Part shown: piece after piece, positions 1 through 64,000 of the stretch
How positions within the stretch are numbered: position 1 is the stretch's first letter
Layout: every line of letters starts with the position of its first letter
Assembly: GCF_011386835.1 (NCBI RefSeq)
Contig: NC_088815.1
Span: forward strand, 10,478,001 to 10,542,000
Direction of reading: 5' to 3'
Source: Chrysemys picta bellii
Lineage: Eukaryota
DNA: 64,000 nt
Position numbers and translations under genes: made by a program
Notes under the pieces: model-generated
Told to the model about the DNA's origin: nothing
Seen by the model: the letters and a program-made list of their open reading frames with translations, nothing else
Database searches by the model: none

Positions 1-486
1 TTTTACAGATGGGAAACCGAGGCCCAGAGAGAGTCAGGAGTGTCTTTTCCACTGGCCTAAGCTGAGTTAGCTGGATGCTAAGTGTTTCTGAAGATAGCCC
101 CTAGAGGCCACAATTTTCAGATGGGCTCAGCTCTCATTGTGGCACCAGAATAAGTGATCACATTTTCAAAAGCAAGTTGAGCACCAAACTCTTTTAAAAA
201 CCCCCCATAGACATCACAGGGGGAGCCTGGAGGTGGGAGTGGAGGGGGTTGAAAACCCTGCCCCTCCTGAGGGTGCTGGAAAATCTGCCCAGGAAAAATT
301 CCCCCCGCCCTCCGCCCCCCGGGTGACTTGCCCAAGGTGACATGGGAAGTCAGTGGCACCTTTCGCCAGCGCCGAAGTCACTTCCCCCTGCTACATCAGA
401 CCCTCTCCTGTGGGATGTGCTGTTCAATGGATGGGAGGAGAACGGAAGGAGGTGTTGCCAAACGAGTGACTTTCTTGTACAAAAGG

Positions 487-492
487 TTTATT
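487..492 (-). terminator. Candidate polyadenylation signal for a long S1PR4 3' UTR
   Basis: AATAAA on the minus strand followed by CCTTTTGTACAAGAAAGTCAC; no transcript evidence. Confidence 0.3.
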
Positions 493-1895
493 GCAGAAGA
501 AGTGGACTTACAAAACCCCTGCTCCTCTTTCGCTAGAGGTGGCTCAGCCCAGCTGGAGTCTCTTGAGAGCAGCCCTCAGAGCCGTGTCTCGAGTCACATG
601 CAAGGAGGAGCCCCTGCTTTTCATGCTACAGGGATGTTCACTAAGAACCTGGCCTTCTTTGGCAGTGGAGATGCTCTCGGCCTCTGGGGTCGAGCAAGGT
701 TAGCTGGTTCCTCTTTCATTTGCAACAGGGAATGGAAAATAAGAAAGACAGTTCTCCCCCCAAGAAATGCATCCCCTCCCCCACCCCCCGCACATTGCTT
801 CTCATAGTAGCTACAAGAAGGCGCCGTTCCACCTTGCTTTGCTGGAGCAATGCAGAACAGAGCTCTCTGCCCACTAGTGCCACACCAGAGCCTTGCTTTC
901 CTACCCCAGAACCCTCTCTCCCATCAGCACCAAATGGGGGGACGACACCCCCCGTGGCGTCCTTCAGCATGTCCGTTTGGCATGGTGGAGCCCGGCTGCA
1001 TGCAGCCAGCCAGCGCCCCCAGCATGTCTCCTGTAGCCTGCTACAGCCCTCCACGCACCTCTTCCACAGCCCTCCTGAGCTAGTGCGTCCAAGCAAGCCC
1101 TGCTACAGCCGTCAAACACTGCCCAAGCCCCCTGAGACCCAGCCACCCCGACCACCCCCTTCCAGCATTGCCACCTGCTTTGGATTGCCATGCAGCCCTG
1201 CCCACCCATTCAGCATGGCCGTACGGCCACTATGCCCACCCGGCACTGCCAGGGCCACCCCACCTGTCCAGCCTTGTTGCATTCCTGCCACAGCCAGCCA
1301 CAAGGGCCACCGGCTCTGCCGTTCCCATGCAGAGTGACGACACATGCCCACCCTTTGCTGCTACACTGCCTAGCACTGCAGTGCCCCTGCCAGCAGCATC
1401 CCGTGATGCTGGAGCCACGTGGCAACACCCTTCCCCTGCCACAGGTACCCAGCAAGGCCCCAGCTGAACCATCAGGGCCAGAGTCCCAGGTGATGGCCGA
1501 ATGGGCAGAGAGACACCCACAGGCTTAGAGAAGAGAGCCCCAGTACGCCACTCTCAATGGGCCAGTCAAGACACCTGGGCAGGCGGGAGGCTAATGCAAT
1601 CTCAGGCTTCCTCACTGTTGTAAGGCTTAAGCCTGGGAGTAGGAGTCAGGACTCCTGGGTTCAATCCCTAGCTGTGACCCTGGAGCCTCAGTTTCCCCTC
1701 TGTAGGTTGGGGACTGGCCTATTGGGAGATTAAATTCATTACCTGAGCAAATCTTGTACTGCTTCTTTCAGGCAAATTCCCATTGACTTTGGGGGTGGGG
1801 GGTTGAGGAAAGTCCTCAGGACCGGGCCCATAAATGCCTCTCTCTTTCTTGGGAATCCTCGCCCTACACAATGGATCGCAGGGTTTGGGGCACAG

Positions 1896-1898
<3 letters not shown>

Positions 1899-1926
<28 letters not shown>
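1899..1926. repeat. (CA)14 microsatellite
   Basis: Seen directly. Confidence 0.95.
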
Positions 1927-1929
<3 letters not shown>

Positions 1930-2819
1930 TCTCTTGGTGCAATGCTGTAAGTTGCCTGTTGCAAAACCCTGTTTGCAAAAGGTTCCTGGAAAGACGCAGC
2001 GTTGCGCTCGCTGCCATTTCCATGCCAGGTTGGAGAGGAAGGGGAAATGGAGCCGCGTCCCTAAGGGCCCGACCCCAAAGCCCATGGACGTCCCAGGGAG
2101 TAAGTGTCCTGCCCGGCCGTTGCCGTTCCGCACCCGGAACCAGCTCCTCCGCCGTGGCCAGGGCTAGCCCTTCGCCACGGGGATAGCCGAGCGGGTGCCA
2201 GGCCGGCTGGTGTGCTGGAAACATGCCCAACCTCCCGAAAGGAGCCCACCCCGAGCTGCACCCACCCCCTGGATCGCTGCCAGGGCTGTCACTGGTCTCC
2301 CATTCAGTGTGGCGGGCAGCCCGTCCAGCCTGGAACACCGTCAGGCCCCTAATTGCAGACGTGCCTATGCCACGGGCCGGAGGCACAACAGGCCTGTAAG
2401 CCACTGCTGTCAGGGCTGTGACACATGCACCGTATGTCCCGGCACAGCACCAGGCCCACAGGAATGGAGTCAGGCCAGTGGTTGCAGCTATGCCCCGGCC
2501 GGGGGGGTTAACCCCGTCCCACTTGCAGATTCACTGGCTGCACCTAAGCGGCTGATTCATTTCATTCAAACGCCCAGCCACGTCGACCGGGCTCTCGCTG
2601 CGGGGCTGCATCAGCCTGGCGAGACGGGGATGGGAATCGCTGGATGGCTTCGCTCCCCAGCGGTCGAACGCCCACGGTTCATCAGCGGCATCACAGGGAC
2701 GGGGAGTCACCGCTCGCCACAATCTGCGAGCGAGCAAGCTGCCCTCAGCCCTGGGGCTGCCCATTGTGCACCAGAGCCTGGAGCAGTGCCCAGCCCATAA
2801 CCGTGGGCACAGCCTACAC

Positions 2820-3119
2820 CAGGGGTTGGCAGCCTTTCCAAAGTGGTGTGCCGAGTTTTCATTTATTCACTCTGATTTAAGGTTTCGCGTGTCAGTCATA
2901 CATTTTAATGCTTTTAGAAGGTCTCTTTCTAGAAGTCACTAAACTATTGTGGTATGTAACGTAAATAAGGTTTTTAAAATGTTTAAGAAACTTCATTTAA
3001 AATTAAATTCAAATGCAGAGCCCCCCGGACCGGTGGCCAGGACCCGGGCAGTGTGAGTGCCACTGAAAATCAGCTCGCGTGCCGCCTTCGGTGCGCGTGC
3101 CATAGGTTGCCTACCCCTG
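2820..3119. mobile_element. Non-autonomous hAT MITE
   Basis: TIRs CAGGGGTTGGCAGCCT / AGGTTGCCTACCCCTG; perfect 8-bp TSD GCCTACAC (2812-2819, 3120-3127). Confidence 0.9.
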
Positions 3120-3831
3120 GCCTACACCCAGACGCAGCGTCCAGCCCATAACTCCACGCACCCCCCAGACACACTGAAACAATAGCCCAGCCGGTACTTG
3201 CTGACACACACATTGGACGAGGAATGACTTTGCCTCAGTCCCATACAGCTGCCCTGAGCTCACTGCCCTGCTCAGCCTTAGGCTGTGCTGAACCCAAGTC
3301 TTAGGGGCGTCATACGCCTTCCGGCACCGGATCCACCGACATCTAGTTCCCTGCAGTCGTCTCCTTTATGCCCCCCCACACCCTCTTCTCAAAGCAAGTG
3401 CCCAGTGTCAGGGACCAGGATATATGGGCGGCCTTGCCTAGTGGTTAGAGCAGCTGGCGTTAGAGGCCAGAACCAAGGGTCACAGCTGGAGTCAGAGCCC
3501 AGGATCGGAATCAGAGTCAGAAGTCGGGAATCAGAACCAGGTTATCTGGAGGGAGGGAGGGAGGGCAGGGCAGAAGCCGTGGGAAATGTTTTGAGCAGCC
3601 AGCATAATTCATGCTGCTGCTTCTGGGCTTAAGAGCAAGCCTGCTGGCTTCTTCCGTCAATCGGGTGGGGCGGTCCGTGATGTGGGCTAGCTGACCCAGC
3701 CCACCTGTTCCCATGAGGCTATCAGGAGCCCGAGCGGGAGCAGCTGCTGGGCCTTACTCCTGACACCCAGTCCCAGCCATGAGGGCAAGTCCCCATGGGC
3801 AGGCCCCCTCCTGGAGCCGGCCGCCATCCCC

Positions 3832-5142
3832 TCAGTTACTGGCAAGGTTGCTCATCATGCTGGAGTTGCTGGAGAGAGGCTCCCTAGGCCGGGCCCGGGC
3901 GTTGAGCACCACGGAACGGCGGAAGCTGTCGCGAGTCCGGCGGAGGCTCTCGCGAGTCCGCAGGGAGCTCTCGGTCGAGGATCCCGAGTTGATATCGGCC
4001 ATGAGCAAGCAGTCCCCAGGCCCATGGAGCCCGAGGCGGATGCAGCAGCAGCAGACGAAGCACAGCACGGCCCGGCGCACCTCCAGGCTGCGGAAGGAGT
4101 AGATGAGGGGGTTGATGGCTGAGTTGAGCAATGCCAGGGCCAGGGCCCAGTCCATGCCCTGCAGCGGCTTGCAGGTCTGGGACTCGCAGAAGACGTCGAG
4201 GAGCAGCAAGCCGAAGAGCGGGCTCCAGCAGAGAATGAAGGCCCCCAGTATCATCAGGACGGTCTTGAGCAGCCGCAGGGACCTATTGCGGCTGTGGCGG
4301 GTGACGGCCTGCTGGGAGCTGGCCCAGACCAGGCGGTAGATAGAGGCGTAGAGGCCGATGATGCCCAGCAGGATCATACTGAACATGGCCACGCAGAAGA
4401 GGACGTAGTTCTTGGAGTAGAGGGGCAGGAGGGTGGAGCAGCTGGGGAAGTCACACAGGCAGTTCCAGCCCAGCAGAGGCAGCATCCCAATGAGGATGGC
4501 CAAGGCCCAGCAGGAGACGATGAGACTGCGCAGGCGTAAGGTCTTGCTGGCCTCGTTCTCGGCAATGGGCCTCACCATGGTGCTGTAGCGCTCGATGGCC
4601 GTCACCAGCAGGCTGAAGGTGGAGGCGGCCAGGGCGATGAAGAGGACGCCCTCCCGGAGGAACCACAGCTCAGGCGTCAGCTGGAAGGTCCGGCTGCCCG
4701 ACAGGCAGATGTTGCAGATATAGGCCACCCCAGCCAGCAGGTCGCTCACCGTGATGCTGGCGATGCAGGAGTAGACCCACCGGCGGGCATGCAGGCTCCT
4801 CACGATGGCTATCAGCACCAGCAGGTTCTCCACCACAATGAGGCAGCTAATGGTGATGAAGGCCACCTTGAGGAGGCCCATCTTGTCCTCCTGGGGCCGC
4901 CGCCTGCCCAGCTTCCCCGTGTAATTGTAGTGCTGCAGGATGAGGTTGATGTTCTGCCTGGCTGCCAGCTGCAGACATGAGTCCACGCTATACAGCAGGC
5001 TAACCCTGGCCTCGGGGATGTCAGTTAGGAGAGAAGGGAGAGAGGGATCTACTGAACGGCTTAGCCCTGGAGCAGGCATCTTCTGAGGAACCGGCAAGCC
5101 CTGAGGAAGAGCAAAGCCCAGAGCTAGGGAAAGCACAAACAT
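3832..5142 (-). CDS. S1PR4: Sphingosine 1-phosphate receptor 4 (class A GPCR), single coding exon; in-frame ATGs at 5142 (436 aa) and 5079 (415 aa)
   Basis: ORF shows ILQHYNYTGKL, ENLLVL, SDLLAG, LREG, FSLLVTAIERY, LPLLGWNC, LLPLYSK, LLKTVLMIL, NSAINPLIY, CCCCIRLGLHGPGDC, matching remembered S1PR4. The ORF-track start at 5328 lies upstream of a polypyrimidine-CAG acceptor (exon starts 5218), so it is treated as intronic. Confidence 0.95.
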   Translation of the reverse strand: MFVLSLALGFALPQGLPVPQKMPAPGLSRSVDPSLPSLLTDIPEARVSLLYSVDSCLQLAARQNINLILQHYNYTGKLGRRRPQEDKMGLLKVAFITISCLIVVENLLVLIAIVRSLHARRWVYSCIASITVSDLLAGVAYICNICLSGSRTFQLTPELWFLREGVLFIALAASTFSLLVTAIERYSTMVRPIAENEASKTLRLRSLIVSCWALAILIGMLPLLGWNCLCDFPSCSTLLPLYSKNYVLFCVAMFSMILLGIIGLYASIYRLVWASSQQAVTRHSRNRSLRLLKTVLMILGAFILCWSPLFGLLLLDVFCESQTCKPLQGMDWALALALLNSAINPLIYSFRSLEVRRAVLCFVCCCCIRLGLHGPGDCLLMADINSGSSTESSLRTRESLRRTRDSFRRSVVLNARARPREPLSSNSSMMSNLASN

Positions 5143-5910
5143 AGGACAGGAGACGGCCCCGCGTCCAGCCAATGGAGCAGAGGTCAGAGCTGGCACCTCC
5201 GTCCAGCAGCCCGGGATTCTGCAAGAGAGTAAACATGAGATGTTTTGAAATGCGCACAGTTGTGTGGGCATGATAGTGATGGTTTCCTGTTGTTCAGGAC
5301 GGTTTCCTGTTGTGAGTGAAAGCATCACCGCTGCCCAGTTCAGCTGAAATCATTTCTCAGCAGTAAGGGCTGGGTTAATCTCCGCTGGTTCATTGGTAAA
5401 TGGGACCACGGGCGGATGGAACATGAATGTAGCAATAGCCCGGCTTTTCTGTTTCTACAGCTGGCTTGATGGTGACTCTAGCTAACTGATTGGATGGGGT
5501 CACTCCGGGCTGAGTGAAAGCTCCTTAGCCAAGGGGGCAAGGGAGCACTGCCATTCCTGCGCCTACACAAAGGCCTCTACTTTGGGATCTCAGCGTTTCT
5601 GTGAAAGTATTCCCAACGCTTGGCCTTGCATGGAGAGCTTGTTCCCTAATCTCCAGCCTCCCCTCGGCCACCAGTGCCCGGACACCCTCCTTGCATCCAT
5701 CAAGGAGAGGCCCTCAGTCTCCGGCCCAGCCCTCCGGTCTCAGATACATTAGCTCGCTTCCAGGGGTGCTTGGCACAACATGCTTCTTTGCACACAGACA
5801 CATGGAGGTGCAGAGCCCTTTGAAGGCGCCACTAGCTGTGGGCATCTGCAGGTCTCAGGCTAGGACTGAGCCCAGAGTCTGCTGGAAAACCCTGTATTAA
5901 TACTTAGCAC

Positions 5911-6034
5911 TAGGGTGACCAGATGTCCCAATTTTATAGGGACAGTCCCAATATTTGGGGTTTTTCTTATATAGTCACCTATTACCCCCCCCATCCCCGT
6001 CCCGATTTTTCACACTTGTTATCTGATCACCCTA
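5911..6034. mobile_element. Short hAT MITE in S1PR4 intron 1
   Basis: TIRs TAGGGTGACC / GATCACCCTA; 8-bp TSD CTTAGCAC (5903-5910, 6035-6042); sister copy at about 20495-21075. Confidence 0.9.
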
Positions 6035-6329
6035 CTTAGCACTGACGTTGTCCCTTTCATCTGAGGATCTGAAAGCACCTTACAAAGATAAGTCACATCA
6101 CCCCCCATTGGACAGGCAGGGAAACTGAGGAACAGAAAGGGGCTGTGGATTGCCCGAGGTCCCACAGGGAGCCAGGGGCAGAGCCAAGAGTAGAACCCAG
6201 GAGTCCTGGCCACATTGCAATGCTGGTATTAATGACTGACCTGCTTTCAAAACCAAGGAAGGTCTGGATCAGGAACAACCCCCCACCTCTCACCACCCCC
6301 TGTCCCCATTAAGCTCTGGCTGGACTCAC

Positions 6330-6430
6330 CTGTCAGGAAGGGGCCGGAGGCTCTGTTGTCTAGCCTGGATCCTGCGCTGGGCAGAGGTAGCAGTGAGGGC
6401 TGCTCGTGCAGGGTAACTGGCACTTGTACC
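6330..6430 (-). other. S1PR4: Probable non-coding exon 1 of S1PR4 (5' boundary approximate)
   Basis: Minus-strand CAG|GTGAGT donor at 6330/6329 pairs with the acceptor TTTACTCTCTTGCAG| at 5219/5218; no ATG in the exon. Confidence 0.6.
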
Positions 6431-6443
6431 TAGCAGAAGAAAA

Positions 6444-6481
6444 AAAAAGGGGAAGTTGCAACACGCCTTAAACTAACCACA
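6444..6481. promoter_or_regulatory. Candidate S1PR4 promoter motifs: PU.1/ETS-like AAAAAGGGGAAGT (6444-6456) and RUNX AACCACA (6475-6481)
   Basis: Motifs seen directly upstream of the putative exon 1; function inferred from known haematopoietic promoter grammar. Confidence 0.45.
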
Positions 6482-8279
6482 GTTTTTGCAGGATGGACCC
6501 ACCCAACACAGCTGAGAGGTGGTGGAGGAGGCGTAAAACAATCGAGGGCACCTTCAAGTTCAGCTACAAGGCAGAAGCAGCCTCCCCTGATCTCCACTGA
6601 TGCTCATGTTCCTGGAGCTCTTCACGCCATGCCGGGGGGTGGTAGAGGTTAGCTGGTCTCCAGACTCTAGGTGAAGAACAGCAGCATCTCCCCACGGACA
6701 GCAAGGGCCGCTCTTGCCAGCAAGCAACGGACCAAGGTGCAAAGGCCGTTGGCAGAGATGCACCCACAGCGGGAGACATCCGGGGCGCAAGAGGAGAATA
6801 CATAGCTCACCATGCTGCAGGGATGGTGGCAGCTTCTGCAGGGTCCAGTGCAAAGTTAAAGGGGCAGGGCCCTGTCCAGTTCTCTGCCCTCCCTTCTCCT
6901 GAGCACCCGCATCGCCCTCCTTCCACCCTACAGACGTCCCATTCCCACCCCACCCTCACGATGCACCTACCCCCACCCACACAACACCCCCTCGCCAGTC
7001 CCTGTTTGGACAAGACTGCCAGGAGGTGGAGCTGAAGCCCATGAGTTCCCCCCATGCCGTACTAGTGCTGGATTCGGACAGGGCCGTGGGGCAGGGTCTG
7101 CATGGTCCAGGGAAGATCGAGGTTCTCGGCATGGGCTGAAAGGCAGCAGGGGGGTCTCTCCCCACATCAGAGGAGTTCTGCCAGAGTAATGCCTGCGGGA
7201 TCAGGCCTGTCACAAGTAGTAAGCAGCATGGGGGGTCTGCTATGGGGTTCCCTGAGCTAGAAGAGGACCCAGGTGTCCTGATCGGAAAGGGGATTCTTTG
7301 CGGAGGTCACTGGTCACAGATAAGACTATTGGTCATGTGCTGAGAGTCAGGCACTGCCCAAGCACCCTGCTGAATCACGCTCAGCTGAGGGCGCTCGCAG
7401 TCAACACGCCCAGTGGCCGAGCGGTCCCGGTGCTGAGAGCCGCAGAATCCCACTGGCACCGGCAGGTGGGCAGGAGACTGGAGATAGCCATCGCTGTGCC
7501 CCCATCCTGCTGGCGTGGAGGTGCAGGCCACACGCTGAAAGGATGGGGGCCATCTTCTGCCCCTGGCAGGTACTGCTGGCCGCAGCAAAATCACAGCCCT
7601 CCCTTAAGGCAGAGAGGCATATCTCACCCGGCTTTGTGCCCAGACTGACTCTGCAGGCACCTTTCCTGCCAAGGCCCTGAGCCTGCAAGCAGGCCCAGGA
7701 AACCCTCCCACTCCGCGCCGTTCCAACACGACACGCCCGACGGGAGAGGAATCCCAAGCATTACAAGGGTGCATGCAAGGGGCTGTCCCATCAGGGACCC
7801 ATTCGCTCCTGCTGGGGCTTTCTGCAGGCAAATGGGCTGAACTCAGCTGGGTCCTTCTCACGCTGCTTGCTCAGTACGGGCTGATTTGCATCGTATTCTT
7901 CTCAGTCACTGACTCACAGCTGTGCCACCTGGCCCCCTGCACCTCTGAGAAGGGAAACCCCCTCCCATCGAGGCCAACCAGGGGCTCCTGTGTTCCCACT
8001 TAGCTGCTTCTGCCTCACGCAAGCTACGCTGGTGCTGTGCGGCGTGGAAACTTGCAAGTAAATTCTGCTGTTGGCACTAGGAGGTGCCGTTCCTGCCTAC
8101 CTCCCCGAGCAAGGAGAAGCTGATGAGACAACTGAGAATAAAACCTCACCAAGGAAACGGTGTTGTAAAAACGTATAGATTTAAAAATTGGGGGTGGAAA
8201 GGGTGGTAGTAAAGATGCTCGTGAAAAGTGCTGGATTGCATCTGTCTACAATCGACAGACCCGTTATCTGTCACTCAAT

Positions 8280-9725
8280 CATCAACGTTACATGGATTAC
8301 AGTCAGGGCCGGCTCCAGGCACCAGCATTCCAAGCAGGTGCTTGGGGCGGCCACCGGCAAGGGGCGGCAGTCTGTGTGTTTTTGCCGCCCCAAGCAGCGC
8401 GCTGAATTGCCAACGCGGACGGCGGGGGCAGTCCGTGTGCCATTAGGGCGGCACGCGCATTTCCGCGGGGGCGGCAATTCCTCGGCAGCTTCTATGTTCA
8501 GCTGCCCGGGGCGGTAATTCGGTGGCTTCTGTCTTCCGGCTGAAGATAGAAGCTGCCGCCGAATTGCCGCCACCACAGAAACGCGCGTGCCGGCCTAACG
8601 GCACACGGACTGCCCCCGCTGTCGGCGCCCGCCCTGCTTGGGGCAGCAAAAACAGTAGAGCCGGCCCTGATTACAGTCTGGTTCCTGACAGATCCCAAAA
8701 CGGGGAATCGTCGTGGAACGGGTCGATTTCTAGTGGGTTCCCACAGGGAACAGTTCTTGGCCCTCTGCTATTTAACATTTTTGTCAATGACCTGGCAGAA
8801 AACATACAGTCGTTACTGATCAAGTTCATCGGTGTTGCAGAGATTGGGGGAGTGGGAAATCATGAAGAAGAAATCACCGACACAGACAATCTGAATCGCT
8901 CCGTAAGCCGGAGCGCAGGCAAACAACGCATGTTTTGATATGGCCAAAGATAAGATCATACACTTAGGAACAAAGACCATCACCCACGCTTACAGGATGG
9001 GGGACTCTGTCCTGGGAAGCAGCAACTTGAAAAGATGTGGGGGTCACGGTAGCTACTCAGCTGAACATGAACACCCAGTGCGATCCAGTGGCCAAAAGGG
9101 CTAATGCATAAACAGGGGAATATCACGTATTTGTAGAGAGGTTATTACCTTAGTATTTGGCACTGGTGTGATTGCTGCTGGAACACTATGTCCAGTTCCA
9201 GTGTCCAGAATTCAAGACGGATGTTGATCAACTGAAGGTGGTTCTGCAAAGATCCAGGAGAATGAGTCAAGAACTGGAAGCCAGGCCTTGTAGCAGGGAG
9301 ATCAATCTATTTAGTTATCAAAGAGACGTTGAAGGGATGACTTGAGCCGTCTATAAATACCTACATGTGGACCAGAAATTTCATAATAGTGGGCTCTTCA
9401 GTCTAGCCTGCAAAGGTTTAATAAGATCCAGTGGCTAGAAACGGAAGCTAGAAAAATTCAGGCTAGAAATAAGGTGCCAGTTTTTACTAGCGTGGGTAAT
9501 TAACCTTTGGAGGAACTTACCAAGGGCTGTGATGGATTCTCCATCACTGGACATTTTAAAATCATGGTTGGATGTTTTTCTGAACGATCTGGCCTAGTTC
9601 ATCCCCTCACCCATCTGTTGCACTTGAAACACTAGTTAATTCAGGGAAGTCCTACGGCCTGGGTTGTGCTGGAGATCAGACTGGATGCTCCCTTCTGAGC
9701 TGGAAAAAAAATAAAAATCTATGGA
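8280..9725 (+). mobile_element. CR1 LINE 3' fragment (RT remnant), interrupted by a MITE
   Basis: SGFPQGTVLGPLLFNIFVNDL RT motif in ORF 8522-8938 followed by a CR1-type 3' region. Confidence 0.85.
8304..8669. mobile_element. hAT MITE with internal palindrome, nested in CR1
   Basis: TIRs CAGGGCCGGCTC / GAGCCGGCCCTG; 8-bp TSD ATTACAGT (8296-8303, 8670-8677). Confidence 0.9.
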
Positions 9726-9989
9726 GCTGTGAACATACAAATCTAACTATCTGTCCATCATCAGCATACATATTCCACTGTCTGTCTGGGTCTTTAGAAA
9801 GTCGCTCATCACTGTGGCATCTGCCTATCCTGGAGAACGGAGCCCTCCGTCTACCCACCGTAGCAGGGCAAGCTTTCCCATGTCAGCGGGCGCCAGGCCT
9901 GACCTCTGAACATACAGTCTTTGTCCCCATGTGAGGTGGCTGACAAATTTGTTCCAATTATGATGGTTTGTCTGAATGGGGCCCCTGGG

Positions 9990-10836
9990 CAGGCCCGCTG
10001 ACAGGGAGGGCAAAGGGGGGAATTGCCCAGGTGATTTAAAAGGGCCCGGAGGCCTCCAGCCGCCACCAGCACAGTGGGGCTAAAGCCGGTTTCTTGCCCA
10101 CCCTCGCTCTGCGCCGCTCCCGGAAGCAGCTGATTCGTCCCTGCAGCCCCTGGGGCAGACGGGGGTCTCTGTGCGCTGCCCCTGCCCCAAGTGCCGACTC
10201 TGCAGTTCCCATTGGCTGGGAACTGCGGCCAATGGGAGCTGAAGGGGCGGTGCCTGTGGGCAGCAGTGCCTGGAGACCCCCCAGGACCCCCCACCTAGGA
10301 GCCGCTGCCAGAGGGGTTTGCTGGTCGCTTTCGGGAGCTGTCCGAGGTAAGTGCCGACCCCCAGATCCCCTCCTTCACCCCAACTCCCTGCCCCAGCCTA
10401 GAGCCCACACCCCCTCCTGCACCCAAACGCCCTCCCAGAGCCTGCACCCCCTCCCCCTCCCCCACCCAAACTCCCTCCCAGAGCCTGACTCCCACCCCCT
10501 CCCCCACCCAAACTCCCCCCCAGAGCCTGACCCCCACCCCACCCACACCCAAACTTCCTCCCAGAGCCTGCACCCTGCCCCCCAACCCCCTGCCCCAGCC
10601 TGGTGAAAGTGAGTGGCGGTGAGGGACAGCGAGCGACGGGGGTGGGGGAATGGAGTGAGCAGGGGCCGGGACCTCGGAGAAGGGGAGGGCACCAGCAGCG
10701 CAGCCGGCAGCTCACTGGGCACCAGCCAGCGCAGGCGCATCACCGCCTCTGTCAGGTGGCCCGTGTCCGCGCAGGCGTGCGCGGGGGCTCATTGACTATT
10801 CTGGCCTGGGGCCCGGAATTGCTGTCGTTGGGCCTG
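9990..10836. mobile_element. hAT-type non-autonomous element with internal C-rich ~32-35 bp tandem repeats (about 10380-10600)
   Basis: TIRs CAGGCCCGCTGACAG / CTGTCGTTGGGCCTG; TSD CCCCTGGG / CGCCTGGG. Confidence 0.75.
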
Positions 10837-11980
10837 CGCCTGGGAAGCCGTGTGGCCTAGTAGTGAGGACAATGGGCTACGAGTCAGGAGACCAGCATTC
10901 TATTCCCATCTCTGACCTGCTGGGTGACCTTGGGCATGTCATCGCCCCCTCTCTGTGCCTCAGTTTCCCCTCCCACCCTTTGTCTGCTTTGACGGTAAGC
11001 TCTCTGGGGCAGGGACAGCCTCTTGCTAGGTGTATGTACAGCACCAAGCACACTAGGGCCAGGGCCTTAAGGCATTATTGTAATACCAATACAAATGATA
11101 ACCATAGTCCCTTGGCGATGGGACAACCGAAAGGCCTTTGGGGTCTGCTTTTGAAAAAACAGAGTTAGCCTGGCTTCTCTTTTTCCTGGTGCTGTTTTGT
11201 GTCTGCTAAGAATTGTGTCTGATCCACGCTCAGGGCCAGATTCTGCTGTCAGTCACCCCACGTAAACCAGACTTACCCGTGCGTCACCAGCAGCACCATC
11301 TGCTTCCCAGTGAGCCAGGTCATTTATGGAATGTGGCTGGGATTTTCAAGGGGGCAAAAGGGAATAAGGGGTCCAGGCCCCACTGAAATTCAACAGGAAT
11401 TGGGGCCTCTAGTCAGTCTCCTTTGAGAATCCCAGCCTGAGCGCCCACCTGGATTCGCACAGCGACCCACACCACTTTGATTGGCAGCACAGCTCACGTT
11501 GGGCTTCATGTGATGGAGAAACGCTGCTCTTCTGAGAAGCAATAAATCCACCGGCCCAACGGCGAGTCATATGGACTTGACACAGGCAGTGACGGGTAAC
11601 GGTCACAAGCAGCTGTCAGCATCTCCTGTTGCATCGGCCTGGGTGGGAGCAGCATTTTCGTCCTCATCACTCGGTGATGCTGAGTCCCTATCTCTGCAAA
11701 TACATCCTGAGTGTTATCTCAGGGCTCCTCCTTATCACTCTGTTTCAGTTCTTGTCCTTTCCCCTCAAGCCAATCTCACAATCTGCTTCCGATGCCGCGA
11801 TAACTGGGCATCTGCTCACAAGAGCCGGGGGGTGAGTATCAGACTCATTCAGGCTCTCACGCAAAAATGGGTGTGTGGAGACGTAAGTCACATGAACCCT
11901 GGGTCAAGATTCACCTGCAATCTGAGTCTTTGACTGCATTCTCCCTTGGGACCTGTCCATCCTCCTTCCAGTCAGGGCAT

Positions 11981-12264
11981 GTTCTCCGTGGTAGCAGATG
12001 ACAGAACAAGGAGCAATGGTCTCAAGTTGCAGTGGGGGAGGTTTAGGTTGGATATTAGGAAATACTATTTCCCTAGGAGGGTGGTGAAGCACTGGAATGG
12101 GTTACCCAGGGAGATGGTGGAATCTCCTTCCTTAGAGGTTTTTAAGGCCCGGCTTGACAAAGCCCTGGCTGGGATGATTTAGTTGGGGATTGGTCCTGCT
12201 TTGAGCAGGGGGTGGGACTAGATACCTCCTGAGGTCCCTTCCAACGCTGAGATTCTATGATTCA
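11981..12264 (+). mobile_element. CR1 LINE 3' end
   Basis: [20 protein letters not shown] remnant and terminal GAGGTCCCTTCCAAC...ATTCTATGATTC. Confidence 0.9.
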
Positions 12265-12740
12265 TAGAAAAATCCCACTGGTACCAAGCTTTGGAAAGGC
12301 TTTTGTATTGCCCTGTGTGTGTAGCCCTTTCTCTCACAGGATGGGTCTTCAGCCAGACTCCGTATATGAGTCTGATGCGGCTGACAACAAAGGCAACTTA
12401 CCCTTTAGTTCAAGTGGTTGTGGCGCCTGCTTTACATGCAGAAGGTCCCCGGTTCTAATCCCCCTAACAGCCCAAGCAGCACTGGTTGGATGTGCATTAG
12501 TCATTTATCTCTTGAGATATCAGTAGGGGTCAAGAAATGACTGTGTAGGTCTCAACGCAGCAAGGCATGCACCTGCGGGAGGGAAGGATGAGAACGGGAA
12601 ACGGGGAGTTTGCACAAGATGGCAGCACGTGCTGGTCAGCGGTTAGGCAGGAGGTGAGGGGAGATGCAGATCTGGGCGGATTGTTTAGACCAGCCCAGCT
12701 CAGCTGGTTTTCTGGCTTCTGAGTTTCATTGGGCTGAGGG

Positions 12741-12747
12741 TATAAAA
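12741..12747 (+). promoter_or_regulatory. TATA box of protease gene A
   Basis: TATAAAA at the same position as in genes B and C. Confidence 0.7.
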
Positions 12748-13309
12748 TCAGCCACGGGGCAGCAGGAGGCTCAGGTTGGCGCCGAGCCTGGACGAGGACC
12801 GAGGAACTCAGAGACGGAGCGGCTCCAGTGCCTCCTGTTGTCCCTGCTGTCCTACCCCTCAGCCCATGCTGGTGAGTAGAGGAAGTCGTGGGCTAGGGTT
12901 ACCATCCGGGGTCCGTGCACCACGTGAGGAAGGGGCAGTCCCATCTCCTCCTGCTCAGGAGTGTGCGTGTCTTTCGGGTGCTTTGCGGAGTCAGATTGTG
13001 GGGGGGCATGAAGCCAAGCCCCACTCCAGACCCTACATGGCAGCCCTGAAAGTTTCCGGTCGTTTCCACTGCCGGGGGTTTCTGGTGGCCCTAGACTGGA
13101 TGATGACCGCTGCTCACTGCATGGGGTTAGCCCCGGCCCTTCCCCACAAACGCACGGACGGATTCTGGTTGGAAGACAAATGTCAGAGTGTTGGGAAATT
13201 CATTAAAGAGCCTAACTCACTCTGAAAGGGTCCAGCAGACTCAGGGCTGGGCTGGCCAGACAATTCCATCTCTTTAACTTAAGGGGTGGTTTTAAGTCGA
13301 TTTCATTAT

Positions 13310-13510
13310 AATAATCCCTAGCTCTTACATAGCACTTTGTACAGGTGAATCTCAACAAGGGAAGTTAATGTCATTATCCTCAGTTTACAGATGGGGAAAC
13401 TGAGGCACCGGGAGGTGACGTGACTCGCCCAATAGGCGAGTGGTAGAGCTGGAACTAGAACCGAGGTGCCCTGAGCCCCAGTCCAGTGTCCTAGCCACTA
13501 GGCTACACTG
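13310..13510 (-). mobile_element. CORE/MIR-like SINE. Similar copies at about 1-70, 1630-1745, 6040-6215, 10850-10985, 19395-19520, 24990-25180, 37556-37665, 42420-42565, 44860-45050, 45500-45605, 49690-49870, 50330-50460, 60740-60840
   Basis: Recurrent TTACAGATGGGGAAACTGAGGCAC / GTGCCTCAGTTTCCCC core with a GAACCCAGGAGTCCTG tRNA-like head. Confidence 0.7.
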
Positions 13511-14736
13511 GTTGGAAAGGCTGTGGGGAGACGCTGTTTTCACTTTAAACTCAACTGAAGTCAGGCTGGTTAAGTGAATTAGGAGCAGGTTTATGTTTGG
13601 CTGAAATCAGAGACTGGAGTGTCCACCCAGAGGTCTGCGCTGGTTTCACTAAATCAATTGAATTAAACTGTTGCTAGGTCCTGATTCTCCATGGCCCTGC
13701 AGCCAGGGGCAAAGCGGGCGCAGAATGCACGTCACTGCCATTCTGCCCTGGGAGCGCTTTACGCCGGCTTTGCACAGGAGTAAGTGATCGCACCAGGGGC
13801 AGGTGATGGGGAGGCACGTTACGGTCTCATCCTGCAGGTGCTGAGTTCCTCCCGTGGGAGGGAGCTCAGCACCTCACAGGGTCAGGCGTCGCAAGAGACC
13901 ACAAAGACGTTCTTAGAGCAAACTCCTGGAACATCCCTCCCCCCGCTGAGCCCCCAGCTCTGCACCTCCCCCGCGAGAGCCAAGGCTGGGACCAATAACC
14001 GACACCCCGGCAGGGAGCCGCCCGGCACTCCCTGCTCCCATGACACCATCCCCTCCTGTTCAGATTCTCAGCCAGTCCCACAGCGAGTACTCCGGATCCT
14101 CTCTCAAAACGTCCCCATTCCCAGTCAGGGCATCCCTCCAGCTGCCAAATCCATTCCCTCCTGGGCCAGGCCTCCTGACAACTGACCCCATTTCCTCCTG
14201 GACGCTAGAGGCCCAAATGGAGACCGGGGCCCAGCTGTGCCAGCGGCTGTACAAACACATAATGAGAGGGGCCTCTGCCCCCTGGAGAGCTTGAAGTCTA
14301 ACCAGAGGAAGGACGGGAGGGGAAGTGATTGGCCCAAGATTATACAGCAGATCAGAGGCCAGGAATTAACGCACCCTCTTCTGCGTCACAGCACGCTGCC
14401 CTGCCCACTAGCCCACGCTGCCTACACGAAAGGAGCTTTGAATGCAAGCTGCTGTTTGAATGTGAAATATGGCCCCTCCCCTCCTCTCCAAGGCAAAGAC
14501 GCTGACTTGAATGGACCTGATGTGTGATATTTACTGTCATTTGAAGGGACATCAGCGTCACCCTGGGAGCTCACAATTACCGCATCCCGGAGGCCTCCCA
14601 GCAGATGTTTGCCGTTGAAAGCTACCCTCCGCACCCAGAATACGACAGCAGATATGTGCCACACAACGACATCCTTCTCCTAAAGGTAACAGGACTCCCC
14701 ACTGGAGAGTGAATCCATGCACCGGCCGCTGTCTAA

Positions 14737-14993
14737 GGCTACATCTACACTGCAGTAAGAGATCCGTGGCATGGCCGCGGCTGGGCCGGGTCAGCTGACG
14801 CGGGCTGCAGGGCTAAAAGTCGCAGTGTCAATGTTCAGGCTCGGACGTCGAAACCCCACGAGGGGGGAAGGTCTCCGAGTCTGGGAGCCAGCCCATGCAG
14901 GAACCTCTACGCTACAATTTTTAGCCCTGCACCTGAGCCGGCTGACCCAGGCCCTGAGTGCCATGAGTGTTTTATTGCAGTGTAGACATACTC
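14737..14993. mobile_element. PIF/Harbinger-type MITE in gene A intron 3
   Basis: TIRs GGCTACATCTACACTGCA / TGCAGTGTAGACATACTC; flanks TAA / TTA. Confidence 0.7.
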
Positions 14994-17604
14994 TTAGGGT
15001 TTGAGGGTTATATATATATGCTGTAGAATGCCTCTGGTATTTAGATCCACCTCTCTGGGCTTTGTCCTCATGTGACAGCCATCTTCTCAACTACCACAGC
15101 AGGGACTGAACCAGGATTCTCCAGCGCAAACCTCATGGGCTGCTGCATCCGGAGCGACAGTTCTGTAGTGAGGGCAGCATTACTCACACCCTCTGTGGAT
15201 TGGCACAGAGGTGACCACCGGACACACTCACCGCGGGTTACGGGTTTGGGCTCTGCAGACTCAAACGCCGATTGACCTGTTGTGGCCGCACAGGAGTGAC
15301 ATCATCACGCCATGAGGCAATCCCAGGAGAGCCCGTTCCCAGTGGACGAGCACGGGCCATCTAGGGAAGTAGCCGGCCAAGGAAAGCGCCACGGCCCAGT
15401 CTCCATCCCTGGGCTGGCATCACACAACCCAAGGATGTGGGTGTTCCAACGTCAGAAGGTGATGGTCAGGACGTGTCTAGCATTGAAGCTTAACCTCAAA
15501 CCTGGTATCACCCCCATTTCTACACCCTGCCCCCAAAACAGATTCCTGATGAGCAAGCACCTGGCAAAACAAAACCCCAAAACCTTCCTCTTCATCTCCT
15601 GCGGGGCCTAACGTTTGCTCCCCTCCCATAACAGCTGAGCCACAAAGCCAAACTGAATAAATACGTCCAGGTGATCCCCCTGCCCAAGACCAACAGCGAC
15701 ATCCCCACGGACACCCAGTGCATCGTGTCGGGATGGGGCTACATTGACCAAGAGGTAGCAACTTACAAGCTCTTCGAGACCAACGCCACTGCCCTGAGCC
15801 GGAGGAAATGTCTCCTGTTCTACCCAGAGCTCAGCGACGGCATGGTCTGTGCGGCCAGCTACCACAAGCTCAGTGACGTCAACTACGTACGTCTCTCCGT
15901 CCCTTTCCATCTTCCCCAGTCATGCTGCCCTGAGGTCGGCGGGTGGGAAGGGACATCCCCAGCCGCCTGAATGACCCACTGTAGGCATGAGCCACGGAGA
16001 CACCAAAGGGGCACTCGGAAACGTTGCCCTCGTTTTTCAGCAACGAGGCAAGCTGTAGAATAGACCACGTGCTGGGGGAGTGAGGGGGGTATTTATCACC
16101 TTGGCTCCTACAGCTCCCAGGGCTAGTTGCTGTCGCCACAGCATTGCCGGAAAGCCTGCAGCAGCAGGCACGGGAAATAAAAATGAGGCCGTTTTGGAGG
16201 GGCACTTTCTGTGCCCCCCGCAGCCAGAGGAGTGGCTCTTCCCCCCACCCCCCAGCAGCCAGAAGAGCTGCCCCCACCCTTGCGCACACCCCTGAAATCC
16301 TGTAAGATATTCCCTAGTAGACACAAGACCAGAGCCACTGAGTCAGTCACTCGCGGTTACACGGTGGTGGAGCCAGGATTGGAACTCAGCCACCAGTGGC
16401 TCTAAATGCGGCGTTCGCTCCCGCTAGCCCACGAGGCGCTTCTCCAGTGTCGACGTTCTACTTAACCCTCTTTCCCCTGTGTCTTCCTCAGGGGGACTCC
16501 GGTGGCCCTTTGGTCTGCAACGGGGTGGCCCAGGGGGTCGTCTCCTACGGTTTCCAGTTCCCTCCCTCGGTGTACACTCGCGTCGCCCACTACCTGCCCT
16601 GGATTCGAAAGACCATGGAGCAGTGACCGGAGAGGAAGATGCTACAACTTCTCCAGCATCTGCATGGCTTTTCTCTGCCCCGGGGCGTTCCCTGGAACTG
16701 TAGGGATAACAACGCAGGGTCCACCAACTCCTCCTTTTGGGCTGCCCTTTTCTCTACATTTAAATATCATCATTAGTGGATCCGAACTTTTCCCCCTCCC
16801 GCCCCCGGAAGAACATACAAGGCTTAATCTTGAGCCCCTCGCCAAGTTTTTACACGGGCAAACCTCGCAGGTTAGCCTGGGTGAGGAGGGAGCAAAAACA
16901 TGGCAAGGAACTCAGATTTGGCCCAAACGGGTTGGAACAAAGCTTTCCTCAGCCCCCTCCTGGGTCAGAAGACACACGAATCCCACGATGCTCGGGAGTG
17001 TTTCACAGCACATGGATTTTGACGGGGTTCAGACACCCAATTCAAAGGCTTTTTGATGGGAAATGCTGACTCATCAAAACCCAAACTGTCTGTGGCTGAG
17101 GGCTCTCCCGATAGAAAATATTAGGATTTTTGTTTCTAGATTGCAGAAACTGGCGATTTTGACATTTTCTAGGTGGATCGTTTCGGGTTTGGGGTTGACG
17201 CCACTTTTCATTTTGAAATTTTAATTAACTGAAATGAAAGGAAAGGTACTATTTTTTTTTTAAATCAAAAATGAAATGTTTTGAAATTAACCAACTTGTT
17301 TCAGTTGACCAGATCTGATTTTTTTTTTATTTCAGATTATCAGTTTGCACAAATTCGCAAGATTCCCACTTCCCACCCCAATTTGAGATGGGCCTTCCCC
17401 CTCCCCTCCACCCCCTTGAAAATTGTGGTGGGACGAGAACACCATTTCCTCCCCACTTCTGTAGTTCCTTCCCCCTCACTGCCCCATTTCTTCTTTGCCC
17501 CTGCAGCGCTAGAATGTAACAAGCAAGACAATAAACAAGCTCCCGCATTTCATAAAGTCTCCTGCCTTATTTTGAAGTTTGTTTCTGCTCATTGTTGTAA
17601 AAGG

Positions 17605-17760
17605 GATACCTGCTTACTGTATTTTCCACTCCATGCATCTGATGAAGTGGGTTCTAGCCCATGAAAGCTTATGCCCAAATAAATGTGTTAGTCTCCAAGG
17701 TGCCACAAGGACTCCTTGTTGTTTTTGCTGATACAGACTAACGCGCCTACCATTCTGAAA
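17605..17760 (+). mobile_element. Penelope-like element terminal fragment
   Basis: ...GAAAGCTTATGCCCAAATAAATGTGTTAGTCTCCAAGGTGCCACAAGG...CTGAAA end shared with five other copies in the window. Confidence 0.7.
17635..17674 (+). ncRNA. Minimal type I hammerhead ribozyme motif
   Basis: GCAT-CTGATGA-A-GTGGG(TTCTAG)CCCAT-GAA-AGCT-T-ATGC: stem I GCAT/ATGC, conserved core, stem II, palindromic AGCT stem III. Confidence 0.6.
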
Positions 17761-17784
17761 CCAGTAAGAGAAGAGAGTACACTA

Positions 17785-18081
17785 GGGCTACGTCCAGACT
17801 ACCCGCTGTATCGGCGGGTAGCGATCGATTTATCGGGGATCGATATATCGCGCCTCGTTAAGACGTGATACATCGATCCCCGAACGCGCTCCTCATCGAC
17901 TCCGGAACTCCACCGGAGCGAGCGGCGGTAGCGGAGCCGCGGCCGTCGATCCCGCGCCATGAGGACTCTAGTTAATCAATCTAAGATACTTCCACTTCAG
18001 CTACGCTATTCACGTAGCTGAAGTTGCGTATCTTAGATCGATCCCTCCCCCCCCCCCCCACCCCCAGTGTAGACCAGACCC
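17785..18081. mobile_element. CpG-rich PIF/Harbinger-type MITE
   Basis: TIRs GGGCTACGTCCAGACT / AGTGTAGACCAGACCC; internal hairpins. Confidence 0.7.
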
Positions 18082-20505
18082 TGGTCTCATTTTTAGCCAG
18101 AGGACTTGGATCAGCCAAACCCTGATCCCCTCCTATTCTCACCCCATGCACCTACTGCCACGTACATATTGATTAGCCTTCCCTACGCTACATTCCCTGA
18201 CCCTCCCGGGACCCGCAGCAGCACTGAAAGGGGATTCTACAGACACGCAAGGACACCCAGAGCTCAACGCAACAGTGCTGAGTTTCAACCCTGCACCTGT
18301 GGAGACTTCAGCCTGACGCACACAACCTGCTCTCTTTCCCCTTCCCTTTTGTGTTCCTTCCCACCCCCAACCCCCATTTGCCTCCTGTCATCTCTCCCTC
18401 TCTCGGCTTGTCCCCGGACTCTGAGACCAGCTGTGCCACACCAGCCCAGCGGCAAGATGAGCTCTGCCCAGCTGGAGAAAGACCAGAAGGGGAGAGACTC
18501 ACAGCCCCGTCTGGGACTGAACAGCCAGCCAGGATCTTGAGAATGGCAGCAAAAGCTGCGTTTTCCCCACTTTTACGCCGCTGCCTCTTCTCCCCCTTGC
18601 GTCTGTTTGTCCAAAGCAGGGAGAGTGACCATCCATCACATCACAACAACCCTTTCCTCCCCCCACATCCCCCCGAGAAAGGTTGTCTGGCAAAAATCAG
18701 AGACACTAACCAACATCCTCTCTCTGAAAAGGGGACTCTGGTAGGTTTTGGCTAAGTTAGGTCTGTACGATCGCTCTGTTTCCCTTCCAAAAAGGGCTTT
18801 AGGTCTCGCGCTGCTGCTTTTTCTTTTATGTAGCCTGCTCAAGACGTCTGCAAACTTTGGCATGAATTGTGCTGCCGTGGAGCTAAGCAGACCGAGGTCT
18901 CTGACCTCCAGACCGCGAGCCTTGTTTAACGCTTTACTATTGTACAGTGACAGTTAACACTCTGGCCTCTCTGGGTCCCCTTATTCCATCAAACTTAATA
19001 CAACAGGCCTCAACTCTTAAAACGCCGAGCTAGAGTCTCTGCTGGTGGAAGCCAGTAACCCCACAGAGATAGCTGATTCGCATGAGCAGAGGATCTGTCT
19101 TGTTCTCACCGCACTGGCAGGACAAAGTTTGTAACAGTCGGTAACAAACTCTAAACCGTTCACCACTGAAGAATCAGCTCTAACAGCAGGAAGTGGGCCA
19201 GGAGGGCTTGATGTAAACAAAGTCCTGAGATGAATGCAAGGTGAAGGGAGCAGTTCCTGCCCCCCGGAAGGGCTGTGTCTGCAGCCGAAAAACCCCACAG
19301 AGTTGTTTGTGACTTTAGATGAGGCACACCTCTAACTCTGTGGTTAGAGTTTCTCCTCCCAACTGAAGTAGAAGACGCCAGCCAGAGGCACGGTGTTCTA
19401 GTAGGTAAGACACTGGTCTAGGGTTCAGGCGCTCTGGGTTTTATCCCTGGCTCGGGCATGCACCTGCTGTGTGGCCTTGGTCAAGTCACTTGACCTTGCT
19501 CCGTGCCTCAGTTTCCCCCACCCCCCACCCTTTGTCTACTCAGATTGTAAATTGGTTGGGGCAGGGCATCTCTCTCACACTGCAAGTTCAGACACAATAT
19601 GGTCCTCTACGAACGGTGATTTTTTCACTCTCCGCTTCACCAGAGAGATTTGGCAACCCCCTTAGCACATTATACCATTGTCTGCTCAGAGCACAGATCT
19701 TAAGGTTAATGATTCTGCCTTGTCCCTGCCAAATAGGTATCTTCTGCAGTTGCTGGTGGGTTCCACATCCGCGCGGAGGCATTCCCCCCCACAACAATTC
19801 CATAACAACAAGTTCATGGCATCCACCAGAATCCAGACATTGTGAACGGAGCGATTCCCCCTCCCCCGCCCCAATTGTCACAGGAGCAGGAAGGGGGTTG
19901 TGGGTCAGGACTGAGGTGCATTAGCACAGTTATGCGTGTGGGGAGCCCAGGAGCGGAGTCGGAGGACGGGTGTGGGGTGGGATCGGGGGGCGCCGACCCA
20001 GGACGGGACTAGCAGGCATTGCTGTAGCGAAGGATTGAATCTTAACTGCGCTGTCCGTTTGGATTTCCATGGTCACCCATAGGGCTGGGTAGTACCCTGA
20101 CCGTTTACTGCCTCGCGAGCGCCTTCTCCTGGTCAGAGGCCACCCTACAGCACTCTGCCTCACTGGCCATCCCACCTCTTCAGGGCCCCTCTAAGAACCC
20201 TTCAGGCCCCAGCCCCAGTCTCTCTCCTCCACAAATCCAACACAAACCCACGCAGCCTGGACCCCGGGTTCAGCTGAGCCCAGGCCCCAGCTGTCTGTCT
20301 GCTTCCCAGTACCTCCTGGCTGGAGTTTGGCCTTTGCCAGAGGCCTTTCCCATCTTCCCCCTGCTTCTTGGCCAGAGTCGCTCCCCGGCCTGGAGAGCTT
20401 TCTCCCAGCACTGTGGCCATTCCCGCCTGCCTCAACAACCACCCCCCGGCTTCCCGCTGCCTTTTTATATAGGAGCCCCCGATTCCTCTCAGCGAGGGTG
20501 ATCAG

Positions 20506-20961
20506 CAGCGCCGGTGCTACCATTAAGGCAAACTAGGCGGTTGCCTAGGGCGCCAAGATTTGGGGGTGCCAAAAAGCGGTGCCTCCCATTTTTTTTTACA
20601 GCGTTCCTGGGCTGGGCTGCCGGCGGCGCGCTGACACGTGCGGCTCAGACTCCCTCTCCCAGCGCAGCGGCCGCTCCACTTCTCCCGCCTCCCAGGCTTG
20701 CGGCTCCAATCAGCTGTTTGGCGCCGCAAGCCTGGGAGGGGAGGAGAATTAGAAAGGGGACGGCGTGCTCGGGGAGGAGGCGGAGCAGAGGTGAGCTGGG
20801 GTGGGGAGCTACCGCACGGCTCCCTGTGTGGGGGAGCTGCGGCAGGGTGGGGGCGCCTCAGAGCAGGGGAGGAGCTGCTGCGGGGGGAGCTGCCGCAGGG
20901 CTGGGGGGGGCGCAAGGTGGAAGTTTCACCTACGGTGTGAAACTTCCTTGCACCGGCCCTG
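20506..20961. mobile_element. hAT MITE inserted into the left end of a second, short hAT MITE (about 20495-21075)
   Basis: TIRs CAGCGCCGGTGC / GCACCGGCCCTG; TSD GTGATCAG / GTGACCAG, which is the start of the AGGGTGACCAGATGTCC element. Confidence 0.75.
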
Positions 20962-23109
20962 GTGACCAGATGTCCCGATTTTATAGGGACAGTCCCAATA
21001 TTTGGGGCTTTGTCTTATATAGGCTCCTATTACCCCCCACCCGCTGTCCTGATTTTTCACACTTGCTGTCTGACTTTTCACACTCTCGGGTGGGGCTCCT
21101 CGTGCAATCAAGGCTGGCTTAGCCCCAGCCTCTCCAGCCCACAGGCAAGCCACCCTGTTCCAGGCCAGATTCGGACTCTCAGTCACCCCACCCCTGACAT
21201 TTCCAGCCCACCGGAAGTACAAAGCCCCCGGACAGAGCTATCCCCTGGAGCCCCACCCACCTCTTCCTCCCAGTCCCTACAGATGGGCTCCGGCGGCCGC
21301 CCTCCAGTTCCTGAGTCTCTGATCTTCCTCCCACATCAAATCCCAGCATCCCCCACCTGCTGCTCCACCTCTGGCTGTTCCGTGATTTGGGGGGACACCC
21401 CGAATCTGAAGCCCGGACCCTGCCCTGGCAATCTGTGTGTTCCCCTAGGGGTCTAGGCTTAGGAACAGGATGGGTCAGCCCCAACAACCTCCACTTCTGC
21501 TGTAAAACCACCAGCCACTGACCGCTGCGGTGGTGAGTAGCACGGCAATCATAGGGAGCCGTTGCCGTCCCCCGTGACAAGCGGTAGATCAGCACGCGTG
21601 GAGGAACCGCGCTGGGCTGCCGGCGCTTTGCAGCATGCTGAGTTCTTATCTCCAGGACGCAGCCTGACTTTTATCTAAGGGCTTCCCTTTTATCTCTGTT
21701 TTGGGTCAGACACGGCCCCTCGGCACAGACCTCACTGTCCGTCCCTTCTCTTGAAGCTGTTCTACCCCCCCTAAATAATTCGTCATCGGAACAGGGACTT
21801 GAAAGTCCCCGTCTTAATGGCGTGCTCTAACCACTAGGCTATACCGTCACTGGTGCTCTTTTTCCCTGGCCCAATAGAACAGCTTCAGCCAGTGAGATTG
21901 AGCCAGCCCATAGACCAGTGGCTAGGACATGCTCCTACAATGTGGAAGACCCCACATCAGACAGAGAGAAGAATTGAAGCAGGGTCTCCCTCAGCCCAGG
22001 TGAATTCCCTCCCCCTGGGCGAAACGCTATAAAAAGGCAGTGCCCACCCGCCCAGCCACCCACCAGGATATTTGGTCAAAATGCTCAAAATCCAAACAAA
22101 CCATTTGGCATCTGCACAAAACGTTCTGTCTCAGCCTGACGTGGCATTTTCCCAACTTTGTGATTCACCGGAAAATTTGTTTTCAGTTCAACCCCAAACC
22201 AAAAACTTTTATGTTATTTTTTCAGTTGCCAGCGAACCAAAAAATCCGTTAGTCCCCCAGTCCTAGCCAAGACCCATCTCAGGATCAGGACGACCAAGGC
22301 CTAATGGTGTCGCAGTGGGTCCCAGGAGATGCTGAGGATAGCAGCTATGAGGGTTTCATTTGGTCCTTCTGGTCTCCTGTCTCCCAGCCAGCCAGCTCTC
22401 TCTGTCCCCAAGGTTTTTTTTTAAAGGACCCCAGAAGGGACTGAGGGGTGGAATAACCCATCCCCTCGTTATTTCGTCCACCAATTAGGCCTACTTTCCA
22501 ACACGCCAGTTGTGGTTCATTGATTGGTCCCACGCACCTCTTGTTCCCCAACCATGGTCTTAGCCCAGTCCTTCAGTTAGACCAGTCGGCCTTTTTGTTT
22601 TGTCTAACTTAGTCATTCTATCACCTTCTCCCATCAACTCTTGCGACCGGAGAGCGGAACACTTTATAAACGTCTCCCCACTTTCCCAGGCCGGCTCCCC
22701 ACCGGGGTGGGTCTGCTAGGACCCCAATTTACTACAACACTCCCCAGCCCAGGAAGGATTCATGCCACATCCAAAGCCTCCCACGCCCTGGTCTCAGGAC
22801 ACACTTGTGTTCTTGAAACACCCAAACAGAAGCAGTTCCTCTGTCCACCCTGGGTTACAGCTCCCACAAGCATCTGCCATGGCCTCTCAGTGCTGAAACA
22901 TGGCTGCTCCAGGAGCTCCCACCTATACCCTCTGAGGCCTTCATAGAAAGCCCCTGACCCCCCTTCTCAGCAGGGTCGGATAATGGAAGAAGGCTGGCTG
23001 GCTCCAGGCATTTAAAGCGGCGGACCAGCCTGTTAGAGGGCTCTATATAATGCCTGGACCATACACAGTCACTGCAGTGTGTATAGTTCCTTATTCTTTC
23101 CAATTGACT

Positions 23110-23540
23110 TTACATTCCTTGCCAGGCCATGGGATAGAAGACAGGAAAGACAGGTGCCAATTTCCTACATCATCTGCTGCCTTGGAGACCTGTGCTGCAA
23201 ACCTTTCCTTATGTTGCCTCTCTGAGGTGTGTGTGTCCCTTAGGGGTGGTGTGTGTGTGTGTGTGTGTGTGTGTGTTGTATGAAGCTACAGGGATAAAAC
23301 AAGGCCCCTAATTCCTCCCCAGGGCAGGGCGCTAACGGGCTCTCCACTCATTAGAGGAAGAGGTTCTTCTCCCTGGGGACAAACACACCCTCCTGTGAGC
23401 AGAGATTAGGGGGTCATCATTAGCATGCTAAGAGATATGCAAAATGTGCTCTTTAAAGATTTAAATCCCCTGAGTTCAGAGTCCCCTGACTGGTCCCCTG
23501 GGGGACATGTGGCTCTCTAGCAGGGGGGTTCAGGATTCTG
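23110..23540 (+). pseudogene. Orphan 3' end (last codons, stop, 3' UTR/flank) of a lost fourth protease paralog
   Basis: ATGGGATAG (23129-23137) versus gene B ATGGGCTAG, then collinear matches to gene B 30160-30505 (TGCCTTGGAGACCyGTGCTGC, CCCCTGAGTT, CTGGTCCCCTG, TTCAGGATTC). Confidence 0.65.
23249..23276. repeat. (GT)14 microsatellite
   Basis: Seen directly; sits inside the relic 3' UTR. Confidence 0.9.
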
Positions 23541-26059
23541 TCTGAACCTGTGGATGTAAGAACGGCCAGACTGGGTCAGCCCAATGGCCCAGGTAGCCCA
23601 GTATCCTGGTTCTGAGAGGGGCTTCGGAGGGAATGAGCAGGACAGGGCAATTACTGAGTGAGTCATCCCCAGGCGTCCAGTCCCAGCTCAGAGGTTTAGT
23701 GACCCCCCAGAGGGCAGGGTTGCCTCCCTGACTATCTTAGCAAGGGGTCACAAAACCGAGTCCCAGAGCCGGACGCTCAGCAGATGTCAAATGCAGTTAC
23801 GGCCCCAGTGACCCCCACTGAGAATCCGGCACAAAGCTGAACCAGGGACTCTTCCCGCAAATGGTCTGACACTGAACCTAGAGCAGACAGCTTCCCCTTC
23901 TGCTAAGACTTGGGTCCGCTTCTGACCTAGGGTCTGATCCAGTTCCTGTTGGGATCTATGGGGATGGGCTGAATCAAGCCCCTGCAGACCAGGCACTGAC
24001 CAAGCAGCGCCAGCTAATTGTCCTCCTGCTGAAAGTGTTTGCAGTGGGGAAGAGGTAACAGAGTCTCTTCTGGTAGTTCTTGCTGATCTCCTTGGGCAGA
24101 TGCCTGGGATGGGTTTGGTGGAGCGCAGAGGGGAGAAGCATCTTCTCTTCCTCCATGTCCCACTGTCGCCAACAACCTCAGGTCATTAAGGCCAAGATTT
24201 CCAAAGAAGATGAATGACTTTGGGAACCCAGTTGGAAGAGCCTGATTTCCACAGACAGCCGAGCAGTCACCGGCTGAAAATCAGGCCCCACCTTCACGGC
24301 GTCTCCACTGAAAATCTCGGCTTAAGTGAGGCCTTAAGTCTCTTCCCTCCCAATATTGCGCTTGTGACTGTAGCATCGGAGCCAAGTGGTGCACAAACTT
24401 TACGTGGGCTCTCTGCAGAGAGATAAATATCCCCCCCGATGAAGTGGCAAAGGCCTGTGTGGTTTTTGGTTACAGCCTGGGCCGCCGTTAGCACCTTCTG
24501 CCCAATGGAAAAATGTGTGACAGCGGAAAGGATGCTATCAGCCAGCTGGTGTTCTTGACCGTTATCTCCAGGGAGGCACAGAACCCATCATCATTTCTCT
24601 ACTTGAGTGGAGATACAGATCCTCTCCCACACCACCCAACGCCTTCTCATGCCCTTTACATGATCGGTTACGGCTATTGCTGGCTCCGGCCGTCATGCGG
24701 GGTCCGGGACACTGACAGATCATTCTCAGCAGGAGAGGAGAGGAGCGGGGTTTCCCACGACTCAGGACTTCGCAGCGGTGCAGTCCAAATCGTTTATTAA
24801 TAGCCTGTCCCAGAGGGTTAATAATGAGATGGCCACACCGGGTGTGGCCACAGAACAAGTGAGATTAACCCAGAGTAGGGGGGAGTATGAGGAATTCCTT
24901 AAGGACTTGGCTACCTGATGGGAGATGAAACTCAGTGTAGACACACGCAAGGGAACAATTTAAACTACTCAGTCACAGGGCTTAATAATAATACCATCTC
25001 CTAGCTCTCGTCTAGCCATAAATCTCCAAGTGCTTTACAAAGGAGGGGAATATTATTAGCCCCATTGTACAGATGAGGAAACTGAGGCACAGAGCGGGGC
25101 TGTGACTTGCCCCAAATCATCCAGCCACATCAGTGGCAGAGACAGGAACAGAACCAGGGTCTCCTGAGTCCTAGGCCACTGCTGCACCCACAACAGTGTT
25201 ACAACAGTGACAACCACCCTCTTGGGCTACACATTCGCTTTGAACCGGGCACCTACCGTGCTAAACATACAAGCTGCTCCGGCGTGAGCTGAAGACCCAA
25301 CATGTGGCAAATGGGGGCTGACAGGGCATGAGACTCACACTTAACCCCATGTCTCAGCCCATATTCAGCCCAGTTTGAATTCCCTGCTCCTGGGAATAGA
25401 GGACACGGCCGGCCCAGCGCTTGGGAGTGACTCCTGCTCACTGCAGAGGGCTGCTCCCAGCGCGTAGCCTTTACTTACACCCACATGTAATCTCTGCTGA
25501 CACCAGCACTGCATCATCCCAGGGCGACCTTGGGGAAGTAACGTCGGCTTCCTGTGCCTCAGTTTCTCCATCTGTAAGATGGGGATAACGATCCTGGCCT
25601 GCCTTTTTAAGTGCCTTGATCTGTGCAGGTGAGATGTGCTATAGACGTAGGATAGGAATGGTACAGATGGGCCGAGGCCTCTCCACTCCAAACTATCCAT
25701 GTTCTACAGAGCGCATTTCCATCTGTCCACTGCTAGCCCCCAAAGAGCCCCTGCTGACTGGCTGACAGCCACCCTCTTCGCCAGCACCCCACCGGCCTCC
25801 GGAGCTTGGCTGTAGCTCGAGCTAGAAAGTCACGGCTCCGCAGCTGGGACTGGAACAAACTCATATCGCCAGTGGATCAGGCACCACGTGACACTGGGGG
25901 GGTTACGCCGGCACCCAATCACTGGGCAGTTTGCAAACGTTGTCTTCCTTGTCGCACACCATGCTTTCCATGCCCCACAGGCAAACCCCATGATGTATGG
26001 GGGGGGGGCGTTTATCACGAGCACAGTGCATGTTGGGGCATTAGCTCGGAGATCCGTGG

Positions 26060-27226
26060 TATGACGGGTTGGATCACAGAACCCCCCCCTTGGGAGCTGT
26101 CAACTGATATGCCAAGACTACTCCTGCTCCTGCCTTCCTGCCCTGGCAGCTTGGGACTTCAGTGCCCTGCCTGGTTTGAGCCAGACCCGCTAGCCTGCTG
26201 CAAACCCAGACCCAGGTCTGAATCACGTCCCCTCACAGCTGTAGGCTTAACTGAAAGCAGCTTACAGAAGTGTTCCTGCCTTTAACACTCAGATGCCCAA
26301 CTCCCAATGGGGTGTAAACCCAAATAAATCCGTTTTACTCTATATAAAGCGTATACAGGGTAAACTCATAGATTTTTCGCCCTCTATAACACTGATAGAC
26401 AGATATGCACAGCTGTTTGCCTCCCCCCAGGTATTAACACACACTATGGATTAATTAATAAGTAAAAAGTGATTTTATTAAATACAGAAAGTAGGATTTA
26501 AGTGGTTCCAGGTAGTAACAGACAGAACAAAGTAAATTACCAAGTAAGATAAAATAAAACACGCAAATCTAAGTCTAATACAGTAATACAACTGAATACA
26601 GATAAGATCTCACCCTCAGAGATGTTTCTTTCACAGACTGGATGCCTTCCTAGTCTGGGCCCAATCCTTTCCCCGGTACAGCTCTTGTTCCAGCTCAGCT
26701 GGTAGCTAGGGGATTCTTCATGATGGCCGCCCCTTTTGTTCTGTTCCACCCCCTTATATATCGTTTGCATAAGGCAGGAATCCTTTGTCCCTCTGGGTTC
26801 CCACCCCTCCTCACTGCAAAAGCACCAGGTTAAAGATGGATTCCAGTTCAGGTGACATGATCACATGTCACTGTAAGACACCCCCCCCCCCCAAGCCTTC
26901 ATTCCTCCCAGCCTGACTCACAGGAAGGCCTGCCTGCAAACAGAGGCCATCCACAATTGTCCTGGTTGATGGGAGCCATCAAGATTCCAAACCACCATTA
27001 ATGGCCCACACTTTGCATAATTACAATAGGCCCTCAGAGTTATAGTTCATATTTCTAGTTTTAGATACAAGAGGGATACATTTATAGACAAAGGATGACC
27101 ACACTCAGTAGATTATAAGCTTTGTAATGATACCTTACAAGAGACCTTTTGCATGAAGCATATTCCAGTTACATTATATTCACTCATTAGCATATTTTTA
27201 TAAAATCATATAGACTGCAAGTCACA
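26060..27226. mobile_element. Solo LTR (probably Gypsy-type), about 1.17 kb
   Basis: Ends TATGAC (TGTGAC variant) ... GTCACA; flanks GTGG / CTGG; no internal coding sequence. Confidence 0.7.
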
Positions 27227-27469
27227 CTGGGAAGGTGCTTCCTGGAATGTTTGTGTTTGTTTTAAGCAGGGCCTGTTAACACAGCGACTACTCTCGCACA
27301 GGTCCTGCTGGGAACAAGAGATGCATTGTCCTGCACGTCCCCAGAAGCTGTCAATTCAGGCCAGCTTCCGAGCATCTGAAGCAAGTGACCAGAGGCAAGT
27401 GGAGAGGCGGTAGCAGATAGACGCAGAAGGATCTGATTGTGCCCGGATCATTTAGATCAGCCCAGCACA

Positions 27470-27514
27470 TGTGGTTTCCTGGTTTCCGAGTTTCGTTGGT
27501 CTGAGGCTATAAAA
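27470..27514 (+). promoter_or_regulatory. Gene B core promoter: RUNX site TGTGGTT (27470-27476) and TATAAAA (27508-27514)
   Basis: Same motifs and 38-bp start-to-start spacing as in gene C. Confidence 0.7.
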
Positions 27515-27588
27515 CCAGCCACGGGGCAGCAGGAGGCTCCGGTTGGTGCCGAGCCTGGAAGAGGATCCGAGGAGCTGTGAACTTAGAG

Positions 27589-30169
27589 ATGGAGCGGCCC
27601 CAGTGTCTCTTGCTCCTGCTCTCCCTGCTGTCCTACCCCTCGGCCCATGCTGGTGAGTAAAGGAAGCCATGGGTGAGGGTGACTCTCCGGGGTCCATGCA
27701 CCAGGTGAGGAAGGAGCCATTCCTTCTCCTCCTATTCAGGAGACTGTGTCTTTTTCAGGTGCTTTGCGGAGTCAGATTGTCGGGGGGCATGAAGCCAAGC
27801 CCCACTCCAGGCCCTACATGGCAGCCCTGAAGATGTCGGGTGGTTTCAGCTGCGGGGGGTTTCTGGTGGCCCCGGACTGGGTGATGACCGCCGCTCACTG
27901 CATGGGGTAGGTACCGTCGCCGGGTTTGTCCTTCTCACGCTGGTTGACGGAATACCTTTTAAAGCAGGAGTCGTCTGCAGTCCATGTGAAGCCAGCTGTC
28001 TCTGCACCCTCGCCCCCATTGCTCGGGGAAGGGGAGAGGGGCTGTGTCAGGGAAAGTGACCCACGCTGTCTCCTCCCGGTTTCAGGGATATCACCGTGAT
28101 CCTGGGAGCTCACAACATCCATGAGCCAGAGGAGTCGCAGCAGGTGCTGGGGGTTGAGACATACTACAAACACCCTGAATACAACAGCATCTTCATAACG
28201 AACGACATCCTGCTGCTAAAGGTAAGTGACTTGTCTGCAGCAGGGGAGGTCCCCCCGACAGCTGCTATGGGGGGCGAGGGGCTAAGTGCGGGTGGCTGAG
28301 AACAGAGAGAGAATTTTACACCTTGTGCTGTGGGGAGAAGTCAAAGTTCACTTTGCAAACTGGGCTTTATTATTTCGAGATGGTCCAGCCAGAGAAAGGA
28401 AACCCTGGGCAGATCCTGCAGCCTCAACCTTCCTGGAGTTCCCTGGGGGTCAGGGACACTCGGAATAGATCCCCCAGGGTCAGCCACACTGTCCCACACC
28501 CCCTGCAAGCTGCATGTTCTCCAGTATTGCCTCCTCCTGTCCCCTAGGTTGCTCAGTGTAAGTGCTCAGGGCCCGTTGCTGTAGGTTGCTGAGTCCCTCC
28601 CATCACCTGGCCAGGTAGGCCACTGGACATCTTCCTGAGCCATTCTCACCGCGGGCCCCCTGCCTCCAGATGCCATTGACTGCTGCTTGGGGCTTAATAC
28701 TCCTCCTCTTCCTCCCACCCAGCTGACAGCGAAGGCCAAGCTGACTAAATACGTCCAGGTCATCCCCCTGCCCAAGACCAGCAGCGACGTCCCCACCGAC
28801 ACCAAGTGCAGCACCGCGGGATGGGGCCTCATTGACAAAGAGAGGATCACCGACAAGCTCTTTGAGACCAACATCACCATCTACAGCCGCAGGAAATGCC
28901 TCAACCTCTACCCCAACCTCAACGACGGCATGCTCTGCGCCGGCAGCTTCCACCAGCTCAAGGACTCCAGCCAGGTCAGTACTGGGAACGCCGGCCAACA
29001 GGTGGAACGGGGACGTGTAAGCACCAGGGCTGGGACTCCCAGGGCAAGCTACTTAGGTTCCACTCTAAGAGGAGGGACGCTCATGGATGCAAATCTCCTG
29101 CCAGCTCATGTGTCTCCCATAAGGGTTTCCCCCGTGTGGTTTCTTGCTACCCAGGCTGACGCAAGCCCTGCATTCAGCTCCTGAAGGAGGGTTTGCTGCT
29201 GAGCCCGGAGATCTGTGGAAGCACACGGCCCAGCACCGATGGATTCCTTAGTAAGTCCCATCTACACAAGACCTGGGCAAAAAGTTTCAACCCCTCCCCC
29301 CCCTTTTTTTTTTGGCAAAAACATGCAGATTTAGTTCAACCAAAACATTGCACCAAGTTGTGTTCAATTCACCCAATGGTTTCGGTGAAAAAACCCCAAC
29401 TCCCTCCGTCCCCACCCCCATAGCTGAACCAAATTGAAACACGTTGGTTTGACCTTTTCCAAACAGAACGTTCTGATTTTTCGATTCGAAACACCTCTCC
29501 CTTTGGAAACCTCCCTCCCCTTGAAAACGCTCCACGCCCCAAGGAAATGTTTCATTTCACCGAGACCCTTTTTTCCTTGCTGCTGTTTGGAACTGGCACG
29601 AGATGAAAACTCCATTATTAGCCCAGCTCTAGGGCAGACCTCTTCGGACCGTGTGTCTCTGCCGCGGGCACAGGGGGCAATCACCACTGATGTACATGTA
29701 GCCGAGCTGGCTTTAATGTAGCTGACGCGGGTACCACAGCATGGGCCAGACCTGGGAGTGCTTACCCAGGGTTCTGGATGGGTTCGTACATCCTACGCTG
29801 CTCCAGCTTCACTGCTCCAGTAATGCTCGCTCGGGAACATCAGTCATGAGCCGCAGTCACACCCAGTAATTGCAGTGCCTGGGACATGGGGCGACCCCAT
29901 TGGGTTTGTGCAGAACAGCCAACTGAACAGGTTGACCCCTGGGGTAAGTGCATGGAAGTCATTCAAGTTACGCTAGGGATTAAGTTGGCCCCATATCTGG
30001 AGGGCCTCTGAAGTCTCTCCTCTTCTCTGTTTGGCAGGGAGATTCCGGGGGGCCTCTGGTCTGCAATGGGGTGGTGCAGGGAATTGTCTCCTTTGGCTAC
30101 AGCGCCCCTCCTGCTGTCTACACCCGCATTGCTAACTACCTTCCGTGGATCAAAACGATCATGGGCTAG
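27589..30169 (+). CDS. Granule serine protease gene B, intact, 243 aa preproenzyme (cathepsin G-like/mast cell protease-like). Exons 27589-27652, 27759-27906, 28086-28221, 28723-28974, 30038-30169
   Basis: Signal peptide [21 protein letters not shown], propeptide [23 protein letters not shown]57 (TAAHC), D102 (NDILLLK), S195 (KDSSQ|GDSGG); all introns GT-AG with phases 1,2,0,0. Confidence 0.93.
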
Positions 30170-33100
30170 AGGACCGGAGAGGGAGATGCTCCAGCTTCTC
30201 CTCTAGCATCTTCTGCCTTGGAGACCCGTGCTGCTTTCCCTTATGCTGCATCCTCCGGCTTTTTCTCCCTTCGGGGTGTTGTCTGAAACCACAGGGGACA
30301 AGACTCTCTCTAGATGCCTCTATGGCCTTGTTACTGCAGATCTGAACGCCTGCAGGCCCAGCAGTTCCCGTGTCACCTGGGTTCTGTTGGCTCAGGAGAG
30401 GAATGTCAAGTTTTCAGCCCCCTGAGTTAATATTCTCTTGCCTGGTCCCCTGAAGAAGCAGCGACTTTGCTGTTCTGAGGGGCTTCAGGATTCCTTCTGC
30501 CCCCGTTGACTTGAATCGGGCACAGCTGCCCACAGTCTCTGGGATGGTGCTAAGACCATCAGAGCAGAGTCAGGGATCATTCTAGAGCAGGGGGCACTGA
30601 CGTGGGTTGAAATCGGCCCACGGAGGTGGTTTTGGATCACCTGGAGGGGAAGGCTCTGACCCATGCTCGCTCCCTCCTGGGCGTTCCCTGGTTTGTTTCC
30701 CCGGCTCAGTCCCAGGCTGAGGTTGGGTTTCGCTTGGGTTTACAAGGGAGTTTCTCCCCCTGGCAATTTCAGCTGGTGCCACATTGTCAGAGCAGAAGCA
30801 GAGCAAAGAATTCAGCCGCAGGAATCTGAATCCTGGCCAGTCCCTCTAAGGGGGGAGACTCCCCAACCCTGTGTTCTCACACCCCCTTCACCCCGGTCAC
30901 TGCTCCATTCCTTCCCTGCCGCTCGCTGCGATGCCGGGCACGTAACAAGCTTGAAAAATAAACGCCAATCTGCATTTCACAGTGTCTCGTTCTCCTGCTT
31001 CACCGCGGCTTGTTTCAGTGGGTTTCTGATCATTCTCCAGATAAACACAAGGGGCCAAATTCGGCTCCCAGTTGCAACGGGGCAGGCCCTTTGATTTCAG
31101 CGGGTTGCACGGGTATAAATGAGCAACTGGGCCCAGAGGAGAACAGCCCTCTTTCGACTTCCCAGGCCACGGAGGGAAGGGCCCCAGGAGAACTGAAAAA
31201 GACCCATGTGGTTTTCTGATTCCAGACTGCGCAGCCATTAATATGTCCTGTCTATTCGGAACTCTGCAAGTGGGAGGGGCACGGTCTGTAGGTGTTGGTG
31301 GTCCTTATTGCTGGGAATGTGTAACCCACCGGATTAGCTTTGCCGTTCAGTTTAGACACAGACCCTCTCACATGCTGCCCGCTGCCTCCCTGTGCTTTTC
31401 TTGTGGTCCTGGGTTTGTCACTGATCGCTGCTAGAAAAATCTCGAGAGGAGGAAAACTCCCACTGTCAGAGCAGAGTCAGGCCAATGCTGAGCACGTCCA
31501 GCGTTACCAACTCGCGTGATTTCATTGCCAATCATGACGTCTGGGGGTTTTCCTTTCTCAGCTTCCGTTTCATAAAAAAGTTTCTAGCCCAACACTAATC
31601 AGGGGGGATAGGAAGAAGCTTCCCTGGGGTAATTTATCTAATAACTGGGTTTCTTATGCTTTATTCTGAAGCAGCTGGTTCTGTTAGAGACAAGACAGTG
31701 GACTAGGAACTTGGGGTGTGAGCTGGACCCAATTACCGCCCTCCCCCTCATCTGAGCACCTCACTATTTACCACATGGGAGTTAGAGGCACTCATGTGCC
31801 ACAGAGAGAAACTCATCCCTTCCTAACTGGGTTTAAAGCTATCAGTCAAACATACAAGTGGAGAGAAGGCACATGGCTTCTGATAACAGTCTAAATGGCA
31901 GATTTCAGAGGGGTAGCTGTGTTAGTCTGTATCAGCAAAAACAACGAGACATCAGGGAAAAAAATCTGTGAACGTGGAAAGGATGCTATCAACATGTAGA
32001 CGTGACAACTTTATCACAACCATCGCTGATAACTTTATCTCCAAACCCCAATGTTTAAGACTCTCAGGCTCCGCCCACATCGCCCATCCTCCATCACAAT
32101 CAGCAGCAAATCATCAGGCAAGATCAGATGGTGTAGATCAGTCGAGGTCCCTTGGCTTCAGTAGCACTAAGCTGACTTACACCAGCTGGGGATCTAGCTC
32201 CCTCTGTCTCCAGAACCCTAAGGGAAGTAGGTTGATAAGGGAGGAAGGTTTGGTAAGGAAAGCTTTGAAGGGGAGCAGGGAAAGTTGCTTTTAAGATTTT
32301 AAACCCCCCAGCAAAGATGCCGCATGGATGGTTTGAGATGCTATAAAAAATGTAGTGGGGAACAATGCTGGTAAGGAAATCATTCAGGATTGTCTTTCTG
32401 GTTTTTTTCCCCATGTAAGACAAATAAGTTACACTGACAAACAACAGCCAAGCATCAGAAATGATAAACCAGGCTCCAAAAAATATTCACAAGACTGAAT
32501 TAAAAATCATGTATTTGTTGTTGGTTTTTTTAATTAATACATTTTAGGTTCTTGGCCTCCTGGATTTTGAGACTTTAGATCACACTCTTGTCACATTTTC
32601 CATTTTTTCTCCCCAACAATGAGGGCTAGAAACTTACTCCCCCCCCAACCCCCCCAAGAGCTGAGATTTTCACATAATCATTTGACTCCAGAAGCTGAGG
32701 CTTTAAGAACAATCCTAAATATTGCAAGACTCAGGATCAAATCACAAGAGCTGGCTGTGACAGACAGCAATTTCCTGCAATATCCTGGACGCACCATACT
32801 GAATTAAATTGTTCCAATGATTAATTACTCTCATCATTAAAAATGCGCATCTTATTTCCGGGCTGAATGTGTCTAGCTTCAACTTCCAGCCATTGGATCG
32901 AGTTATACTTTTCTCTGCTAGACTCAAGAGCCCATTATTAAATATTTGCTCTGATTTCCATACTTACAGAGTGGGATCAAGTCACCCTTAACCTTCTCTT
33001 CGTTAAATTAAACAGACTTAGCTCCTTGAGCTGTCCACTGTATTAAAAATGCAATTGTTCCTGTGTGATTGTGAGATTGTATGGACCACCTCTTGGAGGA

Positions 33101-33300
33101 GGGGGTATGCTGATAGAATTCCTCTGGTTACCAGCCCTGGGGAGCATCCCCCTGGGGAGGGGACCCATTGTCGGCTGACACCGATTCCCGGTCTCTTCAA
33201 AGGCTCAAGATGGATCTGGAGACTAGCAGATAGAGAAAAGAGGTTGGGATAAATAACCTGAGTTTAAACTGACTCAGGGCCTCCTCCCTGATCCAGCAAA

Positions 33301-33413
33301 TCATAGAATCATAGAATCTCAGGTTGGAAGGGACCTCAGGAGGTCATCTAGTCCAACCCCCTGCTCAAAGCAGGACCAATCCCCAACTAAATCATCCCAG
33401 CCAGGGCTTTGTC
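33301..33413 (-). mobile_element. CR1 3' tail; another CR1 fragment at about 32800-33060
   Basis: TCATAGAATCATAGAATC...GGTTGGAAGGGACCTCAGG (reverse complement of the CR1 tail). Confidence 0.85.
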
Positions 33414-34286
33414 CTTAAATGGACAGGACGCCTGGTGCCCGGAGTGCCCCAGTCCTAAGGGAACGACTGGAAGGACTTTGGCCTACTGAGTGGGTTGTCA
33501 TTCTGAGCAAAGGATTTGATGAACTTGAAACCACAGGAAAGGCCCCGGGGGGGGGCGTTGGGAGGATGGCTTCTGCCAGAGCCAATGTTGGGGGCGGGGG
33601 CAGGGGGAATCTCCAGTCATGCATGGTAGGTTCATTTATGGGTTTGGGTGTGTTTTCCCTGCAGTACTTTTATCTGAAGAATAAACTCGGCTTGCTTAGA
33701 AAGGCCTAGCTGGTGACTTCTAGCTGCAGCAATGACAGGGTGTCCTGGTGGTGACCTGACTGGCCTTGAGGGCAGAAACAAAGCAGGTCTGCTTAGATAT
33801 TTCAGGCAAAAGGCAGGCTAACACGGTGAAGGCAGGGAGCTTTGCAACCCGGAAATACCCTGGTCAGAAGGGCGAGAGAGACACGTGTCTCCCACCCAAG
33901 AGAGGCGAAGACCTGAGCATGGGTGCCCTGCCTGGAGCCCAGAGGGGGAGTCCAGGTGCAGCCGCCCTGAACTGTGATCTGGCACCACTTGGAGGAAATT
34001 GCTACATGAGGGCGGCAAAGAATTATTTTCCATGAAATTGATTCCTCCCCCAGGAACCTACAACTCAAAGCTAAAATGCCCCGTGCAGAGGGTGCCACTT
34101 TAGCCTTCAGAAGAGGTCCTGGGTGGGCTCTGACTGAGACACCAGGCTTGTGCTGGCTCCGTACGGAGGGAGCTTTACCCTGACCACAATAACCATGCTG
34201 CTGAGAGATGCACTTTGTAGCTAGTGCTCCAGGGCTGTGCATGAGCAAACTGATTCTACGTCGATTAGTCAGATGAGCCCAAACCC

Positions 34287-34331
34287 TGTGGTTTTCTAGG
34301 TGCTGAATCTCACGGGTCTCAGCTTATAAAA
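34287..34331 (+). promoter_or_regulatory. Gene C core promoter: RUNX site TGTGGTT (34287-34293) and TATAAAA (34325-34331)
   Basis: Seen directly; spacing identical to gene B. Confidence 0.7.
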
Positions 34332-34405
34332 CCAGTCAGGGAGCTGACGGAGACCCTAACTGCAGCCCAGGCTGGAAGGGGATTGGCGAAGCGGAGAACT
34401 CCAAG

Positions 34406-37400
34406 ATGAGACAGGCCTGCAGCCTCTTAATCCTGCTCGCTCTGCTGTCCCCCACTTCCGCCCATGCTGGTTAGTAGAGAAAGCCAGGGGGTCGGACGAC
34501 CACCTGGGGTCCATGCACCAGGTGAGGCGAGAACAGACCAATCACATCATCAGGAGCGTCTCTCTTTCAGGAGCTTCATGGAGTGAGATTGTGGGGGGGC
34601 ATGAAGCCAAGCCCCACTCCAGACCCTATATGGCCTATCTGAAGAGGACCACCTTGGATTTCTGCGGGGGATTTCTGGTGGACCCAGGCTGGGTGATGAC
34701 GGCTGCTCACTGCAGGGGGTAAGATTTTGTTTGGTATTTGTACAGCACCTGACGCAAGGGGCTCCTGATCAATGCCAGGCACTCCCACAGAACAAATAAT
34801 AAATACCTCTCTCAGGTTTAAACCTCACATGTACAGCAGATGAACCAAATAATTATGCACTGGTGGGGTAGCTGTAGTGGACCCAGGGTATTAGACAGAC
34901 AAAGTGGGGGAGGTAATATCTTTTATTGGACTGACGTCTGTTGGCGAGAGAGACAAGCTTTAGAGTCTCTTCGCCAATAAAAGATATTACCTCCCCCACC
35001 TTGTATCTAGAACCACAGAACGGATTTTTTGGTTCATTGGCCATTCCAAAAACATTGACAAAAATCATTTCGGGTCAATCTGAATGATTTTTTGAAAGAA
35101 AATTTCAGTGACTCAAAAAAAAAAAAGGAGAGGGGTGTCAAACAAAACATTTTGATGTTGAGAGGTATTTTCAGGTGTTTGCATTTTGTGATAAAAGTGA
35201 AAGAAAGCTCTAAATGTCATTTTGACCTTCCCCCCAAAATTTAAAAAAAAAAAGTGTTTTAACATTTTCGAACTGAAGAACACTGACTTTTTCAGACTTT
35301 TGTTGGCCAAAACAATTCACTGAAATGGACGCAAATTTGCAAAAATCTTTCAGTGTTGCCAAATCAACCTTGTTTGGGGGGAGTGGGGGAAGAAAACGCA
35401 AAACCAAACCAATCAGAAACCTTCTGTCCGAAACATTTTGCTCAGCTCTACTGTAGAGCATCATCCTTCAAAAGCTTGTCACCCATCTCTGCCCTCCTCT
35501 AATTCCATCACATTAGGAGCAGAGTGGACCCGGGGGGGGCGGTCCCACTTTGACTTACAGAGCTGGGAGTGGCAGGGAGATTCTCTCCGGTGGGAAATCA
35601 CCAGGCCAAGGAAGAATTAGAGGAAGAATTTGCCTTTTCATCTGGTTTTATCTGAAAACGCTTTCTAGTGCTTAACTCCAGAATTATTAAAGTATTTATA
35701 ACTATTGATTCATAGCTCCTAAGGCCAGAAGGGACCACTGTGATCATCTAGTCTGAGCTCCTGTATGGCACAGGCCCGAGAACTGCCCCCAAAATAATCC
35801 CTAGAACAGATCTGTTTGAAGTAGATGTAAAAGTTGTCTGTGAAGGAGAATCCCCCTCCCACCCCCACACTAGGTAAATTGTTCCAGTGGTTAATTACTC
35901 TCACTGTGAAAAAAATATTCCTTGTTTCCAGTCTGAATGTGTCTAGCTTCACCTTCCAGCCACTGGATTGTGTTGGTCCTTTCCCTGCTAGACTGATCAA
36001 CTCACCCCTTAACCTTCTCTGGGTCGAGCTAAATAGATGGAGCTCCTTGAGTCGATCACTCTCAGGCAGGTTTTCTAATCCTTTAATCATTCCCGTGGCT
36101 CTTCTCTGAACCCTCTCCAATTTATCAACACCCTTCTGCAATTCTGGGCACAAGAACTGAATACAGGATTCCAGCAGCGGCCGCACCAGTGCCAAATTCA
36201 GAGGTAAAATAACCCCGTGTGGCAAATTGCCGGCACTACTATGATGGGTCCCGCGCTTTCTCTTCTTGTGGGGGTGTTCAGGGCGCCATTTCTCACCCCT
36301 GATCTGGGGTATTAACTGTCCCACTAGTATCCCAGAGAAGGGGAGTGGAGAGGGAGGGACCCGGGCCCACCCCGTACTCCGGGTCCCAGCCCAGGGGCCC
36401 TAGGGATAGCAGCAAACCACTTGAACTAGCGATTCCTTCCCCTGGGCTACTTCCCTCTCCGGCCCTTCAGCTTGTGGGGCTTCCTGCCCTCTCCCTGCTT
36501 GGGCAAGGTTTCCCTCAACCCTTTGTGTCTGTGGAGGCCCTCTGCTTTGTACAAGCCGGGTTTCCCTTTACCTAGGGTCTTGGTCTTCTGGCCCCGCCAC
36601 AGCACTTCTCCAAACTCTCCTCTGCTTCCCTCCAAACCACTCCGCTTCGACTCCTTCCACTGGCTGATTGAAGCAGGGCGTTTTTATCAGGTGACTGGCT
36701 TCAGGTGCTCTAATTGGCTTAATTGGCTTCAGGTGCGCTAATTAAACAGTAGCAGCCTATCTTCCCTCTACAGGGAATAAGGCTCTCATCATCCTGGGGT
36801 TTACGTATCTCCCATCGATCACTCTCCTGCTGCCCTCCGGCCATGATGTATCACACCCTGTACTCCCTACTCGAGAATCCCCTGTTTATGCAGCCTACGG
36901 TTGGTTGCATTAGCCCTTCTGGGCACAGATTGACTGGCAGCTCGTGCTCAGGTGATTATCCGCACTCCCCAATGTAGTCTTTTTCAGAGTCCCTGCTTCC
37001 CAGAATAGTGCTCCCCCATCCTGGAAGTATGGCCGACAGTCTTTGCTCCCAGATGGACACATTTACATTTAACCATATTAAAAACCACATTGGCTGCTTG
37101 CACCCAGTTTACCAGCCAACCTAGATCGCTCTGAATCAGCCACCTGTCCCTCCTGGTCCTTTACAACTCCCGCAATTCGTGTGCCGCCTGCAAACTTTAT
37201 CGGTGATCGTTTTATGCTGGCTGGGGCCAAGAACCGATCCCTGCGGGACTCCAGTGGAAACAGACCCCACTCGATGACCCGCCTCTATTGCTGCGGACAA
37301 ACACAGCACGGTTTCATTACATCAGCAGGCCAGGGTTTTACAAATGCTAATTAACCCTCAGATGAATACCCTTAACTCTCATGTATCAGAGGGGTAGCTG

Positions 37401-40400
37401 TGTTAGTCTGAATCTGTAAAAAGCAACAGAGGGTCCTGTGGCACCTTTAAGACTAACAGAAGTATTGGGAGCATAAGCTTTCGTGGGTAAGAACCTCACT
37501 TCTTCAGATGCAAGTCTTAAAGGTGCCACAGGACCCTCTGTTGCTTCTTAACTCTCACGTTACAGCCAGGGAAACTGAGGCACAGAAGGGCTGTGTGTGT
37601 CCAAAGCCACACAGTGAATCAGCAGCAGAGTCAGGAATAGAACCCAGGAGTCCTGATGCCCAAAGTTCCCCAAACTCCCAGACACAGGCCCGATTCTCAA
37701 GTGCATTCAGGACCCACTAGTTACTCTGGCAGTGTAAGGGGAACATGTGCTCACTTTAAGGGCAATCAGCTCACAGCTGTTCATTATCTATAAATCCCTA
37801 GGCTGGGTAATAGGTTTTCTTTGCCTTACGGCTGTAGCATCTTTTCTTGGCAGCTAGCGGGTGGGTGTCAGGACCAGCTACCACATGGTTACAGAGCAGG
37901 CCAGAGTGGTTTGAGCATTGGCCTGCTAAACCCAGGGTTGTGAGCTCAATCTTTGAGGGGGCCATTTAGGGAACTTAGGTAAAAATCTGTCTGGGGATTA
38001 GTCCTGCTTTGAGCAGGGGGTTGGACTAGATGATCTCCTGAGGTCCCTTCCAACCCTGAGATTCTATGAATAAATAAAAGGAAAATCGATTGATTGCTTT
38101 CGCCAATTTCAGGAACCTGACAGTCACCTTAGGAGCTCACAATATCCACAGGCACGAGAACTCCCAGCAAACGTTTGCGGTTCAAAGCTATCACCCGCAC
38201 CCCGCCTACAAAGAACGTCCTAGAGTCAATGACATCCTTTTGCTGAAGGTAACCGATTTCTTGGGCTAATATTCACTTCCAGGTTCATACCTCTGGGCAC
38301 CATGTGAGGTTTGGCGCTTGGCCGTGGTCAGGGGTAATTTATGCCAAAGGGTAGCTAAAGACACAATGTGCAGAGCTGGCTCTGCCCTTTCCCCAGAGTT
38401 TAGATCAGGGGTGCCAGTGTAGGTCCATCATCTGGGTTCTGATGTTGGGATGGAGGGCACAGACCCCACCCTGCAGAGCATGACTTGGATGAAGATTTGT
38501 ATTGTGGTAGTACCTAGCGGCCCAAGACACGGCCCACGACCCAGTTGCACTAGGCCCAGTACAAAAACAGAACAAAAAGATAGGCCCTGCCCCAAAGAGC
38601 TTTGTCTAAACAAGAGACAGATGGACGGGGGAGTACAAGGAAACAAAGGAGACGGTATTTAATCGGTTAGCACGCTGGACACTGGTCACAGCAGCTGCCT
38701 ACTGATTGTCAAGGTTTGTGTCAGCATCATGCCAAAGGAGAGTTTGAGGAGGTGTTGGAAGGGGAACGAGGTGGCTTTGGGGATGTTTATGGGGAGCTCC
38801 TCCCACGCGAGAGGGGCAGCAGGGGAGAGAACACAAAGGGGCTTATGTGAGAGCATAACAAATGGGTGATGGAGGCTGGTCTCATGGGTGGTCGGAGGCG
38901 GGAGTCAAGCTCTTGACTGCATGAGCGAGGACAGGGCGTTGGGTGGGAACAGGCCAGGAGGGGCCTGGAAAGTAGTTGGGTTTGATGCGATGGAGAACGG
39001 AGGGGCAGCTGAGGTAGAATGGCTCCCTTAGAAACATGCAGGTGACCGAGCCTTTGTTGGGCGATATTTAAAAACATGAACACATTTCTGGATCTCCCCC
39101 ACTCCAGCTGAAGGGGAAAGCCAAACTAAACAAATACGTCCGTGTCATTGACCTGCCCAAGGCCAACAGAAATGTCGCCCCACGGAGCCAGTGCAGCACC
39201 GCTGGGTGGGGTTTTATCGACCAGGGAAAAACCACCGACAAGCTCTTTGAGACCAACGTCATCATCCGGCCACCAAAGGAATGCCGCTCTTTGAACCCCG
39301 GGATAACTAACGGCATAATCTGTGCAGCGAGCAAACAGTGGGTCAAGGACTGCAGCCAGGTCAGTAGCAGCCGCGTCTAGGGGAGGATGGCAGAGGAGGC
39401 AGGCCAGAGGGCTACCAGAGGGTGGTAGCCTAACCTTGGGAGATCTTGTTCTGTAAATTATCTGGGTTACTATCGCTAGTTTAAAAACAACATTCTGGCC
39501 AGGACAGGTGCCTGTCCCTTTGTCTTGGTTATTTTGTCTCTCCTACCAACTTCTGTTCTCCTCCTCTGTGTCTCTGTAACCTCTTCTTCCGTAGGTCCCT
39601 CTCCGTTTCTTCCTGGCCCTGCCGACGTCAGCTGAAAAGCCGCTCCAGAAACTTGTCGCCAGGCCTGTGTTGTATCCTGAGCCTGGTTCCCCCTGGACTT
39701 GACCCTCATGGGGTCACTTGCACTTGTACTGAGTGGGCCAAAGACACTCCTGTTCCTATGGGTACCCACTTTGCGCAGGTGGAAGCAAAGATGACCCCAG
39801 GGGGAATCATAGAAAAGCAGGGCTGGAAGGACCTTGAGAGATCATCTATCCAGCCCCCTGCACTGAGGCAGGACCAAGTAAATGCAGACCATTCCCAACA
39901 GGTGTTTGTCCCACCTGTTCTTAAACACCCCCAATGCTAGGGATTCCACAGCCTCCCTTTGCAATCTGTTCCAGTACTTAGCCATCCTTAGAGTGCAAAG
40001 TTTTTCCTAATATAGAATCAAAATCTCATGTGTTGCAGTAATAAGCCCATTACTTCTTGTCCTATCTTCAGTGGACTTGGAGAACAATTGATCACCATCC
40101 TCTGTATAACAACCGTCAACATATTTGTTGACTTATGTCCCCCTCCCTCCCCCCGCCCCAGTCTTCATTTCCCAAGACTAACCATGCCCAGCTGTTTCAA
40201 CCTTTCCTCATAGATCAAATTTTCTAAACCTTTTATCACTTTTGTTGCTCTCCTCTTGACTCTCCAATTTGTCCACGTCTGTCCTAACATGTGGCACCCA
40301 GAACTGGACACTGAGACCTCATCTGCCAAGTAGACCGGGACGCTTATCTCCCACGTCTTACATATAATACTCCTGTTAATATACCCCAGAATAATAGTCG

Positions 40401-41958
40401 CTTTTTTTGCAACTGCAACACATTGCTGGCTCATATTCAATTTGTGATCCACCATAAACCCCAGCTCCCTTTCAGCAGTACTGCCGCCTAGCCAGTTATT
40501 CCCCATTGTGCAGTTATGCCGTTGATTTCTACTTCCTAAGTGAAGTCCTTTGTCTTTATTACGTTGAATCGTGTTGACTTCAGACCAGTTCTCCAATTTA
40601 TCAAGATTATTTTGAATTCTAATGTTCTGCAAAGTGTTGCAAGCACTCCCAGCTTGGTGTCATCTGCAAATTTTATAAACATCCTCTCCACTCCAAGTCA
40701 TTAATGAAACTCTTGAATAGTGAAAGACCCCACTAGATACTAGTTTGTTTATAAGAACATCACGTGGGACTGTGTCAAAAGCCTTACTAAAATCAAGATC
40801 TCACCTCTACTGCTTCCCCACATCCACTAGGCCAGTAACTTCATCAAAGAAGGAAATTTGGTTGGTTTGACATGATTTCTTCTTTCCAAATTCATGGTGG
40901 CTAATACTTATAATTTAACTGCTTACAAACTAATTAATAGTTTGTTCTAGTGTCTTTCCTGGTATAGAAGTTAGGCTGACTGGTCTACAATTCCCCACGT
41001 CCTCTTTGTTCCCCTTTTTAAAGAGAGGTACTATCATAGAATATGAGGGTTGGAAGGAACCTCAGGAGGTCACCTAGTCCAACCCCCTACTCAAAGCAGG
41101 ACCCGTCTCCCAGACAGATTTTTGCCCCAGATCCCTAAATGGCCCCCTCAAGGATTGAACTCATAACCCTGGGTTTAGCAGGCCAATGCTCAAACCACTG
41201 AGCTATTGCTCTTCTCCTGTCCTCTAGGACCTCACCCACCTGCCATAAGTTTTCAATGATAATTGCTTCAACTAGTTCCTTAAGAACCCAATCGTGAATT
41301 TTGTCAGGCCCTGCCAATTTTAATACATCTAACTTATCTAAATAGTTTTTAACCCGGTCTTTCCCTTTTCTGGCTTGTGTTCCTTCCCCCTTGTTGTTAA
41401 TATTAATTGTGCTAAGTATCTGGCCACAATTAACCTTTTTAATGTAGACTGAAGTAAAGTAGTGTGGCAGAGCTCCAACCTTGTCTCAGTGGGTCCCGCA
41501 CTTCCTGGCGGATTTCGCTAGCCTCAGAGGTGATCAATTGTTCTCCAAGTCCACTGCAGATAGGTATATGATCACGTCATTGACTAGAGGTGAAATCTTG
41601 ACCCCATTTCAATCAATGGGAGCTGTACTGTTGATTTCAATGGGGCCAAATTGTCAGCTTGTGTTGCAGCGTGCACATGCTAGAGGACAGAGTTAAGGTG
41701 ATAGAGGTTATCTTAAGTTCGGCATTTCCTAGCCTTTGCAGCCGTTCCATTCTTTTTAAATGTAGTGGTTTTTTGTATGGAAAATATATAGTGAATGTTT
41801 GTGCACATCTTCCTTGTGTTTCTCAGGGGGATGACGGTGGCCCTCTAGTCTGCGAAGGGACAGCACAAGGAATCTTCTCCTATGATTTCAAAGTCCCTCC
41901 TGGCTTTTACACTCGCATTGCCTCCTACCTTCCCTGGATTGAGACAACCATGCAGTAA
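34406..41958 (+). CDS. Serine protease homolog gene C, intact 243 aa ORF but catalytic Ser195 replaced by Asp (predicted pseudoprotease). Exons 34406-34469, 34571-34718, 38113-38248, 39108-39359, 41827-41958
   Basis: [36 protein letters not shown] and NDILLLK are intact; exon 5 begins GGG GAT GAC GGT GGC (GDDGG); all introns GT-AG; AATAAA at 42143-42148. Confidence 0.9.
35706..37220 (-). mobile_element. CR1 LINE fragment in gene C intron 2, split by a solo LTR
   Basis: [12 protein letters not shown]...[18 protein letters not shown] remnant (ORF 35719-36324); CR1 sequence resumes after 36855. Confidence 0.8.
36218..36855. mobile_element. Solo LTR, 638 bp
   Basis: TGTGGC...ATCACA ends; 5-bp TSD CCCCG / CCCTG. 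Confidence 0.75.
37385..37546. mobile_element. Penelope-like insertion with terminal inversion; hammerhead motif on the minus strand (37471-37511)
   Basis: 14-bp TSD CTTAACTCTCA(T/C)GT (37371-37384, 37547-37560); minus strand GCAT-CTGAAGA-A-GTGAGG...CCCAC-GAA-AGCT-T-ATGC. Confidence 0.75.
37900..38069 (+). mobile_element. Tortoise-type Pol III SINE (tRNA-derived head plus CR1 3' tail)
   Basis: AGTGGTTTGAGCATTGGCCTGCTAAACCCAGGGTTGTGAGCTCAATC head and GGTCCCTTCCAACCCTGAGATTCTATGA tail. Confidence 0.8.
39805..41460 (-). mobile_element. CR1 LINE fragment in gene C intron 4, with a nested Pol III SINE at 41034-41205
   Basis: [12 protein letters not shown]...KLNMSQQC...AKKA-like remnant (ORF 40165-40632); SINE head and tail in reverse orientation. 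Confidence 0.8.
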
Positions 41959-42142
41959 GAAACAGGAGAGGAAGAGGCTGAACCTTCTCCTGCATCATCG
42001 GCTGCCTTTGAAAGTTGGGCGTTTCCTTGTGCTGTATTTGGTGGCTTTTTCCCCCTCCCTTTTCTGGGGTGCTGAGTGGCAAGTTAGGGCTAAGACAAGA
42101 AGTGGTCCCGATGGGGAGTCCCCCTTGTCCTCGTCACAAAAA

Positions 42143-42148
42143 AATAAA
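42143..42148 (+). terminator. Polyadenylation signal of gene C
   Basis: AATAAA about 185 nt after the stop codon. Confidence 0.55.
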
Positions 42149-43260
42149 TCCCTCTAGACGTACAAACATCTACACACAATGCTACGGCTGTAGCCTACAT
42201 CCCACTGGGAAGGTGCCTCGATGAGCCCTTGCTGATTCCATCTGTGGCATCTATATTGGGAGCGCTAAGGGAGACATGGTTGCCCGGGGCCATCAGCATT
42301 CTTAATCCCAGGGGCCTGATTCTCCCCTGTCCTGCACCTGCTCTCCAAGGTACTTTTGACCCTCATGACTATGGCATCTGAGTGCCTCTCACTCTGTGTT
42401 TATTCTCAACCCCCCGGCAGATGGGGCAGTGCTATTATCCCCATTCTACAGAAGGGGAATTGAGCACAGAGAGGTTAAAAGTCTTGCCCAAGGTCACGCA
42501 GCTGGAGCAAGGACTTGACCCCCCAGTCTCTCAAATGCTAGGCCCATGACTTTACCACTGAGCCATCCATCCTGCCTGCCATTACTTGACTACCACTTTG
42601 GGCTGGTGTCAATGACCCCACAAGGTGCAGGGCATGGGAGACAATAGGGCCTCCCCCACGTAAGCCAGCTCTGAGCAGATCTACATGACAAAGGTTAAAT
42701 GAGCGCCAGGGGCTTGTCTACACTAGTGCTCCCAGTGGAGCAGCTGCAGGGGTAGTTGCAATATATGTGGGGGGTGGGGAATATTAGCATAGAGGACCAG
42801 ACCAGTGGGTATAAGGGAGTCTAACTTCCACCATCATGCACATTTCTGAATTTGGGCCAATGCTCCCAATTCTGGCAGGAGCTTCTGTCCCTCCCCAGCG
42901 AGCCAGGATTAACGCCTGCACCCATGTGTAGCCCCTGCTCTAATCGCTGCTTCATTCCTGCCTTGTTGCTGCGTTACCGGATTGTCCCGAGCATGAAAAA
43001 TAAACTCTCCGCTGCGTTTCAGAGTCCTTCTCTGGTCCGAGTCTCATTGCCTGGGGGTTTCCGGACATTGCTCGGCGAACGTGAGACGAAGCGATTAGTT
43101 CCAGACCCGGGAATCGCTCGGAGTCTCATTCACAGCTAGAAAGTTTGGGGCTTAGTTTACACGACAAAATTTGGCCAGCAGCTGTAAATGGACTAGGAGC
43201 ATGAAAAGAATGACACCGCCAACGGGCAGCAAGGCTGGCAAAATGGTGGAGATGTAACTA

Positions 43261-43448
43261 CATCCCTACCCCATTATAACGCTGTCCTCGGGAGCCAAAA
43301 AATCTCACCGTGTTATAGGTGAAACCGCGTTGTATCGAACTTGCTTTGATCCGCCGGAGTGCACAGCCCCGCCCCCCCGGAGCGCTGCTTTACCGCGTTA
43401 TATCCGAATTCGTGTTATATCGGGTCGCGTTCTATCGGGGTAGAGGTG
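43261..43448. mobile_element. Tc1/mariner-type MITE
   Basis: TIRs CATCCCTACCCCATTATAAC / TTCTATCGGGGTAGAGGTG; TA on the left flank. Confidence 0.6.
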
Positions 43449-45677
43449 TGTGGCGACAGCCGAATGCTGCTGGCGACCCAGCTAATGTGGTTCAAAGAGG
43501 CGGGGTTACTACAGTGGCAGAAAAACTCTTCACCAGCCTACACTAGGGGAGCTCTGCCAGTTTAGCTAGACCACGTAGACAAGCCCTGGCTCAGGGAAAC
43601 CCTAATCCCCTCCCTCCTTCCCCCACAATCTGTCTCTCCTCCTGTTCCCCAAACCCCAAGCAGAACTTAAGCTTTTCGGGTCAGGGCTTCTGTTTTTATC
43701 TCCGGATCTCATTCAGCAGCGAGGACATTGGCGATGCTGAAAAACCAGGAACCTGACCTCTTCTGGCAGAAGCCAGCAGTTAGAGGTAAGAGACTGCGGC
43801 TTCCCCTAAGAACTTACGTAAGGAATGTTACAGATGTCAGAGGGCTGGTCCAATGTGAAAGGGGAAGTATGTCACACAACTGGAGAATGAACCTAGCTCA
43901 AGTGCTAGTCCAGGGCTTTCCCCGCAAGATCAGCCTTCTTCCGTGTCAGAGAGACATCCCCACAGAGTTCGGGACCACACACACGGGGTGAAACCCCTTC
44001 CCTATTAAATTCAATGGGAGTTTTCCTCTTGACGTCTGGAGCCCTGCAAATCTGTAGACATCCGCGGACCATTTTTGCAGATTGGATGCAGATAAAAATT
44101 TTGTATCTGCTCAGGGTTCTATTGATGTCAATGGAGCCAGGACGCCCTTATGTGCCTTTTCTGTCTTCAAAACACCTTTCATTGCATCAGTGATTCGGTG
44201 CCTCACTTATTACCTGACCAATGGCGACCAGCTCATCACCATGCCAGGCTGACAGTGTAGAATTCAGACCTAGGGCAGCTCTGTCCCCACCCAGTTAACC
44301 AAATATCCCTGATAAAAGAAGCCGGGGTTTCCGCACAAGCAAGTGCAAACAGACCACACCACAAAAAAACCCCGCCCAGGTTCATATGCGCCCTCGCTGA
44401 AGGTTCTTCCAAACTGGCTTCTCATTTTGGGTGCCCAGCTTAAGACACGTTGGGCCTGGTTTCAAGCAGGCTGGTCACTCAGCTCTCGGGGGAGCAGCAG
44501 CTGCCCAGCCCCAGGGGTCCCCACAGATGGCCATTCCCCAAATCCAAGAATCAAAAGTCAGTGGGGCCCTTTTTGAAAATGACTCAACATCACTGGCACT
44601 TTTAACTCCAAGTCGGAAAAGCAATGGAAAGGCATTTTTCAGCTGTCCCTGTTATTCCAATATATGGTCTCCCAGGTGTCCCCATTAAAGGGACTGGAAA
44701 AATCTAGTAAGCACATGCCATGAAACCAATTCCTGATTGCCTGTGTAAGTGGTGCAAGGCTGTAGTTAAGTTCCAAAACTAGAGGGGGAGACATACGTCC
44801 AGGGATCAAACCCTCTGATCCCAAGTTATATTAGCATCTGGGAACTTTGATTGGGAATCCCCAGCTCTTATCTAGCACTTTACAACAGAAGATTTGAAAG
44901 CACTTTACAAAGGAGGGATGCACAATTATCCCCATTGTACAGACGGGGAAACTGAGGCATGGGGCGGTGCCGTAACTTGCCCAGGTTCACCCAGAAGGCC
45001 AGAAGCAGAACCAGGAACAGAACTCTGGTTTCTTGAATCCCAGTTCACGGCCTCTTTTCAATCACAGATCACTTCACGGCACAGTCGGGGCGCTAAGAAA
45101 CAACCAGAATAAATTTATCTCAACATGATCCACCAACGAGCTGATTCATAGATTTTTAAGACCAGAACAACCTATAAGAAGATCATTTAGTCTAACCTCC
45201 TGCGTACCCCTCCCCATCATAGAGTTTCACCCAGTTACCCCTGTATTGAGCCAGACGTGTGTTGGACTAAAGAATATCTTTCAGGAAGGCATCCAGTCTT
45301 GATCTGCAGACATCCAGGGATGGAGAACCCACCACTTCCCTGGGGAGTTTGGTCCGATGGTTAAATGCCCTCACCGTTAGAGTTACGCCACCACATTTTT
45401 AACTACAATCATCAATTGTCATTTATAAAAGCACCTACACTCCAGCAAGACATTAAACCCAACTGCTCTTCTGCGGGAGGGAAGTATCATATGTCCCCAT
45501 CATTTTGCAAATGGGGAAACTGAGGCCCAGACTGGCAACATGACTTGCCCACGGTCACATAGCAAGTCAGTGGCAGAGTCTGGAATAGAACCCAGGAGTC
45601 CTGCTCCAGAGAGGCATAAACAGTTTGTACCAGAATATATGCAAAGGAATTAAAACATCAGATAAGGTCAGCTTCTC

Positions 45678-45683
45678 TTTATT
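45678..45683 (-). terminator. Candidate GNA15 polyadenylation signal
   Basis: AATAAA on the minus strand, about 1.5 kb after the stop, with a U-rich element downstream. Confidence 0.4.
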
Positions 45684-45730
45684 TCACATTTCAGCAGAAA
45701 GCCCGTATCAATGCAAACGTATGAACTAGA

Positions 45731-45953
45731 CAGAGGTTCTCAAACTGGGGGTTGTGTCCCCTCCAGGGGTCGCGAGGTTATTACGTGGCGGGGTCGCGAG
45801 CTGTCGGCCTCCATCCCCAAACCACGCTTTGCCTCTAGCATTTATAATAGTGTTTAATATAAAAAAATGTGGTTTGAATTTATAAGGGGGGGGTCACACT
45901 CAGCGGCTTGCTGTCTGAAAGAGGTCACCCATACAAACGTTTGAGAACCGCTG
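45731..45953. mobile_element. hAT MITE in the putative GNA15 3' UTR
   Basis: TIRs CAGAGGTTCTCAAAC / GTTTGAGAACCGCTG; flanking direct repeat AACTAGA. Confidence 0.8.
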
Positions 45954-47152
45954 AACTAGAAGGATCTTTAAGGAGGTGCTGTAGTGTGGTTTGCAGATAC
46001 CAGAAGGAAGAGAACTGAAGACAACTATAAGAGAATTGATTGGGGGGTTAACATAATTTCCCCCCAACCCCATAAAGATTGCTTCATAAATTGGCCTTCA
46101 CAACAGTCCCTATTCAATTCACTCCTCCGCTCTGGCTGAATGCCCGTGCTCAGAGGCTCACGCTGGGTCTCCTGTCTGGGGAGATGGTTTTGCGGACGGT
46201 GGGACCAGACACCTGCTCCAGCTCCCTCTGGAGAAGTTCCCACTCCTTCTCCGGGAGGTGGTTGTCCTCCCGCCAGAAGAGACACTCGCTCACATCACTG
46301 CTCACGCCTTCCTCTGAGCATCAGAACATGAGGTGCCGTCCCCCATGATGCCTTGCTACGCTAGAGACTCCTGGGAACTGGAAGGATTACACACACACGG
46401 CAGCTTCCCGGCAGAGTCCAACCAGCAGTTGTGCCTTCTCGTCTCCCGCTGAGCTGGAGTCACTACCTATTTGCCCTGCAGGAAAGCAGAGGAGGCCAAC
46501 GACTGAATGAGCCACGGTGGTCGAACTCCCCTCTCATCCTTAAAGGTGACCCCGTAGGTCAGAGGGGCAGGACTTTGACTGGGCAGTGCTGGGGAAGGCT
46601 ACCCCGGGCCTGTGGATCAACAGGGAAGTTTGGTGTCCAGGACTCTCCATCCAGCACCTATTCCTAGGGCTAAATCCACATGAAAAAACCCCCTGACAAT
46701 AAAAACAAAACTGGGCCCAGCGTCCCAGCAAGAAGCAGCCCCTCCACCAGCACGAAGGGATGGAGAAAACAGCCCTTGAAGAAGCTACACGCCATCATAG
46801 GAGCCAATCCCCAGTCAGTGCTGGGCCCATCTCCCACAGAAAGGGGTAAAACTGACCCCTGAGAAAGGCCTGAGATGGCGCTTTGCAGGCAGCCTCGCAG
46901 GGACTCTGGCAGGACGCCGTGAGAAAGGCAGCTTCACAGATCTCTGAGCCGTGGCGGCATTAAGTGAGACCGTTCCCCTCACACGCTCCCAGCACCAGGC
47001 CGGCGCCTTTCCAAACACAGCATCAGGGAACATTCCACGTGTGTTTTACGAGCAGCAGCAGCCAACGTCCGCTGATTCGTCTCCTTGTGAACTGGCAACG
47101 CCAAGCACTGATATGTTACTGCCGGGCACGAACCTGGCCTGAGCCCTTCCCA

Positions 47153-50100
47153 TCACAGCAGGTTGATCTCGTCCAAATAGCCGACCAAGACCACATCCCT
47201 GACGTCCTTGAAAACCTTGCGGATGTTCTGCGTATCCGTGGCACAGGTGTAGTGGCGGTAGAGGCACCTGGATTTGGAGGCCATCATGGAGGGTCTCTGC
47301 CCTGCGTCGCAGTGGACAGCGGAGCATCGCTTGTAGGTGTCCACGTACATCTCCAGAATGAACTTCTTCGCCGCCTCCGCATCTCGCTTGGGTCCTGACG
47401 TGGAACAAGAACAGACCTCAGCAGGGCTTTGCCACTGAAAGCCAGGCCGGCTCTGTCACACCGGGCAGAACGGGAAGTCACGGTAGTGGCGATCACGGCA
47501 TTCTCTGCACGAGTGACTGTGGACGGGGCATTCCCCATTCGGTCTATGGCAACAAAACCTTGATTATTCATTTTAAGCCAGCGCCGGGCAACCCCAGGCA
47601 AAGAGCAGCATCGCATTGGGCTAGTTGCTGTGCCAATAAACACACAGCCTGTGCCCCCGAGAGCTTACAGAGCCGTCCCTGGTTGGGAACCCTCCCCCCC
47701 ACACACAGAGTTAGTGAGAGAGGTTTACGTGTTACCTGTGGGAGCCTAGGCTATTCTGGACCAGAGCAAGGGCAGAGAATACACACAGGGTCATTCCCCG
47801 CCCCGCCCTGCCCCGCCCCATTTCTCTGCATGCCAAGAAAGCAAGTAACCCAGTAACAAAGCAGAGAATGGCATGATGGTGCAGGGAGCATTCTCCGCGA
47901 TGGCTTGAGTGCGGGAGGAGCACTGGGGAGATGTTTGCTTGTGACTCTTTCCGTAACAGACAGCGGGGGCGATCTGCTCCAGAGCTGCTCTCTGCGGGCA
48001 CGGGCGCTGCTTCCGGAGAGCCCCCAAGCGTCGGTCTTCATGCAGCAGGGTTTGGCGGGAGTTACCTGGGAAGCTAGGGAAGTAGGCAGCCAGGTCCGAG
48101 TGGGTGATCTTGTCCTCCAGGAGGTCGGTTTTGTTGAGGAAGAGGATCACGGAGGCGCTCTGGAACCAGGGCAGTTCCAGGATGGTTCTGAACAGGGCCA
48201 GGCTCTCCCTCATCCGATTCTGCACCCGGGGGGTGGGAGACAAAGACAACACCCATCAGCCCCCCTTCCTCAGCCCCCTTCACTCCCAGAATGCCCGGTG
48301 TGAGTCAGAGAGGACTCAGACAAGGAACACAGCAGCCCAGATGCAGGGAGGGAGCCAGACATCTGAGCAGAGAGCGGAGCCCCTCCAGACCTGCTTGCTA
48401 GTGAGATATATACGCCCAGGTCTTGTGGCAGGGAAGGGCCTGGCTCATCTCCTTAGGGCTCCTTACCTCCTCGCTATTCTCCTCCAGGCACTGGTCGTAC
48501 TCGCTGAGGGAAGCCAGGTAGATCAGGGCAATAACGTTTTCGAAACAGTGTATCCACTTCTTGCGCTCCGACTTCTGCCCACCCACATCCACAATCCTAC
48601 AGGGAGCCGGGAGGACAGGGCCGTTAGCGGGTGGAGCTGCCTTTGAGAGGGATTTACTCCTAGTATGCAGCATTTCCAGGACTCCCTTTGCCCCCAGAAG
48701 GGTGCAGCACCAGCGGCAAGCAGCCAGCTGTGGGGTGGAGGATAGCAATTCCACAGCACCCAGCAACACCCGGGGTGGGATTCACCTGCCCGAAGCTGGA
48801 GGGGGGTAGGAGACATGACTGTGAGGAAGGCAGACTAGAGATACCTGCTGGGCTCTTTGTCCTGGGCTATCAGGTTCTGTTACCACCCAGCCTGATTGGA
48901 ACCAGGAGCTCCTAACCTAGCTGTCTACACGACACTCCACTCGCATGTAGAGGACGTGGCCTGTACTGAATCTGGGCAGAAACAGCAGCAAAGACAAGGT
49001 GGGGAATCCCATGCACTCCCACTGCTCTGCAGTAGCTTCACCTTAAGATCATCTCCTGCATGGAGAAGCAGTATTCACTGATGCCGGTCGTCGGCATGCG
49101 GCTCCTCAGGACATCCTGAGCTGTGGGGATGTAACTGTCCTCTGCGATACGCTCCAGGCTGGACAGAAAACTGCAAAACAGCCATGAAACGAGGAGGAAG
49201 TCAGTCCCTTTGGCACCTCATGCGAGAGGATCTCAAAGCGCTTTACAGAACACGCAGCCCTACAGTAAGCCAGTGATCGTGTCCCCGGTTCCGCAGATGG
49301 GAGGGGAAGCTAAGCCAGACGTGAAGAGAGGCAGTGCAGGGAAGAGAACGCCCAAGTCCTGACTCCCAGCCCTGTGCTCGAACCACACAACCGTTACCCC
49401 TTCCTATTAAGGCATAACCCGCTGGGCGGAGCTTGCGGCAGCCTGGAGCCATTTATCACTGATGGGCAAACCCCAGAGAACGTCAGTTCAGAGAAGACAC
49501 CTGGGAGGTTTCTGCATCTGGTTGGACTCAGGAGACTTACGATTCGTTGCTACTTCAGGCCATGGACCAAGCACAAAACCAAAAATGTGTTTAAATATTT
49601 AAAGGAAAATTTAAAATACCCATTCAAATATAATGGGGTTTATTGTGTGTATTACTGCAGCATCCAGAGCGCCCAGCAGACACTGAGATCCTGTTGTGCA
49701 AGGTGCTGTACATACACATCGTAAGAGGCAGCCTCTGCCCTGACTCTCTTACAGGCTAAAAGAGACAGGCTAGGTGGAAGAGGAGACAGGCACAGAGAGG
49801 GGAAGTAACTTGCTCAAGGTCATAGAGCAGGTCAGGCTGAGAATAACCCAGGTCACCGGACTCCCAGCTCAGTGCCCTCCGCAGCGGGTCACACCGCCTC
49901 TTCCAGCAAACCCCTTTTCGTCCCGGAAACCTCGACCGCTAGGCAAATTGAAACCCTGGGAAAGCTGTTTGACGTGCCACCCAGCAGGGGGCAGCCGTGG
50001 TCTCACGCGCCCGTTACAGCCTGCAGGGGTGACTCACTATGGGGCCGAGTCCAGTAAGTGATACTCCCGCCGTCTCTCGTAGCAGGTCCGGATCCCCGCG

Positions 50101-52627
50101 TCCCTCCATAGGCTTTCAATGGCGTTTGCGTACGGCCTGATCAAGGCCGCCACCTTCGAAGCGTTCACCCCCATGACCAGCTTGGCGTTTTCCTAGAAGC
50201 AGGAGAAATGGGGGTGGGGGTGGGGGGGTTACATAAAGAAGGAGCAGCTGCCTTCTTGGAAACTTCCTGAAGAAAATTCTCTCCCCTCCCTGCAAGGACA
50301 AATCCAAACAGCGCAGGCCTGGGGGTTATATGAAGAGAGGGAGCACGGCCTAGTGCACTGAGCATGAGACAAGGGGCTAGGACTCCTGGGTTCTAGTCAG
50401 GACCCTGCCTCTGATTCGCTGTCTAGCCCTAGCCACGTAACCTAGGGCTCGGTTTTCCATCCACACGCACAGCCCGCATTACTGTAGGATCTGAGCAACT
50501 CCCCATCCTTAATGCATGTATCCTCACCGGCCCCCTGGGCGGGAGGGCAGTGCTACTATTCCCATTTCACAAAAGGGAAACTGAGGCACGGGTTTCAGAG
50601 TAGCAGCCATGTTAGTCTGTATCCGCAAAAAGAAAGCTTATGCTCTAATAAATTTGTTAGTCTCTAAGGTGCCACAAGTACTCCTGTTCTTTTTGAGGCA
50701 CGGGGCGGCCTGCTCCGGGTCACACAGGAAGTAGGAAAATTCTTTACTAGTCTCCTCAGCCTTGGGGGGGGAGGGGAGCATGCACCTCTTTTCCCTGGAC
50801 AAGGAGCCATTGGCTCCTGCCGTGGAGCGAACAGGGGCCGCTCGCTCAACCTCCAGCTCTTGACAGACCAGCTCTGGAATACGCTGGCCTGTTGCGACAC
50901 CTCCCTTTGCTTTGCACCGACGGCCCTTGGCTCTCCTGTGCGGACTGGCGGGGCTCCTCCTTGGACAAAGAGGGGGGTGTTGCTGCATTCTAGTAGGCTC
51001 CAGCCTTCCAGGCAGGTGGGGCTCAGATCCTCAGCTGGTGTCAACCAGCACCGCTCCATTATCTGCAATGGTGCTATGTCGGTTTATACCCAGGGAGCGC
51101 GTCTGGCTCGGGGCATCCCGCTGCCTCCACTCCCCATCCGGGGCAACTGCCGGCAGGGGTCTCCCTGTCTGGCCCGCCCGCCCTCTGAACTTACCACATT
51201 CTCTGGCTGGGCATAAGGGATCTGCAAAGTCTCCATGGCTCCGATCATGGCCTGCATGGAGGCGAAGACGTTCTGATACACCAGCGTGGCAAAGCCTTTG
51301 CGATCCTCTTCTGAATAGCCCGCCCCGTGGATTATCCGCAGCTGTTTGATGAACGTGCTCTTCCCGCTTTCCCCAGCGCCTGTTGGCCTCAGACAGGAGA
51401 GAGACCTTAGACTTCCTCGGGGAGATGGGGTCATGAACCTAGTGGGGAACCTGAGGCTCGTCCACCATCGAGAGTCAAGGGGCAGGTATTTCATAGCCCA
51501 CAGACTGTTTGACCATAGGAGGTTGCGACAGGAAATGGACAAGGATTGCAGGGCTTCTGAAGCCTGAGCTCTCCTGCCAGCCCTGGAGACGCCTGGAGAC
51601 TTCAGATTCTGGGACTGTCGGGCCAATTCTTCCTTTCTCCGGCACTGAAGGGCACACCAGCGGGGAATGCCAGCCAGCTCTGTCCTATTACACAAGGGAT
51701 CTGAGACCAAGGCTGGTTCCATAGGCTGGAAGGGGCCTCCTGGCCACCAGTCCAGTCCCCTGCTAATCCCAGGTCACCCCATCATAGAATCTCATTCATA
51801 GACTCATCAAGCTCCGTCTTCAAGCTAGTTCGGTTGTTTGCCCCCATTACTCCCCTCGGGAGGCTGTTCTAGAAGCTTCCTCCCCCGATGGTTAGAAACC
51901 TCCTTCTCATCTCCAGACTATGTTGATTCATGGCCAGTTTACCCCATTTGTCCTTTGGCTAATATTCTCCTTTAGCTTAAATACCTCCCTGGCTTTTACA
52001 CACACACACCCCTGCCCCCTGATGTATTTAGGGAGAGCAATCCAATCCCCGCTCAGCCTTTGTTTTGCTGGTTAAACAAGCCAAGCTCTCTTAATCTCCT
52101 CTCATAAAACAGGCCGTCCAGTCCCCTGACCATCCTGGTAGCCCTTCTCTGAACCTGTTCCAGTTTGAAATCCTCTTTCTTGAACAGCAGGGACTGGTGA
52201 AGGCCGTATGCTCCTCTTGGAGCAAGCCCGGTAATCATCTGCAACAATTCTCCCATATGACAGCAAAAGCAGTTTCTGCAATGCAGGCCTGACGAGGGTT
52301 GGAGAGCAGGAGTGAAGGAAACCTTTGGACAACAGAGATTTGGGGGAGACCCATCTTCCTTCCTCCCCTTTGGCTAAAATGCATAAATCCCTCATTATGG
52401 CTCTGCTCCCCTCCCCCACGTTCTCCACCAAACGGTCATCCAGTGTAAACAAAGCTGTGTGGGCCACAGAGTAACTCACCTAGTAGAAGTAACTTCAGCT
52501 CCATCCTGTCTCGCTTTTTCTGGTCTCTTAGTATTTTGTTGATTTCTTTATCTAACACAACAGCAGCTTTATCTTCTTCCGACAGGAAATAGGGGCACTT
52601 CCGACAACAGCAGAAGCACCAAGCCAT
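47153..52627 (-). CDS. GNA15: G protein alpha-15 (Gq family, G15/G16), 380 aa. Exons 52627-52480, 51379-51195, 50192-50038, 49170-49042, 48596-48467, 48219-48066, 47394-47153
   Basis: [44 protein letters not shown] and C-terminal YLDEINLL; internal exon sizes 185/155/129/130/154 typical of Gq family; all introns GT-AG; adjacent to S1PR4 as in human. Confidence 0.95.
50593..50693. mobile_element. Penelope-like short inverted insertion inside a CORE SINE
   Basis: 11-bp TSD TGAGGCACGGG (50582-50592, 50694-50704). Confidence 0.75.
51780..52180 (-). mobile_element. CR1 fragment in GNA15 intron 1
   Basis: [16 protein letters not shown] remnant and ATCATAGAAT tail. Confidence 0.75.
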
Positions 52628-55600
52628 GGTGTGGGAAAGATCAGATCCCCGATGGGGAAAGCAGAGAGAAACGCCACAGTTTATAGCACAGAGGGGTGAC
52701 TGGACACTGCCTCCCAATAGGGAGCAAGGCAGACTGTACCCACCGCAGTGCCCTCTTAAATTGGGCTTGGGAATGCTTGGTGAGCACTTAATCACACATG
52801 CTCCAACGTCCGTGGCTGTGGTCTCTGCCACTCAGTTGCTCGGAGAACTGCGGTAGCAAAGGTTTCTGGTGCGGGGATTACTCATCCCCGGACATTAATT
52901 CAATTCATGCACGCCTCTTTTCCTGCCTTTTCAGGCAAAGATCCATCTCTATACCTCTCCCTCCCCCACCCCCCGCAGAAAATCAGAACGTTCTACAGCT
53001 CTCCAAAGTTACTGGTGATGAAGGGAAATCAGAACCTCTCGGCGTAGCAGGTGTTTCAAATTTCATAAGAAAAACAAATGAAACCAGAAAGGACGGGGTG
53101 AGGGTGGGGGTGGAATCTCTCTTCCAAGAAGCGTTCAAATGATCTTGATTTAAAATTCCCCCAGGATGACGATTAAAATATCCTTCTCAAAGCAAAATTC
53201 TGCCTCTCTGAAACATGCCTTGGCTTGTCCTTCCTTAGACAAATCCAGTTTCCAAGACAGAGATATTTAGGTTGCCTCTTGCTTAAACCGTAAGGGAGCT
53301 CTCTGTGTCAGGAACAGTGATGAATAAGAAACCCTTTCATTCTGAGAAACGCACCAGCTACCCCACCCTCCTTCTCAGGCCTGGGCAACAGGTCTGGACT
53401 AACACAGAGAAGTACTGAAACTCCCACTCCCTGCTCACATAAGACAGCTTGATGGGGGAAAAAATCCCCTATGCACAAACAGCTCTCTCCTTCCTCAATG
53501 TACATCACAGATCCTCTGGCCAAGGAGGGGAGCGGAACGGAATCTCAGACATCTAAAGTGTTGAGTTCTTCAAACTACAGGCCACCACGCCCATGCGGTG
53601 AGCATTCTCTTCTGCATTGTGTCAACTGTCTTTCAATTTCTACCGCACGTTCCATCCCAGCTCATTGGCTGATAGAGCATGAACATTTTGCAGAAAGATC
53701 ATTCTTTGCATTGCACAGCACCTTGCACCCAAGGATCTCAGTGTGCTGCAGAAACATCATCAACTGAAGCCTCTCAACTGCTCTGTTTGAAATGATCGAG
53801 GTTAAGTGACTTCCCCATGAATCTCACAGGAAGTCCATGACAGAATCAGCAACAGAACTAGGAATCCAGTCACTGTCCCTAGGCACTTGGGGCTAATTGT
53901 GTTAGCTGAGAACTATCTGACTCTGCGAGTATCCCTAATAGACTCAATGGGACTCGGGACAGAGTAAGGTACCACTTGATTTGAGTAAGAATGGTACCAG
54001 CAGCCCATAAACCAGCCATCCCTTGGCTTCTACTAGCAGCGAGAGTCCATGAAATCAGTGGTGATGATTCATGCACGCCTGGGCAGGGCAAGGCTAGCTT
54101 GGGTTCTGCTTGTTCACAATGGAAGTGAAACACACTCAGTGGGGAATTAAATGAGAAGCGAGTCAAGAAACTGTGTCAAAAACTTGAAATGAAAAAATAC
54201 AAATGCAAGAGTCTTGAAGTTACACGTTCAGATAATAAGCGTGGGAACTTCCTGCCAGTAAATGGGGCTGGTTTGACGGGTCTGTCCTCTACATAACCCC
54301 AAGACAAGCACTGGCAGTCAGAGGGGAAGCTTTCAATCCCCCCTTGTGCACCAGTGAGGTTCTTCAGCACTGAACCAGAGAAGTGAGAAGGAGATTAAGT
54401 CTGCATGAACCCATTAGCCAACAGCTGCTCCAGCACAAGAGTGAACATTCAGTGCCGATAGTCTGCAGGCGGTTTGTAACGAGGGCACCTGTCCTCTTGG
54501 ACTCGACATGAACAGAACCAGGGTTCTATTTTTCCAGGTGCACAACTAAGCATCCTGGATTTGCCGAGAACTGGAGAGAAGATCCATTACGAAAGTCTGT
54601 CCTATTTCCAATGCCAGTGGAAATAATTTTTTTTTAAAAAGGGAAGAAATCAGACCCATCCTGGGATGCTCCGTTGAAGGACTTTGTCATCATGAGATCT
54701 CCAGGCCAAAATTTTGGCGAAGATTCGAACAAGCATCCACAAGAGTGTTTCTCTTATTCAGCCCCGATCACAATTAACTCTGCACCGCATCAGCCTATAA
54801 CTGACAGTTGCAGTGATCCGTGAGAAAAACCACCACCCCCGAAGGAAAGGATTAAAGTTTGGGCCTTCAGGGATGCCACAAATCTGACAGGATGTCTGGA
54901 CTGCTGATGCATGAAGCGTGATTCATGCCCAAGGAATGAGGATGGGCCCGTGGCAGAGGAGGCAGCCAGACAGGTGAGGAAACAAGGGGATGGCTACACT
55001 ACGATGCTACAACCGTACGGTTGTAGCACTGCCAGGTGGAGGCTTCCTGCAGGGGTGGTACATCCCATCCGTCTGTGTAAGAGGTGGTAGCTGGGTCAGT
55101 GGAAAAATGTATCTGTTAAAGTAGCAGTGGCTGGGGAGGGGACACAGGTGGATGGGAGGTGTTAGGTTGACCTAAATACATTGCACAGGGTGCAAAAAAT
55201 GTTCACAGCCCTGAGTGATGTAGCTAGATCGACCTGAATTGTAGGCACAGAACAGAGTACAAGGGGTCTTTGTAGCAATGAAAGGATGACCATAAGAACC
55301 GTCCCACTCTTGGCCCTTGGGTTTTGTAGCTTATTAATTCTTGAATTTTACTACACACGTGTTCTGTCAGCAGCGTGTAGAGAGAGGAGACGGTCAAATT
55401 TACAACAGAGAAAATCCAACACAAGTAGATTGTTAGAAAACACTAGAATTAGGGAAGGGCAGTTACAGAAAAAGGGACCAGATTTACAAAGAAGCAGAAA
55501 AAGACCACAAGGCTCTAAGGGAGTTGGGTGTCTAAATACCTTTGTAAATCTGACCCATGGCTTCAACCAGCTTCCATTCTAAATCCCCATTTTAACCCCG

Positions 55601-55902
55601 CTCTGTTATTTTGGGTTTGGAAAATTCACTTGATCTGAAAGTTGCCAGATTACAGACAAAAATAAACAAACGTTCTCCGTTGTCTTCTGAGTTAAAGTTT
55701 TGAAGAGTATTTGTCAATTGACTTTGTCAAGTTACAAGGTGATAAAAATGAGTCCGATCTGAAATTTTACTTTCGTCTAATGTTCATCTCCCCATTGCGT
55801 AAGAACAGCCTTTATGATCCCAGGACTGTATGCACGCAGAAAGGAAACGTAATCCCTGCCTCAAGACGTTTACCATCTGAAGTAATTTCAAGCTTTTCAC
55901 AT

Positions 55903-56109
55903 AAACAACAAGGAGTCCGGTGGTACCTTAAAGACTAACAGATTTATTTGGGCATAAGCTTTCGTGGGTAAAAAACCTCACTTCTTCAGTTGCAGAAGTG
56001 AGGTTTTTTACCCACAAAAGCTTATGCCTAAATAAATCTGTTAGTCTTTAAAGGCACCACCGGACTCCTTGTTGTTTTTGTGGATACAGACTAACACGGC
56101 TATCCCCTG
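55903..56109. mobile_element. Penelope-like insertion forming an ~85-bp-arm inverted repeat
   Basis: Arms 55903-55985 and about 55994-56078; 13-bp TSD AAGCTTTTCACAT (55890-55902, 56110-56122). Confidence 0.85.
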
Positions 56110-57254
56110 AAGCTTTTCACATGTTTCAAACTCCTTAAAGAGCCTTGTGAGCCGGCCTGATTGGAGGAAAATAGGCTGTAATCAAAGTTATTGGCGGTTT
56201 TTGTTGTGGACAGTGCTGGGACCAATTCCACTTTCACGGACTTCAACTGGGACATTTTTTTGACATTGGCTTCAATTGGGCTGGAGAGTTGGTGAGCACG
56301 TGCTGCCCTCTTTTGGCCAGTAGCAGCTTATGTTCTTCCAACCGGTCTTTCTAAAACAGACTGTTAAATTAGTACGTGTATCTAAAGCGCTTTCCTAACG
56401 AAGGCTGAATTAGCAACATACTAAGGGGAACAAGTGAGCTGCTCAGTTGAGACAGGCACTCCCGTTTGTTAAGGTTTCTTTAAAACCTTTCATCGCAGTT
56501 CTTGACTGAGAAAACCGGAGTTAAACCCAGATTTCTAAACTGGCTGTTAAGAGGTATTAAGCCAGCTCAGATAGATTGGAAGCTCTTGGGTAGCAATCGC
56601 CTTGTTGTTTTCTGTTTACATGGCATCTAGCACAATTAGGTCTTAGTCCAGAATGGGGGCTCCTAAGCGTTCCCACAATACAAATAATTTCTAGCCAGGC
56701 TGTTTGTAAACTGCAACTTGTTCTGCTGAAAACTTCCGTCTCCTCCTGTCTCTCTGACCTCACATGAGTAGCCTCACTGAGGTTAACAGGACCATTTACA
56801 TGGATAGAGGTTTCCAGGATTAGGTCACAGCCTTGTGTTATTTTCTTCCTTGGAAAGTCACTTGGTGCGGAAGATGGTGTAGCATGAACTGTTTGAAGGC
56901 AGCAAATGCATGAGACACGGTACAGGTCTCCATGAGCCAGCTACTGTTTGGAGGCGTAAACTCTTCAGGGCAAGGAATGTGACTTCCTGCTAACTGTGGT
57001 AGATAACTTAAGTGAGACCATGCCAAAGGGATTCCATAGAAGAAAAATTGAACAATTTTTAAAATGTTAATGTTAGTGGGGTATTGAGCACAGAAGTTCT
57101 CCCCACCCCAGAAACCCTCCATTTTCACTTTGCAGTTCTGTTAAGAAGGGTTCCTCTGGCTTTCATAAAATACAGTGAAATGGCCCTTTCAAAGTAACAC
57201 ACAGAGGGGAGGGAGGGAGGGTTGGAACACGTTGCTTCTGTTAATAGTAGTAAT

Positions 57255-58945
57255 TGGGGCTGTCAAGCAATTAAAAAAATGATCGCCATTAATTGCACTG
57301 TTAAACAATAATAGAATACCTTTACGTTTTTCACATATATTGATTTTAGTTACAATACAATGCTCACTTTATATTTCTTTTTTATTTCAAATATTTGTGC
57401 TGTAAAAACAAAAGCAAGAGTATTTTTCAATTCATCTCATACAAGTTCTGTAATGCAATCTCTTTATCATGAAAGTTGAACTTACAAATGTAGAATTGCG
57501 TAAAAAAACTGCATTAAAAACTAAAACAATATAAAACTTTAGAGCCTACAAGTCCACTCAGTCTTACTTCTTGTTCAGCCAATTGCTTGAACAAGTTAGT
57601 TTACATTTGTAGGAGATAATGCTGCCTGCTTCTTGTTTACAATGCCATCTGAAAGGGAGAACAGGCATTCGTGTGGCACTGTTGTAGCTGACGTCGTAAG
57701 ATATTTACATGCCAGATATGCTAAAGATTCATATGTCCCTTCATGCTTCAACCACCATTCCAGAGGACATGCGTTCATGCTGATAATGGGTTCTGCTCAA
57801 TAACAATCCAAAGCAGGGCGGACCAATGCATGTTTATTTTCACTATTGTATCTGAGTCAGATGTCACCAGCAGAAGGTTGATTTTCTTTTTTGGTGGTTC
57901 GGGTTCTGTAGTTTCTACATCGGAGCGTTGCTCTTTTAAGACTGCTGAAAGCATGCTCCACACCTCGTCCCTCTCACATTTTGGACGGCACTTCAGATTC
58001 TAAAACCTTGGGTCGAGTGCTGTAGCTATCCTTAGAAATCTCACATTGGTACCTTCTTTGCATGTTGTCAAATCTGCAGTGGAAGTGTTCTTAAAACAAA
58101 CAACGTGCTGGGTCACCATCCGAGACTGCTATAATGTGAAATACACGGCAAAATGCGGGTAAAAGAGCAGGAGACATATTATTCTCCCCCAAAGGAGTTC
58201 AGTCAAAATTTAATTAATGCATTTTTTTTTTTTTTTTTAAACAAGCACCATCAACATGGAAGCACAACCTCTGGAATGGTGGCAGAAGCATGAAGGGGCA
58301 TATGAATGTTTAGCACATCTGGCATATAAATACCTTGTAACGCCGGCTACAAAAGTGCCATCTGAACACCTGCTCTCATTTTCAGATGACATTGTAGCCG
58401 GCAGCATTATCTCCCATAAATGTAAACAAACTTGTTTGTCTTAGCAATTGGCTGAACAAGAAGTAGGACTGAGTGGACTTGTAGGCTCTAAAGTTTTCCA
58501 TTGTTTTGTTTATGAGTGCAGTTATGTAACAAAAAAAGTCTACATTTGTAAGTTTCACTTTCATGATAAAGAACTTGCACTTCAGTACTTGTATGAGGTG
58601 AATTGAAAAAATACTATTTATCATTTTTACAGTGCAAATTTTTGTATAATAAAAATATCAAGTGAGCACTGCACAGTTTGTATTCGGTGCTGTAATTGAA
58701 ATCAATCTATCTGAAAATGTAGAAAAACATCCAAAATATTTAATAAATTTCAGTGGGTATTCCATTGTTGAAGAGGGCAATTAAAACTGATTAATCACAA
58801 TGAATTTTTTTTTTTGAATATCAGAGGGGTAGCCGTGTTCGTCTGGGTCTGTAAAAAGCGACAGAGTCTATAAGGTACCACAGGACTCTTTGTTGAATTT
58901 TTTTGAGTTAATCGCGTGAGTTTACTGCGCTTAAATCAACGTCAT
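57255..58945. mobile_element. Degenerate hAT transposon with long inverted arms, each carrying a transposase C-terminal dimerisation-domain remnant; small Penelope-like insert at about 58820-58893
   Basis: PLEWW.KH...LA.LA.KYL..AT remnants at 57596-57778 (-) and 58256-58444 (+); ALDPRF at 58003-58020 (-). Confidence 0.8.
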
Positions 58946-59386
58946 CACGGCACCCAGGAATTCCACTCAATAACCAGGATCCCATTGCACTAGGCACTGT
59001 ACTAAGAACAGTTGCTGCCCCAAAGAACACTTTTGTCTAACTTTGTTCATTGGAAGAAATATTCCATCACCATGTTTTAAAGGCCTTTCTCCGCCTGTGA
59101 CCAATTGCCTTAAGTGCAAGAGATCAGTACGGGTCTTCAAAAGCCTACTGTTCCACGTACCCATGATCTTGATGCATCATTCTTGATAGCAGGAATTTGG
59201 TGAGATGTTACATTGCTAATCAGCAGAGATACCAGACCTGGTGAAGCATCCTGGATTGGATTCCACTCTGAAGAGCAGGCTTCACAGTAAGCCTCTCCAA
59301 AATAAACTTCCGTTCCTAGCTACGCCAGCCAGGAAGCCATGGTAACCCCATTCTATGGAATGTTTAAAGCAATCCTCTTGCTAGAG

Positions 59387-59771
59387 CAGAGGTGGGCAAA
59401 CTACGGCCATTCTGCCTGGCCCCGGAGCTCCTGGCCCGGGAGGCTTGCCCCCGGCCTCTCCCCCTTCCCCGCAGCCTCAGCTCACTGCGCCGCAGGCTCA
59501 ACGCTCTGGGCAGCGAGCTCCTGGGGTAGTGCAGCTGTAGAGCCCGGCCTGACCCGGTCTCTGTGCTGCGCGATGCGGGGCTGGCTGCAGCCGGGCAGCG
59601 CAGTTGCCTGTCCTGGTGCAGCCACGCCACCAGCCACTGGTGCTCCAGGCAGCACGGTGGCGGCCGGGCCACACCTGACTGTTTAGGGAGGCACAGCCTC
59701 CCCTAACCAGCCCTCCATACAATTTCTGAAACCCAATGTGGCCCTCAGGCCAAAAAGTTTGCCCGCCCCTA
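59387..59771. mobile_element. hAT MITE
   Basis: TIRs CAGAGGTGGGCAAACT / AGTTTGCCCGCCCCTA; 8-bp TSD TGCTAGAG (59379-59386, 59772-59779). Confidence 0.85.
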
Positions 59772-60989
59772 TGCTAGAGTGTGTAACATAGTGACCATGA
59801 GCAGTAACAGTCTAAAAGAAAAGCTTGTCCCCATATAACAAGGGGTAATTTTGCTTCCCCCTTACAGGCCAAAAGTGAAAGTTAAGGCCGAACAAAGTAA
59901 CAAAGTTCCCTTTCTCTACAGTAATGTACCTGATGGTACAAAAAAGAGTTACGTTACCTTGTCTATTTCCTCTCCTCACACCTCCACCCCAACAGTGTGT
60001 GTGTGTGGGGGGGGGAATTCTTAACAAGTGGCTCACCAACATTTCTAGGTACAGAAGCCAAGCAGCTGGCTGAGTGTTACTAGTGACATCTGGTGGGCAG
60101 CTAGGAAACACACTCAATAGCCTTGGCCAATGCATCTCCCCAGAGCAAGTAGCAAGAAATCAACCCACCAGGTTTGGTTTATATTTTGTGGATTGTAGTA
60201 GCCCCGCTGCAAAAAGGCAGAGAGCATGACCCAGACAGGGAACTCTGGGAAATGCATTTCACTCAACATGGATAGAACATTTCACGCTAAACACACCTGA
60301 TGAGAACATCAAGGTGTGAAGACAAGGGCAGCTAGGGTCTGAGGCCCAAGACATTGTTGTATAATGCTTAACTAAGCCCAGGACTTCCAGTGAATAAGCG
60401 GCCATGAAATTACAGCTCCTAGCACTCAACCCTCCATGTTTACATGAGCGACCAGTTCACGATAGAGCAGTGCATGCCAGGCCTTGTACAGGTGAAGCTT
60501 GCAGAGACGACAATTCTTCTGTCAACGAATGCGGTCTACACCGGGGATTAGGTTGGCATGACAACGTCTCTCAGGGGTGTGGATTTTTCACACCCCTGAG
60601 AGATATAGCTAAACCAATGTAAGGTTTCAGTGTAGACCAGCCCTTACTTGAGATTACTAAAATCCAAAAATACAGGTAACTCCCTCTTTCCCCGAGGAGG
60701 GACTGTTTCATAGTTCAGGCAGAGGAGAGTTCAGGCACTGGGGTTCTAGTCACATTTCCAAAGGCTTAGGTTGCACCTGGCAAGTCACTTTACTTTTGTG
60801 CCTCAGAGTCCCCAGCTGTAAAATGGGGATAACTAGGTCTCCTGCAGATAAATGGTGCTACAGAAGGTCAGAACATTCAAGCGGCCCCTTCACCGATATG
60901 AGGCAGCTCCCACCTGCTGGAGAAGTTACTTAGCCAACTGGGGGTGGGAGGAGGGGAGTAGCAAACACACACATCACCAGAACAGGTTT

Positions 60990-63900
60990 TAGGAACAAAA
61001 TTTATTCCAATTTCAAACAGAGAATTTATTTCAGGAGAAAGATATGAAAATCAATTTCCATCAGGTATTTCTGCCCAGGAGCCAGAGCAGGACTGTTCCA
61101 AGAGATCGTCACACTCCTAGACTGGAAAAGAGAGTCTGGAGCCTGGAACTCAGAGTCAGAAACTCCTTTCCCCTCCCCCATCCCCTCCCCCCCCCACCCT
61201 AACACGCACAACAATACATGCATTTCAAATGACAAGGTTTAAAAACAGCATTTTATATAGCATCTTTTTAAATAGGATGTTTAAATTGTTTAAATCAGGA
61301 TCCTATAATATACAAGTATAACCAAATAATTTCCACCACATTGGCACTTGTAAAGAGTCTCTGGCACTACTAAAGAAGGGGCATTGGCACAAACCATACT
61401 TTTAAAACTGGGTGCTGCATTACAGACTTTACCTCGGCTGGACTCTAACAACCTGGGTTTGTATAGTACAATACGATGGTCAGCACACGCCGAAAGCACA
61501 TTTTAAAAAGTTACCAAGTAATAAAACACGTGGGGGGGAAAAAAAAAAAAACACCCCGTAGCTGAAGGTAATGCCAACATCACTAGGAAGCAACAACAGC
61601 AGACCGAAGAATCCGATTCCAGGAGAAAGGGAAACAGGGAGGGGCAGTTGCTCACCATATGATTGATCCTTATGGAATGATGCAAGGAAACCGGACGCCA
61701 ATGCAAGGAAAATCAGGACGAACTTCTCCACACCTCCCTCCCGCCATGGGTCTCTCCACTGTAAAGTTTAGGACGACTCGGAGTAGACCTGTTTCAGAAA
61801 GTGCACTATGAACAGAGCTTGGCCAAGAGGCTGTTTCCTCAGCCTAAGATTCGGGATTCTTACATGTGAATCTCAACAGACTTCTGTCCTGAGCTTCAAT
61901 CCCTTGTTCCTGGGAAATCCTGACCAGCCCTATCACCGAAGAGGATGAGATAGGCAAGTTTGGTTTTCGATTTGGCACTTTCACTAGAGCACGCATCTGT
62001 TGTGGGGTCTGCCCCCAGAGATGCAGAGCAGCGCTGGTTCTGCAAGAATGCTTCACGATCTAAGAAGAAGGCAAACAAAACATCTCTCGCCACGCAGGGG
62101 CGGCTAATCCCCCTGCCTTCTCTTCTATGCTACAACCCACAGACATCTCTGGATTCTGTGCACAACTCTGACCTGTTCCTTCTCTAGGTCAGATGAGATT
62201 TCAGAAACATGTTGTGGGACAGCCCTAACATGTGATATCCCCACCCAATTACCCTCAAGCCCAACTGGTGACCAGGCCAATAGCTATGCCAAGCAACGGA
62301 GCAGGAGGGTAAACAGCATGTGCTCCAATCTTTAGTAAAGCCCAAAATCCTTCCAGAATTCATCACAGCTAGACAAATGCACTCTGTTCCACACAATGGA
62401 TGACACAAGATCCCTCCTTCTGTGCCAGGTCAACATCTCTTCTCTTGGCAGGTAGAGGGACGATACCCACACAGATTCAAGTGGGAAGTGACACCATCAT
62501 TAACCTTGGAAAGAAACCTCTGGGACATTTGTTCCAAGAATCTGAATCCCTTAGCGCCAAGTCCACTGCCGGCAATTGGATGCAGCGCAAACCACTCATA
62601 AGATCAGGGAAGCAGGAGAACTGGCACACCGTATGTTCCAGAAGAACGGCATTTAGAATAGACCGAAGACGATTATAAAATCCTCTTCATAGAACACTTT
62701 CGAGAAAAAGGATCATTTTGGCATAAAGACAAAAACGCGGTAAAATTGGTGCAAAGCTGTCTGGCATACGAGAGAATCCCTCCCTTGTTTCTCCTAAACG
62801 TTAGGCAGGATCAGGAATGTAGTGATTCTACAAGCAGCTGCTACCCTACTCTCAGCCAGACCTGGGTTCTCTACTTGTTGGTCCCAAGGCTATTACTCCA
62901 ATACCAGCTCTCTGATACAGCCAGGTATCACCTCCAAGAGCTTTCTTTCTTCTGTAGTGCTCGGTGAAATACAGTAGTCTTCCCTCTCCTGTTTTGGAAA
63001 ACACGAGGGAGCCCTAAAACAGAACGACTGGAAAGTAGTGTGAACTCCAGATTTAGTGTTACACATCAAAGGCATCTGGGGCAGTTCAATTTCATTACAT
63101 TTTGTGCAAAACACCGATGTAGTGCTCAGTCTACAAATGAGACAACAAAATACTGGACACCCCCTTCAACCGTGCAGCTTGGGAGATTAGGGCCTTTGTT
63201 AGCCTTAAGCGACCAACAGCAGTCTAGAAGCAACTGAAGCCGTGTCTGGTTTATCCAGAGAATTTGGACCCAATGCTACTCGTTGGAATTGTAATAGAAC
63301 CATTAGTGTTGCCCATATTTCACAGATGTCCAGAGGTGGGACAGATGCCACTGTTCCTTACTCACTGCTTGCCTTGCCATTGCAGTCTTCCTCTAGGCAG
63401 ATACAAGAGGAAGCAGAGCTTTGGTACATTTGCTCACTCACCTGCGCTTCTGGAAGCCTATAAAACGAGACAGAAGGGCTTGAAGCCCTCAGTTGAGTGG
63501 AATTCAATATGGCACCTAGAATCCATTCCGAGGAACACCTGTATCAACAAACCCAGCTGCCTTCCCCTGTACTAGCCTGCTGTCCATCCCACCACAGGAT
63601 TCTCACTTCAGCAACACGCTCCAAAAGTGGCTGCTGTACTCTCAATTATCAGGCACCCTGCACCTCTGGAGCAAATATCTGTGCAAGTGCTCCAAAGAGA
63701 ATCCATGCTCCTCTAAAGAAAAACCACAGCAGCATCTGTCTCGGGGAGAGCACAGACAGGAAAATAGTAATAGAACTCCCCAACTCCTCCTAAAACTTTT
63801 CACAATCTTTTCAAGCAGTAAGAATCCTCCCCACACCCCAGAGTCCGTGTCACCCAACTCCGGTCCTTTCTAGGCAATTTGCGAGCTGGGCAGGAATGAA

Positions 63901-64000
63901 GCACCCTTACAAATGCACACAGCTGGCACAAAATGTGATGAGGATTTCCTTGCTGTTCACAGCACGCAAGAGAACCAAAGCGTGGCACGTGACATCTCAG
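60990..64000 (-). other. Probable ~3 kb 3' UTR of the next minus-strand gene, by synteny GNA11
   Basis: Tandem minus-strand AATAAA at 61001-61006 and 61025-61030, AU-rich tracts, no recognisable TEs over 3 kb. Gene identity is inferred from human order only; no coding sequence is visible. Confidence 0.45.

What the first reader, a model, noticed from the sequence alone, without database searches (positions are those of the whole stretch)
41827..41841. Gene C is an intact, apparently maintained Ser195Asp pseudoprotease
The nucleophile codon (41833-41835) is GAC where both paralogs have TCC, a two-nucleotide change unlikely to be a read error. The TATA and RUNX sites, ATG, signal peptide, IVGG/Asp194 activation switch, His57, Asp102, six structural cysteines, all splice sites and a poly(A) signal are intact across 7.5 kb whose introns have gained many TEs. 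This suggests selection for a non-catalytic protein. It parallels mammalian azurocidin but arises in a different subfamily by a different substitution. I know of no description of it in reptiles.
Basis: partly seen in the sequence, partly recalled or inferred. Interest (0 to 1): 0.9.

Follow-up and report, generated by a model that had tools for sequence, protein, structure and literature searches.

The report
Ancient dead granzyme-like protease of sauropsids
Gene C is an intact, spliced, transcribed granzyme/cathepsin-G-like gene that lacks the catalytic serine, and it belongs to an apparently undescribed lineage of dead proteases kept next to a G-alpha gene in turtles, an alligator and birds.

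Summary
Codon 41833-41835 is GAC inside GDDGGP, and gene C (34406-41958, + strand) is an intact 5-exon, 243-aa gene. Its protein is identical to NCBI 'granzyme G-like' of Chrysemys picta bellii. Spliced exon 3-4-5 contigs from three RNA-like runs (two species labels) join at the predicted junctions. Two of them demonstrably carry GAC.

All 13 turtle orthologs lack Ser195: Ala in softshells, Asp in most others, Gly in two tortoises. The syntenic alligator gene has Glu195 and Tyr57. About 94 avian orthologs have Ala, Thr or Val at 195, and most have Gln57. Codons link by single steps: TCT, GCT, GAT, then GGT or GAC.

dN/dS is not low. It is 0.72 overall and about 1.25 within Testudinoidea, against about 0.3 for the active paralog B. 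Neutral decay is still excluded. A simulation gives about 5e-5 for six intact ORFs from substitutions alone, and about 1e-8 once indels are added. Exons 4-5 show omega 1.8 (p=0.012).

An olive ridley sea turtle has deleted exons 1-2. No paper found describes the inactivity.

Best reading: a secreted, cationic, non-catalytic binding protein whose dead substrate cleft keeps evolving. This is a new member of a known kind.

The parts
34287..34292 (+). RUNX-type TGTGGT site in the gene C proximal promoter
   Evidence: Read. Conserved in six gene C orthologs and in paralog B, but changed in decaying paralog A. Function is inferred from the consensus only.
34325..34331 (+). TATAAAA box about 75 nt upstream of the ATG
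   Evidence: Invariant in all aligned orthologs. The -200..-1 region diverges 6-7.5% within Testudinoidea, against 10-11% for -600..-201 and for introns.
34406..34469 (+). Exon 1 CDS: start codon and signal peptide ([21 protein letters not shown]..), phase 1, donor GTTAGT
   Evidence: The same unusual donor is present in all six genomic orthologs.
34571..34718 (+). Exon 2: pro-peptide GASWSE, the IVGG N-terminus (34588-34599) and His57 (CAC, 34708-34710)
   Evidence: IVGG is invariant in 13 turtles. His57 is kept in 12 of 13, with Arg in Pelodiscus.
38113..38248 (+). Exon 3: conserved NLT glycosylation sequon and Asp102 (GAC, 38231-38233)
   Evidence: Spliced to exon 4 in RNA-like contigs of X15, X18 and X25 (joint 38246>39106, GT..AG).
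39108..39359 (+). Exon 4: Cys136, Cys168, Cys182, then Asp189 (39348-50) and the unpaired Cys190 (TGC, 39351-53)
   Evidence: Cys190 is present in all Durocryptodira and is Ser in the softshells.
41827..41958 (+). Exon 5: GDDGGP with Asp at the nucleophile position (GAC, 41833-41835), Cys201, Asp216, Gly226 and stop TAA
42143..42148 (+). AATAAA poly(A) signal
   Evidence: The RNA-like contig of X25 ends at 42168, about 20 nt downstream. This is weak evidence, because contig ends are unreliable.
27589..30169 (+). Paralog B: the intact, Ser195-bearing neighbour used as the active control
   Evidence: Omega is 0.28-0.32.
47231..51773 (-). G-alpha gene, GNA15-like by its C-terminus ..DEINLL, which marks the locus
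   Evidence: Motifs and Pfam G-alpha. The same neighbour lies beside gene C in six turtles, and a G-alpha gene lies in the same place in a passerine.

Best explanation
Gene C encodes a secreted or granule-stored protein of the granzyme/cathepsin G/chymase ('graspase') fold that can no longer cleave peptide bonds. It is kept for a binding function.

Shown:
- The gene is intact, transcribed and correctly spliced.
- The nucleophile is absent from every ortholog examined: Ala, Asp or Gly in 13 turtles, Glu in the alligator, and Ala, Thr or Val in about 94 birds.
- His57 is additionally lost in Pelodiscus, the alligator and nearly all birds.
- The turtle, alligator and bird genes form one clade, and they share their position beside a B-like protease gene and a G-alpha gene.
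- ORFs and splice sites are retained far beyond the neutral expectation.
- Amino-acid change is concentrated in particular segments, while the core is invariant.

Inferred:
- The serine was lost once, as TCT to GCT (Ala), in the stem of turtles plus archosaurs, more than roughly 250 Myr ago by established divergence dates. Asp, Gly and Glu are later single-step changes.
- In turtles the protein is still processed like a granzyme: signal peptide, then a six-residue pro-piece that could be removed as three dipeptides. It then adopts the 'active' conformation through the invariant Ile16-Asp194 switch.
- It uses its remodelled cleft as a recognition surface for a fast-evolving ligand. That cleft has Asp189, Cys190, Asp or Gly at 195, and Asp216, and sits on a body of +7 to +13 net charge.

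My split for the ligand type:
- Microbial or anionic surfaces, as with azurocidin: about 40%.
- Decoy or trap for protease inhibitors, or for the substrates of paralog B: about 25%.
- Other: the remainder.
For: Sequence and gene model.
Expression and splicing: (X15, X18 and X25 contigs join exons 3-4-5). The Pelodiscus ortholog lies as an uninterrupted ORF on a 1205-nt contig of a public sequencing run.
Orthologs and site 195. Alligator. Birds.
Synteny.
Phylogeny: C clade 98/93*, robust when birds (97/82*) or the alligator (100/95*) are removed. A turtle-only clade is rejected with AU p=0.035.
Selection:
- Omega is 0.72 over 8 taxa (p=0.0055 against 1), versus 0.28-0.32 for paralog B.
- Within Testudinoidea, exons 4-5 have omega 1.78 (p=0.012) and exon 5 has 3.2 (p=0.013).
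- The neutral simulation gives P of about 5e-5 from substitutions and about 1e-8 with indels.
- Every coding gap in the ortholog alignments is a whole number of codons.
- 104 of 243 sites are invariant and 53 have three or more changes, with dispersion 1.8.
Promoter is less diverged than neutral DNA.
Fold is intact: AF2 pLDDT 83.8, TM 0.82-0.84 to duodenase, granzyme H and cathepsin G.
Charge: +10 for gene C against +1 for paralog B.
Against: - Mean dN equals the intron rate within Testudinoidea, and omega there does not differ from 1.
- The omega above 1 signal rests on 43-127 codons, six taxa and a partition chosen by exon. It is not corrected for multiple tests, and no site model was run.
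- The gene has lost exons 1-2 in Lepidochelys. It was not found within 10 kb of paralog B in the pleurodire Emydura.
- Pelodiscus is not cationic (-2), so charge cannot be the universal mechanism.
- The alligator exon 1/2 junction could not be modelled, so that copy may be defective.
- The orthologs were found through annotated proteins, which favours intact copies.
- The runs are only guessed to be RNA, although spliced contigs argue for RNA.
- No protein, cell type, ligand or activity data exist.
- Long branches could inflate support for the C clade, although synteny is independent evidence.
Confidence: 0.72

Rival explanations
1. Gene C is a young or slowly decaying pseudogene that only looks intact because turtle genomes evolve slowly. 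The transcripts are noise.
For: Omega is about 1 within Testudinoidea. dN matches intron divergence. The neighbouring paralog A really is decaying. Exons 1-2 are deleted in a sea turtle.
Against: - With intron-calibrated branch lengths, six Testudinoidea ORFs with start codon and splice sites all stay intact in 1 of 20,000 neutral simulations. About 8 frameshifting indels are expected and none is seen.
- Thirteen turtle species, an alligator (exons 2-5) and about 94 bird clusters keep open frames.
- Substitutions are strongly over-dispersed, with long invariant blocks.
- The promoter is conserved.
- Correctly spliced transcripts occur in three runs.
Confidence: 0.04
2. The protein is still an enzyme that uses a non-canonical nucleophile or general base next to His57 and Asp102. 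Candidates are Asp195 activating water, or the new Cys190.
For: In most turtles His57, Asp102, Gly193, Asp194 and the Ile16 N-terminus are all kept. Cys190 appears together with Asp/Gly195 in Durocryptodira.
Against: - Position 195 is Ala, Asp, Gly or Glu among orthologs, and Ala, Thr or Val in birds, so no chemistry at that site is conserved.
- Cys190 is absent from softshells, the alligator and birds.
- His57 is lost in Pelodiscus, the alligator and birds.
- By established S1 geometry, residue 190 lines the S1 pocket and does not face the scissile bond.
Confidence: 0.06
3. The GAC codon is an assembly or sequencing artefact, or a private allele of the sequenced animal.
For: None found.
Against: Contigs from runs of two other species labels show no difference at 41833-35. 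The independent NCBI protein is identical. Emys, Mauremys, Gopherus evgoodei and Chelydra also have Asp there.
Confidence: 0.01
4. The turtle, alligator and bird pseudoproteases are not orthologs. Each lineage killed a duplicate of its own B-like gene independently, and the clade is a long-branch artefact.
For: The alligator and bird branches are long, at 0.97 and 0.84. The AU rejection of a turtle-only clade is marginal, p=0.035. The residues at 57 and 195 differ between lineages.
Against: - The clade survives removal of either long-branch group.
- The order GPCR(-), B-like(+), C-like(+), G-alpha(-) is the same in the painted turtle and a passerine, and the B-like to C-like order is the same in the alligator.
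- The lineages share derived motifs that are absent from B-like genes: GIFSY, PGFYT and SW-IVGG.
Confidence: 0.12

Closest known systems
Azurocidin / CAP37 / heparin-binding protein (mammalian neutrophil granules)
   Same: It is a hematopoietic S1-fold protein that lost catalysis yet is kept as a granule protein. It is cationic and works by binding. (Its properties are from established knowledge; PMC4646688 calls it enzymatically inactive.) Gene C is likewise cationic, at +10 against +1 for its active paralog.
   Different: Azurocidin lies in the met-ase locus beside elastase and PR3, lost both His57 and Ser195 (to Ser and Gly), and is restricted to some placental mammals (PMC4646688). Gene C lies in the sauropsid G-alpha-flanked locus and keeps His57 and Asp102 in most turtles. 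Its best solved relatives are duodenase, cathepsin G and granzymes H and B, not azurocidin. Its lineage spans turtles, an alligator and birds.
Graspases: granzyme B/H, cathepsin G, chymase, duodenase
   Same: Same five-exon gene with introns in phases 1-2-0-0, the PHSRPYMA motif, three disulfides without Cys191-Cys220, and an IVGG N-terminus. E-values are 1e-54 to 1e-48 and TM is 0.82-0.84.
   Different: Those are active proteases of the mammalian chymase locus. Gene C lacks the nucleophile and belongs to the 'additional locus' that mammals lost (PMC8537139).
Genes listed as 'GzmG-like' (chicken) and 'GzmE' (Chinese alligator) in the GNA11/NCLN-bordered locus (Akula et al. 2021, PMC8537139)
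   Same: Same locus and probably the same orthologous gene. NCBI names for the avian orthologs are 'granzyme G/E/F-like', and the painted-turtle protein is named 'granzyme G-like'.
   Different: That paper counts them as serine protease genes and does not mention missing catalytic residues: a search for 'inactive' and 'catalytic triad' gives 0 hits. I did not verify that their named genes are exactly the sequences analysed here.
Other S1 non-peptidase homologues (haptoglobin, HGF/MSP, protein Z, insect clip-domain SPHs)
   Same: They have the chymotrypsin fold with a substituted triad, and the former cleft or exosites are reused for binding (established knowledge).
   Different: They are unrelated subfamilies, mostly multi-domain plasma proteins. 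None is a granzyme-type single-domain leukocyte protein.

Membership tests
Peptidase family S1A (chymotrypsin fold), Pfam PF00089 | Full-length match to the trypsin domain and a double beta-barrel fold | tested here: met
   PF00089 scores E=5.9e-56 over residues 28-238. The AF2 model has pLDDT 83.8 and TM 0.82-0.84 to solved S1 proteases.
Peptidase family S1A, active members | Catalytic triad His57, Asp102, Ser195 | tested here: not met
   His57 and Asp102 are present, but position 195 is Asp (GAC, 41833-35). It should therefore be filed as a non-peptidase homologue, not as a protease.
Graspase group (granzyme B/H, cathepsin G, chymase, duodenase) | Five exons with intron phases 1-2-0-0, exon 5 starting at Gly193, no Cys191-Cys220 disulfide, and the PHSRPYMA motif | tested here: met
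   Exon model. The best sequence and fold matches are duodenase, cathepsin G and granzymes H and B.
Sauropsid/amphibian 'additional' protease locus bordered by GNA11 and NCLN (PMC8537139) | Tandem graspase-like genes lying next to a G-alpha gene of the GNA11/GNA15 pair | tested here: met
   A GNA15-like gene lies on the minus strand at 47.2-51.8 kb, and a 7tm_1 GPCR lies at 3.8-5.3 kb. A G-alpha gene is also the neighbour in six turtles and a passerine. NCLN itself is not in the window.
Azurocidin/HBP | Orthology to the met-ase-locus gene beside ELANE and PRTN3 | tested here: not met
   The locus is different. Azurocidin appears only at E of about 6e-4 for exon 4 and is not among the 60 best full-length PDB matches. 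Gene C is an analogue, not a member.
Expressed, selectively maintained pseudoenzyme (as opposed to a pseudogene) | Transcription with correct splicing | tested here: met
   Exon 3-4-5 joints are seen in contigs of three runs. A full ORF lies on a Pelodiscus contig of a public run. Protein-level evidence cannot be tested with these tools.
Expressed, selectively maintained pseudoenzyme (as opposed to a pseudogene) | Evolutionary constraint beyond neutrality | tested here: met
   ORF and splice retention has P of about 5e-5 to 1e-8 under neutrality. Omega is 0.72 over 8 taxa, p=0.0055. Rates differ strongly between sites. Mean omega within Testudinoidea is about 1, so the constraint is site-specific.

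The most novel reading that the evidence does not exclude
Turtles, crocodilians and birds share one granzyme-family pseudoprotease, more than roughly 250 Myr old. It lost Ser195 once, as Ala. In turtles it still depends on the zymogen-activation switch, and its dead substrate cleft is under recurrent positive selection. On this reading it is a previously unrecognised non-catalytic effector, or a decoy, in sauropsid cytotoxic or granulocyte granules. It would follow that the 'granzyme G/E-like' genes scored as cytotoxic proteases in avian and reptile transcriptomics are not proteases at all.
Probability: 0.5. Interest if true: 0.72.

Novelty: new member of a known kind. Interest (0 to 1): 0.62.

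Why it matters
Dead members of the S1 protease family that work by binding are a known kind; azurocidin and haptoglobin are examples. None has been described in the granzyme/cathepsin G/chymase group, or in the sauropsid-specific protease locus.

Here the dead copy turns out to be the rule in every turtle, alligator and bird ortholog examined. That has three consequences:
- It corrects automatic names such as 'granzyme G/E/H-like' and 'mast cell protease 1A-like', which are already read as cytotoxic proteases in chicken single-cell studies. PMC10067856 lists a 'granzyme G-like' gene among cytotoxic serine proteases, though its identity with this gene is unverified.
- It gives comparative immunology an independent second case of a leukocyte protease turned into a binding protein. 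This one carries natural variants at the dead site (Ala, Asp, Gly, Glu) and a natural knockout in a sea turtle.
- It is a caution for genome scans. Omega near 1 did not mean a pseudogene here.

Tried and rejected
- The exon 4 search of the 50%-identity representative library returned only distant or mis-modelled proteins. Its use was to provide P0005 (Chelydra) as a handle for the next search.
- No run is on record as RNA. Expression therefore rests on spliced contigs from runs only guessed to be RNA.
- Only exons 3-5 could be laid, because of the 6,000-letter limit. The exon 1-2 joint is not shown directly for this species.
- Not all differences of DNA run X12 are listed, so I do not claim the codon for organism D.
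- The look-up of bird protein P0312 failed. P0282 was used instead.
- Emydura: no gene C exons lie within 10 kb downstream of paralog B. This is inconclusive, since it could be a loss or a greater distance.
- Alligator: no canonical exon 1/2 acceptor in frame was found. I used exons 2-5 only, and did not decide whether that copy is functional.
- My first parse of the IQ-TREE codon output captured no omega. I redid it from the log.
- A third homology search for crocodilian copies was not run. B-like proteins would have filled the 120 listed rows.
- No site or branch-site codon model (PAML or HyPhy) was available.
- I did not run complex prediction, because no specific partner is claimed.
- The idea of a His57, Asp195, Cys190 metal site was considered and dropped, because Gly195 tortoises and Ser190 softshells lack it.
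Full report
**Observation**

The window carries three tandem, + strand, five-exon genes of the granzyme/cathepsin G/chymase type:
- Gene A, 12814-16626.
- Gene B, 27589-30169.
- Gene C, 34406-41958.

They lie between a rhodopsin-type GPCR ORF (3835-5349, minus strand) and a GNA15-like G-alpha gene (about 47.2-51.8 kb, minus strand, C-terminus DEINLL).

Gene C exon 5 starts at 41827 behind an AG acceptor and reads GGG GAT GAC GGT GGC CCT, which is GDDGGP. Genes A and B have GDSGGP with TCC.

The gene C model has exons 34406-34469, 34571-34718, 38113-38248, 39108-39359 and 41827-41958. It gives a 243-aa protein without stops. The protein has:
- a signal peptide and a GASWSE pro-piece;
- the IVGG N-terminus;
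- His57, Asp102 and Asp194;
- the six structural cysteines, plus an extra Cys at position 190.

Every intron is GT..AG. The exon 1 donor is the unusual GTTAGT. RUNX (34287-92), TATA (34325-31) and AATAAA (42143-48) sites are present. The protein is identical to NCBI XP_008167030.1, 'granzyme G-like' of Chrysemys picta bellii.

**Is the codon real, and is the gene expressed?**

I laid contigs of three small runs that are guessed to be RNA, plus one DNA run, on 38000-42200. The three RNA-like runs are X15 (species label B) and X18 and X25 (label F), from three studies.

In each of the three, a single contig covers 38112-38246, 39106-39356 and 41824 onward with contiguous record coordinates. That is exons 3, 4 and 5 joined at the predicted GT..AG junctions. 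The DNA run has the introns.

X15 shows no difference in 41824-41994. All three differences of X25 lie elsewhere. GAC is therefore present in transcripts of two further species labels. X18 has one difference in that piece that the table does not list, and not all differences of DNA run X12 are listed, so I do not claim the codon for either run.

The Pelodiscus ortholog lies as an uninterrupted ORF on a 1205-nt contig of a public sequencing run, which implies spliced mRNA there too.

**Orthologs in turtles**

A search seeded with a Chelydra fragment found gene C orthologs in 13 turtle species. None has Ser195.

| Lineage | Motif | Codon at 195 |
|---|---|---|
| Carettochelys | GDAGNP | GCT |
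| Pelodiscus | GDAGNP | GCA |
| Chelydra, five emydids, two geoemydids | GDDGGP | GAT, or GAC in the window (no DNA was checked for Chelydra, Pangshura and three emydids) |
| Gopherus evgoodei | GDDGDP | GAT |
| Gopherus flavomarginatus | GDGGDP | GGT |
| Chelonoidis | GDGGSP | GGT |
| Paralog B, all species | GDSGGP | TCC or TCT |

Asp itself is not conserved at this site.

Pelodiscus has also lost His57 (CGC, Arg). All seven genomic copies share the five exons, the intron phases and the odd GTTAGT donor. In six species the order is B-like gene, then gene C, then G-alpha on the opposite strand.

**Beyond turtles**

In Alligator mississippiensis, the gene directly downstream of the B-like gene has open exons 2-5. 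It reads TAAYC (His57 to Tyr) and GDEGNP (GAA, Ser195 to Glu). I could not model its exon 1/2 junction.

A fused song-sparrow gene model led to a large avian family named 'granzyme E/G/F-like'. Among 100 cluster representatives:
- 94 cover site 195. It is Ala in about 85, Thr in 6, Val in 3 and Ser in none.
- Position 57 is Gln in 89 and His in 2.
- The IVGG N-terminus is gone.

In the passerine Prinia the order is GPCR(-), B-like(+), C-like(+), G-alpha(-), the same as in the window.

In a 45-protein maximum-likelihood tree, turtle C, alligator C and bird C form a clade with support 98/93*. The clade persists when birds are removed (97/82*) or the alligator is removed (100/95*). Forcing all turtle genes into one clade is rejected, with AU p=0.035. 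An active Zootoca protein (GDSGGP) is sister to the clade with moderate support (91/92).

I infer one loss of the nucleophile, probably to Ala, before turtles and archosaurs split. Long branches are a caveat. Synteny is independent support.

**Is it under selection?**

Paralog B is clearly constrained, with omega 0.28-0.32 (p<1e-8 against 1). Gene C has:
- omega 0.72 over eight taxa (p=0.0055);
- omega 1.25, not different from 1, within Testudinoidea;
- a dN there that equals intron divergence, about 0.10-0.12.

Taken alone, that looks neutral. Five further results say it is not.

1. ORF retention. I took branch lengths from introns 1 and 3 (tree length 0.24 substitutions per site). A neutral simulation then left the start codon, reading frame and all eight splice dinucleotides intact in all six Testudinoidea in 1 of 20,000 runs.
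2. Indels. The intron-derived rate is 0.06 indels per substitution, 78% of them not multiples of 3. That predicts about 8 frameshifts where none is seen. Combined with the first result, P is about 1e-8. Every coding gap in the ortholog alignments is a whole number of codons.
3. Site heterogeneity. Over 13 species, 104 of 243 sites never change and 53 change three or more times (dispersion 1.8). The invariant blocks are [70 protein letters not shown] and PPGFYT. The hot spots are residues 102-110, 122-138, 152-155, 168-178, 190-194 and 220-223. By standard S1 anatomy and my anchor residues, I read most of these as the loops that frame the substrate cleft. That mapping is inferred, not measured on coordinates.
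4. Partitioned omega. Within Testudinoidea, exons 4-5 have omega 1.78 (p=0.012) and exon 5 alone has 3.2 (p=0.013). Exons 2-3 have 0.91, falling to 0.64 over eight taxa. This is moderate evidence only. The partitions are small and there is no multiple-test correction.
5. Promoter. The proximal 200 bp diverges 6-7.5%, against 10-11% for neutral DNA.

The best fit is a mixture of strong purifying selection on the scaffold and diversifying selection on the former cleft.

**Lineage losses**

In Lepidochelys olivacea, the segment matching window 32508-35065 is missing. That segment holds the promoter and exons 1-2. Exon 3 remains. In the pleurodire Emydura, no gene C exon lies within 10 kb downstream of gene B, which is inconclusive. 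The protein is therefore dispensable in at least one lineage.

**Fold and family**

Pfam Trypsin scores E=5.9e-56. The AF2 model has mean pLDDT 83.8. Foldseek and sequence searches put duodenase, cathepsin G, granzymes H and B and chymase on top, with TM 0.82-0.84 and E from 1e-54 to 1e-48. Azurocidin is far lower.

The mature turtle proteins carry +7 to +13 net charge, except Pelodiscus at -2. The window's paralog B carries +1.

**Mechanism**

Shown: there is no nucleophile in any ortholog, and His57 is lost three times. No conserved catalytic chemistry is therefore possible.

Inferred: in turtles, the invariant Ile16 N-terminus, Asp194, Gly193 and disulfides indicate that the protein still has to mature and snap into the protease-like 'active' conformation. 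It then presents a pre-formed but chemically dead cleft as a binding site. The six-residue pro-piece has an even length and could be removed two residues at a time, as in granzymes. That is inference from established DPPI biology.

Rapid change in the cleft loops suggests a fast-evolving partner. I favour microbial or anionic ligands, by analogy with azurocidin and with the catalysis-independent LPS binding reported for granzyme K (abstract of PMC5149580). A decoy for inhibitors or substrates of the neighbouring active protease comes second.

**Literature**

Akula et al. 2021 (PMC8537139) describe this GNA11/NCLN-bordered locus. They report it as present in birds, alligators, turtles and frogs and lost in mammals. 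They list 'CTSG-like and GzmG-like' in chicken and 'GzmM and GzmE' in the Chinese alligator, and they do not mention inactivity.

The 2015 survey (PMC4646688) names azurocidin as the inactive member and says it is restricted to some placental mammals. A chicken single-cell study lists a 'granzyme G-like' gene among cytotoxic serine proteases (PMC10067856). Whether that is the same gene is unverified.

Six full-text searches found no description of this pseudoprotease. Subscription journals are not covered.

**Verdict**

This is a new member of a known kind, the S1 pseudoproteases, but an old, widespread and mis-annotated one. Interest is moderate to high for comparative immunology.

Noticed in passing
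window 12814-16626 (gene A): Paralog A looks like the real pseudogene. Its start codon is ACG (12814-16). Its exon 2 acceptor is GG instead of AG (12976-77), its exon 2 donor is GTTAGC, and it has CRG in place of the conserved CGG. Its promoter RUNX site is changed. The NCBI Chrysemys model of it (P0010) skips exon 2 and reads GESSGP, which differs from the window's GDSGGP. The Lepidochelys copy reads GDSSGP. Pleurodire orthologs (P0164, P0184) are intact with GDSGGP.
   Followed up: partly
L009:20313-20346 (Lepidochelys olivacea), matching window 32508-35065: A deletion of about 2.5 kb removes the gene C promoter and exons 1-2 in this sea turtle. Exon 3 is still open. This is a natural knockout of the pseudoprotease.
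   Followed up: partly
L008:14756-20259 (Alligator mississippiensis): The alligator ortholog has His57 to Tyr and Ser195 to Glu. Its exon 1 and exon 2 cannot be joined by a canonical in-frame acceptor, but retaining intron 1 keeps the frame open (63 codons from the ATG to WIVGG). NCBI models only 206 aa.
   Followed up: partly
P0275-P0366 (avian 'granzyme E/G/F-like'), L011:10001-13499: The bird orthologs are fully dead. They have Gln57, Ala/Thr/Val195 and no IVGG N-terminus, yet they are kept as open frames in about 100 clusters. Two swift-lineage sequences (Hemiprocne, Chaetura) have His back at position 57.
   Followed up: partly
window 3835-5349 (- strand): A 505-codon open frame has a rhodopsin-family GPCR domain (7tm_1, E=8e-34). 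A GPCR gene sits in the same place and orientation in a passerine locus (L011:439-1665). From remembered human gene order near GNA15 it could be S1PR4-like, but this was not tested.
   Followed up: partly
window 39351-39353 and orthologs: An unpaired Cys at position 190, on the S1 pocket wall, is present in every Durocryptodira ortholog (those with Asp or Gly at 195). It is Ser in the softshells, which have Ala195. The two changes appeared on the same branch.
   Followed up: no
L005:23428-23619 (Chelonoidis abingdonii): The stop codon of the gene C ortholog is lost, which adds 20 residues (..KQTGEEEAEPSPASSAAFES) read from the former 3' UTR.
   Followed up: no
window 38000-38070 and 41100-41206: These intronic stretches have enormous contig depth in all four runs and many opposite-strand joints. 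They are high-copy interspersed repeats inside introns 2 and 4 of gene C.
   Followed up: no
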